Shown: positions 1-64,000 of the stretch, piece after piece
Position numbering within the stretch: position 1 is the stretch's first letter
Layout of the letters: each line of letters opens with the position of its first letter
Source of the DNA: Schmidtea polychroa
Taxonomy: Eukaryota
Length of the DNA stretch: 64,000 nt
Assembly (NCBI GenBank): GCA_044892525.1
Contig: CM097887.1
Coordinates: forward strand, 27,528,001-27,592,000
Reading direction: 5' to 3'
The notes under the pieces: model-generated
The model's input: only the letters and a program-made list of their open reading frames with translations
Told to the model about the DNA's origin: nothing
Database searches by the model: none
Translations under genes and position numbers: made by a program

Positions 1-538
1 ATACTTACCATAAAGTCCCTTATTTTATTCATATCTATGAAATACCATATATTTATTGCAACGCGTGAAAATCATTCACAACGGCAAATCTCTTCATTTT
101 TATATCTAACTACATTGCAAATTTTATTATTTTGCAGCTACATACAATGAAGCTAGTAAAGGCAGCGGCAATGCAATTTTTCTTATTGTGAACAGCACTT
201 TTAAATATCAATCGATTTCTTATTGTGAATAGAAAATCGATTTCTTATTGTGAATAGAAGAATGTCAAAAAAATGTCAAAAAAATTTTAAAACATATGTT
301 TAAAATAAGTAAATAATTCGTTTTTCTGTTTATTTGAATATTTGTAGTTTAACTGAATATTTGAATATTTAAAGTTAACTTTGTATAAAAATTCTACTAA
401 TAATTAGTGAATAATTTTTTTCAAAGATTTTATAAGGACATATATTAGTTTTAATGTTTATTTGAATATTTTAACGTAAGTAACTTTAGATAATCTTAAA
501 ATGTTCTATTAATAGTTAGTGAATAATTTTTTTAAAGG

Positions 539-1927
539 ATGCCACCAAAGCGGAAATGTATATTTAATGAATTACTAGAAAAAGAATATCCATTTATTAA
601 AAAAACCTCAACAGATAGTGACGTAAGATGTTCCAAATGTTATGCTGAATTTTCAATTGCGAGTAGTGGCCGCTGGGACATATCGCAGCATTTAAAAAGT
701 GTGAAACACAAAAAAGCTGATATTGCTGCAAGTAGTAGTAAAAACTTAAATTCATTTTTAAGAAATCAAAACTTTAACGATAGCGAAAAGAATTTGGCTC
801 TTATTGAAGGTGCCTGGGCATATCACACAGTGCAACATAATCATTCATTTCGTTCCACTGATTGCACGACAAAATTTATTAAGAAATGTTTCAATGAGAA
901 ATTCGCTTGTGCCAGAACAAAATCAAAGGCAATAATTTGCAATATTTTTACACCATTATCTTTAAATTCAATTGCAAATGATGTGTCTTCTGTGAATTTT
1001 TTAACTATTTACTCAGACTGTTCGAATCACGGAAGCGTCAAACTCTGGCCAATTCTGGGCAGATACTTTTTACCAAAACAAGGAATTGTTGTAAAAATTT
1101 TTGAAATTAAACAATTACCAGGAGAAACATCTGACATTATAACAAGTTATATTAAAGAAGTTTTAATAAAATATGAAATAGCCAATAAATTGCTGGCTTT
1201 ATGTGCTGATAATACCAATTGCAATTTTGGTGGCGCTGCGAGAAAAGGAAAAAATAATGTTTTCTATAAAATGAAAGAATCTATTGGAAGAGACTTAATT
1301 GGTGTAAATTGTGCTGGTCACATCGTGAACAATTGTATACAAAGTGCAGTAGAAAATCTTCCTCTAGATGTGGAAGTTGTAATAGTTCAGATTTATTCAT
1401 TTTTTTATATTTATTCAGTACGGATAGAAAAATTAAAGAAATTATGTGATTCCATAGATGTTGAGTACAAAAAGTTATTAGGTTTCAGTAAGACTAGATG
1501 GCTTTCTCTTAGACCGGCTATTGAAAGAGTACTGAAACTATTTCCTGCATTAAAATCTTTCTTTTTGAGCCAAGAAAAATGTCCTACCATTTTGAGAAAT
1601 TTGTTTCAAGATCCATGTGCTGAAGTATGGTTAATTTTTGTACATTCTCAAAGTTCAACTTTTCATAACTATATTATTCAAATCGAATCAGAAAATATAT
1701 CAATGATTGAAGTTGCAATTATTTTAAAAGAACTAAAATTTAAATTAATACAAAGAAGAAATGAAACTTTTTTGCCATTAAAAGTTCAAAATTTGATTAC
1801 AGATTTAGAAAAAAATCAAGAAATTGATATTTCAAGATTCAAAAATACAGTGTTTGCTTTTTATGATACTTGTGTAAAATATTTAAGCCAATGGACAAAA
1901 GAATTCGAAAATATACCGTACTTATAA
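539..1927 (+). pseudogene. hAT-superfamily transposase, 3'-truncated
   Basis: N-terminal CxxC...H...H zinc finger (RCSKC...QHLKSVKH), first catalytic D region (YSDCSNH), second D (ADNTNCNFGG), CxxH (NCAGH) and RW motif (TRWLSL). The ORF stops before the C-terminal E/dimerization motif. A likely right terminus (...GGCAGTTATCACATCTA) ends at about 2161; the left terminus is not in the window. Confidence 0.85.
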
Positions 1928-2167
1928 ATCAAGGACAAATTTCGACAATTCTAGACGAAACAACTTTGAAAAATACAAAAATCTGCCAATTGATATAGGA
2001 CATGCACACAGCTGCAAGACCTCTGTATTAACTCTCGTCACAGGCACATGGGACAGAAAGAACGATAAAGACTTAAGAATAATTGGACTCAGTAAAACTG
2101 AAGTCAAATGTCCGGCAAAAAAAGCATGTACTGCTGCTATAATTGGCAGTTATCACATCTATAGGGA

Positions 2168-2169
<2 letters not shown>

Positions 2170-2242
<73 letters not shown>
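2170..2242. repeat. (AT)n microsatellite
   Basis: Perfect AT dinucleotide run read directly. Confidence 0.99.
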
Positions 2243-2245
<3 letters not shown>

Positions 2246-2320
2246 GCCCCGGATGAGGGGGGGGGGGGCGGGGGTCATAAGGGTCTTTTGGCCTGGGCCT
2301 CTTAATTTAGGGGGCCCCAA
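2243..2320 (+). mobile_element. GC-rich terminus of a hAT-like non-autonomous element inserted at the (AT)n edge
   Basis: CAGGCCCCGGATGAGGGG...GGGGGCCCC resembles CAGG-type hAT/MITE ends. The partner end is not visible and may lie in the gap. Confidence 0.4.
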
Positions 2321-3719
2321 ACTTTTATTATCAACCCATAAATATATAAATATATATCTATATATCTATATATCTATATATGTGTGAATAAATAGATATA
2401 TACAACCCATCTAATTCTCGACATTTACAATTAATATCTCTAATAAATATACTTCTATATATAATTTGATATCCTAATATTAACTATACCTAGATTTATA
2501 ACAAAATTAATAATTATAAAAGGAATAACAAATTAATTAAAGATAAAATAAAATAAACTTTTTCAGTAATACTAATAGCAACAATATCGGTAATCATGAT
2601 GTTATTAATAATAATAATATTTATANNNNNNNNNNNNNNNNNNNNNNNNNNNNNNNNNNNNNNNNNNNNNNNNNNNNNNNNNNNNNNNNNNNNNNNNNNN
2701 NNNNNNNNNNNNNNNNNNNNNNNNNNNNNNNNNNNNNNNNNNNNNNNNNNNNNNNNNNNNNNNNNNNNNNNNNNNNNNNNNNNNNNNNNNNNNNNNNNNN
2801 NNNNNNNNNNNNNNNNNNNNNNNNNNNNNNNNNNNNNNNNNNNNNNNNNNNNNNNNNNNNNNNNNNNNNNNNNNNNNNNNNNNNNNNNNNNNNNNNNNNN
2901 NNNNNNNNNNNNNNNNNNNNNNNNNNNNNNNNNNNNNNNNNNNNNNNNNNNNNNNNNNNNNNNNNNNNNNNNNNNNNNNNNNNNNNNNNNNNNNNNNNNN
3001 NNNNNNNNNNNNNNNNNNNNNNNNNNNNNNNNNNNNNNNNNNNNNNNNNNNNNNNNNNNNNNNNNNNNNNNNNNNNNNNNNNNNNCATTAAAACTTCTAT
3101 AAATTACGCCCATGTCTCTTCGGGCAACCGAAATAACTTTTATTAGACTGGACCTCCTCACTCTCCTACCGGACCTCCAATTTTATCAATCAATCATATT
3201 TTTGGAGTTTTCTTAGCCTGATGGCAAAATTCATCAAGCCCATCCACACACCGACCAAAGAATCATCATTTGCATCCTACCCTATTGTCCTATTGGCCTT
3301 TTGTTAAGGCCCTTTTTTGACTTATTTGTTTCTTTTATGATTTCTATATGGCCGCTAATTCACACCTGCCGCATCAATCTCCCAATACAAACCAATCAAA
3401 CTAAAGATAAAGAATATACAACTCGTCCAACCGGAATAAGTAATCAGATAGCAATAAAGGCTCAAGTTCCCCTACACAGACCAACCAAAGAATCATAATT
3501 TCAGACTAAGTCTTATTTTAGGTTTTTTATTATAATTATTCCTTATTTGGTAGGTTAGTTCAGTTTGTTTAGTTTAATCTCTAATATTATTTAAAATTAA
3601 GGGTTTGTCATATTTATTTGGGAAAATTGAAGTGTAAACTTTACAGATTTCATTGAGACCTATTTCAGGAGTTATGTCATTATTATTAAGTTGTATGATG
3701 GTTATTAAGGAAGTTCTTA

Positions 3720-4164
3720 TATTTTGTCATTGGGTAATCTATCATTTATAATTTTAATAATAATTTCTCTTAATTGTGATTTTATTAAATTTATGTTAGG
3801 TTTAGAAATTACATTACTATTTCTGTTAAGGCAAAGTTCAAAGTGGCAGACATAAAAACCTGAGTCTTGTATTGTACACGTAGGGTATTGTAGCTCATTT
3901 GCTGTAATTATTATAGGTGAAACCATGTTTTGTATATTTAGTATTGTGTTTAATATATTCATTAGTTATTGTTTCATGTTTGTTAATGCTGTGTCCGCAA
4001 GTAGGGTCTATAAAGGTGGCTAGTTTTCTAAATTTATTTAAGTAAAATAGTGCCAATGTATTGCCTGTTAAATTAAGTGGGAAAATTATTTCATTCCATT
4101 CAGGATATTTATGAAATGGGAATGATTCAAAAAAAGTTTTAAAGTTTTTCTTTATTAGGGCCAT
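3720..4164 (-). pseudogene. Ulp1/C48 cysteine-protease domain remnant
   Basis: IIFPLNLTGN followed by HW in a shifted frame, then ATFIDP, then TIQDSGFYVCHF. This is the order of the C48 His, Asp and Gln/Cys motifs; the catalytic Cys appears lost. Confidence 0.55.
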
Positions 4165-4398
4165 ACCTATTAAATTATCTATATATTTCTACATAGGAGT
4201 TGAAACGTGAGCTAAAGGGTAGAAGATTGAGATTCTGATTCGCTATAAAAAACATGCTGATTTACGAGGTGCCAGGCGAGCTGCACAGCGACTGATATGT
4301 TCAAACAATTCATCGTTGATAGGAAATCTAATTTTGCATCATCTATTCGAGATATTTCACAAAGCTTACTAAGTGTATAAATCATTAAAACTCTACGG

Positions 4399-7300
4399 CA
4401 GGGATATTCAACTGGCGGCCCGCGGGCCTGATCAGGCCCGCCGAAATTTGAAAAAGGCCCTTTCAATATCTTGGATAATATTTGACACATATATAAAAAT
4501 ATTTGGTGAGGCGTATTTAAAATTAAGGTGTATTAAAATAGATCAGCTAATATGGGTTTGTTGTTTTTTAAAAAATATATTTAAGCGATATACATTTCTT
4601 GCTTACCCCATAATTTTTGAATGCAGATTCGCATCGATTTGAAATATTTTATTAATACATTAAAATTGATTTTTTTGTAATTAAAAAAATTAAAGAATGC
4701 AATGCCACGTATGAACAGTAACCGTAAAAAGTTGATTCAGAGAACAGAGTATTTCATGATTCATGGACAGACAAATTTTTGTTTGTTATACCGTTAATTG
4801 GAAGTCGACCTGTTTGTTTGTTGTGCAACGAAAGAGTGGCAGTTTACAAAGTGTCGAATATGAAAAGACATTTTGAAACTAAGCACAGCAAATTCGAGAA
4901 AGAATACCCACCAAATACCACTATCAGGCGTGATAAAATAAAATCGATTCAATTTTCATTAAAACGTGCACGACTTATATTAACAAAAAGCATATCGAAT
5001 CAAGAACGAGCAATGGAGGCATCCCTGAGAGTTTCATGGACTCTTGCAAAGAATAAGAAACCATTTAGTGATGCTGAAATAGTAAAAGAATGTATGCGGG
5101 AAGTAATAGACTCAGTATTTAGCGATAATGAAAAAGCGCAGATAATTTCGACTATCAACTCCATTCCACTATCAGACACGACCACCGGACGACGGGTGGA
5201 TATATTAGGTGAGGAATCATTCGAGATCCTCTGCTCCGCGCTTAAATCAGTGGATAAATATGCAATTGCCGTGGATGAATCAACCGATGGAAATGATGTG
5301 GCACAATTGGCCGTTTACGTTCGGTTTCTTTATAAAGATGTCTTTTATGAGATTGTTATGTTTACTGCCACTGATGGAGCACACAGGAGCTAATGATATT
5401 TACAAAATAATACATGTTTTTTGTTCAAAATCAAATCGACTTGCAAAAAATGGTCTCTTTGACAACTGATGGAGCACCAGCCATGATTGGCAGAGTGAAT
5501 GGGCTATCAAAAAGGTTTGCTGATAACAATCCATGCATTGCAACAATTCATTGCATAATACACCAATCTGTGCTGTGCGCTCAACTATCAGAAGAATTAG
5601 CTGATACTATGTCTAGCGCAATCAAACTTATAAACTTTATTCGATCAACTTCATCACTCCAACATAGACTTTTCAAATCATTTCTTACTGAAATAGAAGC
5701 TGAATATGGCGATTTATTAGCACACAATGACGTTAGATGGCTCAGTAAAGGAAGAGTACTTCAACGACTCTGGTGTCTACAAGACGAAGTGAAATGTTTT
5801 TGTCGACTAGCAAATTAATAAAGGCAGCAGTGTTCAAAGAGAAACTTGATGATGATAAGTTTAAGATGAATGTTGCATTTTTATGTGATATATTTGGCCA
5901 TCTGAACGATTTGAACACAAAGTTTCAGGGAAGAGGACACAATGTTGCCGATCTTTATTATAACGTAACTTCTTTTCGGAAGAAGCTAATATTTTTTGAA
6001 CAAGATATTGAAAGTCGGGAATTTTTACATTTTCCAACCCTCGCAGAGGCAACAAAATCTAATTTGAATGTTGAATGTGTCGCTAAAATGAGTTGTTTTA
6101 TTCGAAAATTGATTGTAAATTTTAAACAGCGATTTGAGAACTTCACATTTAACGATACTTTGCTCCTGTTCCTTACAAACCCTTTCTCAGTCGGTAAAGA
6201 AAGATGTATTGCACTTGTAGCTGCTGAACGTATACATGGATTGACGAAAGCACTTTCTTGCTTCAGCTTATAGATCTTCAAAGCAATGGAGATTTAAAGA
6301 CGCAGTTACAAGATAAACAAGTTAGCCTGGAAGTTTTTTGAATACTTTCGGCGTTCAGTTACCCGATTGTTCGTGAAATCGCATTAACTCTACTCACCAT
6401 GTTTGCTTCAACGTATGTTTGTGAAAGCTCATTCTCGACAATGAACATTATTATGAACAAACAGAGAATGCGCTTAGGATGTAAGAAATTGGAACACTGC
6501 TTGCGCATTGCAACAACATTATTCAAACCGGATTTTAAGAAACTGGCAAGTTACAAAAAATGTAGTTTTTCCCATTAGAACACGACTTAATTGGATTAGT
6601 ATGTGCAGAAAACATAAAATTATGGTTATTCGGGAATAATATATGAAGCTTTTATCCTATAATTTCTTCTTTATTCGGAACTTGCACGTAATTCCTCATC
6701 CAATATCATGTTTTAATTCTATAATAATAACAATTTTTATGTTTTTGTAATATACTTTATAAAGGTTTTAACTGTGTTCGTTTTTAATGAAGAATCTTGC
6801 CAACATTTTCTCGGATTAATATAAAAATCGGGGAGCAGAAATCTAATTACTAAAATGTTGATTTAATATCATCAATTATGCGAATTTAGGTGCTAAATTC
6901 GCTGGGTGCTATGAGTCATTAGTTATTTGTAATATTTTTTTCTGTGACGAGTGAACTTTCATCAAATGAGATCGAGGAGTCAATAGAATTATACATTTGT
7001 AGGCGAAAAAAATAAAACATGAAATGTTTTGTCCAACCAACCTGATATAGCAGTGATGACATCGGGTTGAAAGCTTAAATGGCTAACAATGTATGCATCA
7101 TGATTCCATCCCATATCGGCGATTCCCGCAGCCCGTTATAGATTCATACGATTAGTAGCCTCCACAGAAAATTGTAATTAATGTTGGTCATGATGTAAAT
7201 ATACTTTATTTGTTCATGCATTTCCGAAATTTTATTAGTCGGATAAATATAATATCTAAAGTGGAAGAAAGTCTATGTCACGCCAGCAACGATACAGCAT

Positions 7301-7665
7301 AAATCTTTGTGTATCACTTTAGAAACCATGACGGCTATGTTTAGGAGATAAAACGTTTCGGTAAACAGAAAGGAGAGCAACTAATAAATAAAACAATGAG
7401 TACGTTAAGTATACTGTAAAATATTGATTATATTTGATTATACCCAATAATGTTCTTCATACAAGACTTAAGCATTAATATGGATTCTTAAATATGCTCT
7501 GGCATAAATTATAATACTTGGTAATAGAATAACAATCACTAAAACCAGTTTATTTTTGTTACTTTGTAATCCGCTACAAAACTAACTACTTTTTAATTGA
7601 TACGGCCCTCGATTGCCGTTATAAGAAAAATTTGGCCCTTCATAATATTTAGTTGAATACCCATG
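4399..7665 (+). mobile_element. hAT (Charlie/SPIN/Buster-type) DNA transposon, full length, transposase disrupted
   Basis: TIRs CAGGGATATTCAACT (4399) and AGTTGAATACCCATG (ends 7665). Perfect 8-bp TSD CTCTACGG at 4391-4398 and 7666-7673. Confidence 0.95.
4711..6578 (+). pseudogene. GTF2IRD2/EPM2AIP1-like (Buster-type) transposase, frameshifted
   Basis: Pieces in three frames: PVCLLCNE...RHFETKH, AIAVDESTD, TTDGAPAMIG, IHCIIHQ, VRWLSKG, DIFGHLNDLN, and STYVCESSFS near the C-terminus. Confidence 0.93.
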
Positions 7666-8489
7666 CTCTACGGCATAAGACAAATCATAAACACAGATTC
7701 GTCGATATAGAAAGTCATTCACGATTATGCAATAATAATAGAGACGCAAATCTATGGATAATCAGCGTAGTTAGATTAGGCAGGAGTGATTTAAACATTG
7801 TCCACATCATAGGATTTTCTGTACATGTGAGAGGTTTTTCTACTAGTAAAGATTTTTCCGTAAATCCAAAATCTTTTCCACGATCGTCAATTCAAGCATA
7901 AATTGTTCATGAGAAATATCATCTGCATGAGTGAGAAATCGCGATTGGAATATTTATCATTAACGTTGACTTATCCCAACAAATTCGATTAAACATTACA
8001 AATGCCATATGGTTGAGATTGTAGGACAAGTGATCTAACCGGTGGTAGATACCGATTCTGATTGAGCTCCACTACATACAAATAACGGTGAGGATTGAGC
8101 GCAGTGTGGATTTAAGGAAATAGCCAGTATGTGGGTTAATGGATAGCGTAGTACTATAGTCAAAGTAGATAACGAAAATGTTCTCAGTGACCAATGAGCT
8201 AAAAATTAACAGCAACACTGATAAGGAAATACACAAACATAGTACACCGATTTTAGATATGCCTACTATGAACTACATTCAATTAGAATTAATTAAAGTA
8301 AAAATATAAAATTTTCTTTATTTTATTTAGCTATCAATTAATTTAATTTGGCTTACTGAGGCAGATTTCCCACCCGCTAGATGTGATCATTACTATTATT
8401 TATATTCTGCCTACAAGTTCGTTTGAGATTACTTCGTGATATACTTGGGATCGTCAACAGTTCAATCTTCGTTTTCATTTTTGTAGAAC

Positions 8490-9191
8490 ATGACCACAAA
8501 TTCAACGACCAAGTCTCCAATCCAACCGTGCTATTCTTGTGCAGATAAAAATGCGACCATAAAAAAGTTTCAATCGCAAATCGCCTGGAGGGTGCCTGGT
8601 TTACCCCGGCGCAAGGAAAGGAAATTCAGAAAAATTATTTCGAAACGAACACTGTCGCGATAGTTTGATCGAGGAAAGCCGATCTCAGAGGTTGTTGATC
8701 AAGGAGCAATCGGAGGCGTTACAAAGTATACATCCAGGAGACGGTGATGAAGAAGATTGTAAACATTCCAATATTTGAAGAAGACAATGTTTTTCCCATT
8801 CACCATCATGCATAGATTCACAGGGAAGTCCTGTCAAGGATGCATAGAGGTCGATCTCTCGCCTACCACCTCCGAAGTTGTATTTACGGGCACTAGTAGG
8901 GTGAATCCCAAGACTACCCAACCACCTAGTGTACCCAGTTCTTCGGTACATTAGCAGCCCAAACGCCGGCAATTATCGCGAGCCAAGCGCAAGAAAAAGC
9001 AGAAAGAGTGCATCATGGAAAAGGAAAGCAAGCGAAAAGCGAGTGCTATCGAGGCGTTACCAATGACGTCATCTAATGCTGTCAAGCAATATCGGGTCAT
9101 CACCGCCACTGGCGTGACATGGGAGGAAAATTCGTCCGAGCTGTTTGATTTGGAAGCTTTGTTCGCTGAAGTAGCAGCCGAAAGACAATGA
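8490..9191 (+). pseudogene. Unknown CxxC/coiled-coil ORF (cassette ORF B, copy 1), with stops and frameshifts
   Basis: QPCYSCADKNA...EHCRDSLIEESRSQRLLIKEQSEAL...FDLEALFAE aligns by eye with the ORF at 45820-46572. Confidence 0.7.
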
Positions 9192-9726
9192 GAATGTCTT
9201 CCACGAGATCATATTTCTCTTAGTACAAACTTTATGATTCAACTCTCTCATGTCTTGCTTTAGTTATTGGTAATGTATCTGTTCCCTTATTGTAATGATA
9301 ATAAACGTTGTTCCGTGTGAGATTAGTTTTAGTCGTAATAAATTATCGGATTAGATTTCCAATATTAATGATGATATATGTTGTTTTTTGACATTTGCTG
9401 ATATGCAGTGGGGTGTTCTGAAATATGGGGAAAATAAGACCCTTCGCATTGAGAACATATGAGGAAAGTGAGACGTAAGTCCTTCAATCTGCCGTCAGTG
9501 GAAGTAAGCCGAGGAACAAGGAAGGAGTAGTCCTAAGGCAAGGGCTCACCTTTTCCCTAAAATCTCGCCGTCATAATACAGTACCAACATGAAGAAATTC
9601 ATGGGTATCATGCCGTTGGAACAATCATTTGGAGTACTGTTTAGGTTCGGCAAATCTACGTGAGAAATATAAATATAGAGTCTAGACCAATATGAAAGTT
9701 AGTGTCGACCTGGTAGCGCGCCAACA

Positions 9727-10229
9727 TAGTTGAAGATTTACAAATGAAGTTTCTACCAATGAATGTTATCCGAAATTGAAAATTAAGACGATTTCGCTAT
9801 GAAATTGAAAAATAAAAGATGAAAATGCCTGCTGAGGTGGTTGTTTATATAGTTTTTTTATGTTCAGAACCAACCAATCATGGTCGACTGGTATGTAATT
9901 TTGTTGTATTTATTTTTGGGTATTTTTATTTTTCAAATAAATTATTCTAATTGGTTTAAATTATTTTTACTTTTCCTTAATTAATTTTAATTTTTATTAT
10001 ATTTTTAATTTCTTGGTCACTTTCGTCCGCCATCTTTTCTGTTTTAGTTCTCTTTTTAGCGACTATTTTGTTTTAATTCTCTTATCATATGTTTCTTATG
10101 CAACTTTTTGTGACTTTCTCATTTTATTACTTTAGTTTTTACTTAATTTCCCCATGTTATGTTTTTATTTTGTTTTATTATTATTTTAAATAACTTTGCT
10201 TTTTATTTACTATGTTCCTACTCTTAGCC
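9727..10229 (-). mobile_element. LTR U3-like promoter block (A-rich tract, TGATTGG, TATATAAA) running into the gap
   Basis: On the minus strand: ...GGCTAAGAG, an A-rich tract, then CATGATTGG...CTATATAAAC. Same layout as the blocks at 40560-41088 (-) and 44172-44720 (+). Confidence 0.6.
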
Positions 10230-11656
10230 NNNNNNNNNNNNNNNNNNNNNNNNNNNNNNNNNNNNNNNNNNNNNNNNNNNNNNNNNNNNNNNNNNNNNNN
10301 NNNNNNNNNNNNNNNNNNNNNNNNNNNNNNNNNNNNNNNNNNNNNNNNNNNNNNNNNNNNNNNNNNNNNNNNNNNNNNNNNNNNNNATAAATCAGTAATA
10401 TATCGATGTTTTTTATACTCACGAATTTTCGGCAATGCCTTTTTTATCACAGATTTAGTCTTCAAGCTCTCTCTTTAATAAATTCAATTGAAAAAATAAT
10501 CAGTGGTGAAATTAGAAAACTTCTTATAATATATAAAATAATTTGGAATTATTGTATTTTTTTATGTAAATTTTTAAAATTAAAAAATTAATTGTAAATA
10601 AATAGCAATTCAAACCTTTCGTTATTAGTTAAATATTTAGCAGCTGGATTGTAAACCATCCTGAGATTTTTTGATAGCTGAATTTGATTACCATTTGCAT
10701 TAAGATTGAAATAGTCATAATTACAATTTACATGATTTAGTAAATCTTGCTGTAACACATTCTATAAGATTTTCATGCGTATTATTAGCTGAATTATCTT
10801 CAACCAATAGCGTTTCTTTGTTATCAATTTCAATGAGGGCGGTTTGCGAATCGATGCTATCAATACTATGACTATGTCTAGTTGTATTAATAATGCGATC
10901 GTCTTCACGTCGACTTGTATTCGGTTCATCAGATGGCAAACTATTTTTTCTACTTGTGAATCTGAAAACAAATCACCTTTTAAGAAAATTTAGGTGATAA
11001 GCATTGCAACTAAACAATAACCCACTAGAAATTTCTTTTTTATATGCTCTTTTATTATAGTTTTCTTATGATATTTTCTAAATTCCGATTTTTTATTTTT
11101 ACATATAATTCTGTAAAGATTTTATAGTAAATTTAGATAAATTTGGCCGTGCAATTAACGAGGGAATAAATATTAAAGGCAGTTCAACTTTATTACGGAA
11201 TGTTGCTGAAGTTTTTCATTTGTTATCCGCAGAATTGAACAATCGTCAGGTGCAGAGTCGATTTTAATTCTATAATTTGAAAGAACATGAAGAAGTTTAG
11301 AAAAATATACTGAACTAAGAAAATCTTTGTTGAATACTCATCAAAGTTCAATAAATTTTAAAACTGAACCTTACATCCGTCTGTGCTACAAAATATGCAA
11401 AATGTAAATCAAGACAAGCGTCAGATAAAGAACCTTCAAGTTAAATGGACATATTAATCATCATAACTGTGTGGTAAAGCGATATTAATACGGGTTTAGT
11501 GACACTTAGTCACGCGACATTTAATCAATTTCACATATAAAAATAGTATTGAAAGTGAGAAAATCCCCATTACACATAATGAACTGCTACGGTAAAATTA
11601 AAAGTTGCTGTAATGTATAGTTATTTTTTTATATTTCAGCGTTCACAATTAGGAAT

Positions 11657-12319
11657 TGTGAATATTATAATATAAATTGCCCCCATCTGGGAAATCCAGA
11701 TTTTCAAAAAAAAAACTATATAGCGATAATTTACCATAGAAAATTGAAAAAAATTTAAAAAAATCGATAGGAAATTAAATAACAGTGATTATTACAAAGA
11801 ACGAAATTAACGAAGAAGATTAATTAAAAGAAGAATCGCAAAGGACTGTTTCAAAGAAATCGCTATCCTAAAGTCTATGATTTTTACGGAAAACGAAATT
11901 AACGAAAGACATTAAAAGAAGATAAAGTTAACCAAGTCTATTCCTAAACTTAATCCTAAAAGGATCGTAAAAGAATAACTAAACTAAATATAATAAACTA
12001 AAGGTTAACAAGAAATAATCGGTGGTAAAGTATTCAAAAGAAAATTTGAGCGCCAAACTAACGCGTGGTAAATATTAAAGTGAAAATCAGAGAGGAGCTA
12101 AAGTTAGGGGAAATATTAAAATGAAAACCATAAAGAAACAGACGACAACGAAACATCAAAAGAAAATTTGAGAGCCGAAAATTTTAATTCTGTGCAGTCC
12201 GATTTTCTGAAGTATTATTTATTTTTGTTAAATAAAGTTGTAATTTAATTTAATCGTTATTGTGTATTTATTATTATCTCACGGACAAACTCAGCACGCA
12301 CCCCGATTGTTCCGCCACA
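11657..12319 (+). mobile_element. Possible solo-LTR-like insertion inside the MULE
   Basis: TGTG...CACA candidate ends, A-rich body and AATAAA near the 3' end. No matching TSD found. Confidence 0.3.
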
Positions 12320-12454
12320 AGTTTTAACGGAGACTCTTTCGGGTCCTTCAAATTTCTTGACAATAACAACAATTTCATACCACACACAAATATAATAAGA
12401 ACATTCTAATATAACAGTTGCTTTATTTAATTTGAGAGATTTTAAACCTTAAAA

Positions 12455-12690
12455 TGGCAGAAAACAAAATTAATTTTGGTACAACTAAAAAGGAAGACAA
12501 TGTGTGCTACACAAACAATATGAATTTATAAAGCATCGGAAATACGCTAATGGAAATATTCAATGACGTTGCAAGCTGTATCAAACATGCAAATGCCTGG
12601 CTCGACTGACGATCAAGTTGGATGAAATAATAAGCAATAGTTATCCTGAACACAATCATGATGGTAACCTAGAGTCTGTTGCGTGTCTTT
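12455..12690 (+). pseudogene. FLYWCH zinc finger (N-terminus of a MULE transposase)
   Basis: FGTTKKGRQCVLHKQYEFIKHRKYANGNIQ*RCKLYQTCKCLARLT...EHNH, which matches the FLYWCH pattern with W mutated to a stop. Confidence 0.8.
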
Positions 12691-15600
12691 GTGATTAAAT
12701 GATGGTGATTAACTGTCGCGTGATTATGTGTCCGTATACCGTTAATACGAATGTTATTTATTGAGCGTAACTTGTAATTAAATAGAAAGATATAAAAATC
12801 TTCAGAATTAGAAAATTATAATTATATTCATTCATTGGCGTTTTTAAGAAATTATCTCATTTTTGGATATTGAAAATGGTATTTATTATAAGATCATTAT
12901 TATTTCATTAAAATTTCAATAAAATTCTAAAATGAAATATGAAATAATTTAAATATATATTATTAATTAACAGATTCAAAAGAACTACTTGGCTAAAGTG
13001 AATAAATTATGCATCATTTGATAAAGTAAAGTTGATTTTCATATAACGTTGCAATAATAATGTTATTGTTGCAGATTAAAAATAAAAGTTAGGGTAAAAT
13101 TTAATTTTAATACCATTTATCTCATCTTTTTTTCATATTTATTTTTCAATAACAGAAATAAATTATTCTGTATTTAATTATATAAGAATTATTATTATTA
13201 TTATTATATAAGAATACAGTTTATTCATTTATATTGTATCTAGATCTATATTCATTTAATTTTCAACTACAGATCAATGTTTACTTTTTAACACAAATTT
13301 TCGGCACCGGAATTTTTCAAGTGTTATTTAACAACAAGAAAGATAAATCAAAGAAGAATAAAATGGAACATGGTTTCAATTATTTAATAATTTATTTATT
13401 CAAATATACTTCGTTCCAAATCAATAACATTTTTATAACTTTTTATTAGTTACCCAATAGTTAAATGTAGTTATATAGTGTAAATGATTTTTATTCAAAT
13501 TGATTTAAATGCGAAAAGTATAAATAGTGAATGTGTAATCAAAAATTCTCATTGGCAAATTCTCAAATTTGTATAAACATTAGAATAGACAATGATCATT
13601 GTTAGGATAAAATGATAGATATTGACAAAAAATTAAAATAACACACAAGATGCTCAATGATACTTTGGAATATAAACGTTAAAAAGTTGTAATGCAACAA
13701 TATAGACTGTATTTTAAAGTATTAAAAAATAAGATATTATATGATATTCAGGTTAATGTGCTATTATTCGATTTTCAGCTACATAATTATAGTAGGAATT
13801 ATTGCTTGTTTTGCCATATCAATTGCATTATGATATTTGTTTTATTTGTTTGGAAATAAATTGCTTTGATGAAGAATTATTAAAAATCTTTCGTGATTTA
13901 AATATAAACAATTAATTTGGAATTAATTTTATTGAAATGGCCGATCCAACTCAATCTAGATTAGTACGGCCATCAAATCAAAGATTACTAGGCTATGATT
14001 ATAGTTAAGATTAATATCACAATGAAAGTGTTGCACGAATGATTCTTAAAAAAGTTAAATTTGATTTGCTAATATGAATGTATATATAAGAAATTTTAAA
14101 AATGGTGGAGTCGTATCTATTTTTGCTAAAAGAAAAAAATGAAAATTTCAAATGTTTTGGTCTTGTTTTACAAAAAACGTTTAGTTTTTTATAACGTTAT
14201 TAATTTGGTAGTAATTTCGAAAGCTGAAGAAACGGATTGAAGAATACATATTTGTAAATTCAAAAATTGATTTTGTAAAAAATTTTAAATTTATCATTTG
14301 GGAAAATCAGTATTTATCCGGAATGTAGCTTTGAACGGAAATCTCTGCTATTATTCAAAGTAATCTATTCAGTCAGTTTTTTAATTCGTGTAAATTCTAC
14401 AAATATATCACAACCATAGAATAACATCGACAACACAGTTCAAATCGAACCTTTATAAATTCAATTTGAATTCGACTCTACGATAGAACTGTGAATACGC
14501 AAGTGTTTATTATATTATATAGCCTCGATAAAACAGCTCAACAAAATTCTGATTAGTGAATTGGATAAGAAAATGGAACAAAGTAAAAGACAATGTAAAC
14601 ATTGATTATAAAAGAATAATATTAGAAAAAAACAATTAATTATATCTATTTTGTCGAGTCACCTATACATGAATATATTTATCATGTATAAAACTCAGAC
14701 TTGTAAACAAGTTTGATCATATAGAATTTATTGAATAGATGTTAATATTTATAATTAATTATTTAAAACTAAAATAATGTTTGTTTAATATAATTATACT
14801 TGATTAAATAGTTTAAAAACATTAATTCAAATATACATAATAATTAATTAGAGAAAGAGAAATAATTTAAATAGTGAAAATGGGGGACTGATTTCGAGTA
14901 GGTAAACCAGATAAAAGAAAAGAGAATTTAGATCAAAGTTCACAAAAGTTATTGAATAAATAAAAGAATTTTAGCGAATTTAAAATTGATTATATAATAC
15001 GACAATACTGAAATTATTGTCAAAGTAATTGAGGAAATAAAACTATTTTAGTTATTTGGCAAAAATGGATAAAAAGACGAAATAATTTGTAATATAAATT
15101 AAGAGATTATTGAGTATTCAATTTATCCAATCAATATACTGACTGATCGATTCTATAGATAAAAATAGTTATTGTTGGGTGAATTGTGATTTTGATATTA
15201 AAGTACATGTCAGAGCCGTATACATTGTTAATTTTAGATTATATATGCAACATATAAATCTTGAAAAAACAAAATATTCTAAATTAAATAGTTGAATGTA
15301 ATTTCAATAGATAATTGAAGTTTAAAAACGTCGCTAAATTTTAAATTACTCGACTATAAAAATTTATAATAATAAGTCTTTGTGCAAGGGGGATAGAGGA
15401 ACGTTGAAAACGAGTTTGGTAAATTTGAATCATGGATCTTTAGATTTCATAATAATATTCACAGGATATCAGTTAAGCCGACTGACTTTTGAAAATATTG
15501 ATTTTTGCATTATTTAAATGTCCGGGTTGGTTTGCCTGTGATTATCAAATCTATAACTACTACCTGACTCCGAGCGTGATTTAATCAACAACAATAACGA

Positions 15601-16449
15601 ATTCCAAACAATAACTTTATTGAATACCACAAATTGCTATAATAATTACAATAATATTACTCAATGCACATAAACGTAGAACTTTGGGAACACTTTAATT
15701 GTACTACAACTTAACTGTACTGACACCTGCCTTGAATTAGGACTTTTCTTCTTGTTAGTATGAATATTATTCCGTCTAAATATTCCGTCTTCTATAAAAG
15801 TCTCTAATTTTGCTTCTCTGATAAATTTTCTTCTGTCCTTTACAATTAGTGTTTTCCTTTTATACGTTAGCATTTCCTTACACTTATGGATAATCATCTT
15901 GTTTTCCAATATATTACTTTGAACATTCCTAACTCCAGCATTATCTCTGACATCTGTCAAGATATATCATTTTATTTAATTTTCTTGCCTTTTTATTTAT
16001 AATCTCGTTTAAACTCTTAAGATAAGGGATTTCCATTCCAAAATTGTTTGTTTTTGTATTCCTTATCTTCATTTGCACTTAATTAAAAACGACCTTATAA
16101 TGTTCAATTTTTCGATTTCATTGATTTTTTGCTATATCCTTTTCGTTTTACAATTTCTTTGCTTCATTCATTTTTTCCGAATTTGAGAGCATGACATCAT
16201 TTATTGTAGCCATTTTCCACCGATCATTTTTATTCATTTTGGAACACTTTTTTTATTTAGGTATCCTCGGTAAATATATATTCAATTTTCAATATTTAAT
16301 TTTGATTTACAGAATATATTTTTAACTGCTTTGAAATTATTGATATATAAATCGATTTGCATCGTTAAAATTTCATTCATAATTTTTAACTCAAATAAAC
16401 ACAATTTAAATCTTAATCATGAAAATATTTTATCAATAATAAATATAAG

Positions 16450-18346
16450 CTGGGATGCTACCCGAAATTACAAAACCCGCTACCCGATAGCAATTTCTTA
16501 CTCGACTATACCCGACCATATTAGAACAAATACGCGATACGGGTAAAAGGTTTATTTCTTTTTAAAACTTAAAAAAGAATTTATTTAGTATTCAAAAAGT
16601 CAATAATCTCATTATAAATTATAATAAATGGCGAAATTAATACACTTGTTTCAATGAAATAATAATAAATTCCATATATTTTTTTCTATCCATCCATCAT
16701 ATTTTATCGAGCTTTTATTAAAAATGGAAAGAACAAAACAAAATGATGAAGAAATCATTCCAACAATCACTCCAATGTCTAATTATTCACATTTTTGTTA
16801 TCAACAATGTTCTAGATGTTGCTATATGCAAAATGTGTTTTTCAAAACTTTCTTATAATCGAAAGAAAACAGAAACAAGCTGTCTTTTGAGACATTTAAA
16901 AAGCAAGCATCGGAAAGTTGCTGAAGCAAAAGAGCAGTGAGAATATTCAATATCTTCTAATCAACCTAGCATACTAAAATTCAATTTTCAAAATTCTTCT
17001 GAGAATACAATATCAACTATGTCTCCAATTGAAAGATGTGTAATAACTCTTTGTTCAAGTTGACACTACTTCCATTGCAATTTTTTGAGGATCCTTTAAT
17101 TTCAAAAGATTTCAATCTTCTAAAAATTTCAAGAGAGATCGTTAGAAGTGAAATTATTCGAATAGCTAGAGAGAAACGTGAATTTTTGTTTTCTCAAAAT
17201 AGAGGACAATGAATAAATTTAGCGTTAGATGAATGGAAAAACCCAGATTCAAATGACAAGCATCTATCTTTAATATTTTTCTTTTACGATCGACCATCAC
17301 AATTCCTGTGTTCTTCAAAAACTTCCAAATTCATGATTCAACCGCAGATACAATTTCAAATTGTGTTTTTGAAGCAATTCAATTTTTGAGTATGTATGAA
17401 ATTACAATTATTGCTATCGTGACTGATAATGCCAGAAATATGATAGCTGCTACTAATATTTTCAACTTGAATCCTACAATTCTTCCTTTACGTTGTGCAG
17501 CTCATATTTTAAACTTGATTATAAAAGATTCATTTAAAGAATTGAGTATTTTGCAAGAATTCATCAATAATGGAACGATATCAAGATACTGTGAAACACG
17601 TTGGAATAGTGCCTTTGATAAACTAATTGAACTTTTGAAATTAATTGAACAAAATTCAAATTATATTGAAGAATTGATTCACAAAATTCAAAATGCTATC
17701 ACCACGATACATTCAATTATTAATGCTCTAAATTTTGCTCAAAAAGATGGATCAAATTGGATTGAATTTCATAAAATATTTGAAGATGTGATTACACAGA
17801 TTCGTGAATCTGAAAGGAATTCATTGATGCAAATTATTGAAAAAAGAATTCCTTTAATTGCTAATCCTATTATTGAATTGATTCAATTTGTAAATCAAAA
17901 AAACCATTAAATGATAATGATAACTCAATTCTATCTAGATGGCTTAATTCATTTATTATTCCTGATTTTAATCAATATGCAGCTGATATTGAATTCAATC
18001 CTCATGCGAACATTCCTAAAAGATTGCAATTATTTTTGAATCATAAAATTCCTGGAATTTCTATAACTGAAGCAGCTGTTGAAAGATTTTTTAATGTTCT
18101 TAAACATGTTCATACTCCAATAAGAACTAATCTTTCATGAAATCTTGATGATATTTTATGTTTGAGATATAATCATAATTTAGTTCTTTTTGAAAATGAT
18201 CAAGATAACTTTGATACCATGCTCCCTTAGTTTGGTGAATAAAAAATGAATTTATTTGAATAATACCCGAATTCGGGTCCCGTTACCCTATAAAAATTAC
18301 CCGCTACCTGAATTAAATACCCGTACCCACTCGGGTAGCATCCCAG
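16450..18346 (+). mobile_element. Compact hAT (Ac-like) element, transposase decayed
   Basis: 16-bp TIR CTGGGATGCTACCCGA / TCGGGTAGCATCCCAG, TSD AATATAAG/AATATAAA, and repeated (T)ACCCG subterminal motifs. Protein motifs: BED finger (ICKMC...LRHLKSKH), LDEW, VTDNARNM, RCAAH, TRWNS, EAAVERFF. Confidence 0.92.
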
Positions 18347-21300
18347 AATATAAATATAAATTGAATAAGAATTTAAATATAAATTCTTATTTAACAAATA
18401 GTTTTAAAGAATTTAATAGTAAAAATTTTTTTAATAAACCAACTGTAAATAGCTTCCTAAATAATGCTAATATGCTTAAATTTAATGATAATGAAATTCT
18501 AGAAAAATTTGTTGAAAATAATAGGCTTGTTTGAACAAGCTGAACAAACCCTTATTTTCAAAAACCATGCAAAAATAATTTTATCACATTTTTATTTATT
18601 TTTAATAAACTTTCAATTTGAGATTAGTTCTACAAGCGGTAGCCAATGCCGTTAATTAATTTTCGTCATTTCAAAGTTACGTCGTTAAAATTTCAATTTG
18701 CATTGTTAAAATTTAATAATTTTTTAAGATATAAAATTTTAATTCAGGAAACTTTGGACAGATTTTTGATGAAATTACCACAGCAATCAAATCAGAAATG
18801 ACTATCGATATAGAATCTTTAAGTTCAGAATAAAAAAGGCATGCTATTTTAAAAATTATACTTTCTGTCAAATTAATTGAATTTTTGTTTTTAATTTATA
18901 ATTTTTTATGTTGTTTTATTTAATGTGAGGTCTTTGAGTTCAAAATGAATTAAAGGATTTAAAAAATTATCAAATGTAAAAATTATAATTTTTATGAATT
19001 TAGCGAACTTTTGTTTTAAATTAATAATTTTTAAAGTTTTTTTATTTGATGTACTGTTTTAATTTATGAATTAAAGTTTTTGTTGATATTCATAAACTTA
19101 TGATATAAAAACATGTTTTTATTAATAAAATTTGGTTTTTTCATGAAATTTAATACTAATTAATGTAAAACTGGTATAAACACATACGATAAATGATTTC
19201 GATTTGCATCATTAACGATGCAAATCGAGGTTTAGATGTATTGTAAATTATTGAAAATCATGCTAAAAATGTACAAGTTGGATTACAGAAGCATTTCTCT
19301 AAGAATCATTGGAGAAAATTTTAATTATCCTTTCTACAACACCTAAGAATTTGAAATAAAATTCCTTGTATAAGCCGCATGTTATTTTATAGTATAAGTA
19401 TAAAATATTATTTTTATTTATCCTTTATGAATATCTTGAACGTGTCATTCGCATTCTTCTAATAATCAAATAGACTGTTTAAATATTTCTTATCCTTTAA
19501 TCAATTTCCCTTTTTCAGTAAAAAAACTTAAAACTGGTTAATAAACATTGGTTTTTATAGGATATTAAACTGTCGTTATTACTCATTTACATTTATTGAG
19601 TATTGAATAATAGGGATTGAATCCAACAATACTTATTGTTTCGACCAGTCAGACTGGGGAAAGACTTCTACCTCTAACTGGCGGTGTGTGTATGGTTTTG
19701 TTTTTTTGTCGCTTCTGTGCGCGCGTTATTGTTAAACTGCTTGTCAAATTGATGTGCGCACACAAACGCGAGTAATTGGTACGCTTTATTTTGAATGTAA
19801 TGTAACTTAATTGATTTGTTGCTTTTGTAGATGAGAACGTTCTAGAAATTGTTTAAAAGAGGGTTAAGTTAAAGTTCCAATGCATTTTCTTTCTTCTGTT
19901 CACTCGAATCACTTATCTTAAACATCAAATAAATACGTTATTTTCAGATAAACTCAATCAAATATGATCCGAGTAAAATCTTATTCTGTGGCAATGAAAT
20001 TAGAGATTTTTTCATCGCGTTTCATTCAAAATAACAAAGAAAATATATGTAAAGCCGATTTTATTTATCGTTATCTATCATCGATTTCAACAGATATACT
20101 TTTAGGACGAATTCTACAAAGACCCGCTATGATGAATTTTTAAAATAAAATAATTATTAACGGTCACTAGCAAAAATGTACATGCAATCGACACTTTCGT
20201 AAAAAACAAAATAACTATGAGTTAAAAACTGTAGGTTTAAGGCTAATTGTTGAGGTCAACATACAACAAGAAGTATAAAAATCAAAAGTGCGTTCGTCTT
20301 TATCATTGTTTCGGTGATTTGTTCCCAACATAAAAAAAAATAATTCCATTTGGTAAGAATTGCTCATAAAATTATTATTTAAAAAATTATTAGTTATTTT
20401 TTATTTTACATTTTAAATTATTTTATTTGTTTTACATTTAATTGTGACTTCTAATGTATGCTTCTATTAATCATTGAAATTTTTGTTATGACTATATTAA
20501 ATAGCAATACTGCTACTAACTTTTCTGACTTTGTCTTAGTATTTATACATTAATGTTGTGTCGTTTTGATATGCGTGATATGCAATAAAAAATTGGAAAT
20601 TTAAATAACTTTTCTATTTTTTATCAATATTTAAGGCGACACCTGTACAAATAGGATATATGCTTTTCATTGACCATCTATGAACCCGCAGGAATGTTAG
20701 CTAATTATAATTCACCGTTTAAGTGCGAGAATGATCATTTTTTTTATGGAAGCAACTTGTTAACCCGTGATTTAAAAATAAATATTTTACTCTGTATGTA
20801 AATTTATTATTTTAAATGGACGTTTATAAAAGCATCGTTATTTTTGAATAAGTATATTCTGGTTCTATAAATGATGATTCAAAAGTAAATGACTATTCGA
20901 TTATGACTCATATTCTTTGTTTAAACGGACAGAACTTTTATTAACATACCTTTGTCTACAGATATGAATCATATCTTTAAATTTGTTCGCTAGCCACTAT
21001 GGAACACAATATTCTGTTATTTATAAAAATGTGTCAAATTGATTCCATTGTTCGATTTATAATAGAGTTATATAATTAATTAAATTTTATTTTGTAGATA
21101 TTAATTTTAAAGGGAAACCAGGCAATTTGTCGACAACACGAATATTATATAATAAATATTTAAAACTTAAAACAATCAGTGATTTAAAATCAAATCTGTA
21201 CTGAATGGTATTTATTGTGGTCGCCTTATTTTTCAAGATTGTGGATATACCATATATGGTTACTATATATCTAAATAAAAATTATTCTATAACTGTTATT

Positions 21301-22780
21301 GCTTATTATCATGTTCTTATTTTGAGTTTTATTTTGTTTATTTATCAGCATTTGCAAGTCAAGATTTATTGAAAGAATAAGAATAAAAATCAAATACAAA
21401 ATGTGCATAAAGAACCGGTTGAAGCAATTCACAGCGAGTTGACATGTTATTTTAACTTATATAACGTGGGGATTAAACAATACATAACGAGTTGATAGAA
21501 ATATCGAATTATCCGAAATCACACGACAATTATTAACATCATATCGACATTTGGTACAGATAGCAGTCAACGTACAAAGAGGTTAATACTGATTAAAATA
21601 GAACGCGTGAGACAAAGCTTTTTGATCATTATAAACTTTTGGTGAATTATTGATGATTATAACTTGAAATTTTGATAAATTTGTTTGGATTTAATATTAA
21701 GTTAATTGTTTTAATGATACTATAATAATTTCAATAATAATTATCGTGGATTTTTAATTCAGAATAGCTTTTAACCGCTTTGCAAATATTTCCCAAAAAA
21801 CCCATGTGGTACATAAAATAAAATAAAATAAAGTATTGACCAATATCCCGATAAGAAAATAGATCAATAGTGAAAAAGATAAAAGATTTTATTGATATTT
21901 TGAAAATTGTAAATAGTGTTTTAAATAACAATTTAAGTTGTTTTAATGTAGGTGAAATATTATTATCAAATATATTTAAGTTGAAATTAATTTTGAAATA
22001 CTTTACTATTTGTTTAAATGAAGTGGTTATTATAAATTTTTGTTTAAATGAATTTTTCATTCAAAATCATTTATTTTATTTCTTTTAAATTTTTTTTCTT
22101 AATTTTAAAAATAACTTTATTCAATTTTTATAAAACTGAAAACATTGTTCTTTGATTCAGAAAAAGAAAGCTTTAATAAACATAATAGGGTGTACTAAAA
22201 TACTTTAGAACATTGGGACATTAAAAAAATAATGATATTATATTGTTCTGTAGGTAAATATTGTTCCAAAACAAAGATTTTTTCTTTTGTCATCATACTT
22301 TTCACCTGAAAAAAAACCCTAACCCGCCAAATGGGCAGAATCAAGTAAGAAATATGAGAATATGATGTAAAAGTGAATGCCGCCATTTAATGGTTTGAAA
22401 TATTTTGTTATTGAAAGAGTAAAAATATTCATTTAAATTTTTATTATTACGAAAGTGACTTAAATTTAAAAAAGATTTTGAATAAATTTGATTGATTAAA
22501 AATTTGAAAATGCTTGGAAATAATTAGAACAACCAGTTACACCAAATTTAACATTAAATTCATTGCTTGATTCAAAGTTTGATTATAGAGCTTGATTGAA
22601 AACTTGTGGTATCAATTTTTATGCGATTGTAGGAGCTTTTTGGTGGAAATGCTTAATAAATGTATGGAAATAATTGAATTACCCCAATTACAGTATTGAT
22701 CAAAGTTTTAAATTTATTATTCAAGGTTATAAATTTTTTATTCAGATATAAATTTTTATGTTTAAAAAAATACCCTTATA

Positions 22781-23500
22781 ATGGAACGAAAAGACGTATT
22801 ACAGTAATTAATGAGATTCACAATTTAGTTATTAACTATGCAAATGAGCCTTCGGTTAAGGATATCGTTACTGTAGTTGGATCAGTTATAAATATGCTAA
22901 ACCAACAAAAATACGGGATTGGTTATGTTTCATCAACTCAAAATAGAAAAAAACTCAATCCTATCTGATCCAGAAAACATTTTGTTTAATGTTGTTGCAT
23001 GTAACATCGAACTTTTACAGTCAGAAATGGCTTTCGTGTTAGTAGAGAAAACAAGTGTTATTATGTCACAGCCAACTGAAATTTACCAGAAAACGTCTCT
23101 TTCTTGTGTCGGCGGTGCGTAATTCACCTGACAAATTAGACAAAAGAAAAAAAATTGTTAGATTACCATCAGAAAAATTAATTTTTTTTGACGAATCTGG
23201 ATTTAAAAATCACTGCCGGCGCCGTTATAAGTACAGTTATGTTAATGAGAAAGCGTATATTACAGTACCTAATAATCGTAATATTAATAAATGCTTGATT
23301 TGCGCTATTAACATTAATGATCCCGTTGCATTCGAGTACAGACCAGGTGCTTATAATGCAGGATTGCTTACGTCTTTTATTGACAGTAAGTTGGCACCCT
23401 ATTTTGCTATGCATCCTGATCATACATTGATTATGGATAACGTGCCTTTCCATAGGTCCAGGGTTGTTGTTAAAGCCTTGAGTAGGCATAGAATAAGTAG
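22781..23500 (+). pseudogene. Tc1/IS630-type transposase remnant, frameshifted and truncated by a downstream element
   Basis: LIFFDESGF (D1) and LIMDNVPFH (D2) are present. The E motif is missing because unrelated sequence begins at about 23503. Similar to the intact transposase at 29590-30615. Confidence 0.85.
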
Positions 23501-23502
23501 AA

Positions 23503-24670
23503 GAAAGTGTGATCCACGGCTGATTGCATACACCTCCCCTTTGACTCATCAAGGTCAAATAACTCGTCGGGGTGCCTCATAGGATGTCTCATCGATGACT
23601 CATTTCAAATTTAAATTTCCAAAGATCAAATAAGGTAAAACTTTATAATATATATCATTCGAAAGGTCTTGAAGAGGTCTATCCAATGATCCTACCCTCG
23701 TAGGTGTATGGTGGGTTCTCAGCCTTCAAAGGGTCTATTTTTTAAACAAAGACAATGACTTCTTTTTTGGCCAACTAAAAATTATTGCATCCGATAACAT
23801 AGGTATGTCGCAACAGAACAACAATAAAACATAATTTCATAATAATAATAATAATAAACTTGAGACAAAATAATAAAACAACAAAACATTTTTTAATAGA
23901 GTATTATTTTCAAAGTTATTTTCAAAATTATTTTCAAATTTCTTATTATTATTTTATTTTCGAAGTTTCATTATTATTTACTTAAATATTCATAGAAGTT
24001 AATTTCTTCATTAACTTTACGATTTTCATCATTTGCATAAATATTTTCAATATTTTCAGGAACATTTTCATCAAATTTTATTATTATTATTATTAATAGA
24101 TGGTGAATCGATAAGGAACAATGTAACAAACAGATGTTTTGAACCGAGATAGCACCATAGATTCATTATTAATTTTCCAGTCACGAAAATAGTTTGGGGG
24201 TAGAAACCAGAGATTCATTATTAATTTGCCAGTGACGAAAATAGTTTGCTTGAAATTTTCTTGCCTTGAGATAATTTTCAAATTATCATAATTTTGAAAT
24301 TGATGTTCGAGGAAGCTTATATATTATTTTATTATTATTTATTATTTAAGATAATGTTTAAATAATCAGTGATGATGATTCAATTAACTTTTTTTTTAAT
24401 TTTATTTAAAAATTAATTGAAATTTTAGGTGATTGTGAGATTAAAGAAGAATATTTTATAATTAGTGATGATGATTCAAGTAATTTTTTATTTTATTTTA
24501 TTTTATTTAAAGAATATTTTATAAAGAACATTTTAATGAGAACGAACAATCGGCCCTATTTAGGGTCATAATTATGATTGTGATTTTTATTATAAAGAAT
24601 GTTTTGTGAGTCATCCTGATATGTGATGAGTCATGAAGCACACCTCCTTCTACTTAAGTAAAGAATACTT
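23503..24670 (+). mobile_element. End of an unclassified DNA transposon family with clustered TGA(C/G)TCA motifs (copy 1)
   Basis: Shares GGCT..CACACC.CCCC, ACTCGTCGG, ATGACTCATTTCAAA and TGAGTCATGAAGCACAC...TTCTACT with 58581-58770. Confidence 0.5.
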
Positions 24671-25485
24671 TTTTTGACTATGGTTAAATCAAAGTTCAGA
24701 GCCATGAAAGCATCCAATAATAAAATAACTGTCAACGAAGCTTTATCTAATATTTTATCTGGGAATAATATATATGTTGAGCAGTGCAATGGGTTTTGGA
24801 GATCCATGTGAATTTGGCTAGAAAAAGCATTGAGAATAGCCTTTTATTTAATTAAAGAAATATAGATATATTTATTTTTTATTATATAATATCTTATATA
24901 ACACGATTTCGTCGGGAGTCTCTCGTTAGGAAAGTATATTTCCCGACTTCCGATATATATTATAACAGATGTACAGAATATTTTGTTTTTCACTAATTTA
25001 TTCTTTTTGGTTATTTTTTTGATTGAATTTTTCTTATTTGTGAAATAGTATTTTTTCTTTAATTTATGTATAAAAAATATAAATTAAGAAGATAATAGTC
25101 AAATTTTGTTTTCGTTATTTTCGATGTTTTCAAAATCTGGCAACCCTAGATAATTCATATGTATCTTAAAACAGAATTAAATCAAAATTAGCAAGGGATT
25201 TAAACCATTCTAGTGAGGATCAAGTTTGATACAAAAAGACGAAATCGAATAACCAATAAGAACACTTGGGAATACCCGTAAATGCTTCGTAATAAATTTT
25301 GTAGTTAGGTTAATTAATTATAATATCCTAACGTTTTCCAGTATTGCACGTGTATACCATAGACTCAGAAAATGCAAATACAAAATCCAATCGTATGTCA
25401 GTATTTGTTCCTGGGCCACAAAAATTGTAACCAGGCATGTGAAATTCACCCTTATAAATACGAGCCATTATAGTCTAGAATTATT

Positions 25486-26577
25486 ATGTCTGAAGAAATA
25501 TTAAATAAATTTATAAGTGATATTAATCCAAATAGAAGTTTTCCAACTTATCAATTACCAAGTTATTTTTACAATAAAGAAGGAGTAAATACAGCATATA
25601 TTAAAATCGATAGTGACGTGTTTAAGTGTTATAAACAATTCTATAACACACATCATCCATTCACTCGCTACGTTGTCGGACAGGAAGAAGAAGGTGATAG
25701 CGGATATAACCATATCCAAATGTATTGGGAGGTAAATACACCATGCATTCAAATTAAGTTACTAATGGAATGATGATGTATTTTCAGATTTACAACAATA
25801 TGTCTGTTTATGCCTTTAGGACAAAGACTCTTATTCCATTTGTCCGAGGTGTCCCCGGGACTGAGAGAGCGGCCGCAATCGCATACGCAACTAAGGTCGA
25901 TACAAGAGTCGCTGGAGGAATCTCAGTAAATATTGGCAAACCAAGTAAATATATGGCTCCTAATTCTGTAGACCATTTTAAAGCTGCTTTACATGCTCCT
26001 ACAATGAAAGATTCCCTTGATATATTAATGAAACATGAAGCATTTCATTATACAACTAAAAGAAAAACAATCATAGAAACATTTGTTAATAAATTTGGCT
26101 TACCAACTACACCAAACTTCGCAGATAATTTTTTAATTGAAAAAATAAATGTTTATGATTGGAAATTTCACGTATTTGTCGATGAGTCAGGCATTTTATT
26201 ATTATTTATTATTTGCTTTGTCACATTTTCAAAACCCAGTGCACTGCAAACATGTACAGATGTTAAATAGAGTTAATAGTGATGTGGAACAATGTGACGG
26301 AGTTGTATTTGATGATTTATATTTTAATAAATATAAAGTTGAAGAATTTCAGGCTTTAGTCGATTGTGCCTATGAAAATGTTATTAATATAAAGTATTCT
26401 GTTGCAGTTTTGCCTAAAGGTTTACCACGGATATTTAGTATAAATGATATTGATTTATTTTACCCCGAATCAATGACATCTAGTATTTTAGAAGCAGTTA
26501 AATGTAGAATAAAAATACATAATTTTCATGGACCTATATTTAAAAAATATAAATCTGAACAAGTATTATTTATATAA
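25486..26577 (+). pseudogene. CRESS-DNA-virus-type Rep (HUH endonuclease plus SF3 helicase), frameshifted
   Basis: Motif II region RYVVGQEEEGDSGYNHIQMY, motif III AYATKVDTRV, disrupted Walker A (VDESG...), ALSHFQNP, Walker B DGVVFDDL, motif C LPKGLPRIFSIN. TATAAATA lies about 30 nt upstream of the ATG. Confidence 0.85.
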
Positions 26578-26735
26578 TTTATTAATTAATTATATGTTTT
26601 AGACAATGACGCACCCCTATCTGAAGACGAATTAGTTGCAGTTAGACCAAAAAGTTCATGTCGTTTTATGAGTGTTCAATGTAATAATTGTAATAAGCCT
26701 GTACGCTTATACATAGGTGTTTGTAAAACCGATTT

Positions 26736-27650
26736 TTAATAAATGTTAGAATGTTTTATTTTATCAAAAAAATCATACTTTACATCATTTAATACATTAT
26801 AATCACTAAAAACATCTAAATTACTTCTAAATTCATAAGCTTTTTCAACAACAATATATAAACTTCGATTCTTCAAGGCCTGTTCGTGTTCACTAGCATA
26901 TTTCCAAATAGGATGATTATTCGAAATAATACATGGGCAATAAGATGAAGAAGCTTTAGACTCACCTTTACGAGAAACACGCAAAAATATATTACCTTCG
27001 CTCACAAGTTTAAGTAAGTTATCATTTTTAAAATCACAATATATTTCTTCACCAATAATTATTTCTTTACCAACACAATCATCAAAACAAAATTCACTTT
27101 GAGTTTGAGCACCAGTAAAAAATCCATGATTCAATTTTCCACAACAAATAGCAGTAAATAATGTTTTGCCACCATTGCTAGCACCTTCTAGAATAATTGT
27201 CTTTGTCTTTCCGGCTTTAGAACCCAATATTGTAAATATCCCAATAAGACGACGAATGTATTCTTTATTTTCAGGAGTGGGGGGTCGCGGGGGGGCCTGT
27301 AACATGGGTTCCTTCTGCAAACATTATGGCAATAATATTTTATTTAAAATTTTAATGCATTTGTAAGATATTAAATTACAATTTTTTTGTTACACATTGC
27401 GTAGCGTTTTTATTTGTAATTTTGCATTATTTATAATTCTCAGTAATTTTAATGAAATATCGAAAAAGATAATGTTGTGAAACAATTACAATAAAAATGT
27501 AAGTGAAATCCAAATATCATTTCACGTGAAAAATACATGAAAACTACTGCATCGTTTATACATTGCGCATCATTTTTGCAGAACCGATTATGGACACAAA
27601 ATGAGTTTTTGATGGATTTACAGAGGAATGTTTTTATATTTTTGGTTAAT
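26736..27650 (-). pseudogene. Parvovirus-NS1/papillomavirus-E1-type SF3 helicase with an upstream HUH-like motif
   Basis: Open frame 26736-27320 has Walker A (ILEGASNGGKT), Walker B (IIIGEE), motif C (CIISNN) and the Arg finger (LKNR). Broken upstream frames contain GFHLHFYCNC at about 27483-27511. Confidence 0.85.
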
Positions 27651-28220
27651 TAGCTTGTCAATGTCACTTTACACTTCATTTATTATTGACTTCTATTCTT
27701 TTATTTCTTTGATAATTTGTTTATGAAATTTGATAATTAATAATTAATGAAATTTTGTTTGTTTGCTTCAAAGAATAACTATTTACTGTCATATACTACA
27801 AGTAGGGCATCCATCCAATCTTGTTTTTGGGATTAAATAATAGTTACTTAATTTTTATAATATTTGTGCTTTAAATTAATACTGTTTATCTGAATGTGGT
27901 TCAATGTCTATTAATTTTCTTAATGAGCCAAAATTTAACCAATATTCATAGTTCCAAGCAGAAAAATACTGCTTATCAACACTTGAAATTAAAGCGTATT
28001 AAAACGGTATCAAATGATTCTAATGCTAAATTGGATGTTTCAACTGGAAAACGAAAATTACTGAATTTAAGAGCGTTTGGATATAAATTACTAATTAAAA
28101 TAAGAATTTTATATTTATTAACATATTTATTAACTCTAGTAGTAAAACGTAATGAAGTTTGACCTATTCTATAAAACTTGGCTGGAAAATCAGTTCGCTG
28201 TTTCGTGTAAACACTCATAC

Positions 28221-28342
28221 AAGTAAAATTATGCATTAATATAAGTAAAATTATTCATTAATATAAGTAAAATTATTCATTAATATAAGTAAAATTATTC
28301 ATTAATATAAGTAAAATTATTCATTATTATAAGTAAAATTAT
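28221..28342 (+). repeat. 22-bp tandem array (CATTAATATAAGTAAAATTATT)n, left terminal repeat of the Tc1 element
   Basis: About 5.5 units. It is the reverse complement of the array at 30671-30845, and a partial unit reappears at 29544 after the gap. Confidence 0.9.
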
Positions 28343-28348
28343 TGTGTA

Positions 28349-28938
28349 ATGATTAACGAATTACTGAACGCACTGGATAACAGGTGCATTAGTTGCTGTC
28401 ACCAGCCTCGGGTGGGACATTGCACTAGGGATCACACCGGGATGATTAAAAAATTAATTAAATCAAAGGTGCATTGCCCACGCCAGGACTGCACCAATAC
28501 TGTACGTGCCTCCGGGCTGGAGAGGCACATCAGAATGAAGCACCCTAACCCGCCTAATAATAATACGCCAGTGCGTTTTTTGTCACTTAATTCGTCAGCG
28601 CCGGGGGTGGCCAGTCCAATGCCGCCATTGCAGGAGGAGGTTTTTGTGCAGCCCATTGTGCAGGAGGAGGTTGTGTGGATCCCATTGTGCAGCCAGTTGT
28701 GAATGGCAATCAAGCGGTGCTGGAAGCCATACAGCAAATGGGGCAGCAATTAAGAGAAGACATGAATGCTAGAATACAGCAAAATGGGGATGCAATGCGA
28801 AATGAAATACAGCAGATGAATGGCAGGCTGAATGGCATGGAAGCTGCCATAAATGGCATGGGAGCTGCCATAAACGAAATAAATGGCAGGCTGAATTCTA
28901 TTGAGGCGAGGGTCAGTGTACTGGAGCATCACCAGTAG
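28349..28938 (+). pseudogene. GC-rich RING-remnant / SIAH-TRAF-type zinc finger plus coiled-coil ORF, one frameshift
   Basis: CISC...GHC...KVHCPRQDC...LERHIRMKH, followed by heptads (MNGRLNGMEAAINGMGAAINEINGRLNSIEARV). One missing base in the second EEV(F)VxPIVQ repeat (about 28675) would join the two ORFs. Confidence 0.5.
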
Positions 28939-28997
28939 GCCCTCAGCCAATAAGGTATTTATTAATTATTAAATTAATTATTAATTATTTATTAATC

Positions 28998-29391
28998 ATC
29001 GCGTCAGATGGGGATGAAGTTCAAAATCTCGCAGTTTACACCACTCGAATTCTTACGCTTCCCCGACCGTAAAGTAAGTCGTCTACAAACGATTTAATGC
29101 CAACACGTAAATCATTAAAAATGATTCAAACATCCAAACTATTTTCATAGAATGGTTAGAGTTTAAATATATGGCTAAGCCACATCCACTAACTTGCGTT
29201 AATGAATAATAAAATTGCCTCATTACGAGGATGGCACAAAATATCATGATTTTTAGGCGAGATTCAGACTTAGAGGCGTTCAGTCTTAATCTCTCGGATG
29301 GTAGCTTCGTGCCACTGACCTTTCGATCAAGCACATTTACCAGTGATCCGAATCTGCGGTTCCTCTCGTACTGAGCAGAATTACTATTATC
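28998..29391 (-). rRNA. 28S (LSU) rRNA 3'-terminal fragment, truncated by the gap
   Basis: The minus strand reads TAGTAATTCTGCTCAGTACGAGAGGAACCG (sarcin-ricin loop region), GAAGCTACCATC, ACTGAACGCCTCTAAGTC and GTAGACGAC, all conserved eukaryotic LSU segments. The exact 3' end is approximate. Confidence 0.95.
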
Positions 29392-29589
29392 NNNNNNNNN
29401 NNNNNNNNNNNNNNNNNNNNNNNNNNNNNNNNNNNNNNNNNNNNNNNNNNNNNNNNNNNNNNNNNNNNNNNNNNNNNNNNNNNNNNNNNNNNNNNNNNNN
29501 NNNNNNNNNNNNNNNNNNNNNNNNNNNNNNNNNNNNNNNNNNNTAAGTAAAATTATTCAATATTACAAGTAAAAAATATCGATCCCCAA

Positions 29590-30615
29590 ATGACAAATGA
29601 ATCTCAACCTGAAACTGCAAATAAAAGACGTAAAACCAGACAAACGATGAATCTGGAAATTTTAAAAAGAGTAAGAAAACAGTTAGAAAAAAATTATTCA
29701 GCAAGGCAAATTTCCGAAGAAATATCAATGAACTCCGTTTATAATTTAATAAGTAGAATAACTGATGGAATGAGTGACGAAGAAATATTAAAAAATAAAA
29801 AGGGAAGAAAAAAGCAACAAACATCCGAATTAAAAAACAAAATTAGTCAAATTTTATTAAAAGATTCGTCTTTTATTCAAAAGGAATTGTCTGAAGAGCT
29901 CCGTAAAGTGAATATTATTAAAAGTCAGAGTTCAATTTCAAGAACTCTCAGAAGTATGGAATACACAAGAAAAAGACTTGTGAAAATTCCTGAGGAAAGG
30001 AATTCACCAAAAAATATTAATGTTAGACAAAAATATGCACGCCAAGTTGAGTTTATTTCTGATGAATATCTTGTGTTTCTTGATGAAACCGGCCTGAATC
30101 TTCATCAAACGAGAAATTATGGTTATTCTCCAAAGAACACGAAGGCTGTAAAGGTGGTAAAAGGAAGCAGAGGTAAGAATATTAGCTGTATGTTAGCTAT
30201 TAAAAAGACGGGAATTCTTGCATTCGAAATAAGAGAAGGGTCATTTAATGGAGAAAGTTTTATTAGTTATATTGAAGATAAATTAACTGATCATTTTTTA
30301 AACAATCCAAACGATGTATTAGTAATGGATAACTGCAGCTTCCATCACCGAAGAGATGTTATTGATTTGTTAAATTCAAAAAATATTAATCATCGCTTTT
30401 TACCACCTTATTCACCCCAGTTAAATCCAATTGAGGAGTATTTTAGTCATTTTAAATCTGTCATGACATCTTTACATCCATTGCCAAGAAATAAAGATGA
30501 ACTAAAACTACGAATTTCTAATGTTTTTAATAATGAAAGAATTGATTTTGCTGGTTGGTTTCGTAGCATGAGAAGATACATTGAGAAGGCACTTGCAAGA
30601 CATGAATTTATATAA
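29590..30615 (+). CDS. Tc1/IS630 transposase, DD34E, apparently intact (341 aa)
   Basis: N-terminal HTH region, FLDETG, LVMDNCSFH and PYSPQLNPIEE, with 34 residues between D2 and E. No stops. Confidence 0.95.
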   Translation: MTNESQPETANKRRKTRQTMNLEILKRVRKQLEKNYSARQISEEISMNSVYNLISRITDGMSDEEILKNKKGRKKQQTSELKNKISQILLKDSSFIQKELSEELRKVNIIKSQSSISRTLRSMEYTRKRLVKIPEERNSPKNINVRQKYARQVEFISDEYLVFLDETGLNLHQTRNYGYSPKNTKAVKVVKGSRGKNISCMLAIKKTGILAFEIREGSFNGESFISYIEDKLTDHFLNNPNDVLVMDNCSFHHRRDVIDLLNSKNINHRFLPPYSPQLNPIEEYFSHFKSVMTSLHPLPRNKDELKLRISNVFNNERIDFAGWFRSMRRYIEKALARHEFI

Positions 30616-30670
30616 TTAAAATATAAATTTTAATATGATTTTATTTCTTCTTATTTTTATGATTTTATTT

Positions 30671-30845
30671 TTTACTTATATTAATGAATAATTTTACTTA
30701 TATTAATGAATAATTTTACTTATATTAATGCATAATTTTACTTATATTAATGAATAATTTTACTTATATTAATGCATAATTTTACTTATATTAATGCATA
30801 ATTTTACTTATATTAATGCATAATTTTACTTATATTAATGCATAA
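30671..30845 (-). repeat. 22-bp tandem array, right terminal repeat of the Tc1 element
   Basis: About 8 units of TACTTATATTAATG(A/C)ATAATTT, inverted relative to 28221-28342. Confidence 0.9.
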
Positions 30846-33800
30846 CCCGATTTTACAATAGCAAATGACAAAAATAACCATAGACTTCGACATGTGCAGT
30901 TTTTAGTAGCTGGATTTAATCGACAAGTTTACTTTCTATAAACAAGACAACATAATAACAGTATCTCCTTATTTACTGATTATTTAAAGTAGTACTAGTA
31001 GTACATAATCCAGTAATTCAGTATTTTTTCATTATTTAGAATTTTTCAAAGTATTGAGAAATCGTTACTTTAGGTAATATTAATGCATTGGTTATTTTTG
31101 CCACTGGCTTTAAATTTGTATGAAACTTTCACCTGTATGGAAATATTGCATGAATGAAATGGTTAGAACTTCCTGCGGTAATGTCTGAAATACGATTAAG
31201 AGTAATTTGTATATCGCCTTAATTATATTTTGGTAGTTTACAACATTTTCTATGATTTATTTTTGTGAATTTTCATTTCCCCCATATAGAATGTTCGACA
31301 TATATTTGATCACGCTTTTGACATTGAGAGTAGAAGATATTGATTTGAGAACCGCCGTTACTCGAGTGCTTGAAATAAAAACAACAACTAATACTAGACC
31401 GAAATTGCAAGACATTCAACTAGCAATCGACAAGAATCAACTGGAATGTTCGATGCGGGAAGGAAGAGCTATATCTGGAAGCCGAAAAATTAAAACTACG
31501 CTGTCATGCACTGGAAGCGACAATGGTTCAAGTTCATTGAGATGCAAAAGGCACTAAGAGCCAATCATATTTTGCAATAGTAGCCCACAAGTGTCCAAAT
31601 TTGGTAAAAAGCATATTAACTGCAAATTTAACAGTCTAAAATCAAAAGGACGGAGACCATCCGCGCAGTTATACAAGTGAAAGCTCGTATTAGTAGAGAA
31701 CCATTCTCAATTAAAAGATAGTTCACTCGTGTTTTCATATTTGCCCCTTTGGCACAATAGAAAAATTTTTTCATATTCAAATTCAATAAATTCAAACAGA
31801 ACTCCGTGATTTTACTGTTCAGAAATAATGGATGAGATGCAACATCGTTCCTGTTCATTTGTATTAAATGAATCCATACCAATTGTTATTGAAATGAATT
31901 ATGTTCCAGAGTTAGCCGAAAAGAAAAATGATCAATTTAATTATTATAAACGTTATTCGCAATTATTTTTGTTTATTATAAACATTCTATCAATAGAATG
32001 GAAATTTTGGGGAAAATGCAAAGGAGTGACTTAAAATCTTGTGAACCTCAAAGCGATAATGAACAGAAGGTAACGAAAAGTAACATAAAGAATCCCCTTG
32101 AATCAATAATTTAAGAATTAATTTGGCAGTCATGTATAAAATAATTTTAAAATAATGAAAGACAGTTTTCAATCAATAATGAAAATTAATGTTTTTCAAA
32201 ATATTTTAAATATTAATATTGAAAATTTACTTAAGATCGAAATAAAACTGTGAATAATACTCGATAGTGCTAAATTAAACAAAACATTTAAAAAGAATAA
32301 ATCGAGCAATGAATAATTAATTATTCTAATAATTAAATTTATTATTGACAATTTTGTGGATCGAACTAATTAATCGAATTATTTTATAATATGTATAGTG
32401 CTAGTAAGCAAATGTAAAACTAGTTTTCGTTAATTTGAATTTTACTACTATTTAGCTAAGGTAATACTTCCGAATGTACAGTGCTTCTTTTTTATGGTTT
32501 GTACTGCCCAATTTGTATTTACTGCTGTTTTCCTATTAAGTATTTCTTGTGCTGTTTTGGATAGTATTGTGAAAATCAATTATTATAACTTTGATTGAAT
32601 TTTCAAAGAAAATCACGAGATACAAAAAAACAAATTAGATTAGGAAGAGATTTTGAAACCAACTCATTGTGGTAGAAAATTACGAAACTGTCATCTATGA
32701 CAATGCGATGAAGTGTTAGATGATGAGGGCAGGCCCATCACTGCATTTACCCTAGATAAGTATTATAGAACAGGGCCAAACAAATATAGGGTCAATGTGT
32801 TCGCCGAAGAACGCAATTATATCTCTCGCAATCCAATGTAAATAAACTTTCTATATCTATCAATCCAATTCAACAATCCAATTTCCCAAAGAATAACTTT
32901 CAACATCCCCTGTGTATATATGATTCGAACTCTATTTTATTGACATTTGTGTTATTATTGACTATTCTTGATATTTAATTTGATCCTTTATATGTGACTC
33001 TTTTTAATTATTTTATTCTTTTATTGGTATATATGGATTATTTTATTCTGTTTTGTAGCTTGCTAATATATCTTTCTGTATGCATATTCAATATTTTACA
33101 AAAGGGTAAATTAAAAATTAATTTTAGAAATAATAAAAATAATAACAACAGTAATAATATAAAATAATCAGCGATTTCGTCTATGAATATTAAAAAGAAA
33201 CAGCTGCCTTAACGAATAAAGCAAAAAGAAATATTAAATTATAAAACATGCAATATTCAATAAGTATATAACACGCAATGTTTAACATATGGTAGCAAAA
33301 CAAATATAATAAATATTATATAATTAATATATAATATTCCGTGCGTATAGGCCGGAAATTAAAATATTTTATTTCAGTAAAATTTAGTAAATTCGCCCAA
33401 AAATTACTTAATAAGCTCCTAAATCTTGAAGAGGTAATCTCTACGAGATTTTAAATTAAAACAGAACAAAAAAGTCTACCAGAAGATTTTTTACATTTAA
33501 TCATATAACACGCTACATAACATTCTAACAAAAAATATAACACGCATCCAATTCCTTTGGATCAGCAAATTTTGGAAAAGCTCGAAAGACAATTTATGTA
33601 TATTTAAAAGGTGAATTTTTTTTAGTAATAAAACTTTACCAATTAGTCTTATTGTTATTTGTTATATAAGAACCAGACAAGTTGAGTGTTTTTGAATATC
33701 GAGACCTCAACATAAGCAAGTAAATATTTATTGTTCCATGGAAATATTATAATATAATAAAAATAAAATAGAAGTTAACTTTCATTGGATACCAATAATC

Positions 33801-34889
33801 AAATATTATAAAAGAGCATATTCCTGTAAAAATTTGAAATTACTTGTTGAATTTGCAAAGTTCTTAACGATTGAGTACTAATATGACAGTTGAAAAGTAT
33901 TTTCAATTATTAACGATTTTAAGTGTTAAATCGAAACTAAACAGAAACCTTATCAACAGAAATTTCGATAAAGGGTAATCTTCAGTATGTGAAGACTTTT
34001 AAAAGTTTGAAAAGAAAATGATACATTATTGAAAAAAATCATTCAAATGAAAAATATTAAAATAAAAATACTATAATGACTTTTTTCTTACGGATTTTTT
34101 TCCATCCTCTGTACTGATTCGGATTTAAAAATCTGACACACTTATTTTTAATAAATGTATTTAATTTTAATTTCCTATTTGAATGCCTCTAATTAAAAAT
34201 GAAATATTCATTTTAATTAAATTATTTTAAAAATTTCAATTTTCAGCAACATGTTCAAAATTAATTTTTACTACTGCACTAAAATACACTAAAATACTTG
34301 AAAAATACAAACGAAATTAAATCAATGTTATTATTATACGAAATTGTATTGACAAATACGTGCAATATAACGTTATATGCAATAAATATATACAATTAAA
34401 ACCCAACTATATCGACATTGAAACAAACAACATACAAGAATAATTGGTCATTTTTCTAATTAAAAAACTATTATATTGTTAAATCTTCCCGTAATATTTA
34501 AAATTACAGAAAAAATATATAAATTAACAGCAAAATAAGGCATAATAGTAAAACAACAAACAAGTTAAACTAGATTCTTCATCATCGACCCCAAAAATCT
34601 TGAGCTGGCCGCTCTACAGAAACAACAAATATTTAATGGGATTAAAAAGATTTCCAGGAAATAATGTAAGTGAAATAATCTAAATACGAAAATATCGGAT
34701 AGAAAAAATTGAAAGAACAACCTAACAGTCAAAAAATAGCTGCAGTTTAATGTTTTTTAAAATAAAAATAGATATCTAGAAAACGACGAATTTTGGGAAT
34801 AATTAATTATTAATATGGATTAAATATTACTTAAATTTATATATTATAGAAAATATTAAAAAAATTTCTGTTAGATATAATAATAAGAT

Positions 34890-35163
34890 TGTTGGGTTTT
34901 TATTTTTAAGTCTCTGACTTCTCGTGCTCTTATTCAACCAAATAAATCGAAATCCAACACAGAATAATTTTATTCAATTTCAAATAAATTAAAACTTGTC
35001 ACTATTTGCACCTTTTGGCTCTCTGAATTCAACACAGAAATCGATACTTTTATTACTTTTTATTACAATATTACAATTTCTTTGTACAATTTTCCGCTCG
35101 ATAAGGGGCGAATACCTTTTTTTGTACGAGTCTTACCTTTTTTTGAATTACAATATTTTAACA
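34890..35163 (-). mobile_element. Deleted LTR fragment (same family as 51685-52333)
   Basis: Shares TGTTG.GTTTTTATTT, TTGTCACTATTTGCACCTTT and CCTTTT..TGTACGAGTCT with the 51.7-kb copy. Confidence 0.7.
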
Positions 35164-37628
35164 TTAATCTAAAAATCATAAAAATGCAGAGTTATATTTA
35201 TTGAATGAGAAAAAAATAAAAACCGTAACTTTGGGTATTTATGGTTGGTAAAAAGAGAAAAGTCAAACAGAATGAATTTTTTTAAGTTGAAAGACCATTA
35301 TCACAGAGACTATATTTAAATATTTCCATCGGCTGCTCATTACCAAAGTCTCTATATGAATCCTGAAAATGTTCTTTCCAACCTATAACATTCAGAAAAC
35401 CTTGAATAAGCATAAATTTCAGAATACAAAAATTGATCCTCAAATAAATCTTGTTAACTAGAAGCTCTTAGATCGTCATCAACAGTACTTCAAATTTTAA
35501 CTACAAAGACCCCTAAAGACATAATCTCCAATATTTTATTTAGATACATTAAATTGCGATCCTATTAAATGGAACTTGAATCGATTATCATTAAATCCAG
35601 AAATGAAAAGATAGGAATATAATTCGTGGACAAAAGTGCTACAGTCTTTAGGCTACCACTATTAATGATGAAAGGATATGTATTGATATATTTGTTAATT
35701 ACTATTTTAAGTCAATTCTTAATTGTAGAAATAAAATTTAATCTAATAATATTTTGTGTATAAATTATAATAACATTTTAATGATAATATTTCAACATTG
35801 TTAATGATTATAATTTTATTATATTTAAACATGAAAAATCAATAAATTGGATTGGATTTTTAATGAAATTAACTAACTACTGTAGATTGTGATGTAATAT
35901 TTTGTGTGCTACATTATTTATTACTAATGTAATTTATTGAAATTTTATTTTATCAAATATAATATCAAAATTATAATGGTTATATTAAACGTGTAAAAAT
36001 ATTATTATTATAATAAACTAAAGGACGTTGTATTAAAGTGGTATCGATAAAAAATTCTTTTTCGTGGATATGACGCGTCAATTGAATAAAAATGTCTATA
36101 ATAATTGACATAATAATAAAAATAAATAAAAAGCACATAGGTGCATGAAGTATGATAGATAGTTTAGATATAAATACTAACTGGTTTTTCAATGAGATCA
36201 GAACCAGCAATTTCTGCGTCTAAGAAGAATTTCAAAATAGTTTACCTATTTAACTAGAGCATATAAAACTTCGAGCTCGGAATCGCATTGAATATATATT
36301 CAAACTTTTCAAATATTACAATATAAGAATAAATTAATCAATTATGTAATCTCCGTCGTTGTTTACATTTTGCTCCCACCTCTCAACCAATGTGTTGATT
36401 GTTATTTGTCCACTGGACTTCAGCTAGAAGAATCCAAATGTTGTGTTCAAGATCGGAGATGTCATGACTAAACTAAGAGTTTGGGGAGTCATCAGAATCT
36501 GACTGTTTAAAATGACCTTGGTTGTTGAGTCATGGAACACGGTTTCCTATTGCGTTTGTGATATCGTGACACTGGGGATTATTGGAAGTAGACTTAATAA
36601 GAAACTTGAATCTATTATCATATTTATTATCAAATCTATTATCTCAGTCGTTCCTCCTTTCACATCACCTAGGTCCATATTGGACCAGGAATCTACCGGA
36701 ATAACAGCAAATGACAGTTAAATAACAGTTTCAGTCTGACTCTCTGCTATGAAGATAAATATAAAGATAAATCACCAAGATTTATAAAATTTCATCTTCT
36801 CTAGTGGCCCCATGCGTTTTAACAGTCCCTTCACTTTTAACAGACAAAAACCGCAAGAAGTTACACACGAAACATAAGTTAAGGAGCATTGAAATAAAGA
36901 ACATCGACGAAAAAATACATACAAGAGCAGAAAACACCACAGTATCCATCCGATCCAAGCAGGGTAGAAAAGAAAATAATTCTAAATAATTAAAACAAAT
37001 AAATGAAGACTTTCAAAAAAATTTATTTGAATTCTATAGCTCAGCAAATTTTCCGGACGATTTAATCGAATTTAATCTAGCAGTATCAACTCCGGTTCAA
37101 ACTTTGAAACTAAGTGAAATTTTGGTTTATTTTGTATTTGTAATAATTTTTCTATGTTAACGAAATTTGTGAATGATATTAAGTTATATTAGTACTTTCC
37201 TTTCCTATTTAAATAAAATCATATTTTTGAGTTTAAATGTTAATTTTTATAAATATGGTGGAATTGAGACCTGCATTTTTCAGAGGTCAGAGAGTACGTC
37301 ACGTCTTCCTATCTAGCGAACCAAAGTGGGGTTAAATCACCCAGTTGCTGATCTCATCGGAGCTCTTTCAGGAGACTACATGCGATCAGCGGGTCTAGGA
37401 CATTAGTACCTTCATCATTTATCCCCCAGCTTATTATCCCCTCCAAATATATTGATTGAATATATTGATAACGCAGCACTAAATAACGATGATGATTGGC
37501 TGCAGGGTGATTCTCGATGCTTAAATTAAAATATTATTGTTATATATAGTCCTAGTTTATTCAACAAGATATTTTGTCCCCCTATGGTACTGGTCTTACT
37601 CAACACGTCGCAAGGGTACTGGTCACCC

Positions 37629-37698
<70 letters not shown>
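37629..37698. repeat. (TTA)n microsatellite
   Basis: Perfect trinucleotide run read directly. Confidence 0.99.
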
Positions 37699-38069
37699 GA
37701 TTATTACTGCAATGCTCAGTTTAAAAACATTGGTAGTGATTTTGCTAATAAAGATCATTTAGATTACTGCCCCCGAACAAGTACTCCTCATGATGCAGAG
37801 CTGCCAGTGAACTGTGATGCGCAGCTGTCCCCGATTACAAAACCAAATTCTCAACCAGCAAAGGGAACCATAAGAAACCTGCGCCACCACTAGCGCTGCT
37901 TGAGCCTTCATACGATTTGACTCCCAAACAAATGGCAGAAATACCGATGCCTCCGAAGATAAAAAAAGAGTCGAGCTCAATAAAAAAGATTAAAAGTGTT
38001 TAGATTTTCTTTGCCTACTAAAGACTGGTTGCGTCGTAAAAATAACTTAATGTTGCAATTTCAACAATT

Positions 38070-38782
38070 GTGTAAATATGTTATTATGAAATAAGAAAAT
38101 TTCTTCTAGTAGGCATGATCATATGGAGGCGATGTTAGTTTTAAAGACATCTACAAATTATTGGTCTATCCGAAAGAAACTGAAATTGTCACGGATATGC
38201 GGATTCGAGTATAAAGACATAATGTTATGCTTAAATTACGTCTTAAAAACCGATACCACGATGCCAAAAGACTTGTTTTTATGAGTTGAGTAAAAGTTTC
38301 TAGAGTCAGGCAGTTTGCAAGAGGGATTGCAATTAGTAGAAATGGAGAAAACTCTAGACTTCATTAAAATGAGTACGAAATTGTAACAATGTCTTGTTAG
38401 GTCATTTTAATGTAGACTTATTAATATTTTTAATCAATCTATTTTAAAACTACAAGAAACTCAGAGTCTTCACAAAACCACAATTCGATGACGAATGGTT
38501 GTACTGAAAATACCTTTTTGTTTTGATGATCTATATTTTATTTGAAGTAGAGTAGAAGAGTTTTTAAGTCTAATAGACTGCGCTTATGAGAATGTTATTA
38601 ATATTAAGTATTCAATTGCTGTAATACCTAAAGGTTTACCTAGAATAATTTGTGTTAATGATGTCGATATGTTTTACCCAGAGTCGATTACTCCTGTTAT
38701 AATGGATTCTATTAAGAGACGTTTGAAAATACATCGTAAAAAGACAGTTCCCGGATTCCGACATTCCTTCAACTTCAGCTAG
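38070..38782 (+). pseudogene. CRESS-type Rep, copy 2 (decayed, Walker A region deleted)
   Basis: KYVIMK..RHDHMEA (motif II), LNYVLKTDT (motif III), FDDLYF...VEEFLSLIDCAYENVINIKYSIAVIPKGLPRIICVND. Clearly homologous to 25486-26577. Confidence 0.8.
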
Positions 38783-39631
38783 TTCGAAATATCGGAAAAT
38801 TGTATCAAAACCTTCTTCTAATGAAATTACTGAATCCAATTTAAATGAAGCCCATGAAATATAAGTGCTCTAGATTCTCCATCCCAAAACAAATATTTTT
38901 CATTTTTATCTACACTTTGTTGTCTTCCAATTCCGTGAGTAATCATGCAGCAAGACGATCTGTGCCCTATCGATACAAGTATCAACAGTTCCAGGCGTCC
39001 TCCTGGCTAATCTTATCACCACATATTATTAAAAATCAAATTAAAGTATAATTATTGCGAAAAATTAAAATTTATAAATATGAATTTAGATTGATTGAAA
39101 TCAGATAGTATCCACTCATTCTCGTCATCACAATTTTATTCTACCGTACCGCTACCTTATGGCAATTATGTTCTTTTCGGTTACCTTCCCTAAAGCTATT
39201 TCCACCAAAATCATATTCTCGGAATTAAAATTTCCATCTTCCCTAACTAACCATATCCTAAATCAATCGATCCTCACATTTCAATGTCAGATTCTCCATC
39301 ATCTAGTTGTCCGATTATTTCTCAATCATATTTTCTGATTCCCTGCCGACAGAATAGTCGATTCATATTCAATCATCTTCATCGCAATCGAGGCGATTCC
39401 TACCTCTACATCATCGCTATTCTTCACCTCATTTCTTCTCATGCTATCACTAGATTTCCCGAACGACTTGGAATATAAATTTATCAAAATCTTCTTCAGT
39501 TTATTTCAAATCAAATGCTGACAAGGCCAATCGACACACTTTCTTCAGTTTAATATCATGAAATTTTCTCCGATCTCGGCATTTCGGATTCTAGTCACTC
39601 ATCAAATGTATGAATATTAAATGATTGTTAT

Positions 39632-41088
39632 TGTTAAATAAATAGTTCAGTCAAAAGAAAAGAGAATGTTAATAAATTTTTAATTTTTATCTGAAGGAAG
39701 ACATTTATGCGCAAAAAAGAAGTATTGATGGAGATCATGCGCCTTTTAAGCATCTTTATCAAAAGAGGAACTAGATTAAGAAATATTGCACAGCGTACAG
39801 ATAAAGCCAAGTGGACATTGTATGCTACACTAATAGAGAAGTATAATGTCAAACAGACTTTAGAACCAGGTTCTAGCTCAGATACTATCACTCTAGGCCG
39901 ATTGGTTTCTGCATTTCCAGAAGTCACGGCTTTGCTTTTGAAGAAATCTGGTTCTAGGTTTGGTCATCTAACTACAACTCTACCAACATGTTTGCAATTT
40001 ACTGCTGCTGCAAGTCTTCTACCTAAAGAGACTCTTAACGGCCACGATTATCATCATGATATTTGTGTTCAATTAGATGCTTTGGTGAATGGAGCAAAAT
40101 CGAACGTAGAAAAGGTCTCTCAATACTGGAACATAGCACATAGGTCTGTTCTCTTCAGTGATGAAAAGAGAAAGGAAATATTGGCAAATTTACTTGACAA
40201 CGAGGACTTTCTCTTGTTTGTTCCTCCTAGTCAAGAGGTAGTTGCTTCTGTTTCAAAGAGGAGAAGCAGCGCACTCAGTCCAACAAAACCTCCTCCTTCT
40301 AAAAAGCCTTATGCACCAACTTCTAGTAGAGGTAAGTAATTGTTAGAGTTCTTTATTAAACAATAAAAAAACTATATATAATTTTTTTTTTGTATAATAA
40401 CATTTACTATAATATAATATAATGCATAAAAAATAAACACAAATAAAATTCTATATATTCAAATGTTTCTTGATCAGCTAAATCGTCAGTGGAGTCCGCA
40501 ATAAGGTAAGTGTTAACTAGTGAAATTCTTGACCTGGTTGATAGTTACACTGAGTAGTTACGATCTTAAAATGCGTTGGCTAAATTGAAAATTTAAAAAC
40601 TGAGTGAATTAGTCGCTCTATTTCTTTATATACTGGATTCTATCCAATCAGAATCCAGTAAGGTTGTAATATCGTGTTTTTCCTTGTTTTTTCTCTTTTT
40701 TCTTTTTCTTCCGTTTTCTTATTCCTTTTAGTGATTTAATTAATAAATAATTTTAATATTCTTATTTTTTTTCTTTTGTTGGCTTTTGAGGGATCTTTCT
40801 TGTGATTTTATGCTTTACTTATTTTTTTTAATTATTATTTATATTTTTTGGTGTTGTTATTATCATTTTAATTTCTCGTTATTTTTCCTTTTATAGCTAT
40901 TATTTTTCTATTATTTTCTTTCTTAGGGGTATTTGCTTAAGGTTTTTTGTCTTTTATTGATTTTTCTATTATTTGTATTTTTGATTATCAGTTCTCTCAT
41001 CTCACTCTTTACTAATTCCCAACTGAACTGAATTCCTATTTAGTTACGTTATATAGTAATTTGGACTCACTAAGTTATCAGCCCAACA
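39632..41088 (-). mobile_element. Solo-LTR-like cassette (TG...CA ends, 4-bp TSD) carrying a viral nucleocapsid-like ORF
   Basis: TGTT at 39632 and CCCAACA ending at 41088, with TTAT on both flanks (39628-31 and 41089-92). The minus strand starts TGTTGGGCTG, then an A-rich tract, CTGATTGGA and TATATAAAG. Confidence 0.75.
39707..40339 (+). CDS. Phlebovirus/tenuivirus (Phenuiviridae)-type nucleocapsid-like protein
   Basis: IFIKRGTR..., LIEKYNVK, DTITLGRLVSAFP, LPTCLQFTAAASLL and AHRSVLFSDEKRKEIL run collinear with remembered phlebovirus N motifs (ALTRGNK, LINKYKLK, DELTLSRVAAA, AVNSNFISHEKRREFL). Open 210-aa frame with AATAAA at 40362. Confidence 0.78.
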   Translation: MRKKEVLMEIMRLLSIFIKRGTRLRNIAQRTDKAKWTLYATLIEKYNVKQTLEPGSSSDTITLGRLVSAFPEVTALLLKKSGSRFGHLTTTLPTCLQFTAAASLLPKETLNGHDYHHDICVQLDALVNGAKSNVEKVSQYWNIAHRSVLFSDEKRKEILANLLDNEDFLLFVPPSQEVVASVSKRRSSALSPTKPPPSKKPYAPTSSRGK

Positions 41089-43129
41089 TTATGCATTAAT
41101 TAATTTCATAGAAATTATGAATTTATTTATCGAAATCTTGATTTTAAATGGATTCAATTAATACCAGAAATTCTATGGCTAACAATTATATTTTTATATT
41201 GTGATTCAATTAAATTATATATTTTTTATTTTTAATAAATTTCTTCTATTTATTAGGTCTTGTTATTATTTATTAACGCCTTGAATCAAAATTTGCTTTA
41301 ATTATATTATTTATTTGTTGTTATATTTGTGTTATTTTTTTGTAGAACTTCTTACTAATGTTATTAATCTTAATTATTACATTTATTCTGCTGAATTTGG
41401 TGTTCGTTTTATTCATATTTTACCTCGTTCAATTGGCATTTTAGTATATTTGATTTTAACTTTACTTAGTGCTCTATATTACATGTTATTTTCCTTAATC
41501 ATTTTTACCTGAAATCTCTTTATTTTTGACAAACGCAGTTTTTGTCTAATAAATTTATAAATATCAAAATTTTTAGTCTATTTTCATTCTTTCAGATTAA
41601 AGACCAGTGTTTTGTCGTTTTCCTTTAACATTAATTTGCGATACTGCTTTATAAAGTAACACTTTCAAATAAAAGTTGAAAGACCGGCGCCGAAATTTTT
41701 TTAATAGAATATAAATTTAGTTTGAAAGAAGAATGAAGATAAACGAAATCGATAAATTGTAATCGATTATTAAATTATAAATCTATTATAAATATTTATA
41801 CAATTTCATTTTATTCAGTTAGTCATCCGAAAATCCAAAAAAAATTAATCACTTAACACCATCGGATGCCATTACAAACTTTAATTGTATTTACATTTAT
41901 TTGGTGACATGTTGCTTATACGCCTAGTTTGTAAAATATATAATAAAATGGACGGTTCAAAAATTGTGATATTTTAAGGACTCTGGCAAAATATTTTTGG
42001 GTCTGTTTAAAGGGTTGCTTGATTCAATCCCAGGTGGAATCGAGTTTCTTACAATTGTACCGATAAAACCCAAAAGGTCCGAAACTAGTCTGCCATAAGA
42101 AATTGATATAAATTTCACTTAAAAAAACTATTTTAACAAATCAAAAGCCAAACATTTCGAATATCTTAACTTTACGCCTAACAACTTAGCAATTGTTATA
42201 TTAAAAAAACTTCCTAGTCATTTATTTGAAGGCTACTCAAAATTCAGAGATCAGAAACCACCGATACAAATGCTCTCTGTGGCAGATACTTCGCTACATC
42301 AACAATAGAATGGCTATATCTCAGAATTTTACCATCTAGTATTTCCTATTCCTAGAAGCGGAAATAAAATAGCTGGTCGCAATGTAAATTCGATTATTCA
42401 TTACTGGCCTTTCTCAACTCAAAAATATCTATATTTGGAGATAAATACATAGTTCGGAATGGAATTCATTTAAATCATGATTATATGGAGTTCTTAATCC
42501 AGTTTTACACAGCAAGCCAGATTTCATTTCCGTGAACAATTTGTTTCATACATACTCAGTCGTTACTTATAATATACTCTATTCTCAGACAATTAAGTCA
42601 AACATTGAATTTTCCTATCCATTAACTGTCATTGACAGCAAGACTCATTAATTTGAGGTAATTTTTCTGCTTATACCATAACGTAAGAGAACGTGATTTT
42701 TTGTTATCAACTCAAATTGCCGCCTAAATAAGGACTGTCAACTGAAGGAATTGATTATTATTAGTGAGCACAATAAGGATTTTTAAGAGTATTGTGTATG
42801 TAAAGAATGATGTGTTTGTGTTTGTATTGTCGTATTTGGATTGGTACATGGAAAACTAATGTGCAAAATGATACTATTTAATTTATTAAGTTTATAAATT
42901 GATTATTAAATTTCATGTAATTTTACAAAATTAATTTGCAAAAGATTTTTAAATTAATTAAATTATTTGGTGTATGATTTTTCAGATATTTTTATTATTT
43001 TGTTGGATAAAAGCAATTTGAAATTTAGATAGGATTTAGATAGCATCGTTTCTACCTAATGATGAGAGTGAACCGGTCGAAATATATTGTATAAGTGATG
43101 TTTGAGTGGTGTTTTTTAATAATAAAAAT

Positions 43130-43820
43130 AATATTAATTATTATAATTACTAATTGTGAGATGGCGTATTCATTGGATACAGACGCTTTCATACGAGCGT
43201 TATTAAGATTTATAGGAAGAGGAAATCCGTCAATGATCTTATCGGACAACGGAAAGAATTTGGTTAGGGAACTGGAGAAGTTCAGGAGTTGGTTATAGAT
43301 TCTTATAAAATGAGTAAAGTACTTTTAGAAGATCAAATTAGATGGGTAAATTAAATCCACCTTCGGCATTGCGCTTTGGAGGGATTTTCGTATCATTGAT
43401 AAAATCAGCAAAGGCTATGAAAATAATTATCGAAGGGGCTGACATTCCGGGCGAAGACCTGAATACGGTTTTAATAAAAGTAGAAGAGTTGTTGAATTCT
43501 CGCCCATTGACAGAATAGTGCAGTGACGGTAAAGAAGACATTGCACCAACTCCAAATGATTTTTTTATCAAAATGACCTGGACTAGAGCGAACAGAAAAT
43601 ATCACGCATAATGAAGGAATAGATTACAGAAGAAGATGGAAAAGAATTTTGCAAATACTGAACCATTTTTGAAAAAGGTGGAAGAAAGAAGTCAAACTAG
43701 CCGAGGTGTTTGGGTCTTAGAATCAAATATTCCAGAGGGTAGATGGCCGTTAGCAGAATTAAGGAAGTGATTCCAGGTAGTGATGGAAAGATCCGAGTCG
43801 TTAAGATTAAATGCCAAAGT
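43130..43820 (+). pseudogene. BEL/Pao LTR-retrotransposon integrase core plus DUF5641-like tail
   Basis: SLDTDAFIRALLRFIGRGNP..ILSDNG, NPPSA..FGG, EELLNSRPLT, PTPNDF, RIKEVIPGSDGKIRVVK. Several stops and frameshifts. Confidence 0.9.
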
Positions 43821-43989
43821 AAAGAGAAAACTGTATTGTATTTGAAATATTTTATTTTTGCTAAATAATAAAGCTTTGCAAATGAATTGAATTGCCTTTG
43901 CTTAAGCACATTTTAAACATCCAGTTCATATTAAACATTTACAAGTGTTGAATATTATTACTGCAGATATAGATAAATGTGACTGATTC

Positions 43990-44171
43990 GAGTGAACAGA
44001 AGAAAGAAAAAGCATTGGAACTTTAATTTCAATCAAATCATCTACAGAAAACTGTATTCTAATAACATGATCGTTGAATAATTGTTCATAATCCAAATCT
44101 CCAACAGAAACTTTATTTTCCAATTTCCAAATCTGGATAGACGATAAAGTTGCAGCACATAACCAATATAT
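43990..44171 (-). pseudogene. RACK1: RACK1-like pseudogene, 3' part
   Basis: YWLCAATLSSIQIWKLENKVSVGDL matches RACK1 [25 protein letters not shown]. Removing 44172-47058 restores FIFSPKIYWLC in frame. Confidence 0.85.
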
Positions 44172-47058
44172 TGTTGGGCTGAATTGAATGTGGGAAAAGT
44201 CGAAAAAATAAAAATGAATAAGTAAAAATTCAGTATTGAATAAACTAAGTAAAAAATAAACCCTAAAGAGAGTTGAAGGAATTACTAAGAAAAATTTAAA
44301 CAAATGATAGAAAAAAAATAAAACAGTTAAAAAATAAAAATCACGAGAAACAGAAACAAGTATAAAGGAACAAAATACCAACCATGGCCAACAGACAAAA
44401 AGGAAAAATAATTAAATAAGATAGGAATTAAGAGAATAAAATCTAAATACGAAAAACATAAAGTAATGACATAAAATATTAACCAAGGCGAAAGAAAATT
44501 AGAAACAGGCAATTACACAGAATTATTAACAAAAATCCACAAAAAATACACAGAAATATAGGAAATAAATAAATAAATTAATTAACCAAATAAAATAAAT
44601 AACCCAAGAAAAACATTTAAAAACATAGGAAATAAGAAAAATAACCAAAATACAACATAACTCAGTCCTGATTGGACAAAATATACTATATAAGGTAGAC
44701 ACTAGGTCATTCACTTAACTTCTTAAAAATCCTTACAGGTAAAATTTTTATTCATTTTGAACTGCTTAAAAATCTTTACAGGAATCAAACTCTTACAGCG
44801 ACTATTAAGAACTCTACAAACTCATCACAGGAACCACATAGGACTATTAGGAACTCTATCAAACGTTTACAGAGAAATCGAATCTATCACCGAACTGAGA
44901 ATTATTTGAACCGTAATCACTTAAAGATCATTAACAGATTTTGTCCGATTATCATTGAAAGGAACAAGTAAATGATTGATATTTTTTCTTAATCGGTTTA
45001 TGAATTGGTATTAATAATTATTGTTATTGTAATATAACTTTCATTAGACAAAATGAATTTTCTCTTCACCGGAACTGGTGACGATGCCGTTTGGGAACTC
45101 CGAGTATGATGGCCAGGAACCGAAAGTACAAGAACAATGAATTAGTAATGTTGCAATTTTCGAGAATATGCGATTTGGTTTTAGAACCAAGATGGTAATA
45201 ATAGTATGAGATCAAATGTATGAAAAATGTGATTGAGAGCGATTGAATCATTCTACATTGAATAAACACTAAATAAACCTGAGAGCCACATTGTCTATTC
45301 CAATAATCACACGATTTTGACATAATCAAATTGGCACCAGGCGAGACTAGTTCTGGGTATATCTCGCTAATAAATTCAAACGGTTGTTTACCACATAAAA
45401 TGCAATGCCTAAGGTGATATCCGGTAGAACAGATCACAAATAAGACGACGAAATAAATAGTACACATTGATTTAATTAATAAGATGCTAATAGTATTATA
45501 TTTACAATTTTCTTCATAAATATGCATTTCAGTCGAAAGATTTTGGTCAACAGTAGAATTTCACAGCCAACGCGCATCACGTGAACCATAATTATTAAAA
45601 TATAGTTTTGGTAAAAATCAAGTTATAATAATTTTCTTAAACAAAAATAGTTGATCAAATCTCACCCTCAATGATTAAATTACTCGCGACGACCTCCAAT
45701 ATAAGGGTGATAGGGTAAGTAAAATATGTTAATGTTGTCTACGCGGTAGAAAGAGGGGAATTGTTAACAGAAACGTCTCATAACATTTTGTAACGAACTT
45801 TTTCGTAATCGATAAATCAATTTGCCGTCAAAAGGGCCGAAACCATGCTTTTCTTGTGCAGACAAAAATGCAGATATCAGAAAACTGCATGAATATATCG
45901 GGGTTCTGAAGAAACGTATTGAGACGCTCGAACACATGTGGTTCTCCCCGCCACATATGAAATAGGAAAAAACCAAGATCCTACGACTGGAGCACTGCAG
46001 AGACAGTCTCCTCGAAGAAAGCCGTTGTCAGAGGTTGACAATCAAGGCTCAATCGGAAGCACTACACCAGGTGTATTCTGAATCAGAAATAAGCAGAAGA
46101 GTACGAGAGTATCGATCAAAGATGGGACGAACGTGTTCCCCTTCCATCACCGGAACGACGAACAACAATTGCCTCTAACCAGTTGCACTGGCCACGGCTT
46201 TGGCTTTTCTCTTATTATCGAACCGATCTTGTCCGGATCAGCGAAGGGACAAAGCTCAGTTCCACCAACCGTCAAAGAAGCCGCTCCTATTTCCGTACTA
46301 AGTCATCCAATTGAACCCACCAAAGCAACGTCGAAGAAAAAAAGCGTCCCTCTCGGGCGGAACGAAATCAGAAACGCCGAGATGAGATTGCCGCTCTAGA
46401 AGCATCCCTATTTGCCGCCCAGGCACTAAGCGCACAAGTCCCGAAAGAAAAGATAACAACACCCAAAGAAACTTACCGAATCGTTTCATCCAGGACACTC
46501 AATCTTACGGAAGACGCTCAGCTACAGGTAGATATAGATGCCTTGTTAGCCGAAAAAGAAATGTCCTTGTAAGTGACAAGTGGAAGACACCTTCAATATT
46601 ACTCATGATTCGGTGAACATCATGCCGAAATCCGAATGAATTTTTGTAACCATTAGTTATTAAATATCTGCTTGAATAATTTTCTATCTTATGCAATAAA
46701 TGTTCTTAATGTCTGTGTTTGTTGTTTATTAGTTTGTCTGAGTTAGATTTTGACTTATCCCGTAGTATATCAATATTGAGTAAGTACAGTCATCCCCTTG
46801 GACCAGGGTCGTACTATCTTTTTTGAATAACCACCAATGAGGTAAGTCCTTCTATGGCACTCCTGAACCCGTACAGTAAACCTTACCGGGAGTAGTCCTA
46901 ACACAGGTGCTCACCTGCTGGTAAGTTCCGACCTGCGTGTGCATTACCAACGTGACACATCGTCACGGGCACTCGCATGGGAGATTATTGTCAAATTATG
47001 AAGGTTGCTTAGGGAACCAAATCTGAGCATATAAATATCTTTCCCTAAGTAACCAACA
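44172..47058 (+). mobile_element. 2.9-kb solo-LTR-like cassette (TGTTGG...CCAACA, TSD ATAT) inserted in the RACK1 pseudogene
   Basis: 6-bp terminal inverted repeat; ATAT at 44168-71 and 47059-62; excising it rejoins the RACK1 frame. Starts TGTTGGGCTG, then an A-rich tract, CTGATTGGA and TATATAAG. Confidence 0.9.
45820..46572 (+). pseudogene. Unknown CxxC/coiled-coil ORF (cassette ORF B, copy 2)
   Basis: KPCFSCADKNADI...EHCRDSLLEESRCQRLTIKAQSEAL...VDIDALLAEKEMSL*. Homologous to 8490-9191. Confidence 0.7.
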
Positions 47059-47062
47059 ATAT

Positions 47063-47293
47063 TTTTGGCGAAAAGATAAATTTGTTAATAATCTCACACA
47101 TTTCTAACGCGCATAAATGTCTTCCTTCAGATAAATTCCATAGCATTAAAGTTCCGTCCCATGATCCAGCCAATGTAAATTGACCATCATTTGACATAAC
47201 AAAATCACTTTCAAAGTCCTCCCAAATAATCATAGATTTATTCCTTGATGCAGAAATAAGACTGTTTGGATAGATGTTGGTTGCAATCTTTGG
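47063..47293 (-). pseudogene. RACK1: RACK1-like pseudogene, 5' part with internal deletions
   Basis: [22 protein letters not shown] (WD1), [21 protein letters not shown] (WD2), joined directly to [27 protein letters not shown] (WD5/6). Confidence 0.85.
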
Positions 47294-47571
47294 TTTTGAA
47301 GCAGCCTATTGATTTTCAGTGTTTCTGGTTTCCATGAAATAAACGCCAAAGTACCCTGATAGTCATATAATGCATAGCAACCTTCTTTACCATATGTTTC
47401 GATCATGTGTAATTTGAATGTTTCATAAGGAGTAGCTAATTCCCCAGTTTCTAATTGAATAATTCTATCCTTCTGTTTGTTGAGTCCAAAGATTACATAT
47501 TGAAGTCTGTGTTGTAATTTAATGTAATTAAGATATTCTTCAACTGAAGGATCACATTTAACACCTTTCAA
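47294..47571 (-). pseudogene. ADF/cofilin-like pseudogene fused to the RACK1 fragment
   Basis: GVKCDPSVEEYLNYIKLQHRLQYVIFGL...YETF...EGCYALYDY...LAFISWKPE..., ending in AASK. This is the typical ADF-H pattern. Confidence 0.8.
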
Positions 47572-47789
47572 GGCATGTCCATCCGAGGGCGTAGTTTATT
47601 CCGGTGGAATCATCAAAGATCAAGAAGATCAGAAACATTAAATACTAAATTGTTCAAATCTGTAGATTATTCTATTCGAACCTTCATTGAACTGAGTCCT
47701 TGGCAAAACAAGGTCTTTAATTTTGGTTTTAATAAAAGTTCAGTCAGTTAAATTAAGTTTTGTTATTTATATTATTTCTCAAAAAGTTA

Positions 47790-47960
47790 AAATTTATCTC
47801 GTTTGTCATAAATTTTATATAATAAATACCCAACATACAAGCACCCCGATTGTCCCGACACTTTTTATTTGTGACTCTATCGGTTTCTAGAAAATTCTCT
47901 GACACACCTAAGCGATTACATATATCGATATAAAACTTGTAACATCTGAGAACATATCTT
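47790..47960 (-). pseudogene. piggyBac-like C-terminal cysteine-rich domain remnant (opposite strand)
   Basis: RCYKFYIDICNRLG...RVTNKKCRDNRGAC resembles the piggyBac CRD. Degenerate. Confidence 0.45.
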
Positions 47961-47989
47961 AACAGCGACAAAATGAAGATAAAACTGTA

Positions 47990-48443
47990 ATATTAAAATG
48001 TTCTGATGTTAAGTACAAAGCACGATGACTCTATGATAAACGTAAATATTAAGGCCAAAGAAATCCGTAAACCAGCCATCGTGATAGATTACAACAAAGG
48101 AAATGGATTTATAGATTTGTCGGATCAAATGGCAGCGTATACACCATATTTACTAAGAGCTGGTATTCCATCTTATTACTGTAACAACTGTAGTGAATCC
48201 TCATTATTTGTATAAAATAGTTCGTGGTAAAAAGAAGTTGAAGATCAGAAAAGGCAAACAAGAAAACAATGCCGTCTTTGATACAAACCAATGTCCATTT
48301 CAAAAGATCTGCATATGCTCGTAAGAGTGCCAAAAAAATTAATGCAATTTGTGAAAAATGCAAAATATCAATTTATATCGACTGCTTTCAAAAAAATCAC
48401 AAAAATGTTGCATAAAAGATATTTAGTAAGTTGTATCAGAAAT

Positions 48444-48486
<43 letters not shown>

Positions 48487-48768
48487 TGTGTCCAAAATGA
48501 TATTTTATTTTTATTTTACCTTGAAAATCTTATAAACTCATCAATTTTGTTTGAATTTTAAAAAAACGTTTTAAAATGAGTCCGCTATATACACTATCTC
48601 TTCGGGGGGACCGGCGCTTCGATTATTGTACATACATTGTATTTAAATCATACCCATCGGTGTACAAGCGGTCCCCGAGTAAGACATGTCGTGTACCGGC
48701 CCGTGAGCACGCGGGCCGATAATGTTGTTGCGGAGTGACTCACCGGTGGACATGCGGTCTTTAACGTG
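47990..48768 (+). mobile_element. piggyBac 3' fragment (transposase C-terminus, CRD and right TIR)
   Basis: MLSTKHDDSM...KPAIVIDYNKGNGFIDLSDQMAAY, then RKQCRL..ARKSAKKINAICEKC...DCF..NH. GC-rich TIR ends ...ACGTG followed by TTAA at 48769-72. An (AT)n run lies at 48449-48483. Confidence 0.9.
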
Positions 48769-48953
48769 TTAATATCAAGTATTCAGTTGCTGTAATACCT
48801 AAAGGTTTACCTAGAATAATTTGTGTTAATGATATCGATATGTTTTACCCAGAATCGATTACTCCTGTTATAATGGATTCTATTAAGAGACGTTTGAAAA
48901 TACATCGTAAAAAGACAGTTCCCGGATTCCGACATTCCTTCAACTTCAGCTAG
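48769..48953 (+). pseudogene. CRESS-type Rep, copy 3 (3' end only)
   Basis: Nearly identical to 38598-38782 (NIKYSVAVIPKGLPRIICVNDIDMFYPES...). It begins exactly at the piggyBac TTAA. Confidence 0.9.
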
Positions 48954-50215
48954 TTCGAAATATCGGAATATTACTTGATTTTATATTATTAACTTTTATT
49001 ATTATAAATGTTTTTATTAATATTAATTTTTATTTATTATTATAATTGTTGTTAATATTTTTTTTATTAATTTATTATTATTTATTTTTATTGCTATTAT
49101 TTTTTTTATTTATTTATTAATATTTATTTTTATTTATTTTTTTAGTTGTATTAATTTTTATTTATTATTATCATTTTTATTTTTTTATTAAATTTTATTT
49201 ATTATTTTTTTAGTTATATTAATTTTTATTTATTATTATCATTGTTATTTTTTTATTAATTTATTATTTATTTTTATTAATTTTTATTAGTAGTAGTAAA
49301 TACGTGTGAACCCATATACGTAGAACGAGTGAATATGGTATTTTTCCATACCCCTGCCATGAAATTTTTATTTGGTTAATGAAATTATTATTATTATTAA
49401 TATTATTTCTAGTATTTTTATTTAGTGTTATTAATGAAGTTGACTTTTTGTTGAAATAAGGAAATAAATGGATATATCAATTTCTTTAAATTGTTACCTT
49501 TTACTTGACCGTAAGAGATTACTGTTGTGATAATTCTGTCTTGCTATTTCGTGAATTAAGCAAGTTCATTAATTGCTCGTTACATTTTGTCACAATAAGT
49601 TTTATTTAATATTATATATATTCTACTGACAAATTATAAGTAAAGTTTGTTATTTCCAAATATTTTATTTAAATTCAACATTTGAAATTATTTGTAATTA
49701 AAAAAAATTTGAAAACTAAAAAGATGAAAACAAGTTTTGGTTAAAAAGCTTTAAATTTTGAAACCAGCAATAATAATGGATTTCATCCTCGCCTTGTAAA
49801 GGAAAAAGTTACATCATTGCTAACTCATTATCTACTGAAATAAGACGTTAGTTTACCCTTAACCAAACGAAAATTTTCTCGGATTTATAAAGTTTAATTG
49901 CTTGATTTTCGTTGGTCCAATCTGATTGGTCCCCTGCTTTCGGGTTAAATAACCTGTTTGTTGTTTTATTACTTATTAATCTTGACTTTGAATTGTTGAT
50001 CTGTTGTTTTAATTGAGTAATACACAAAAAATTCAAATCACCAAATTTAAAAATTATTTTGACAAATGTAATAATGAAATTGATTTTATTATTAATTGCA
50101 GCGCCACTTAGCTTTATTAATTTTTTATTTAATTTATTAAATGATAATAAAAATTATTTTAAATTTTGAGATAAAATTCATACTAAATTAACAGTTATAA
50201 CACAAATTAACGTAC

Positions 50216-50954
50216 ATTCGTAGTAATCTATCCTTAATGTTTGAAAATTGTTTGTAATGATCTTCAGTAAACGGCTTAAAATTTCAAGAAAATAAAAATC
50301 TATATAAAATATAAAAAATTTCACTTTGTAAGAGCGTCTAGCGCTTATATATAAATCCGAGCAAGCACTAATCAGCTCAGATGTTTCTTTACTAACACAA
50401 TTTGATTTAGAATTTTCACCGGTTGTAAATAATTTGATGAGAGGAACTATTAATTACTTATATAAATTAAAACTTTTGCAACAATACCTAGTTCTTTATA
50501 TTCTTCAACAGCTTTCAATCGATAAATATACGTTATGTCTTCTAAAAATATATATTAATTAATTAAATCATAATCATTGAATTAAGGTATTCAAGATAAT
50601 ATGTATAATAAAGATTATGCTTAAATTCCATACTTCTTCCTAAATAATCATCAATATTATTTTCATATTCTTCAGTAAAAATTTTAGGTTCAACATATAC
50701 ACGGCGAGTAGCATTTATTTCCTGTTCTACTGAATCCCTAACGTTCTAAATTACTTTTTTTAACAAAACACTAGTAATGAAAAATTTACTTTTGGTAGGC
50801 CATGACCAATAACTGTGTATCCTGCTTTGGAGTTTCTAGCTCTAACACAAGAAACTTGTCGCTTTATTATAACTATAACTGATAATATTACAAATAAGAC
50901 AACAGATAAAATTAATAGAAATATAGTAAGAGCTATATGTTGATTAACTGCCAT
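50216..50954 (-). CDS. C1orf43: NICE-3 / C1orf43 homologue, multi-exon (3' end unresolved)
   Basis: Exons 50954-50790, 50745-50634, 50541-50488, 50446-50325 and 50274-50216 are joined by GT-AG introns of 44, 92, 41 and 50 nt and stay in frame. The product has an N-terminal TM, KRQ...GHGLPK, EPKI, YIYRLKAV, and LISACSDLYISAR...F..DHY, matching remembered NICE-3 motifs (KRQ..GHNAPK, EPQL, YLYRMKAL, LLDGYETAR). Confidence 0.85.
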
Positions 50955-51684
50955 TTAAAATGGAGTTCATACTATTAATATTTAAACAATGTTTCAAAAT
51001 GGCAACCGATTAATTTTTTGTCAACTACAATATTAACTTTTAAATATCACTGTTTATTTTAAAGTACTTTTTAAGTAAATAAAAAATTGAAATTATGATA
51101 AAGAAATTCAGAGTTTTTTATAATCCTTACTAATTAAATCAATGATTAATAACTTCAATAATACCTCATATTTGCCTCACTTTCGTAATAGATTTGTTTC
51201 ACTGTTCTATCTTATTTTGGGCCTTTAACTAACAGTTACTTTTCTGCTAAAAGGATTCCTTTAAATCCTATTTACCGAAAGGAAGATTCATCTAAAAAAA
51301 TCTTTATTGTAAAGTACAAGATTTGTGTTAGGATAGCTGAGATTAAGTTATGTTCTGTTATCATCCAAATTATTTTTCTCTCACTCATAAAACTTTTTCC
51401 AATCTTAGTCGATGACTTGCTACTTTGATACGCCAAATTTTGGTGGCCTTTTGCATTTTTTATCTAATTTTATTAAACGTTTTATTATGCACTCCGTGCA
51501 TCATTATTACATGTCTTGATCTTCTGTCATACTTTTAAAATATTTTTTAATGATGACAATAGCTAAAATAGTAATTGAAATCAACTCGATTACACATTGA
51601 ACACCGACAATAAATAGGTTATATTTTAAAATGAAAAATTTTAAGAAATTTTTTATAAACAGTCTCTCATGCTTCACTTACAAC

Positions 51685-52333
51685 TGTTGAGTTTTTATTT
51701 GTAAGTCGGTCCTTTCTCTGACTCCTCGTGTTCTTATTTTACCAAATCAATGAAAACTAAACACAAAATAACTTTATTTGATTTTTATCACAATTACAAT
51801 TTGTCACTATTTGCACCTTTCTCTCAATTCAAATTTATTCGTTAAGGTAAAAAACCCAAGGGGCAATTACCTTTTCTTGTACGAGTCTAGCTTCTTTATA
51901 ATTCACGAATTTCCTCTTTTGACTTGTCCTTGCTGAATTTTCTGTTTAGCTTTTCCTTTTTCTCTTCGACCAAATGGCGGCTTGCTCATTTCTAAGCTCT
52001 CCTTTTATACTGTGTCTAAGAGGCCAATTATTTAGCAAATTCAAATTAAGTGTTTCCCCGGGCACCCTAAGTAAATTTTGAAAGGTTTGACAATTATTTT
52101 AATTTGTTTACCCTGAAATTATAACTCGAATTATTATTACCTTATCTGGTGTCTCGGGTCTCACTGCGCATCGGGTTTTCTTCAGTGCTCAGGTTTCCCA
52201 TGGGCTCGGGCTTTCCATTGGCTCGGGCTTTCCATTACAGATTAATTAATTTTAATTAATTTGTTTTTCCTTATTAACTTTTTCTATGATCAACCTATTA
52301 CATTTTTATTATGCTTTCTAACCTCGTCTAACA
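51685..52333 (-). mobile_element. Solo LTR (about 650 bp)
   Basis: The minus strand reads TGTTAG...TATAAAA...AATAAA...CTCAACA, with internal short repeats (GGAAAGCCCGAGCC). No matching TSD. Related copy at 34890-35163. Confidence 0.75.
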
Positions 52334-53977
52334 ATTTGGCATTCAACCATACCCGATACCCCCGTTCAATATTGATTTTTAATTTTCATTAAATTTTAAT
52401 TAATTTTGTACTTATATTGATTTTACCAATTTTTGTTCTGCTTTCTGGTACCATGTGAAATTTATTTTGTTTTTGCTCTAACCCCAACACTACTTTATAT
52501 TCAAAATAGTTATACCTTCACAATGTATATGGGCGTTTTGGCACTAGGAATTTTGGCGATGGATTTTAAAATATATATATACTAGGTTATTTTTCTTTTA
52601 TTATAACTTTTAACGAGTTCTTTTATTATAAGAATCGCCCTTCAAAATAGTGATGCAAAAAGGCACTCTGGTCTACATATCATTGTAGTTGATAAAATTG
52701 TTAACTCACGGAATCAGCGAATTATTGAAAATACACTTATCCAGAACTGAAAATTTCCTTGTCCTTAGCGAGCTTATATCAATATTTTCTTTTCTATATC
52801 TCCATAATGGAATTCATCACACAAATCATATACTAAACTCTCAAATTAAGCCTCAGCAAAAAGATGTCATTCTATCTTTTCTCCAATAATTTTTAAATCT
52901 GAAAGTTCAAACATATACTCGCACTGCCAACTCTAATGATCTCAACTACCTAATTTATGAGATCCATATTTTATTCACAACTTTCAATACCATGCAATTA
53001 ATAGTTCTAAATGAATTCAGTCACTAATCTCTGGTATTTCTAGAAAGCCAAGTTTTTAAAACTATTTATCTAATTAAAGTAATGTTTGAGAATTATTTGA
53101 CCAAATTCATTGTAAAATTCACACTATTTACCATTTTTATCAAGGAAATATTTTTGGGGTTTCCGAAGAATTCTGTAGGATTATAACTAAAAAGTTGATT
53201 TCCAGCGTTTTTAATTTAATAATAAATTAGAGTTTCAAATTGTCTTGACAGTCACCGAAACCGAGCCTGTAAAGTCTTGTGTATTTTTAAGATGTAGGTG
53301 CCCAATAGATATGTTGGTCTCAGCGCTTGAATCTCTTTAAACACACATACGCTTATGGACGCGTACTCTATATAAGTTATATTTTTACCCAAACGACCAG
53401 CAAAAGTAAATGTGGTAAATGTGTATCAACAATTTTTACTGTGACGAATTATTCACTTATTTACTTAATGAAATAATTGTGTATAATTGCGCCGAAACAG
53501 TGTGAGCCTATAAAATGAAAAATAACCTTTTTTCAAATATATGAGTATGAAAAAAAAGCTAGAGATTCTTCTAAAAGTTATTGCAAATGTTAAGGAAAAA
53601 TCATTCCTATATCTAGGTGGAAGAATAATTATTTTGAAAGAATGACTTACCCATGTCTTAAAGCTAGTTTGCATTAAATGATCTACAAAAAGTAACTTAA
53701 CTATTCTAAAACAGGGATACATAAAGCACACCTCTTGAGATAGATCCATTTTAACCTCCTGGTCCACGCTATATTTAGAGAATGTGCCATTTACTTGTCA
53801 CAGATGTAAACATTTCATTCATTATTAATATGGGTGAAACTAACAGGATGGATCGAATTATAATTCCTTGTAGCATCTGGATAAGAGGGAAGAAATTGTA
53901 TTTCCCTAACAGCCACGGTGACAGTAAATTTAAAAATTGTTTTCAACAGGATATTGTTAAAGTGCCGAAAATTACAT

Positions 53978-54530
53978 TGTTGGAGTTATTAAACCACCAA
54001 AATTAATTATATTTAGAATAAAAGGAAGGAGAGATGTGAAAGTCTGGTCAGGGAGAATCGATAGTGTAAATAAATAAAAAGAGAACAAAGGTTCGAGAAG
54101 TTGTATTATTATAGGTGAAAAGCCCAAAAATGGGAATGGTGAGAAATCGATTCGAATGGAAATCTGGAAAATTGATCATATATGGAGTAAGTAGCGAGAA
54201 ATAATATGGTGATAACGGAATTTGCCAGGAAGAGTGCGAAAAGGTGTATAATAGCTAAATAACAAGAAAACGAAATAGATTAATTAATTAATTAGCGAGT
54301 AGAAAGAAATCCCGAGCTGGGTAAACAAATGGAAAAGCAAACAAAAGGAAATTTTGGGACCCATTATCTTGTTACAATGATTAAAGGGACGGTTTATTAA
54401 TTATTTGATTAATATACCAAATTTGGATGTCGAATAAATGCGCCACGAACGCATTGAGTGATTTTTGATTGGTCAACTACAAATTCAGTTATATCAGTCA
54501 ATTGATTTAGACAGACAATGCTAGATCATT
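53978..54530 (+). mobile_element. LTR-like repeat (family also at 59500-62860)
   Basis: Starts TGTTGG, A-rich, with TGATTGG at about 54467. 54010-54390 aligns with the reverse complement of the sequence flanking the intact hAT. The right boundary is uncertain. Confidence 0.7.
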
Positions 54531-54700
54531 AAAACAAATACCATATGTTAAAACAGGAAATAAAGAGACAAATTAAACAATTAGTTATCAGATGCGATTT
54601 CCGAGTTCATGAAATGGAGTGATAATTAAATCGATAAAGATAAAAACAAATCTCTTTATTAAAACAGTACAAAAACCCGACGGAAATCGGCTTATCATTG

Positions 54701-56419
54701 TTACATCTTGTTAATGCGCTTGTAATTGGCCATGAAGCGCTCAAACGCCTCGTTGACTCGGTCGATCATCTTGCACAAGTGATCGATTGGTTTCGAATCC
54801 ATTGACCCGGTTAAAATGTAATAATTCGGATGCTGCTGAACGAAACCGTCGATTTTCTGCAATCGAAACTTTTTAATGGCCTCGACCATGCGATGCAGCT
54901 TCTCGAACCCAGCGGAATCGGTAACCGGGAAACATTCCCAGAAATGCCTAAACAGTTCCGATGAAATCCGGTACAGCAATTTGATATCACGTATCATTTC
55001 CGGCGGGAGCTTCCCAGCGTTCCGACCCTGCTGAATACAGGACGACACAGCGACATCGGCATCGGAAAACAGATGCCCAATATCGGTCAACACGTCCGTT
55101 GCCACTGACGACGACATTAAATTGACGAGCGGCCGGCACTGGGTGTTAGTGAGATTCTGTTTCAACAATGCCAATCTGCGCAATTGTTCCTCCTGGAACT
55201 GCTTCATCCGTTTTCTGTCGGCTGTTGATTGGCCGGTCACATTCGCAACGTTGCTTGATGAGATTCGGTTGATATATTGACTGACTTTGTCAGTATTGAA
55301 TTTCACACCTTCCATCCGATCGAATGTCGATTTCTCCAACACGAATCGCTCTTCTTCACTGTACATTTCCGATGAAGAATCGATCAATCGCCGTTTCTCA
55401 TTCCCGCCATCCAAATCTACAGAATCCGATTCGTTGGCTCGTTTTGATGTATTTTTGGATTTCATCGTTTTTAATATTAGGAAACTCTGGCGATTGAATC
55501 GTCTTAAAAGTTCTTCAGAACTCGAACTTTTCTGTGTGTCAGAATTAATCGGTTTCCCCGTGCTTTCCTGAATACAGAACTCACCGATATCTTCTGTTTT
55601 ATCCTGGATTAGTGTCAAGGATTCCTTTTTCAATCGCTGTGCTTCTTTTTCAATTTGTTGAATATCATAATATGCACAACTGCCAAATTTATCATTGGAA
55701 AGATCGCTTTTAAATCTGTGGAAATAATGAGATTGAAAGAATTTATTCCAAAATTCCTCTTCAGACATTTCATTGGGAACCAGTTGAGTATGTTTTTGTT
55801 TAACTGCCGGATAAACTGCGAATATATCTTCAACCATTTGCCGACTGAGATTACATTGTGATTTACCGTCTTTTTGAGGAGGAGTTGCTAACAACCACGA
55901 CGGAATGCCACGATTGTACATGCTATACTCATTTACTGATGATTGTTGACTAATGTTAGACTCAGCACGTTGCCAAAATTCTTCTTTGCATACATACTTA
56001 TTAGTGACTAATTCACGATATAAATCTAAGATCTGAGGGTTATTTTCACAAAGTTTTCTTTTATTTTCTAATTCAGATTGAGCTTTTTCTTTAAATCTTG
56101 GAATGAAATATTGGAGAGAAATTTTAACGCTATTTCGATCACTTACTTGCTTGGATCTTCCGTCAGGATGAATGAAATGAAAAGTAAAGGAAGAACCAGA
56201 GTGCATAAGTAATTGCAACTGAACTTTATCTTTATCATCTGGGCTAATTCTTTGTGCACGAATATTCTTATAATGCTCACTAATTTTAAACACATCTGAT
56301 GTATTTGTCATCCAAGCTAATCGCTCTGTCATTAAATATAATTTTCCTTCTGTCTTTTTATAACTAACATGATCAATTAATTTAACAATATCTTCAGTAG
56401 ATTTTGAAACATTTGACAT
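54701..56419 (-). CDS. GTF2H1: General transcription factor IIH subunit 1 (p62/Tfb1), intronless, 572 aa
   Basis: N-terminal PH domain (KKTEGKLYLMTERLAW...QRISPDDKDKVQLQLLMH), BSD1 (LYRELV..EEFW), BSD2 (IFAVYPAVKQKH..VP..MSEEEFWNKFFQSHYFHR) and C-terminal ELFRHFWECFP. Confidence 0.95.
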   Translation of the reverse strand: MSNVSKSTEDIVKLIDHVSYKKTEGKLYLMTERLAWMTNTSDVFKISEHYKNIRAQRISPDDKDKVQLQLLMHSGSSFTFHFIHPDGRSKQVSDRNSVKISLQYFIPRFKEKAQSELENKRKLCENNPQILDLYRELVTNKYVCKEEFWQRAESNISQQSSVNEYSMYNRGIPSWLLATPPQKDGKSQCNLSRQMVEDIFAVYPAVKQKHTQLVPNEMSEEEFWNKFFQSHYFHRFKSDLSNDKFGSCAYYDIQQIEKEAQRLKKESLTLIQDKTEDIGEFCIQESTGKPINSDTQKSSSSEELLRRFNRQSFLILKTMKSKNTSKRANESDSVDLDGGNEKRRLIDSSSEMYSEEERFVLEKSTFDRMEGVKFNTDKVSQYINRISSSNVANVTGQSTADRKRMKQFQEEQLRRLALLKQNLTNTQCRPLVNLMSSSVATDVLTDIGHLFSDADVAVSSCIQQGRNAGKLPPEMIRDIKLLYRISSELFRHFWECFPVTDSAGFEKLHRMVEAIKKFRLQKIDGFVQQHPNYYILTGSMDSKPIDHLCKMIDRVNEAFERFMANYKRINKM

Positions 56420-57291
56420 AACTTGATGTATTTATAATAAATCTTACTTAATAATATTTATATATCCTTATATAATTAGTAAATAAATAAATTAACAACT
56501 TTTAAATACGGTATTTCGATTATTCTAATATTAAAACAATAAAATAAAATTATAAAATTAATGTCATTTATCAGCATTCATTTCTTTATTTCTACATCGC
56601 TAGCTAAAGAAAATTACATATTTTAAATAAATTATTGACGAATATGGAATATTAATAGTACAATTATTGTAAAAATTAAAATTTGAAAATAATGAAAGTG
56701 AATAACATTAAGGCTTTGTTGGAAATACGTCAACACAGAAATTTTCCACATCAATCTTCGAAACAAATTGACTCCACTTTTTGTATTGACACATAAAATC
56801 TTTACCACTATACATTCGTCGCAAGTGATGTTGCTCCTGTACATAGGTGGTCGACCTTCAGCGGTACAAATTTTCAGCATCATTCAAGACAATAAAGACA
56901 AAATTCGCCCGGTGTTCTACTTCTGAAAGTTTAAATAGATACATTGATAGAAATATGGGTGGTGCTGCAGTTGGGGAGGATAAATTGCGAAATTGGAAAA
57001 GTAAATCTTAGAAATTCGCTATGTAATCAATTCTGAGATTAATTATGTACCGTATCTTTTGTGTGCTCATTGTTTATTTATTGAACTTGCCTGTTGGGTT
57101 GCGCACACAGACACGAGGCTATATAGATTTTTTTGATTTTGTTTTCATTTTTTGAAATGGATTGTATTTTTGGATTTAATTAATTGAGTTTTCGGACTTT
57201 GATTAGAAGTTTGTTTCAAAAGGTTTATGTCGCGGATTTAAAAAAAATAAAGATTTTTTAAAACTTTCATTTTATTTTTGGTTTCATCATG

Positions 57292-57378
57292 AAATGATTT
57301 AACTCAAAAAATGGATATGAATTTATAAGTCTTGATAATGATAGTAGTTCTAAAGATATCTTTGTTCATTTTAAAACT
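57292..57378 (+). pseudogene. Cold-shock domain (Y-box-like) fragment
   Basis: K*FNSKNGYEFISLDNDSSSKDIFVHF matches CSD KWFN..GYGFI....EDVFVH, with W mutated to TGA. Confidence 0.75.
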
Positions 57379-57416
57379 ACCGCATCCGGAAATGCAATCT
57401 CAATAACTGATCGAGA

Positions 57417-57726
57417 CAATGGCGTAGCCAGGAATTTATGAAAGGGGTTGGAGTAGAGAAATATTTATTAATATTATGGTCAATAACCAAAATAAAATTT
57501 AACAAAATAAATAATCATAATGTACTGAGAGTACAGACTACAGACACATGTCACAGTATTACATTTTCAGTAAAAAAAATCAAAGAAAAAAGTGTCTTGT
57601 TTCTTCTTATTTAGGTGGATGATCTTGTAAGCACATGACTTTGACAAATATTTGTACATGAAAAATCCAATGGGATGAGGGGGGGGGGGTCAACCCCCTA
57701 AATCCCCCACATTGGCTACGCCACTG
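57417..57726. mobile_element. hAT-type MITE (310 bp)
   Basis: TIRs CAATGGCGTAGCCA / TGGCTACGCCACTG; 8-bp TSD GATCGAGA/GACCGAGA. Confidence 0.9.
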
Positions 57727-57754
57727 GACCGAGAATTTCTTTTTTAATATTTTC

Positions 57755-58000
57755 AAAGCTGACAGATGATCCATGATTCAAATTATGTTGGAGACATTTA
57801 ATGTACCAATGATGTATGATTCAATTCAAACAGTTATTTCTTAGTATGCTTCAGATTGTTCGTCGGGTATCGTTCTGAACTCTAGTGATCTTATATCTTA
57901 CACAATGACAATTTATGAAACCTTATCAAGTGGTTCGACAATGTATACTGGCAAAAGGTTCGAAAAAATCACCACAATTGGCTTTTCAGGAATGAAAAAT
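57755..58000 (+). pseudogene. Actin pseudogene fragment with a large internal deletion
   Basis: KADR*SMIQIMLETFNVPMMYDSIQTVIS*YAS..SGIVLNSSD..SYTMTIYE is joined directly to LSSGSTMYTG..FEKITT...SGMK (approximately actin residues 113-167 and 299-326). Confidence 0.85.
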
Positions 58001-58580
58001 GGTTAGAAGTATGTCAGAGGTAGCACTTAATAATTATGTTTATGGGTCAGTATGACTTGAAAACACTGGACAAGCAAAAGGTTAAAATAAAGTTAAGAGA
58101 TTTTATGAAAGGTGATTTTATAATTTATTTTATAATTTTAAGTAATAGATTTAAATTTTACTAATATTAACTATTATTTTTAATAAATTATTTTATTTAA
58201 ATATTTTTTTAAATAAATTAGGAACAATACAAAATAAATAATAAACACGAAAAATATTAATAAAATCACCCAATATATATATTTTCATTTGGATCCTCAT
58301 TTAATATACAAATATTATGATTCCAAAATTTCTATTTTTATCTTTTCAATATTTCTTAATGTTTGTAATTAGTGAATATAAATCCAAGAATCCCGGGATT
58401 TACTTCACTCTAAGAAAACTGGCATGCAAACATATGCATTTGACTTGCGTCCACCGTGAGAGAGAATCTTACTTCTTGCTGACGTCGTCAATTTAGATCT
58501 TTTAATTGCATGTCAAATTTGGAAGTGTAGTCAGTAGAAGGAAGTGTGCTCCATGACTCATTGTTAAACAAAGACATTAA

Positions 58581-59270
58581 GGGGGGGGGGTAAATGGCTT
58601 TTCACACCACCCCCAGGTATATTTAAAAAAAATATGACTCGTCGGATTAACGCATCGACGACTCATTTGTATGACTCATCAATGACTCATTTCAAAAAAT
58701 TTCAAATTTCAATTTTAAAGGTCTTTATATGTTTAACAATGAGTCATGAAACACACATATTTCTACTCTACTCTTTTTTGTCCCTTTTCACAGGCCAGAT
58801 CGGGATTTAAGTGTAACCATGTGAAGGCAGAATTTAATTTTCTACAAAATGGCGGAATTTTAATTTCAGTTTGTTGCTTTCTGTGTAATACACACATGTT
58901 TTTAGGATAAATTTGTATTTTTCATAGGGTTAACGTAATTTTCTTGGAATTTTATTCATATATTATATAGATGAAATTTAATTTTCTATAAAATGAATTG
59001 ATTAAAATTTATGTATCTTGATTGTGTGTAATACACACATGTTTTTACGATAAATCTGTATTTTACACGTGGTTAAAGTAACTTTTAAATTTTATATTTA
59101 CATAATGTGTAGTTTAAATTTAATTTTAATGGCTTGATTCGTGTTTTTATATGTGTTACAAGTATGTTTTGTATGGTAAATTGTTATTTTTATACAGTTT
59201 CATGAAATTGATGCAGAAATTAAGTTTTATGAATATTTAAGTAAATAACAATGAAAAGTCGAAAATAAAA
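58581..59270 (+). mobile_element. End of the TGACTCA-rich DNA transposon family (copy 2), possibly Kolobok-like
   Basis: Begins TTAA followed by GGGGGGGGGG. Shares motifs with 23503-24670. TTAA plus RR termini would fit Kolobok, but no partner end or transposase is visible. Confidence 0.45.
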
Positions 59271-59969
59271 NNNNNNNNNNNNNNNNNNNNNNNNNNNNNN
59301 NNNNNNNNNNNNNNNNNNNNNNNNNNNNNNNNNNNNNNNNNNNNNNNNNNNNNNNNNNNNNNNNNNNNNNNNNNNNNNNNNNNNNNNNNNNNNNNNNNNN
59401 NNNNNNNNNNNNNNNNNNNNNNNNNNNNNNNNNNNNNNNNNNNNNNNNNNNNNNNNNNNNNNNNNNNNNNNNNNNNNNNNNNNTAAATAGAAGTAATTAA
59501 ATAAAATTTAAAAAATAAAGCGATTCAATTGACCTATATTTGATCTGGACATATTTCATGATCTTGAACGTGAAAGTGGGTTGGAGTCCTACTCTTCCAA
59601 ATCTGGAATACAAATGGTTATTGCCTAGCCAATCGCTCTTCTGATATTCAGCTCCACATCTCTGCCTCGGCTATCACAAAGAATGGTTCGAACAATAGTA
59701 ATAATTAATAGCCCACCTCGAGCTTATCTATAGGCATTATCTGTTTTTTTGCTCTTCTCCTATTAATCATAGTGACAAGATAATGAGCCCCAAAATTTGG
59801 TTCTGTTTACTTTTTTCTTTGTATACCCAACTCGGGATTTCTTTTTACTCGCTAATTAATTAATTATTTAATCTAATTTGTTTTCTTGTTTTTTAACTAT
59901 TATGCAACCTTTCGCACTCTTCCTGGCACTTTAAGCAAATTCCAATATCACCATGTTATTCCTCACTAC

Positions 59970-62644
59970 TAGAGAATACAATTACTCGAGAATTATACTA
60001 CCCGGGTTTTTCGAGTTTCAATTTTTACCTACTCGGGTTACCCGGGTTACTCGGATATTTAAAAAATATATGTTTATAATAAATATAAGTCTCTATTAAT
60101 TCATATTTTTATATATATTTATATAATTAATTCATATTTTTATTTAATTCATATTTTTATATAATATACATTAAATGATAATGTTATTTTATTAGACAAT
60201 GATAATGTTATTTTTTATTTAGTTTCATTGAAATAGTATTTTAAAAATACTAAATTACTTAAGGTTTCCGGCATTAATTTGGAACGAATTTTTGTGCAAA
60301 AATTTCCGGCAATGGAAAAAGTTCTTTCACAATCAACGGATGTTGGTTTTATGGTAATAAGTGCTTTATAAAGTGGTTCTAAATTTGGTGTTCTCTTACC
60401 ATTTCCCTCCATTATCTTCAATTCTTTCTCAAGTTGTGGCGTTGATTCTAAAATTGGTGAAGCTAGAAATGTCATCAATGTCTTGTTCAAAGAGTCTTGG
60501 TCGTTTTCGTCTACTTCACAAATTTCACTTCGAGCTTGTAGGATTACTTCAGGTGATTCAGGATCCGGTTCCGGTTCAACAAATAATTTTTCATATATTT
60601 GTTTTGCAGTTATTTTGATATTGTGCTTGGTGGAATATGAAAATAACTCGTTTGACTGTGGATCTTTTCCATTATGTAGAAACATTAATAAAGAGACTAT
60701 GCTAGTATTTCTACGGTGTTTAATTTTAATTAGAAGTTCGTCTAACATTCTGATAGCCAAAGGTGTACCAATTTTCTTTAGCTTGTTGAACACGAACATC
60801 AAAGTTCCTTCAGCAATTAACAAATTGGCTTCTCTTTTACTTAATTCTCTCACTGCCTCTCCCAAAGGTTCTAATATTTTAGCTATTTCCTTAAGAGACG
60901 AAATATGGTCATCAGATAGAACCATTGCACCTAGTTCATCCAATGCCTTATATATAGAACCCGATAATAATATGAAGCGATTTATCATAACTATTAAGGA
61001 GTTCCAGCGTGTTCGACAGTCTAACAATAGTTTCAATTTTTTTCCATGCTGTTCAACAACATGTTTTTGCAAAATACTGTTTCTTACTGATGACTTTTTA
61101 AAAAATTTACAAATTCTTCTTGTTTCATTGACTATATTGCTTATATCTACTGATAATTCAAATATTTCTTCTTGATAATCCACAACAAAATTCATATTTG
61201 CACCACTAGACAAATAATCGGTGCCATTCAAAGATTCGTTGTCTTCTTCATCGTCATAATCAGAAAATTCTTCTATTTGGTTATTTGACTGAGAAGATTT
61301 TACTGAATAAAATATACTTACCACTGCCAAATGAATAGCGTGGTTGTAACATAGCTGGCTAATTGCGTCTATTTTATCACCATATTTCACCATCACAGAC
61401 GCACCGTCATGTGTTGATGCAACAATATCAGTTTTTAAATTCAAACCATATTTATTTAATGTTAATTCTACCAAACGAATTGTTTCTGTTGCGTTGCATG
61501 ACCCATCAATTTTGGTCAATCCAAGGTTATGTTTCTCTGTTGGAGAATGCAGCGTAACATTAATGAAACGAATGCAAGCATTATTTGTCCATTCGTCGAC
61601 AGTAATGCTAAGTTTAACATTACTTCCTTTTTTTATTAATTTTTGTTTTAATTCTACTTGTTTTTCCTCGCAGAACTTCATGATACAATTTTTAATAGTG
61701 ACTTCAGATTTTGGCATATCATAATTTTTGGATAAGATGAAACTTTGGATAGCTTCAGAATGTGTTATCGCTCTAAAAGAAAATCCATCTTTCGCGGCAC
61801 ATTTTGCCAATAATTCATTTCTAGATGCTCGTTTTATAAATTTTAAAATATTTACATCATCATGTTTTGGGCGTTTGGCACAAAAAGCTGACACGAAATG
61901 ACCAGATTCGATCGAAATTGGGGCATCTGGTTCTAGGCATTTATTAATTGATATTTCATGCCTACTGCATAAATGATTAATCATTGCTTTGGTATTTCCT
62001 CCCTTTGTTTGTATTAAACTTCCACATTTATTACATTTAGCTGTAGTTTGGTCAGACATTTTTGTGAAATAATCCCAAGTCTGTGATCTCTTTGGCATTC
62101 TATGTATAAAATGGGTATAAAAAACATAAAAAATTTATAGTTCATCATAATATTAAAAAAAAACTAACGTGTAGAAATAGAAAATGTATTGTAGATATAG
62201 ATATAGATATAGTATAAGTAATAGTTAGTAGAATTAACAATTTATTAAGAAAATAATGATTAAAATCTGGAAAATCAATAAAAATTAAAAATCTCGATGA
62301 AAAATCAATATTAGTACGATGAAAAATCTTTGTGTAATAATAAATTACGTCAAATGTCACTTTCTTTGGTGTCAATTAGCTGTTAAATGTAGAAACTACA
62401 AACTACATCACAGAAAAAATTATTGCAGCTTATATGCAATTGTGAATTTTAACTCAAAAAACAGTTTTTTCCTATTTAAATCCAGATTGCGCTGATAATT
62501 TTTTTTATTTTTTTAACTTTAATTATAAAATGTGTGAATAATGTTTATCGGGTATTTTTTAAGGTACCCGGGTATCGAGTTACTCGAAAATTTACTTATT
62601 ACTCGAAATACCCGGGTACTCGATACTCGCGATTGTATTCCCTA
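59970..62644 (-). mobile_element. Complete autonomous-looking hAT (Ac/ZBED-type) transposon
   Basis: TIRs TAGAGAATACAAT / ATTGTATTCCCTA, perfect 8-bp TSD CTCACTAC (59962-69 and 62645-52), and subterminal ACCCGGG/ACTCG repeats. Confidence 0.96.
60215..62098 (-). CDS. hAT transposase, intact (627 aa)
   Basis: BED finger (WDYF...CNKC...NHLCSRH), ITVDEW, THDGASVM, CYNH, TRWNSL and PTSVDCERTFS. No stops. Confidence 0.96.
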   Translation of the reverse strand: MPKRSQTWDYFTKMSDQTTAKCNKCGSLIQTKGGNTKAMINHLCSRHEISINKCLEPDAPISIESGHFVSAFCAKRPKHDDVNILKFIKRASRNELLAKCAAKDGFSFRAITHSEAIQSFILSKNYDMPKSEVTIKNCIMKFCEEKQVELKQKLIKKGSNVKLSITVDEWTNNACIRFINVTLHSPTEKHNLGLTKIDGSCNATETIRLVELTLNKYGLNLKTDIVASTHDGASVMVKYGDKIDAISQLCYNHAIHLAVVSIFYSVKSSQSNNQIEEFSDYDDEEDNESLNGTDYLSSGANMNFVVDYQEEIFELSVDISNIVNETRRICKFFKKSSVRNSILQKHVVEQHGKKLKLLLDCRTRWNSLIVMINRFILLSGSIYKALDELGAMVLSDDHISSLKEIAKILEPLGEAVRELSKREANLLIAEGTLMFVFNKLKKIGTPLAIRMLDELLIKIKHRRNTSIVSLLMFLHNGKDPQSNELFSYSTKHNIKITAKQIYEKLFVEPEPDPESPEVILQARSEICEVDENDQDSLNKTLMTFLASPILESTPQLEKELKIMEGNGKRTPNLEPLYKALITIKPTSVDCERTFSIAGNFCTKIRSKLMPETLSNLVFLKYYFNETK

Positions 62645-64000
62645 CTCACTACTTGTTCCACCTATGACAAATTTTCCAGATTTCCATTCGAATATTTGAA
62701 TCTTTTATCGATTTTTCACAATTCACATTTTTTGCTTTTCACCTATACACCTTCTCAAACCTTTGTTCTCTTTTTATTTATTCGCTCTATCGATTCTCTC
62801 ACTGATCAGACTTTCCTATCTCTCCTTTCTTTAATTATAAATAGTGAAACAAATTAAACAACTGTCATTTATTTTTCATAACAAATAAAGATAATATCCT
62901 AAAAGTTTATATGGCAGATTTATTATAAATTAAATTATTTGTCAAAATTAATAAGCTGCCAAAAAGAACTGTTGTTATCATTTTCTTCATTTTCGTCAGA
63001 ATCTAGTAAAAAGGCCAATTAATATTAATCATTACACTAAGAAATTACTTTGTCTTGTTTTTGCTTTTCTTCTAAACATTTTGTATACGGGATACGCGTA
63101 AAGCATACCTGCGTAATAAATTATTAAACATTAAAAACCAAACTGGAAAGTTACCATCGTATAAAGAGGTATCCAAAAAGACGGAAACAAATAATTCATC
63201 AAATTATCAATTATCTTTCTCAAACGAAAAGAGAGCAAAGTTACATTTATCCGTAGCTAGATCAAAACATAAAGGTATAATTCGATGAATGTATAATGAG
63301 AATAGGGTTATCAGATACAATGTACAAAATGAGGAAAGACGGTTTAATTGAAATAAGAAAAGGAGGACACATTGTACTGAAATTAGGACATTACAAAATA
63401 AAACGACATTTAATCTATTTACTTTTAATAATAACAAAAAGAAAACATCAAAAACATTAAAATATTTTTATAGTATATTGTTAAATTAACAATGTTAATG
63501 TTGTCTATTTAATTATACTTTTCAATGTCGACATTTTTTGATAATACTTGCTTGTTTCTTAACTGAAAACGACGGAATTCCTATTACACCAAGTCCATAC
63601 TCATTTATGTAAATACTTAGATTGCTCAAATATTTTTTATACATTTAATATATATTTGATAAATAACTGTTATGCACCACACTTTTATCTGACTCCTGAG
63701 GCTAAATAAACTTAGAAAAGGTATTTATTCCTTTCAAATGCGTAATTTTAAGTCTTTCTATTTCTATAATATTTTATCCTTTTTAGTTTTTTGATACTTT
63801 CGTAATTTATATTAGTTTAAATTAAAATATTATTTTAAAAATACTATATATTTTAATTATTTTTTATTATACTTTTTACAGTGAAATAAAATTTAATTAC
63901 TGTATTGTCAACAAAGTTTCAATTAAATTGGACATATGAAAGGGAATCAAATTTAGATAATAAAATTTTAATATAACTAACTAATTGACAGATAAAGTTA

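What the first reader, a model, noticed from the sequence alone, without database searches (positions are those of the whole stretch)
25380..27700. Convergent CRESS-Rep plus NS1/E1-type helicase pair: an integrated dual-replicase virus-like element
Seen: a TATA-preceded circo/nano-type Rep (+) and a parvo-NS1/papilloma-E1-type SF3 helicase (-) face each other about 160 bp apart. The helicase stop overlaps an AATAAA at 26738, and a minus-strand AATAAA sits at 26577-26582, a compact virus-like layout. Known: ssDNA viruses normally encode one such replicase. From memory, a planarian extrachromosomal virus-like element (PEVE, Girardia tigrina) was reported to encode a circovirus-like Rep plus an E1-like helicase. 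Inferred: this is a chromosomally integrated, decaying relative of that poorly characterised element class. No capsid gene was recognised.
Basis: partly seen in the sequence, partly recalled or inferred. Interest (0 to 1): 0.85.

Follow-up and report, generated by a model that had tools for sequence, protein, structure and literature searches.

The report
Flatworm virus mixing parvovirus and CRESS
This stretch is a broken piece of a virus-like element repeated across this genome that pairs a parvovirus-like capsid gene, AAV-like hairpin ends and a nuclease-less helicase with a CRESS-virus replication gene, so it is likely a hybrid linear DNA virus related to the little-studied planarian element PEVE.

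Summary
The gene pair is real and no chance neighbourhood: 16 of the 20 best helicase loci have the Rep facing it. Other copies add a 1130-aa PLA2-bearing gene whose C-terminal part matches parvovirus capsids (profile E 1.8e-5; the top 19 fold matches are all Parvoviridae, on a low-confidence model). They end in AAV-like T-hairpins, seen in flip and flop forms. The window holds only 28 codons of that capsid gene, a spliced, damaged Rep and a 5'-truncated helicase. The Rep groups with the PEVE Rep (about 30% identity), and PEVE's large segment also encodes a homologue of this capsid. Copies diverged under purifying selection (dN/dS 0.04-0.25). Likely mechanism: a linear ssDNA virus whose CRESS Rep nicks the hairpins, whose nuclease-less helicase packages DNA like AAV Rep40, and which integrates by accident. 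Nicking, packaging and particles are untested. The class is known (PEVE 2002; PIVE, Repbase 2008). I did not find the capsid and hairpin reading in print, but could not see the PEVE paper, the Repbase entry or one key figure.

The parts
25385..25468 (-). 5' fragment (28 codons) of the capsid gene, holding the start of the PLA2-like domain; cut off at 25385
   Evidence: tblastn with the 1130-aa frame of L022: 79% identity, E 5.6e-10; ATG at 25468; PF08398 E 1e-9 on the long frame
25453..25458 (+). TATAAA inside the capsid coding sequence, a candidate promoter for the accessory ORF and Rep (function untested)
25486..25659 (+). First exon of an accessory ORF (X) of unknown family, fused to the Rep by an internal deletion of about 610 bp
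   Evidence: 92% and 96% matches to L029 split at 25660 by a 610-bp gap; no PDB hit for the second part of X
25660..25731 (+). Remaining part of the first Rep exon, with the HUH-like motif II (HIQMY); the N-terminus with motif I is deleted
25732..25787 (+). 56-nt GT-AG intron in Rep
   Evidence: 14 of 14 matched copies (9 distinct) begin with GT and are 53-58 nt long; group-B Reps lack it and align colinearly; one contig of a run guessed to be RNA skips it (table 5c)
25788..26562 (+). Main Rep exon: motif III (YATK) and SF3 helicase domain; the Walker A stretch (about 26180-26215) is damaged and frameshifted in this copy
   Evidence: (profile A1, E 9e-56 and 1e-57)
26563..26602 (+). Inferred 40-nt GT-AG intron; it holds the minus-strand AATAAA (26578-26583)
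   Evidence: splicing inferred, not shown by reads
26603..26739 (+). Terminal coding exon with a four-Cys frame, followed by AATAAA at 26738-26743
   Evidence: open with four Cys in 12 of 12 copies examined
26736..27272 (-). Stand-alone parvoviral-type SF3 helicase with no nuclease domain; about 45 N-terminal codons are lost here
   Evidence: PF01057 E 6.2e-9; best PDB hit AAV Rep40, E 5.3e-7; about 220 aa in full copies, starting next to the terminal repeat
27274..27300 (+). G-rich run that may be a remnant of the terminal hairpin stem (weak, low complexity, noticed after the fact)
   Evidence: local alignment to 5 of 7 ITRs at p<0.05 against shuffles; missed by blastn

Best explanation
The locus is a truncated, internally deleted copy of a repeated element with a CRESS-type Rep, a nuclease-less parvoviral SF3 helicase, a PLA2-bearing parvovirus-like capsid gene and T-hairpin ends, and it is likely the fossil of a hybrid linear ssDNA virus of planarians. 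Shown: gene content and order in group A (ITR - capsid, divergent accessory ORF and Rep, convergent helicase - ITR), the hairpins, their flip and flop forms, hairpin-joined concatemers, and purifying selection. Inferred: host polymerase extends the terminal hairpin; the CRESS Rep, the only recognisable HUH nuclease, nicks and resolves the ends (rolling-hairpin replication); the separate helicase, kept from a parvoviral NS1 whose nuclease was lost, works as the packaging motor like AAV Rep40; the capsid protein forms a parvovirus-type shell; and genomes enter chromosomes by repair, not by an integrase.
For: Co-occurrence: 16 of 20 loci convergent; no viral-gene hit in 40 control windows. Capsid: PLA2 PF08398 E 1e-9 to 3e-12 in groups A and B; profile A4 hits 10 PDB sequences, all capsid proteins (VP1/VP2/VP3 or major capsid), best E 1.8e-5; fold search ranks 19 parvovirus capsids first (Z 9.6-12.7, rmsd 3.5-8.2, 187-233 aligned), then circovirus at 7.8; Atlas top hits are parvo/densovirus capsid clusters at 0.94. 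Ends: 381-bp 100% inverted repeat in L022; 5 of 5 folded ends are T-hairpins, z -13 to -17, with 0 of 200 shuffles as stable; the core motif occurs 17 times, control 0; both arm orientations occur at both ends; group B has the same shape with other sequence. Helicase: best hit AAV Rep40; Rep40/52 are needed for efficient packaging (PMC12713660). Selection: dN/dS 0.04-0.25 in 49 of 50 computable pairs, most at dS near 1. Relation to PEVE.
Against: No particle, free DNA or nicking was shown. Both capsid models are poor: pLDDT 28 for group A and 38 for the group-C homologue that was used for the fold search. The group A+B capsid profile alone finds nothing in the PDB, and the 5.8-billion search finds no homologue. 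The second Atlas call ranks smacovirus capsids level with densovirus ones, with a low recognition value. None of the fetched loci holds all genes intact. The PEVE large-segment record has 243-bp inverted repeats but no T-hairpin. No canonical CRESS nonanucleotide was found in 6 ITR stretches, so the nick site is unknown. ORF X is unassigned and could hold a function I missed. The Rep tree is a quick one, without labelled family references.
Confidence: 0.75

Rival explanations
1. The family is a virus-derived transposon: it came from an ssDNA virus but now spreads inside the genome, and the capsid gene is a passenger.
For: Dozens of copies on all four large contigs (47 helicase, 93 and 66 Rep, 52 capsid matches). 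Liu et al. 2011 treat PIVE as a parvovirus-like transposon. Near-identical copies exist at C3:28.09-28.16 Mb and C1:52.55-52.60 Mb.
Against: Dispersed copies mostly differ at dS near 1 with the capsid as constrained as the Rep (dN/dS 0.08-0.18, 10 pairs). The near-identical copies lie in local clusters. The one full-ended insertion examined (L023) interrupts a Polinton polymerase frame with a small deletion and no evident target duplication. No integrase or transposase lies between the ITRs.
Confidence: 0.12
2. It is a divergent parvovirus with a split NS1 (ORF X as nicking domain plus the stand-alone helicase), and the CRESS Rep is a captured satellite gene not needed to resolve the ends.
For: Ends, capsid and helicase are all parvoviral. 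No CRESS nonanucleotide lies in the ITRs. ORF X is conserved and unassigned.
Against: ORF X shows no PDB or Pfam similarity to HUH nucleases and no detectable match to the ORF in the same place in PEVE. The Rep is kept under purifying selection in group A and is present in groups A, B, C and PEVE.
Confidence: 0.1
3. Two unrelated endogenous viral fragments, one CRESS and one parvoviral, lie side by side by chance.
For: The two genes do have different closest relatives.
Against: The same convergent junction, with a shared intron and exon between the genes, recurs in 16 of 20 loci, inside common ITRs in L022, L023 and L042/L043.
Confidence: 0.01

Closest known systems
[quoted passage not shown]
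   Same: Its Rep is the best named hit and lies in the same clade. The 5699-nt record L081, which encodes that Rep, has the same divergent capsid | accessory ORF + Rep layout between inverted repeats, and a capsid homologue (profile E 6e-13; 49% to group C).
   Different: Rep identity is only 29-31% for group A (41% for group C). PEVE keeps its helicase on a separate small segment (Liu 2011 suppl.), whereas groups A and B carry it on the same molecule. No PLA2 or T-hairpin was found in the PEVE record. PEVE was not known to integrate.
[quoted passage not shown]
   Same: An integrated planarian element with an NS1-like protein (PIVE_1p) and a Rep (PIVE_3p), listed next to the PEVE small and large segments in the trees of Liu et al. 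2011. This family may be PIVE itself.
   Different: Identity could not be tested, as no PIVE sequence was available. The text I saw names no capsid, hairpin or intron for it, but Figure 5B, which labels a Parvo_coat_N domain somewhere, was not visible.
Parvoviridae, above all AAV (Dependoparvovirus)
   Same: T-hairpin ITRs in flip and flop forms, PLA2 at the capsid N-terminus, a parvoviral capsid core and a parvoviral SF3 helicase.
   Different: No NS1 joining HUH and SF3, which defines the family (PMC13426907). The nuclease-less helicase is a gene of its own, not an isoform as Rep40 is. A CRESS-type Rep is present.
Oomyviridae (order Lineavirales; 'parvo-like hybrid virus')
   Same: Linear ssDNA viruses with a CRESS Rep and a PLA2-containing capsid protein.
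   Different: Their likely hosts are stramenopiles. No second helicase is mentioned in the passages read. Here the capsid core itself matches parvoviruses. Rep kinship was not tested.
Bidnaviridae
   Same: A parvovirus-derived capsid and SF3 helicase kept while another gene took over replication.
   Different: They use a family-B polymerase; none lies inside this element.

Membership tests
PEVE/PIVE group | CRESS-type Rep of the PEVE clade | tested here: met
   5th hit of the 1.84-billion search, 29-31% identity, clade SH-aLRT 97 on a quick tree
PEVE/PIVE group | Second, NS1/E1-like SF3 helicase orthologous to the PEVE small-segment protein | tested here: inconclusive
   A second helicase is present, but the PEVE small segment could not be fetched
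PEVE/PIVE group | Unique regions flanked by inverted repeats | tested here: met
   L022, L023 and L037; not retained in the window copy
PEVE/PIVE group | Extrachromosomal, partly single-stranded form (recalled) | not testable with these tools
   Only contigs were laid
PEVE/PIVE group | Sequence identity with the Repbase PIVE entry | not testable with these tools
   Repbase entry not held
Parvoviridae | NS1 with HUH endonuclease and SF3 helicase in one protein | tested here: not met
   The helicase is about 220 aa and starts within about 400 bp of the hairpin in full copies
Parvoviridae | Linear genome with terminal hairpins | tested here: met
   In integrated copies; the free form was not seen
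Parvoviridae | Parvoviral jelly-roll capsid protein, often with PLA2 | tested here: met
   the model is low-confidence
Cressdnaviricota (typical circular families) | Two-domain Rep with HUH motifs and SF3 helicase | tested here: met
   Motifs in alignment A1; 1805 relatives at E<=0.001. Motif names are recalled.
Cressdnaviricota (typical circular families) | Circular genome with a nonanucleotide stem-loop origin | tested here: inconclusive
   No NANTATTAC in 6 ITR stretches, and the ends are hairpins; free forms not examined
Circoviridae / Nanoviridae | Rep of these families (PF02407 above cut-off) | tested here: not met
   E 0.11, 13 bits against a cut-off of 26; 7lar Rep E 0.2
Oomyviridae | Rep within the Lineavirales clade | not tested
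   No labelled oomyvirus Rep was at hand
Oomyviridae | Likely stramenopile host | tested here: not met
   Integrated in a 781-Mb genome inferred to be planarian, from the PEVE kinship and the four large contigs
Bidnaviridae | Family-B DNA polymerase gene in the genome | tested here: not met
   None between the ITRs; the polymerase hits lie in flanking Polintons

The most novel reading that the evidence does not exclude
PEVE, PIVE and the three lineages found here form an unclassified family of animal ssDNA viruses: parvoviruses in shell, ends and packaging motor, whose NS1 nuclease was replaced by a CRESS-virus Rep that learned to resolve AAV-like hairpins. An ancestor with the helicase on its own segment fused it to the main segment twice, in opposite orientations (groups A and B). 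The fused genome outgrew a roughly 6-kb shell, so that deletion variants complement one another.
Probability: 0.5. Interest if true: 0.87.

Novelty: new variant of a known kind. Interest (0 to 1): 0.7.

Why it matters
PEVE has stood since 2002 as an odd element with two helicases and, as I recall it, no recognised capsid. The copies here give it a capsid homologue, hairpin ends and a division of labour between the helicases, which makes it testable as a real virus. It would be a hybrid across two ssDNA phyla (Cossaviricota and Cressdnaviricota) in an animal, comparable to bidnaviruses and oomyviruses, and would show that a rolling-circle initiator can serve rolling-hairpin ends. A native DNA virus of planarians would also interest a field that lacks vectors (my own knowledge). 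The window copy itself is an ordinary decayed fragment.

Tried and rejected
1) Polinton as helper or preferred target. Several copies lie in or beside Polintons (L023 inside a polymerase frame). But 16 of 56 distinct sites against 7 of 40 control windows gives p 0.24, and 10 of 50 gives p 0.79 once the six loci that supplied the queries are left out. Within 1.5 kb: p 0.03 falling to 0.17. Not supported.
2) Structure of the group-A capsid: pLDDT 28, not searched.
3) Capsid homologues: none in 5.8 billion proteins of 621-1978 aa; no Pfam capsid family for 20 members of A4.
4) Helicase relatives: one Logan protein; none in viral contigs. The PEVE small segment was not found by an ITR pattern, so no helicase tree was built.
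5) The hairpin core in metagenome contigs: 0 matches.
6) ORF X: no PDB hit and no match to the PEVE ORF in the same place.
7) Expression: no RNA holder listed. Only contigs were laid, so depth says nothing.
8) The careful tree did not finish; the quick tree is quoted.
9) E1 identity of the helicase: rejected, no PPV_E1_C hit.
10) No helicase of group C was found near its 5 loci.
11) Literature searches found no paper giving PEVE or PIVE a parvoviral capsid or T-hairpins.
Full report
1. Observation. The window lies at G000:C3:27528001-27592000 of a 781-Mb assembly in 1012 contigs, four of them large. I infer a planarian host from this and from the PEVE kinship. A Rep-like gene on + and an SF3 helicase on - converge as described. 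The helicase matches Parvo_NS1 at E 6.2e-9 and not papilloma E1; the Rep piece matches PF02407 only at E 0.11. The TATA and both AATAAA exist, but about 0.3 of each hexamer is expected by chance in 170 bp.

2. The pair is one element. The helicase has 47 matches in the genome, two Rep pieces 93 and 66, the capsid domain 52 (lower bounds). Of the 20 best helicase loci, 16 have the Rep convergent within 1.5 kb, 1 has it in tandem and 3 have none. Two more convergent pairs appear. Nine of these copies belong to one cluster at C3:28.09-28.16 Mb, and L026 nearly duplicates L022, so independent sites are fewer: the window, seven other dispersed sites and that cluster. None of 40 evenly spaced control windows had a hit to the element's genes.

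3. Missing parts. Wider stretches show a 1130-aa frame divergent from the Rep with a PLA2-like domain (PF08398, E 1e-9; also in 4 of 4 further group A and B frames tested). The window keeps its first 28 codons (25468-25385). For the C-terminal part, a direct search of 5.8 billion proteins found nothing, nor did the A+B profile in the PDB, and its model failed (pLDDT 28). Adding two divergent homologues from the same genome (group C, 24% identity, E 8e-15) gave a profile whose 10 PDB hits are all capsid proteins, best 9n5m VP2 at E 1.8e-5. The group-C model has mean pLDDT 38 with a better core. Foldseek ranks AAV capsids first (E 8e-8, TM only about 0.25), and VIA-align ranks 19 parvovirus capsids at Z 9.6-12.7 before circovirus at 7.8. 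The Atlas gives parvo/densovirus capsid clusters at 0.94 for group A; for group C densovirus and smacovirus clusters tie at 0.96, with low recognition. I read this as a parvovirus-like jelly-roll capsid: well supported as a fold, unsolved in detail.

4. Ends. L022 has a 381-bp perfect inverted repeat and L023 97-100% ones. Five of five ends folded give a T-shaped hairpin, z -13 to -17, with 0 of 200 shuffles as stable. The two-arm core occurs 17 times exactly, against 0 for the reversed control. At both the capsid end and the helicase end both arm orientations occur, which is the flip/flop mark of hairpin resolution in AAV (recalled). Stems differ between copies yet stay paired, and group B has the same shape with different sequence (L036, L037). 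Copies are joined through single hairpins in concatemers, with short helicase-fragment units between hairpins. No NANTATTAC was found in 6 ITR stretches. The window copy has no ITR; a G-rich run at 27274-27300 may be a stem remnant (weak).

5. Gene structure. Group A order: ITR, capsid (leftward), accessory ORF X and Rep (rightward), helicase (leftward), ITR. Group B: Rep, capsid, helicase, so the Rep-capsid block is inverted relative to the helicase (L040; partial in L035, L053). Group C: capsid block divergent from an accessory ORF and Rep, with no helicase found at its 5 loci. The Rep intron (25732-25787) begins with GT and is 53-58 nt in 14 of 14 matched copies, 9 distinct; the pattern required the AG and exon start, so non-matching copies were not counted. 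Group-B Reps lack it and align colinearly. One contig of run X7, guessed to be RNA, skips it exactly, while another X7 contig reads through it. Full helicases are about 220 aa and start within about 400 bp of the hairpin, which leaves no room for a nuclease domain; the best solved relative is AAV Rep40 (E 5.3e-7). The window copy is broken by truncation at both ends, a 610-bp deletion relative to L029 and a damaged Walker A stretch.

6. Selection and size. Pairwise dN/dS is 0.04-0.16 for the helicase (15 pairs), 0.10-0.24 for the first Rep part (20 of 21 pairs; window against L029 is 0.46 at dS 0.06), 0.04-0.13 for the second (4 of 10 pairs computable, the rest saturated) and 0.08-0.18 for the capsid (10 pairs), with dS mostly near 1. 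This fits repeated integration of diverse working genomes, followed by decay. The three independent hairpin-to-hairpin copies measure 5.84, 5.86 and 5.95 kb although each lacks a different 0.6-1.0 kb. A packaging ceiling near 6 kb is possible (parvovirus genomes are 4-6.3 kb; abstract of PMC11557940 in the listing), but three copies are few.

7. Relatives. A Rep profile over 1.84 billion proteins gave 1805 hits; the fifth is the PEVE Rep. On a quick tree of 74 rows, groups A, B and D, PEVE with group C, and five unnamed Reps form a clade (SH-aLRT 97); group A is 29-31% and group C 40-41% identical to PEVE. The viral-contig record L081 (5699 nt) encodes that Rep, has 243-bp inverted repeats, and carries a frame matching the A+B capsid profile at E 6e-13 and group C at 49%. 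It has no PLA2 hit and no match to either helicase query.

8. Mechanism. Shown: content, order, hairpins, flip and flop, concatemers, constraint. Inferred: rolling-hairpin replication with the CRESS Rep as nickase, the stand-alone helicase as packaging motor by analogy with Rep40/52 (loss of which cuts AAV encapsidation 20-fold; PMC12713660 passages), a parvovirus-type shell, and integration by repair. Confidence 0.75. The rivals are a virus-derived transposon (0.12), a split NS1 with a passenger Rep (0.10) and chance adjacency (0.01). A Polinton-helper idea was tested and not supported.

9. What is known. Liu et al. 2011 (PMC3198968: passages, section 8 whole, supplement 1 part 13) report PIVE as an integrated Schmidtea element related to PEVE, with PIVE_1p listed beside the PEVE small-segment helicase and PIVE_3p beside the large-segment Rep. 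Figure 5B, the Repbase entry and the PEVE paper were not seen; my account of PEVE beyond these is recalled, and any of the three may already mention a capsid domain or hairpins. Family definitions come from passages of PMC13426907 and PMC12451638. Passages of PMC13055364 and PMC9241645 added only that planarian parvoviral fragments and one ssDNA virus are on record. Searches found no paper giving this group a parvoviral capsid or T-hairpins. The scan's own index had no look-alike.

10. Verdict. The element works like a parvovirus but is not a member of Parvoviridae, since it has no NS1. It has a CRESS Rep but does not fit the circular families. It belongs with PEVE and PIVE, and may be PIVE. 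New variant of a known kind; interest 0.70, or 0.87 if it proves an unclassified hybrid virus family.

Noticed in passing
window 39695-40339 (+): A 214-aa frame matches the Tenuivirus/Phlebovirus nucleocapsid (PF05733, E 1.2e-8): an RNA-virus-derived insert.
   Followed up: partly
window 38087-38746, 43897-43983 and 48768-48917 (+): Further fragments of the same Rep family lie in this window.
   Followed up: partly
window 28993-29396 (-), 29551-30615 (+), 28212-28350 and 30670-30845: An LSU rRNA fragment identical to the rDNA arrays lies next to a DDE_3 transposase, the two enclosed by inverted arms of a 22-bp minisatellite.
   Followed up: partly
L023:1-215 and 6100-7700; L090: A copy with both ITRs sits inside a Polinton family-B polymerase frame, with a small deletion and no evident target duplication. 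Genome-wide enrichment near Polintons is not significant.
   Followed up: yes
L022, L026, L066, L068: Short units of a 5' helicase fragment between hairpins are joined head to head with a longer copy; they recall defective genomes or PEVE's small segment.
   Followed up: partly
L056 (G000:C4:92.18-92.79 Mb) and G000:C1:145.07-145.17 Mb: Rep fragments are amplified in tandem arrays; L056 shares sequence with window 28393-28538.
   Followed up: no
L057-L059, L061, L062: A third lineage (group C), closer to PEVE, with long open Rep and capsid frames, no PLA2 hit and no helicase found nearby.
   Followed up: partly
L025:25-1374: A RING-finger, TRAF-like host frame (PF00097) lies about 2.4 kb from a copy of the element.
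   Followed up: no
window 54701-56431 (-): A 576-aa single-exon frame that looks like a TFIIH p62 subunit (recalled, not searched).
   Followed up: no

Follow-up and report, generated by a model that had tools for sequence, protein, structure and literature searches.

The insertion at positions 44172-47058 of this stretch raises the question of what kind of mobile unit can have the ends of a retrotransposon LTR, contain neither gag nor pol, and carry a protein-coding frame between a promoter and a poly(A) signal. A preliminary description of the locus had offered two answers, very long gene-bearing solo LTRs or long-TIR Ginger-like elements that had each lost one arm, and had seen in either case a system that shuttles different cargoes behind one promoter block. 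In this study, we argue that the insertion is a long solo LTR left by a Ty3/gypsy-type element and carries that element's own accessory gene, a reading to which we assign a probability of about 0.62, and we find the wider claim of general cargo shuttling unsupported.

The window, by which we mean the whole stretch of 64,000 nt that was analysed, is AT-rich (29% GC) and densely filled with remnants of mobile elements and viruses, including hAT and Tc1-type transposases, a parvovirus NS1 fragment and an ORF similar to Tenuivirus/Phlebovirus nucleocapsids. A weak BEL/Pao-like integrase remnant at 43160-43830 lies below the cut-off, and Rfam and tRNA searches of the window gave no match. The window or part of it is present in seven public runs from three studies, with at least half of its words in four; none of these runs is listed as RNA.

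The insertion and its target

The span 44172-47058 (about 2.9 kb) is a single insertion with the ends TGTTGG...CCAACA, and ATAT flanks it on both sides as a 4-bp target-site duplication. To the right of the insertion the sequence matches RACK1 as far as residue 243, and to its left it matches residues 246-275 of the same PDB chain; since RACK1 continues from one flank to the other, the target was one contiguous pseudogene. The parts are arranged as follows.

44079..44168 (-): RACK1 pseudogene target, downstream part, RACK1 residues 246-275
44168..44171 (+): ATAT, left copy of the target-site duplication
44172..44177 (+): 5' terminus TGTTGG, arm of the 6-bp terminal inverted repeat
47059..47062 (+): ATAT, right copy of the target-site duplication
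47063..47305 (-): RACK1 pseudogene target, upstream part, up to RACK1 residue 243

Among 21 strict TGTTGG..CCAACA pairs in the window, taken at distances of 300-6000 nt, this is the one pair with an exact 4-nt flank repeat, and together with the split between residues 243 and 246 it bears out the earlier claim that an insertion with an ATAT duplication interrupts RACK1. The unit had also been described as free of gag and pol, and we found no Pfam match to gag, protease, RT or integrase in its frames of at least 50 aa. A missing integrase would be expected anyway of a non-autonomous copy. The terminal inverted repeat is perfect over 6 bp, identity over the first 40 nt is 13/40, and neither a direct terminal repeat nor a long inverted arm was found within the unit.

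Layout of the insertion

Judged by the order of its motifs, the insertion reads as a single transcription unit that runs from a promoter through a decayed ORF and an AATAAA/GT-rich signal to an end of 340 nt.

44172..44700 (+): U3-like promoter block, A-rich (57% A), with a reverse CCAAT box at 44669 and a TATA box at 44687; colinear with 40592-41088 (-)
44717..44860 (+): leader with short direct repeats spaced 42-43 nt and a putative splice donor near 44739
45066..45560 (-): stop-free antisense frame of 164 codons, of no known family
45816..46572 (+): sense ORF, decayed, belonging to an unnamed family and interrupted by one in-frame stop (45963-45965) and by at least two changes of frame
46695..46745 (+): AATAAA followed by a GT-rich tract, a probable poly(A) site, with a counterpart at 9300 in the sister copy described below
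46721..47058 (+): U5-like end with three GTAAGT motifs (46780, 46842 and 46921) and the terminus CCAACA

The sense ORF (~45816-46572) has a GC content of 47% and is flanked by TATA-like boxes, one on either side (44687 and 47030). Three GTAAGT motifs within the last 338 nt have a P of 4e-5 at the window's own rate. The U5-like end also contains GTAAGTCCTTC and GGAGTAGTCCTAA, both of which it has in common with the sister copy, and these lie 47 nt apart here and 49 nt apart there. The TATA-like box at 47030 is located inside a 14-bp hairpin (47003-47054); compared with shuffles, the end regions fold no better (z -1.65 for the main copy, and z 0.77 for the sister, in which the hairpin is not kept). 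The antisense frame has a chance expectation of 0.0003 in the 850 nt between leader and sense ORF in which it lies, and found no match in Pfam, the ESM Atlas or further protein searches; it could represent either a second gene or a piece nested in the unit.

A second copy of the ORF and the 3' end

The same ORF had been reported to recur at 8490-9191, and this is confirmed: a second copy is found at 8487-9191, with an alignment z of 15.9 against the main copy. Its ATG lies at 8490, directly behind a putative splice acceptor. The likeness extends beyond the coding part, and the following two features meet at 9726.

8487..9726 (+): sister copy, with the same ORF carrying more frame changes, AATAAA at 9300, U5-like motifs and the end CCAACA
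9727..10229 (-): separate inverted promoter-like block, CCAAT at 9880 and TATA at 9851, its start in an N gap

The 3' regions of the main copy and the sister align with z 5.2 (0/100 shuffles as good), and order and spacing match as well, with 123 nt from the stop to AATAAA in the main copy and 109 nt in the sister, and 363 and 426 nt, respectively, from AATAAA to the terminus. A ATATAAATAT box, preceded by a CAAATC motif, is found near the 3' end of both copies, at 47030 and 9668. A second TATA-like box conserved at this place in both copies could mean a layout in which the gene is borne by U3. The alignable blocks of the two copies are only about 65-70% alike. Upstream of the sister there is no recognisable promoter block (z 0.9), its 5' end was not found in the window, and the middle 850 nt of the main copy has no counterpart in it (z 0.2); these observations speak against the LTR reading. 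A search upstream of the sister ORF likewise gave no inverted arm (z -0.1). Since the asymmetric 3' end is common to both copies, diverged as they are, neither of them looks like an element deprived of an arm.

The preliminary description had treated the region from 8.5 to 10.2 kb as one unit with antisense cargo, and had named as the case that would speak against it two unrelated pieces meeting at 9726. The alignment reveals exactly that junction: the sister runs in the same orientation from its ORF to CCAACA at 9726, so its ORF is not antisense cargo, and there it abuts the inverted block. We take 9727-10229 to be a third, separate piece, whose kinship to the 44172 block is possible but, by the comparison set out below, marginal.

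Kinship of the promoter blocks

It had been proposed that one promoter architecture occurs at 44172 (+), at 41088 (-) and near 10229 (-), and in a looser version at 53978. This held for the first two. TGTTGGGCT is present at 44172 (+) and 41088 (-), and a TATA box after TGATTGG is seen at just three places in the window (44669+, 40650- and 9880-). The blocks at 44172 and 41088 are colinear over about 550 nt, with 350 identities, 136 mismatches and 81 gap columns, and their alignment scores stand at z 6.8 and 7.2 under two kinds of shuffle (0/100 each). The homology covers both boxes and continues for about 30 nt after the start defined by the TATA box, beyond which the two diverge. It defines the following feature.

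40592..41088 (-): related U3-like promoter block, from alignment to the 44172 block

For 9727-10229, the comparison with the 44172 block gave z 2.9 and 1.6, values that AT-rich controls reach as well (z 1.7-3.2), although the CCAAT and TATA boxes are in register; TGTTGGGCT cannot be seen here because the start of the block lies in the N gap 10230-10386. The 53978 block is unrelated to that at 44172 (z 0.3 and 0.6), and its relative is made up of 62843-62645 and 59970-59763, split by a hAT insertion. The block at 52489 is also unrelated (z 1.0 and 0.1). A self-BLAST of the window with word size 11 gave no match among the promoter blocks, and in a more sensitive self-comparison an AT-rich tract at 48975-49300 ranked level with the 41088 block; for this reason, the blocks were compared against shuffle controls. 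By these alignments, two blocks (44172 and 41088) are shown to be kin, 9727-10229 is a possible relative and 53978 is not one.

The ORF and its protein family

Both copies of the ORF in the window are now broken. Between them, differences in an ungapped core of 30 codons fall 9/5/15 at codon positions 1/2/3 (p 0.016), and six blocks, which were hand-picked by protein likeness, a choice that favours the result, gave 24, 12 and 46 of 78 at these positions. As judged by this codon-position pattern, the sense ORF is shown to have been under coding constraint.

The protein has two long helices, a CxxC motif, a basic patch and a hydrophobic-acidic C terminus. When its 95-residue N-terminal part was searched against 1.84 billion proteins, two relatives were found (E 1e-5 and 3e-4), and a profile weighted towards these first matches added eight more, giving an unnamed family of ten, seven of which match both window copies directly. 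In nine of the ten, an unrelated host or hAT domain is fused to the family part, all of them different and one below the Pfam cut-off, and a gag, protease, RT or integrase domain was found in none (0/10). We interpret the domain-fused relatives as gene models that extend into inserted copies, as a scattered mobile unit would give. No relatives of the ORF were found among 597 pattern matches in metagenomes, and a single motif match, L001, was rejected as a bacterial chance match; a search of viral contigs for the shared end motif also gave no match.

AlphaFold predicts helices at residues 14-42 and 52-86 of the N-terminal part (pLDDT 81.6, pTM 0.43). A Foldseek comparison of this model with viral models gave 0/41 matches at E 0.001 or better, a PDB profile search with the ORF returned only coiled-coil noise (best E 0.15), and the ESM Atlas gave nothing usable for residues 1-245 of P0002; a function of the ORF finds no support in Pfam, the ESM Atlas, the PDB or the viral models searched. 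An arginine-rich stretch occurs in five of the ten relatives and a leucine-rich, export-like motif in four, with patterns that were written after inspection; these motifs are clear in the relatives only, and the window copies keep basic patches and the hydrophobic-acidic tail. Retroviral regulators of the Rev/Rex/Rec type combine an arginine-rich stretch with a leucine-rich export motif. The likeness of the ORF relatives to them is at the level of motifs, no homology was found, and of the basic and leucine-rich features the window copies keep the basic patches only. With a predicted coiled coil, an arginine-rich patch and a leucine-rich tail, the ORF protein may, speculatively, be a nuclear regulator of the element's own RNA, which is the role we favour.

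A probable gene-bearing solo LTR

The insertion has TG...CA ends, a short inverted repeat and a start of the TGTNR type, as would a Ty3/gypsy solo LTR; Gypsy LTR starts follow TGTNR (PMC2836005). Like Ty3/gypsy solo LTRs it combines TGTNR...ACA ends with a 4-bp duplication and a promoter followed by a poly(A) signal, and lacks gag-pol; unlike them, it is 2.9 kb long and contains a protein-coding gene between the promoter and the poly(A) signal. Of the two answers offered beforehand, the gene-bearing solo LTR is the one that fits. Its motifs stand in the order expected of U3, R and U5 (CCAAT at 44669, TATA at 44687, and AATAAA at 46695 with the GT-rich tract). According to this reading, an integrase would have inserted a full element into the RACK1 pseudogene, leaving the 4-bp duplication and TG...CA ends seen today, and LTR-LTR recombination would then have deleted gag-pol. 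In the remaining LTR, the motifs of a CCAAT/TATA promoter, the ORF and a poly(A) signal follow one another; from this order, an R-like region of about 2 kb would contain the ORF, and the solo LTR alone could have expressed it. The unusual length of the LTR would be due to the complete small transcription unit inside it. The ORF would be the element's own accessory gene rather than captured host cargo, since it was under coding constraint and since it appears at many insertion sites in the gene models of another genome. No copy in the window was seen to have a second LTR as its partner, or a primer-binding site, a polypurine tract or gag-pol beside it. We know of no precedent for an R region of about 2 kb, which would complicate first-strand transfer and the bypass of the 5' poly(A) signal.

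LTRs of such length are known. The planarian Burro elements have an internal region of up to 25 kb and a total of more than 30 kb (PMC6431247), which leaves room for LTRs of about the length of the insertion, and the LTRs of Ogre measure 1.9-6.5 kb (PMC6431247). By description, which is how they were compared, Burro/GYPSM1 giant gypsy-like elements are similar in their implied multi-kilobase LTRs and in that accessory ORFs are typical; they are dissimilar in that accessory ORFs and domains are described in the internal region, and the relevant passages mention none inside the LTR (PMC6431247). Outside the original Burro description and Repbase, the literature searched described no ORF inside a planarian LTR, and the excerpts of PMC8532177, PMC11410931 and PMC13238120 contain nothing on LTR structure. 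In tapeworm, solo LTRs that read through into neighbours have been described (PMC4558846).

Speculatively, the splice-donor motifs just past the poly(A) signal might let U1 snRNP damp the signal, so that full-length RNA is made. The foamy virus LTR has a splice donor near its poly(A) signal, and binding of U1 snRNP can suppress that signal (PMC3694450); there the donor is upstream of the signal, whereas the conserved donor-like motif of the insertion, known from sequence alone, lies about 150 nt downstream. An extension of the solo-LTR reading, drawn by analogy and in our estimate unlikely, is that a Rev- or Tas-like regulator gene lies in the R region of about 2 kb, that a short LTR mRNA is made first, and that the protein translated from it then promotes the read-through or export of full-length RNA, as in the early/late switch of complex retroviruses; every solo LTR would then be a free-standing source of the regulator. 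In the boldest form of this idea, related LTRs would swap their content downstream of the start, one of them with an antisense bunyavirus nucleocapsid fragment.

If the solo-LTR reading is true, the formation of solo LTRs, which normally strips an element of its genes, leaves a complete gene at every site. An unnamed but coding-constrained family would in this way get many genomic copies, which would explain the gene models fused to unrelated host genes, and the locus would make it possible to test how an accessory gene controls a Ty3/gypsy element.

Alternative layouts and element classes

MMTV has a precedent for a gene in an LTR: the whole sag ORF lies within the LTR, in U3 upstream of the main start, and survives in a solo LTR. 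By contrast, the ORF of the insertion is downstream of the main CCAAT/TATA block and has no similarity to named families that we could find. It is nevertheless conceivable, if distinctly unlikely, that the insertion is a solo LTR that consists almost entirely of U3, with an ORF that is served by an internal promoter and a poly(A) site of its own and with genomic RNA that starts from the 3' TATA-like box. Such a layout would need no 2-kb R region, and would account for the conservation of the box and its upstream CAAATC motif in both copies and for the hairpin of the main copy. However, the box is only 28 nt from the terminus of the main copy, which leaves almost no R or U5, it is not followed by a poly(A) signal, and the hairpin is absent from the sister.

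The TGT...ACA ends and the 4-bp duplication are also found in Ginger1 and Ginger2/TDD, and the ORF relatives are seen only beside unrelated genes, never beside gag-pol, so that one might think of a non-autonomous DNA element, complete and with no larger parent, which is moved whole by a gypsy-like integrase recognizing short ends. We consider this quite improbable. The TIRs are 40-270 bp long in Ginger1, which targets CCGG or CCGT/ACGG, and 50-180 bp long in Ginger2 (PMC2836005; PMC6839031), as against 6 bp and ATAT here, and solo LTRs too would sit beside unrelated genes. Membership of Ginger itself, the second of the answers offered beforehand, was rejected: these elements have a long TIR, a CCGG/CCGT target (Ginger1) and an integrase-like transposase, and the insertion has a TIR of 6 bp with little identity beyond it, a target of ATAT and no Pfam match to an integrase. 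Helitron, Polinton and DIRS elements were rejected as well, as they are not known to have TG...CA ends with a 4-bp duplication.

The 41088 unit and the question of cargo

From its alignment, we read the 41088 block as the beginning of an LTR from a family related to the insertion. Where the unit ends is a matter of choice between candidates. With 40341 as the far end, it would be an ORF-less LTR-like unit of 748 bp, with a TGTTAG terminus and flanks of TAAT versus TTAT; with 39632, it would be a unit of 1457 bp, which rests on a TTAT|TGTT flank match. Within 6 kb, 41088 has two partners with an exact flank repeat (37538 and 39632) and four with one mismatch, and 29 of 3228 loose terminus pairs have an exact flank repeat by chance. 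A pair at 34890-37566 with an AGAT repeat was tried as a unit and set aside as a chance match, its right part giving z 0.6 against the 805-bp relative. Beside or inside the 41088 unit is a viral fragment.

39695..40339 (+): Tenuivirus/Phlebovirus nucleocapsid-like ORF, 5'-truncated (PF05733, E 1.2e-8)

The idea of a cargo shuttle, in which different ORFs are captured behind the start of a single LTR-like promoter platform, among them this bunyavirus N fragment in antisense at 41088, would be in keeping with the homology of the two blocks, which ends about 30 nt past the start, with the exact TTAT repeat, the TGTT...AACA ends and the ATTAAA and T-rich tract that precede the 39632 end, and with the unexplained antisense frame within the insertion. 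We give it little probability. The 39632 end is just one of several candidate partners, 40341 has the better terminus, and the 748-bp unit that it defines resembles 51685-52489, an ORF-less LTR-like unit of ordinary size (805 bp) near the insertion. The N fragment is present once in the window and has no relative in further searches, including a protein search, and the antisense case at 8.5-10.2 kb is refuted. The general cargo-shuttling system that had been proposed is therefore not upheld: the sole ORF shown to travel with the family is one and the same ORF, in the same orientation. Folded alone, the N-like ORF gave a poor model (pLDDT 38). An N fragment beside 41088 is to be expected, as fragments of virus, transposon and host origin are densely intermingled in this region.

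That the insertion is a composite, a short LTR with later nested insertions and an ORF from an unrelated mobile piece, might be suggested by the middle 850 nt missing from the sister and by how common nesting is in the window, but is very improbable given that the ORF, the poly(A) signal and the terminal 340 nt are colinear in two copies so diverged, which makes their linkage ancestral.

Host gene and virus-like sequences

Features of host or viral type in the window
47063-47595, reverse strand: cofilin fragment (PF00241, Pfam) joined to the RACK1 pseudogene
39695-40339, forward strand: bunyavirus-type nucleocapsid ORF of 214 codons, 5'-truncated, frame still open
26149-26577, 38522-38801, 43897-43983 and 48768-48972: an unnamed ORF, present as four related fragments
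26736-27323, reverse strand: parvovirus NS1 fragment (Pfam search)
54701-56431, reverse strand: frame for TFIIH p62 (GTF2H1), open over 576 codons and without introns (Pfam search)

The RACK1 pseudogene, which has internal deletions, and the cofilin fragment that continues into it form a mosaic from two abundant mRNAs. A word-11 self-BLAST of the window showed that 39686-39712 on the forward strand matches 47109-47135 on the reverse strand exactly over 27 nt (E 4e-6), linking the pseudogene with the stretch immediately ahead of the nucleocapsid-like match. The shared sequence suggests that this host-viral join arose by a template switch or by a local templated insertion. After the nucleocapsid ORF come two GTAAGT motifs, at 40332 and 40506, which could act as donors for splicing on two short exons; a pair of them within 250 nt has a P of about 0.001.

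Two of the four unnamed-ORF fragments share 97.5% identity; the Pfam search gave no match for any of the four, and by eye the ORF resembles the Rep tail of a circular ssDNA virus. The GTF2H1 frame is surrounded by transposon debris.

LTR-like and repeat units

Frames and units of repeat type
45066-45560, reverse strand: stop-free antisense frame, hydrophobic and cysteine-rich, inside the solo-LTR-like insertion at 44172-47058
7182-7981: 800 bp stretch from TGTTGG to CCAACA, closely upstream of the sister copy of that insertion (8487-9726, forward strand)
51685-52489, reverse strand: LTR-like unit of 805 bp, ORF-less, with flanks CAAC/CTAC
53978-54390, forward strand, and 62843-59763, reverse strand: two copies of a separate repeat family

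Family searches with the antisense frame gave no match, and no matching flank repeat was found at the ends of the 800 bp stretch. At 8470-8492 on the forward strand, a pyrimidine tract is followed by an AG three bases ahead of the sister copy's ATG and looks like a splice acceptor; this suggests that expression of the ORF was from a spliced leader. The sequence at 34890-35032 is a 75% relative of the 3' end of the 805 bp unit. The reverse-strand copy of the separate family is interrupted by a hAT element, with AGTAGTGAG present at each junction and a transposase frame open over 639 codons.
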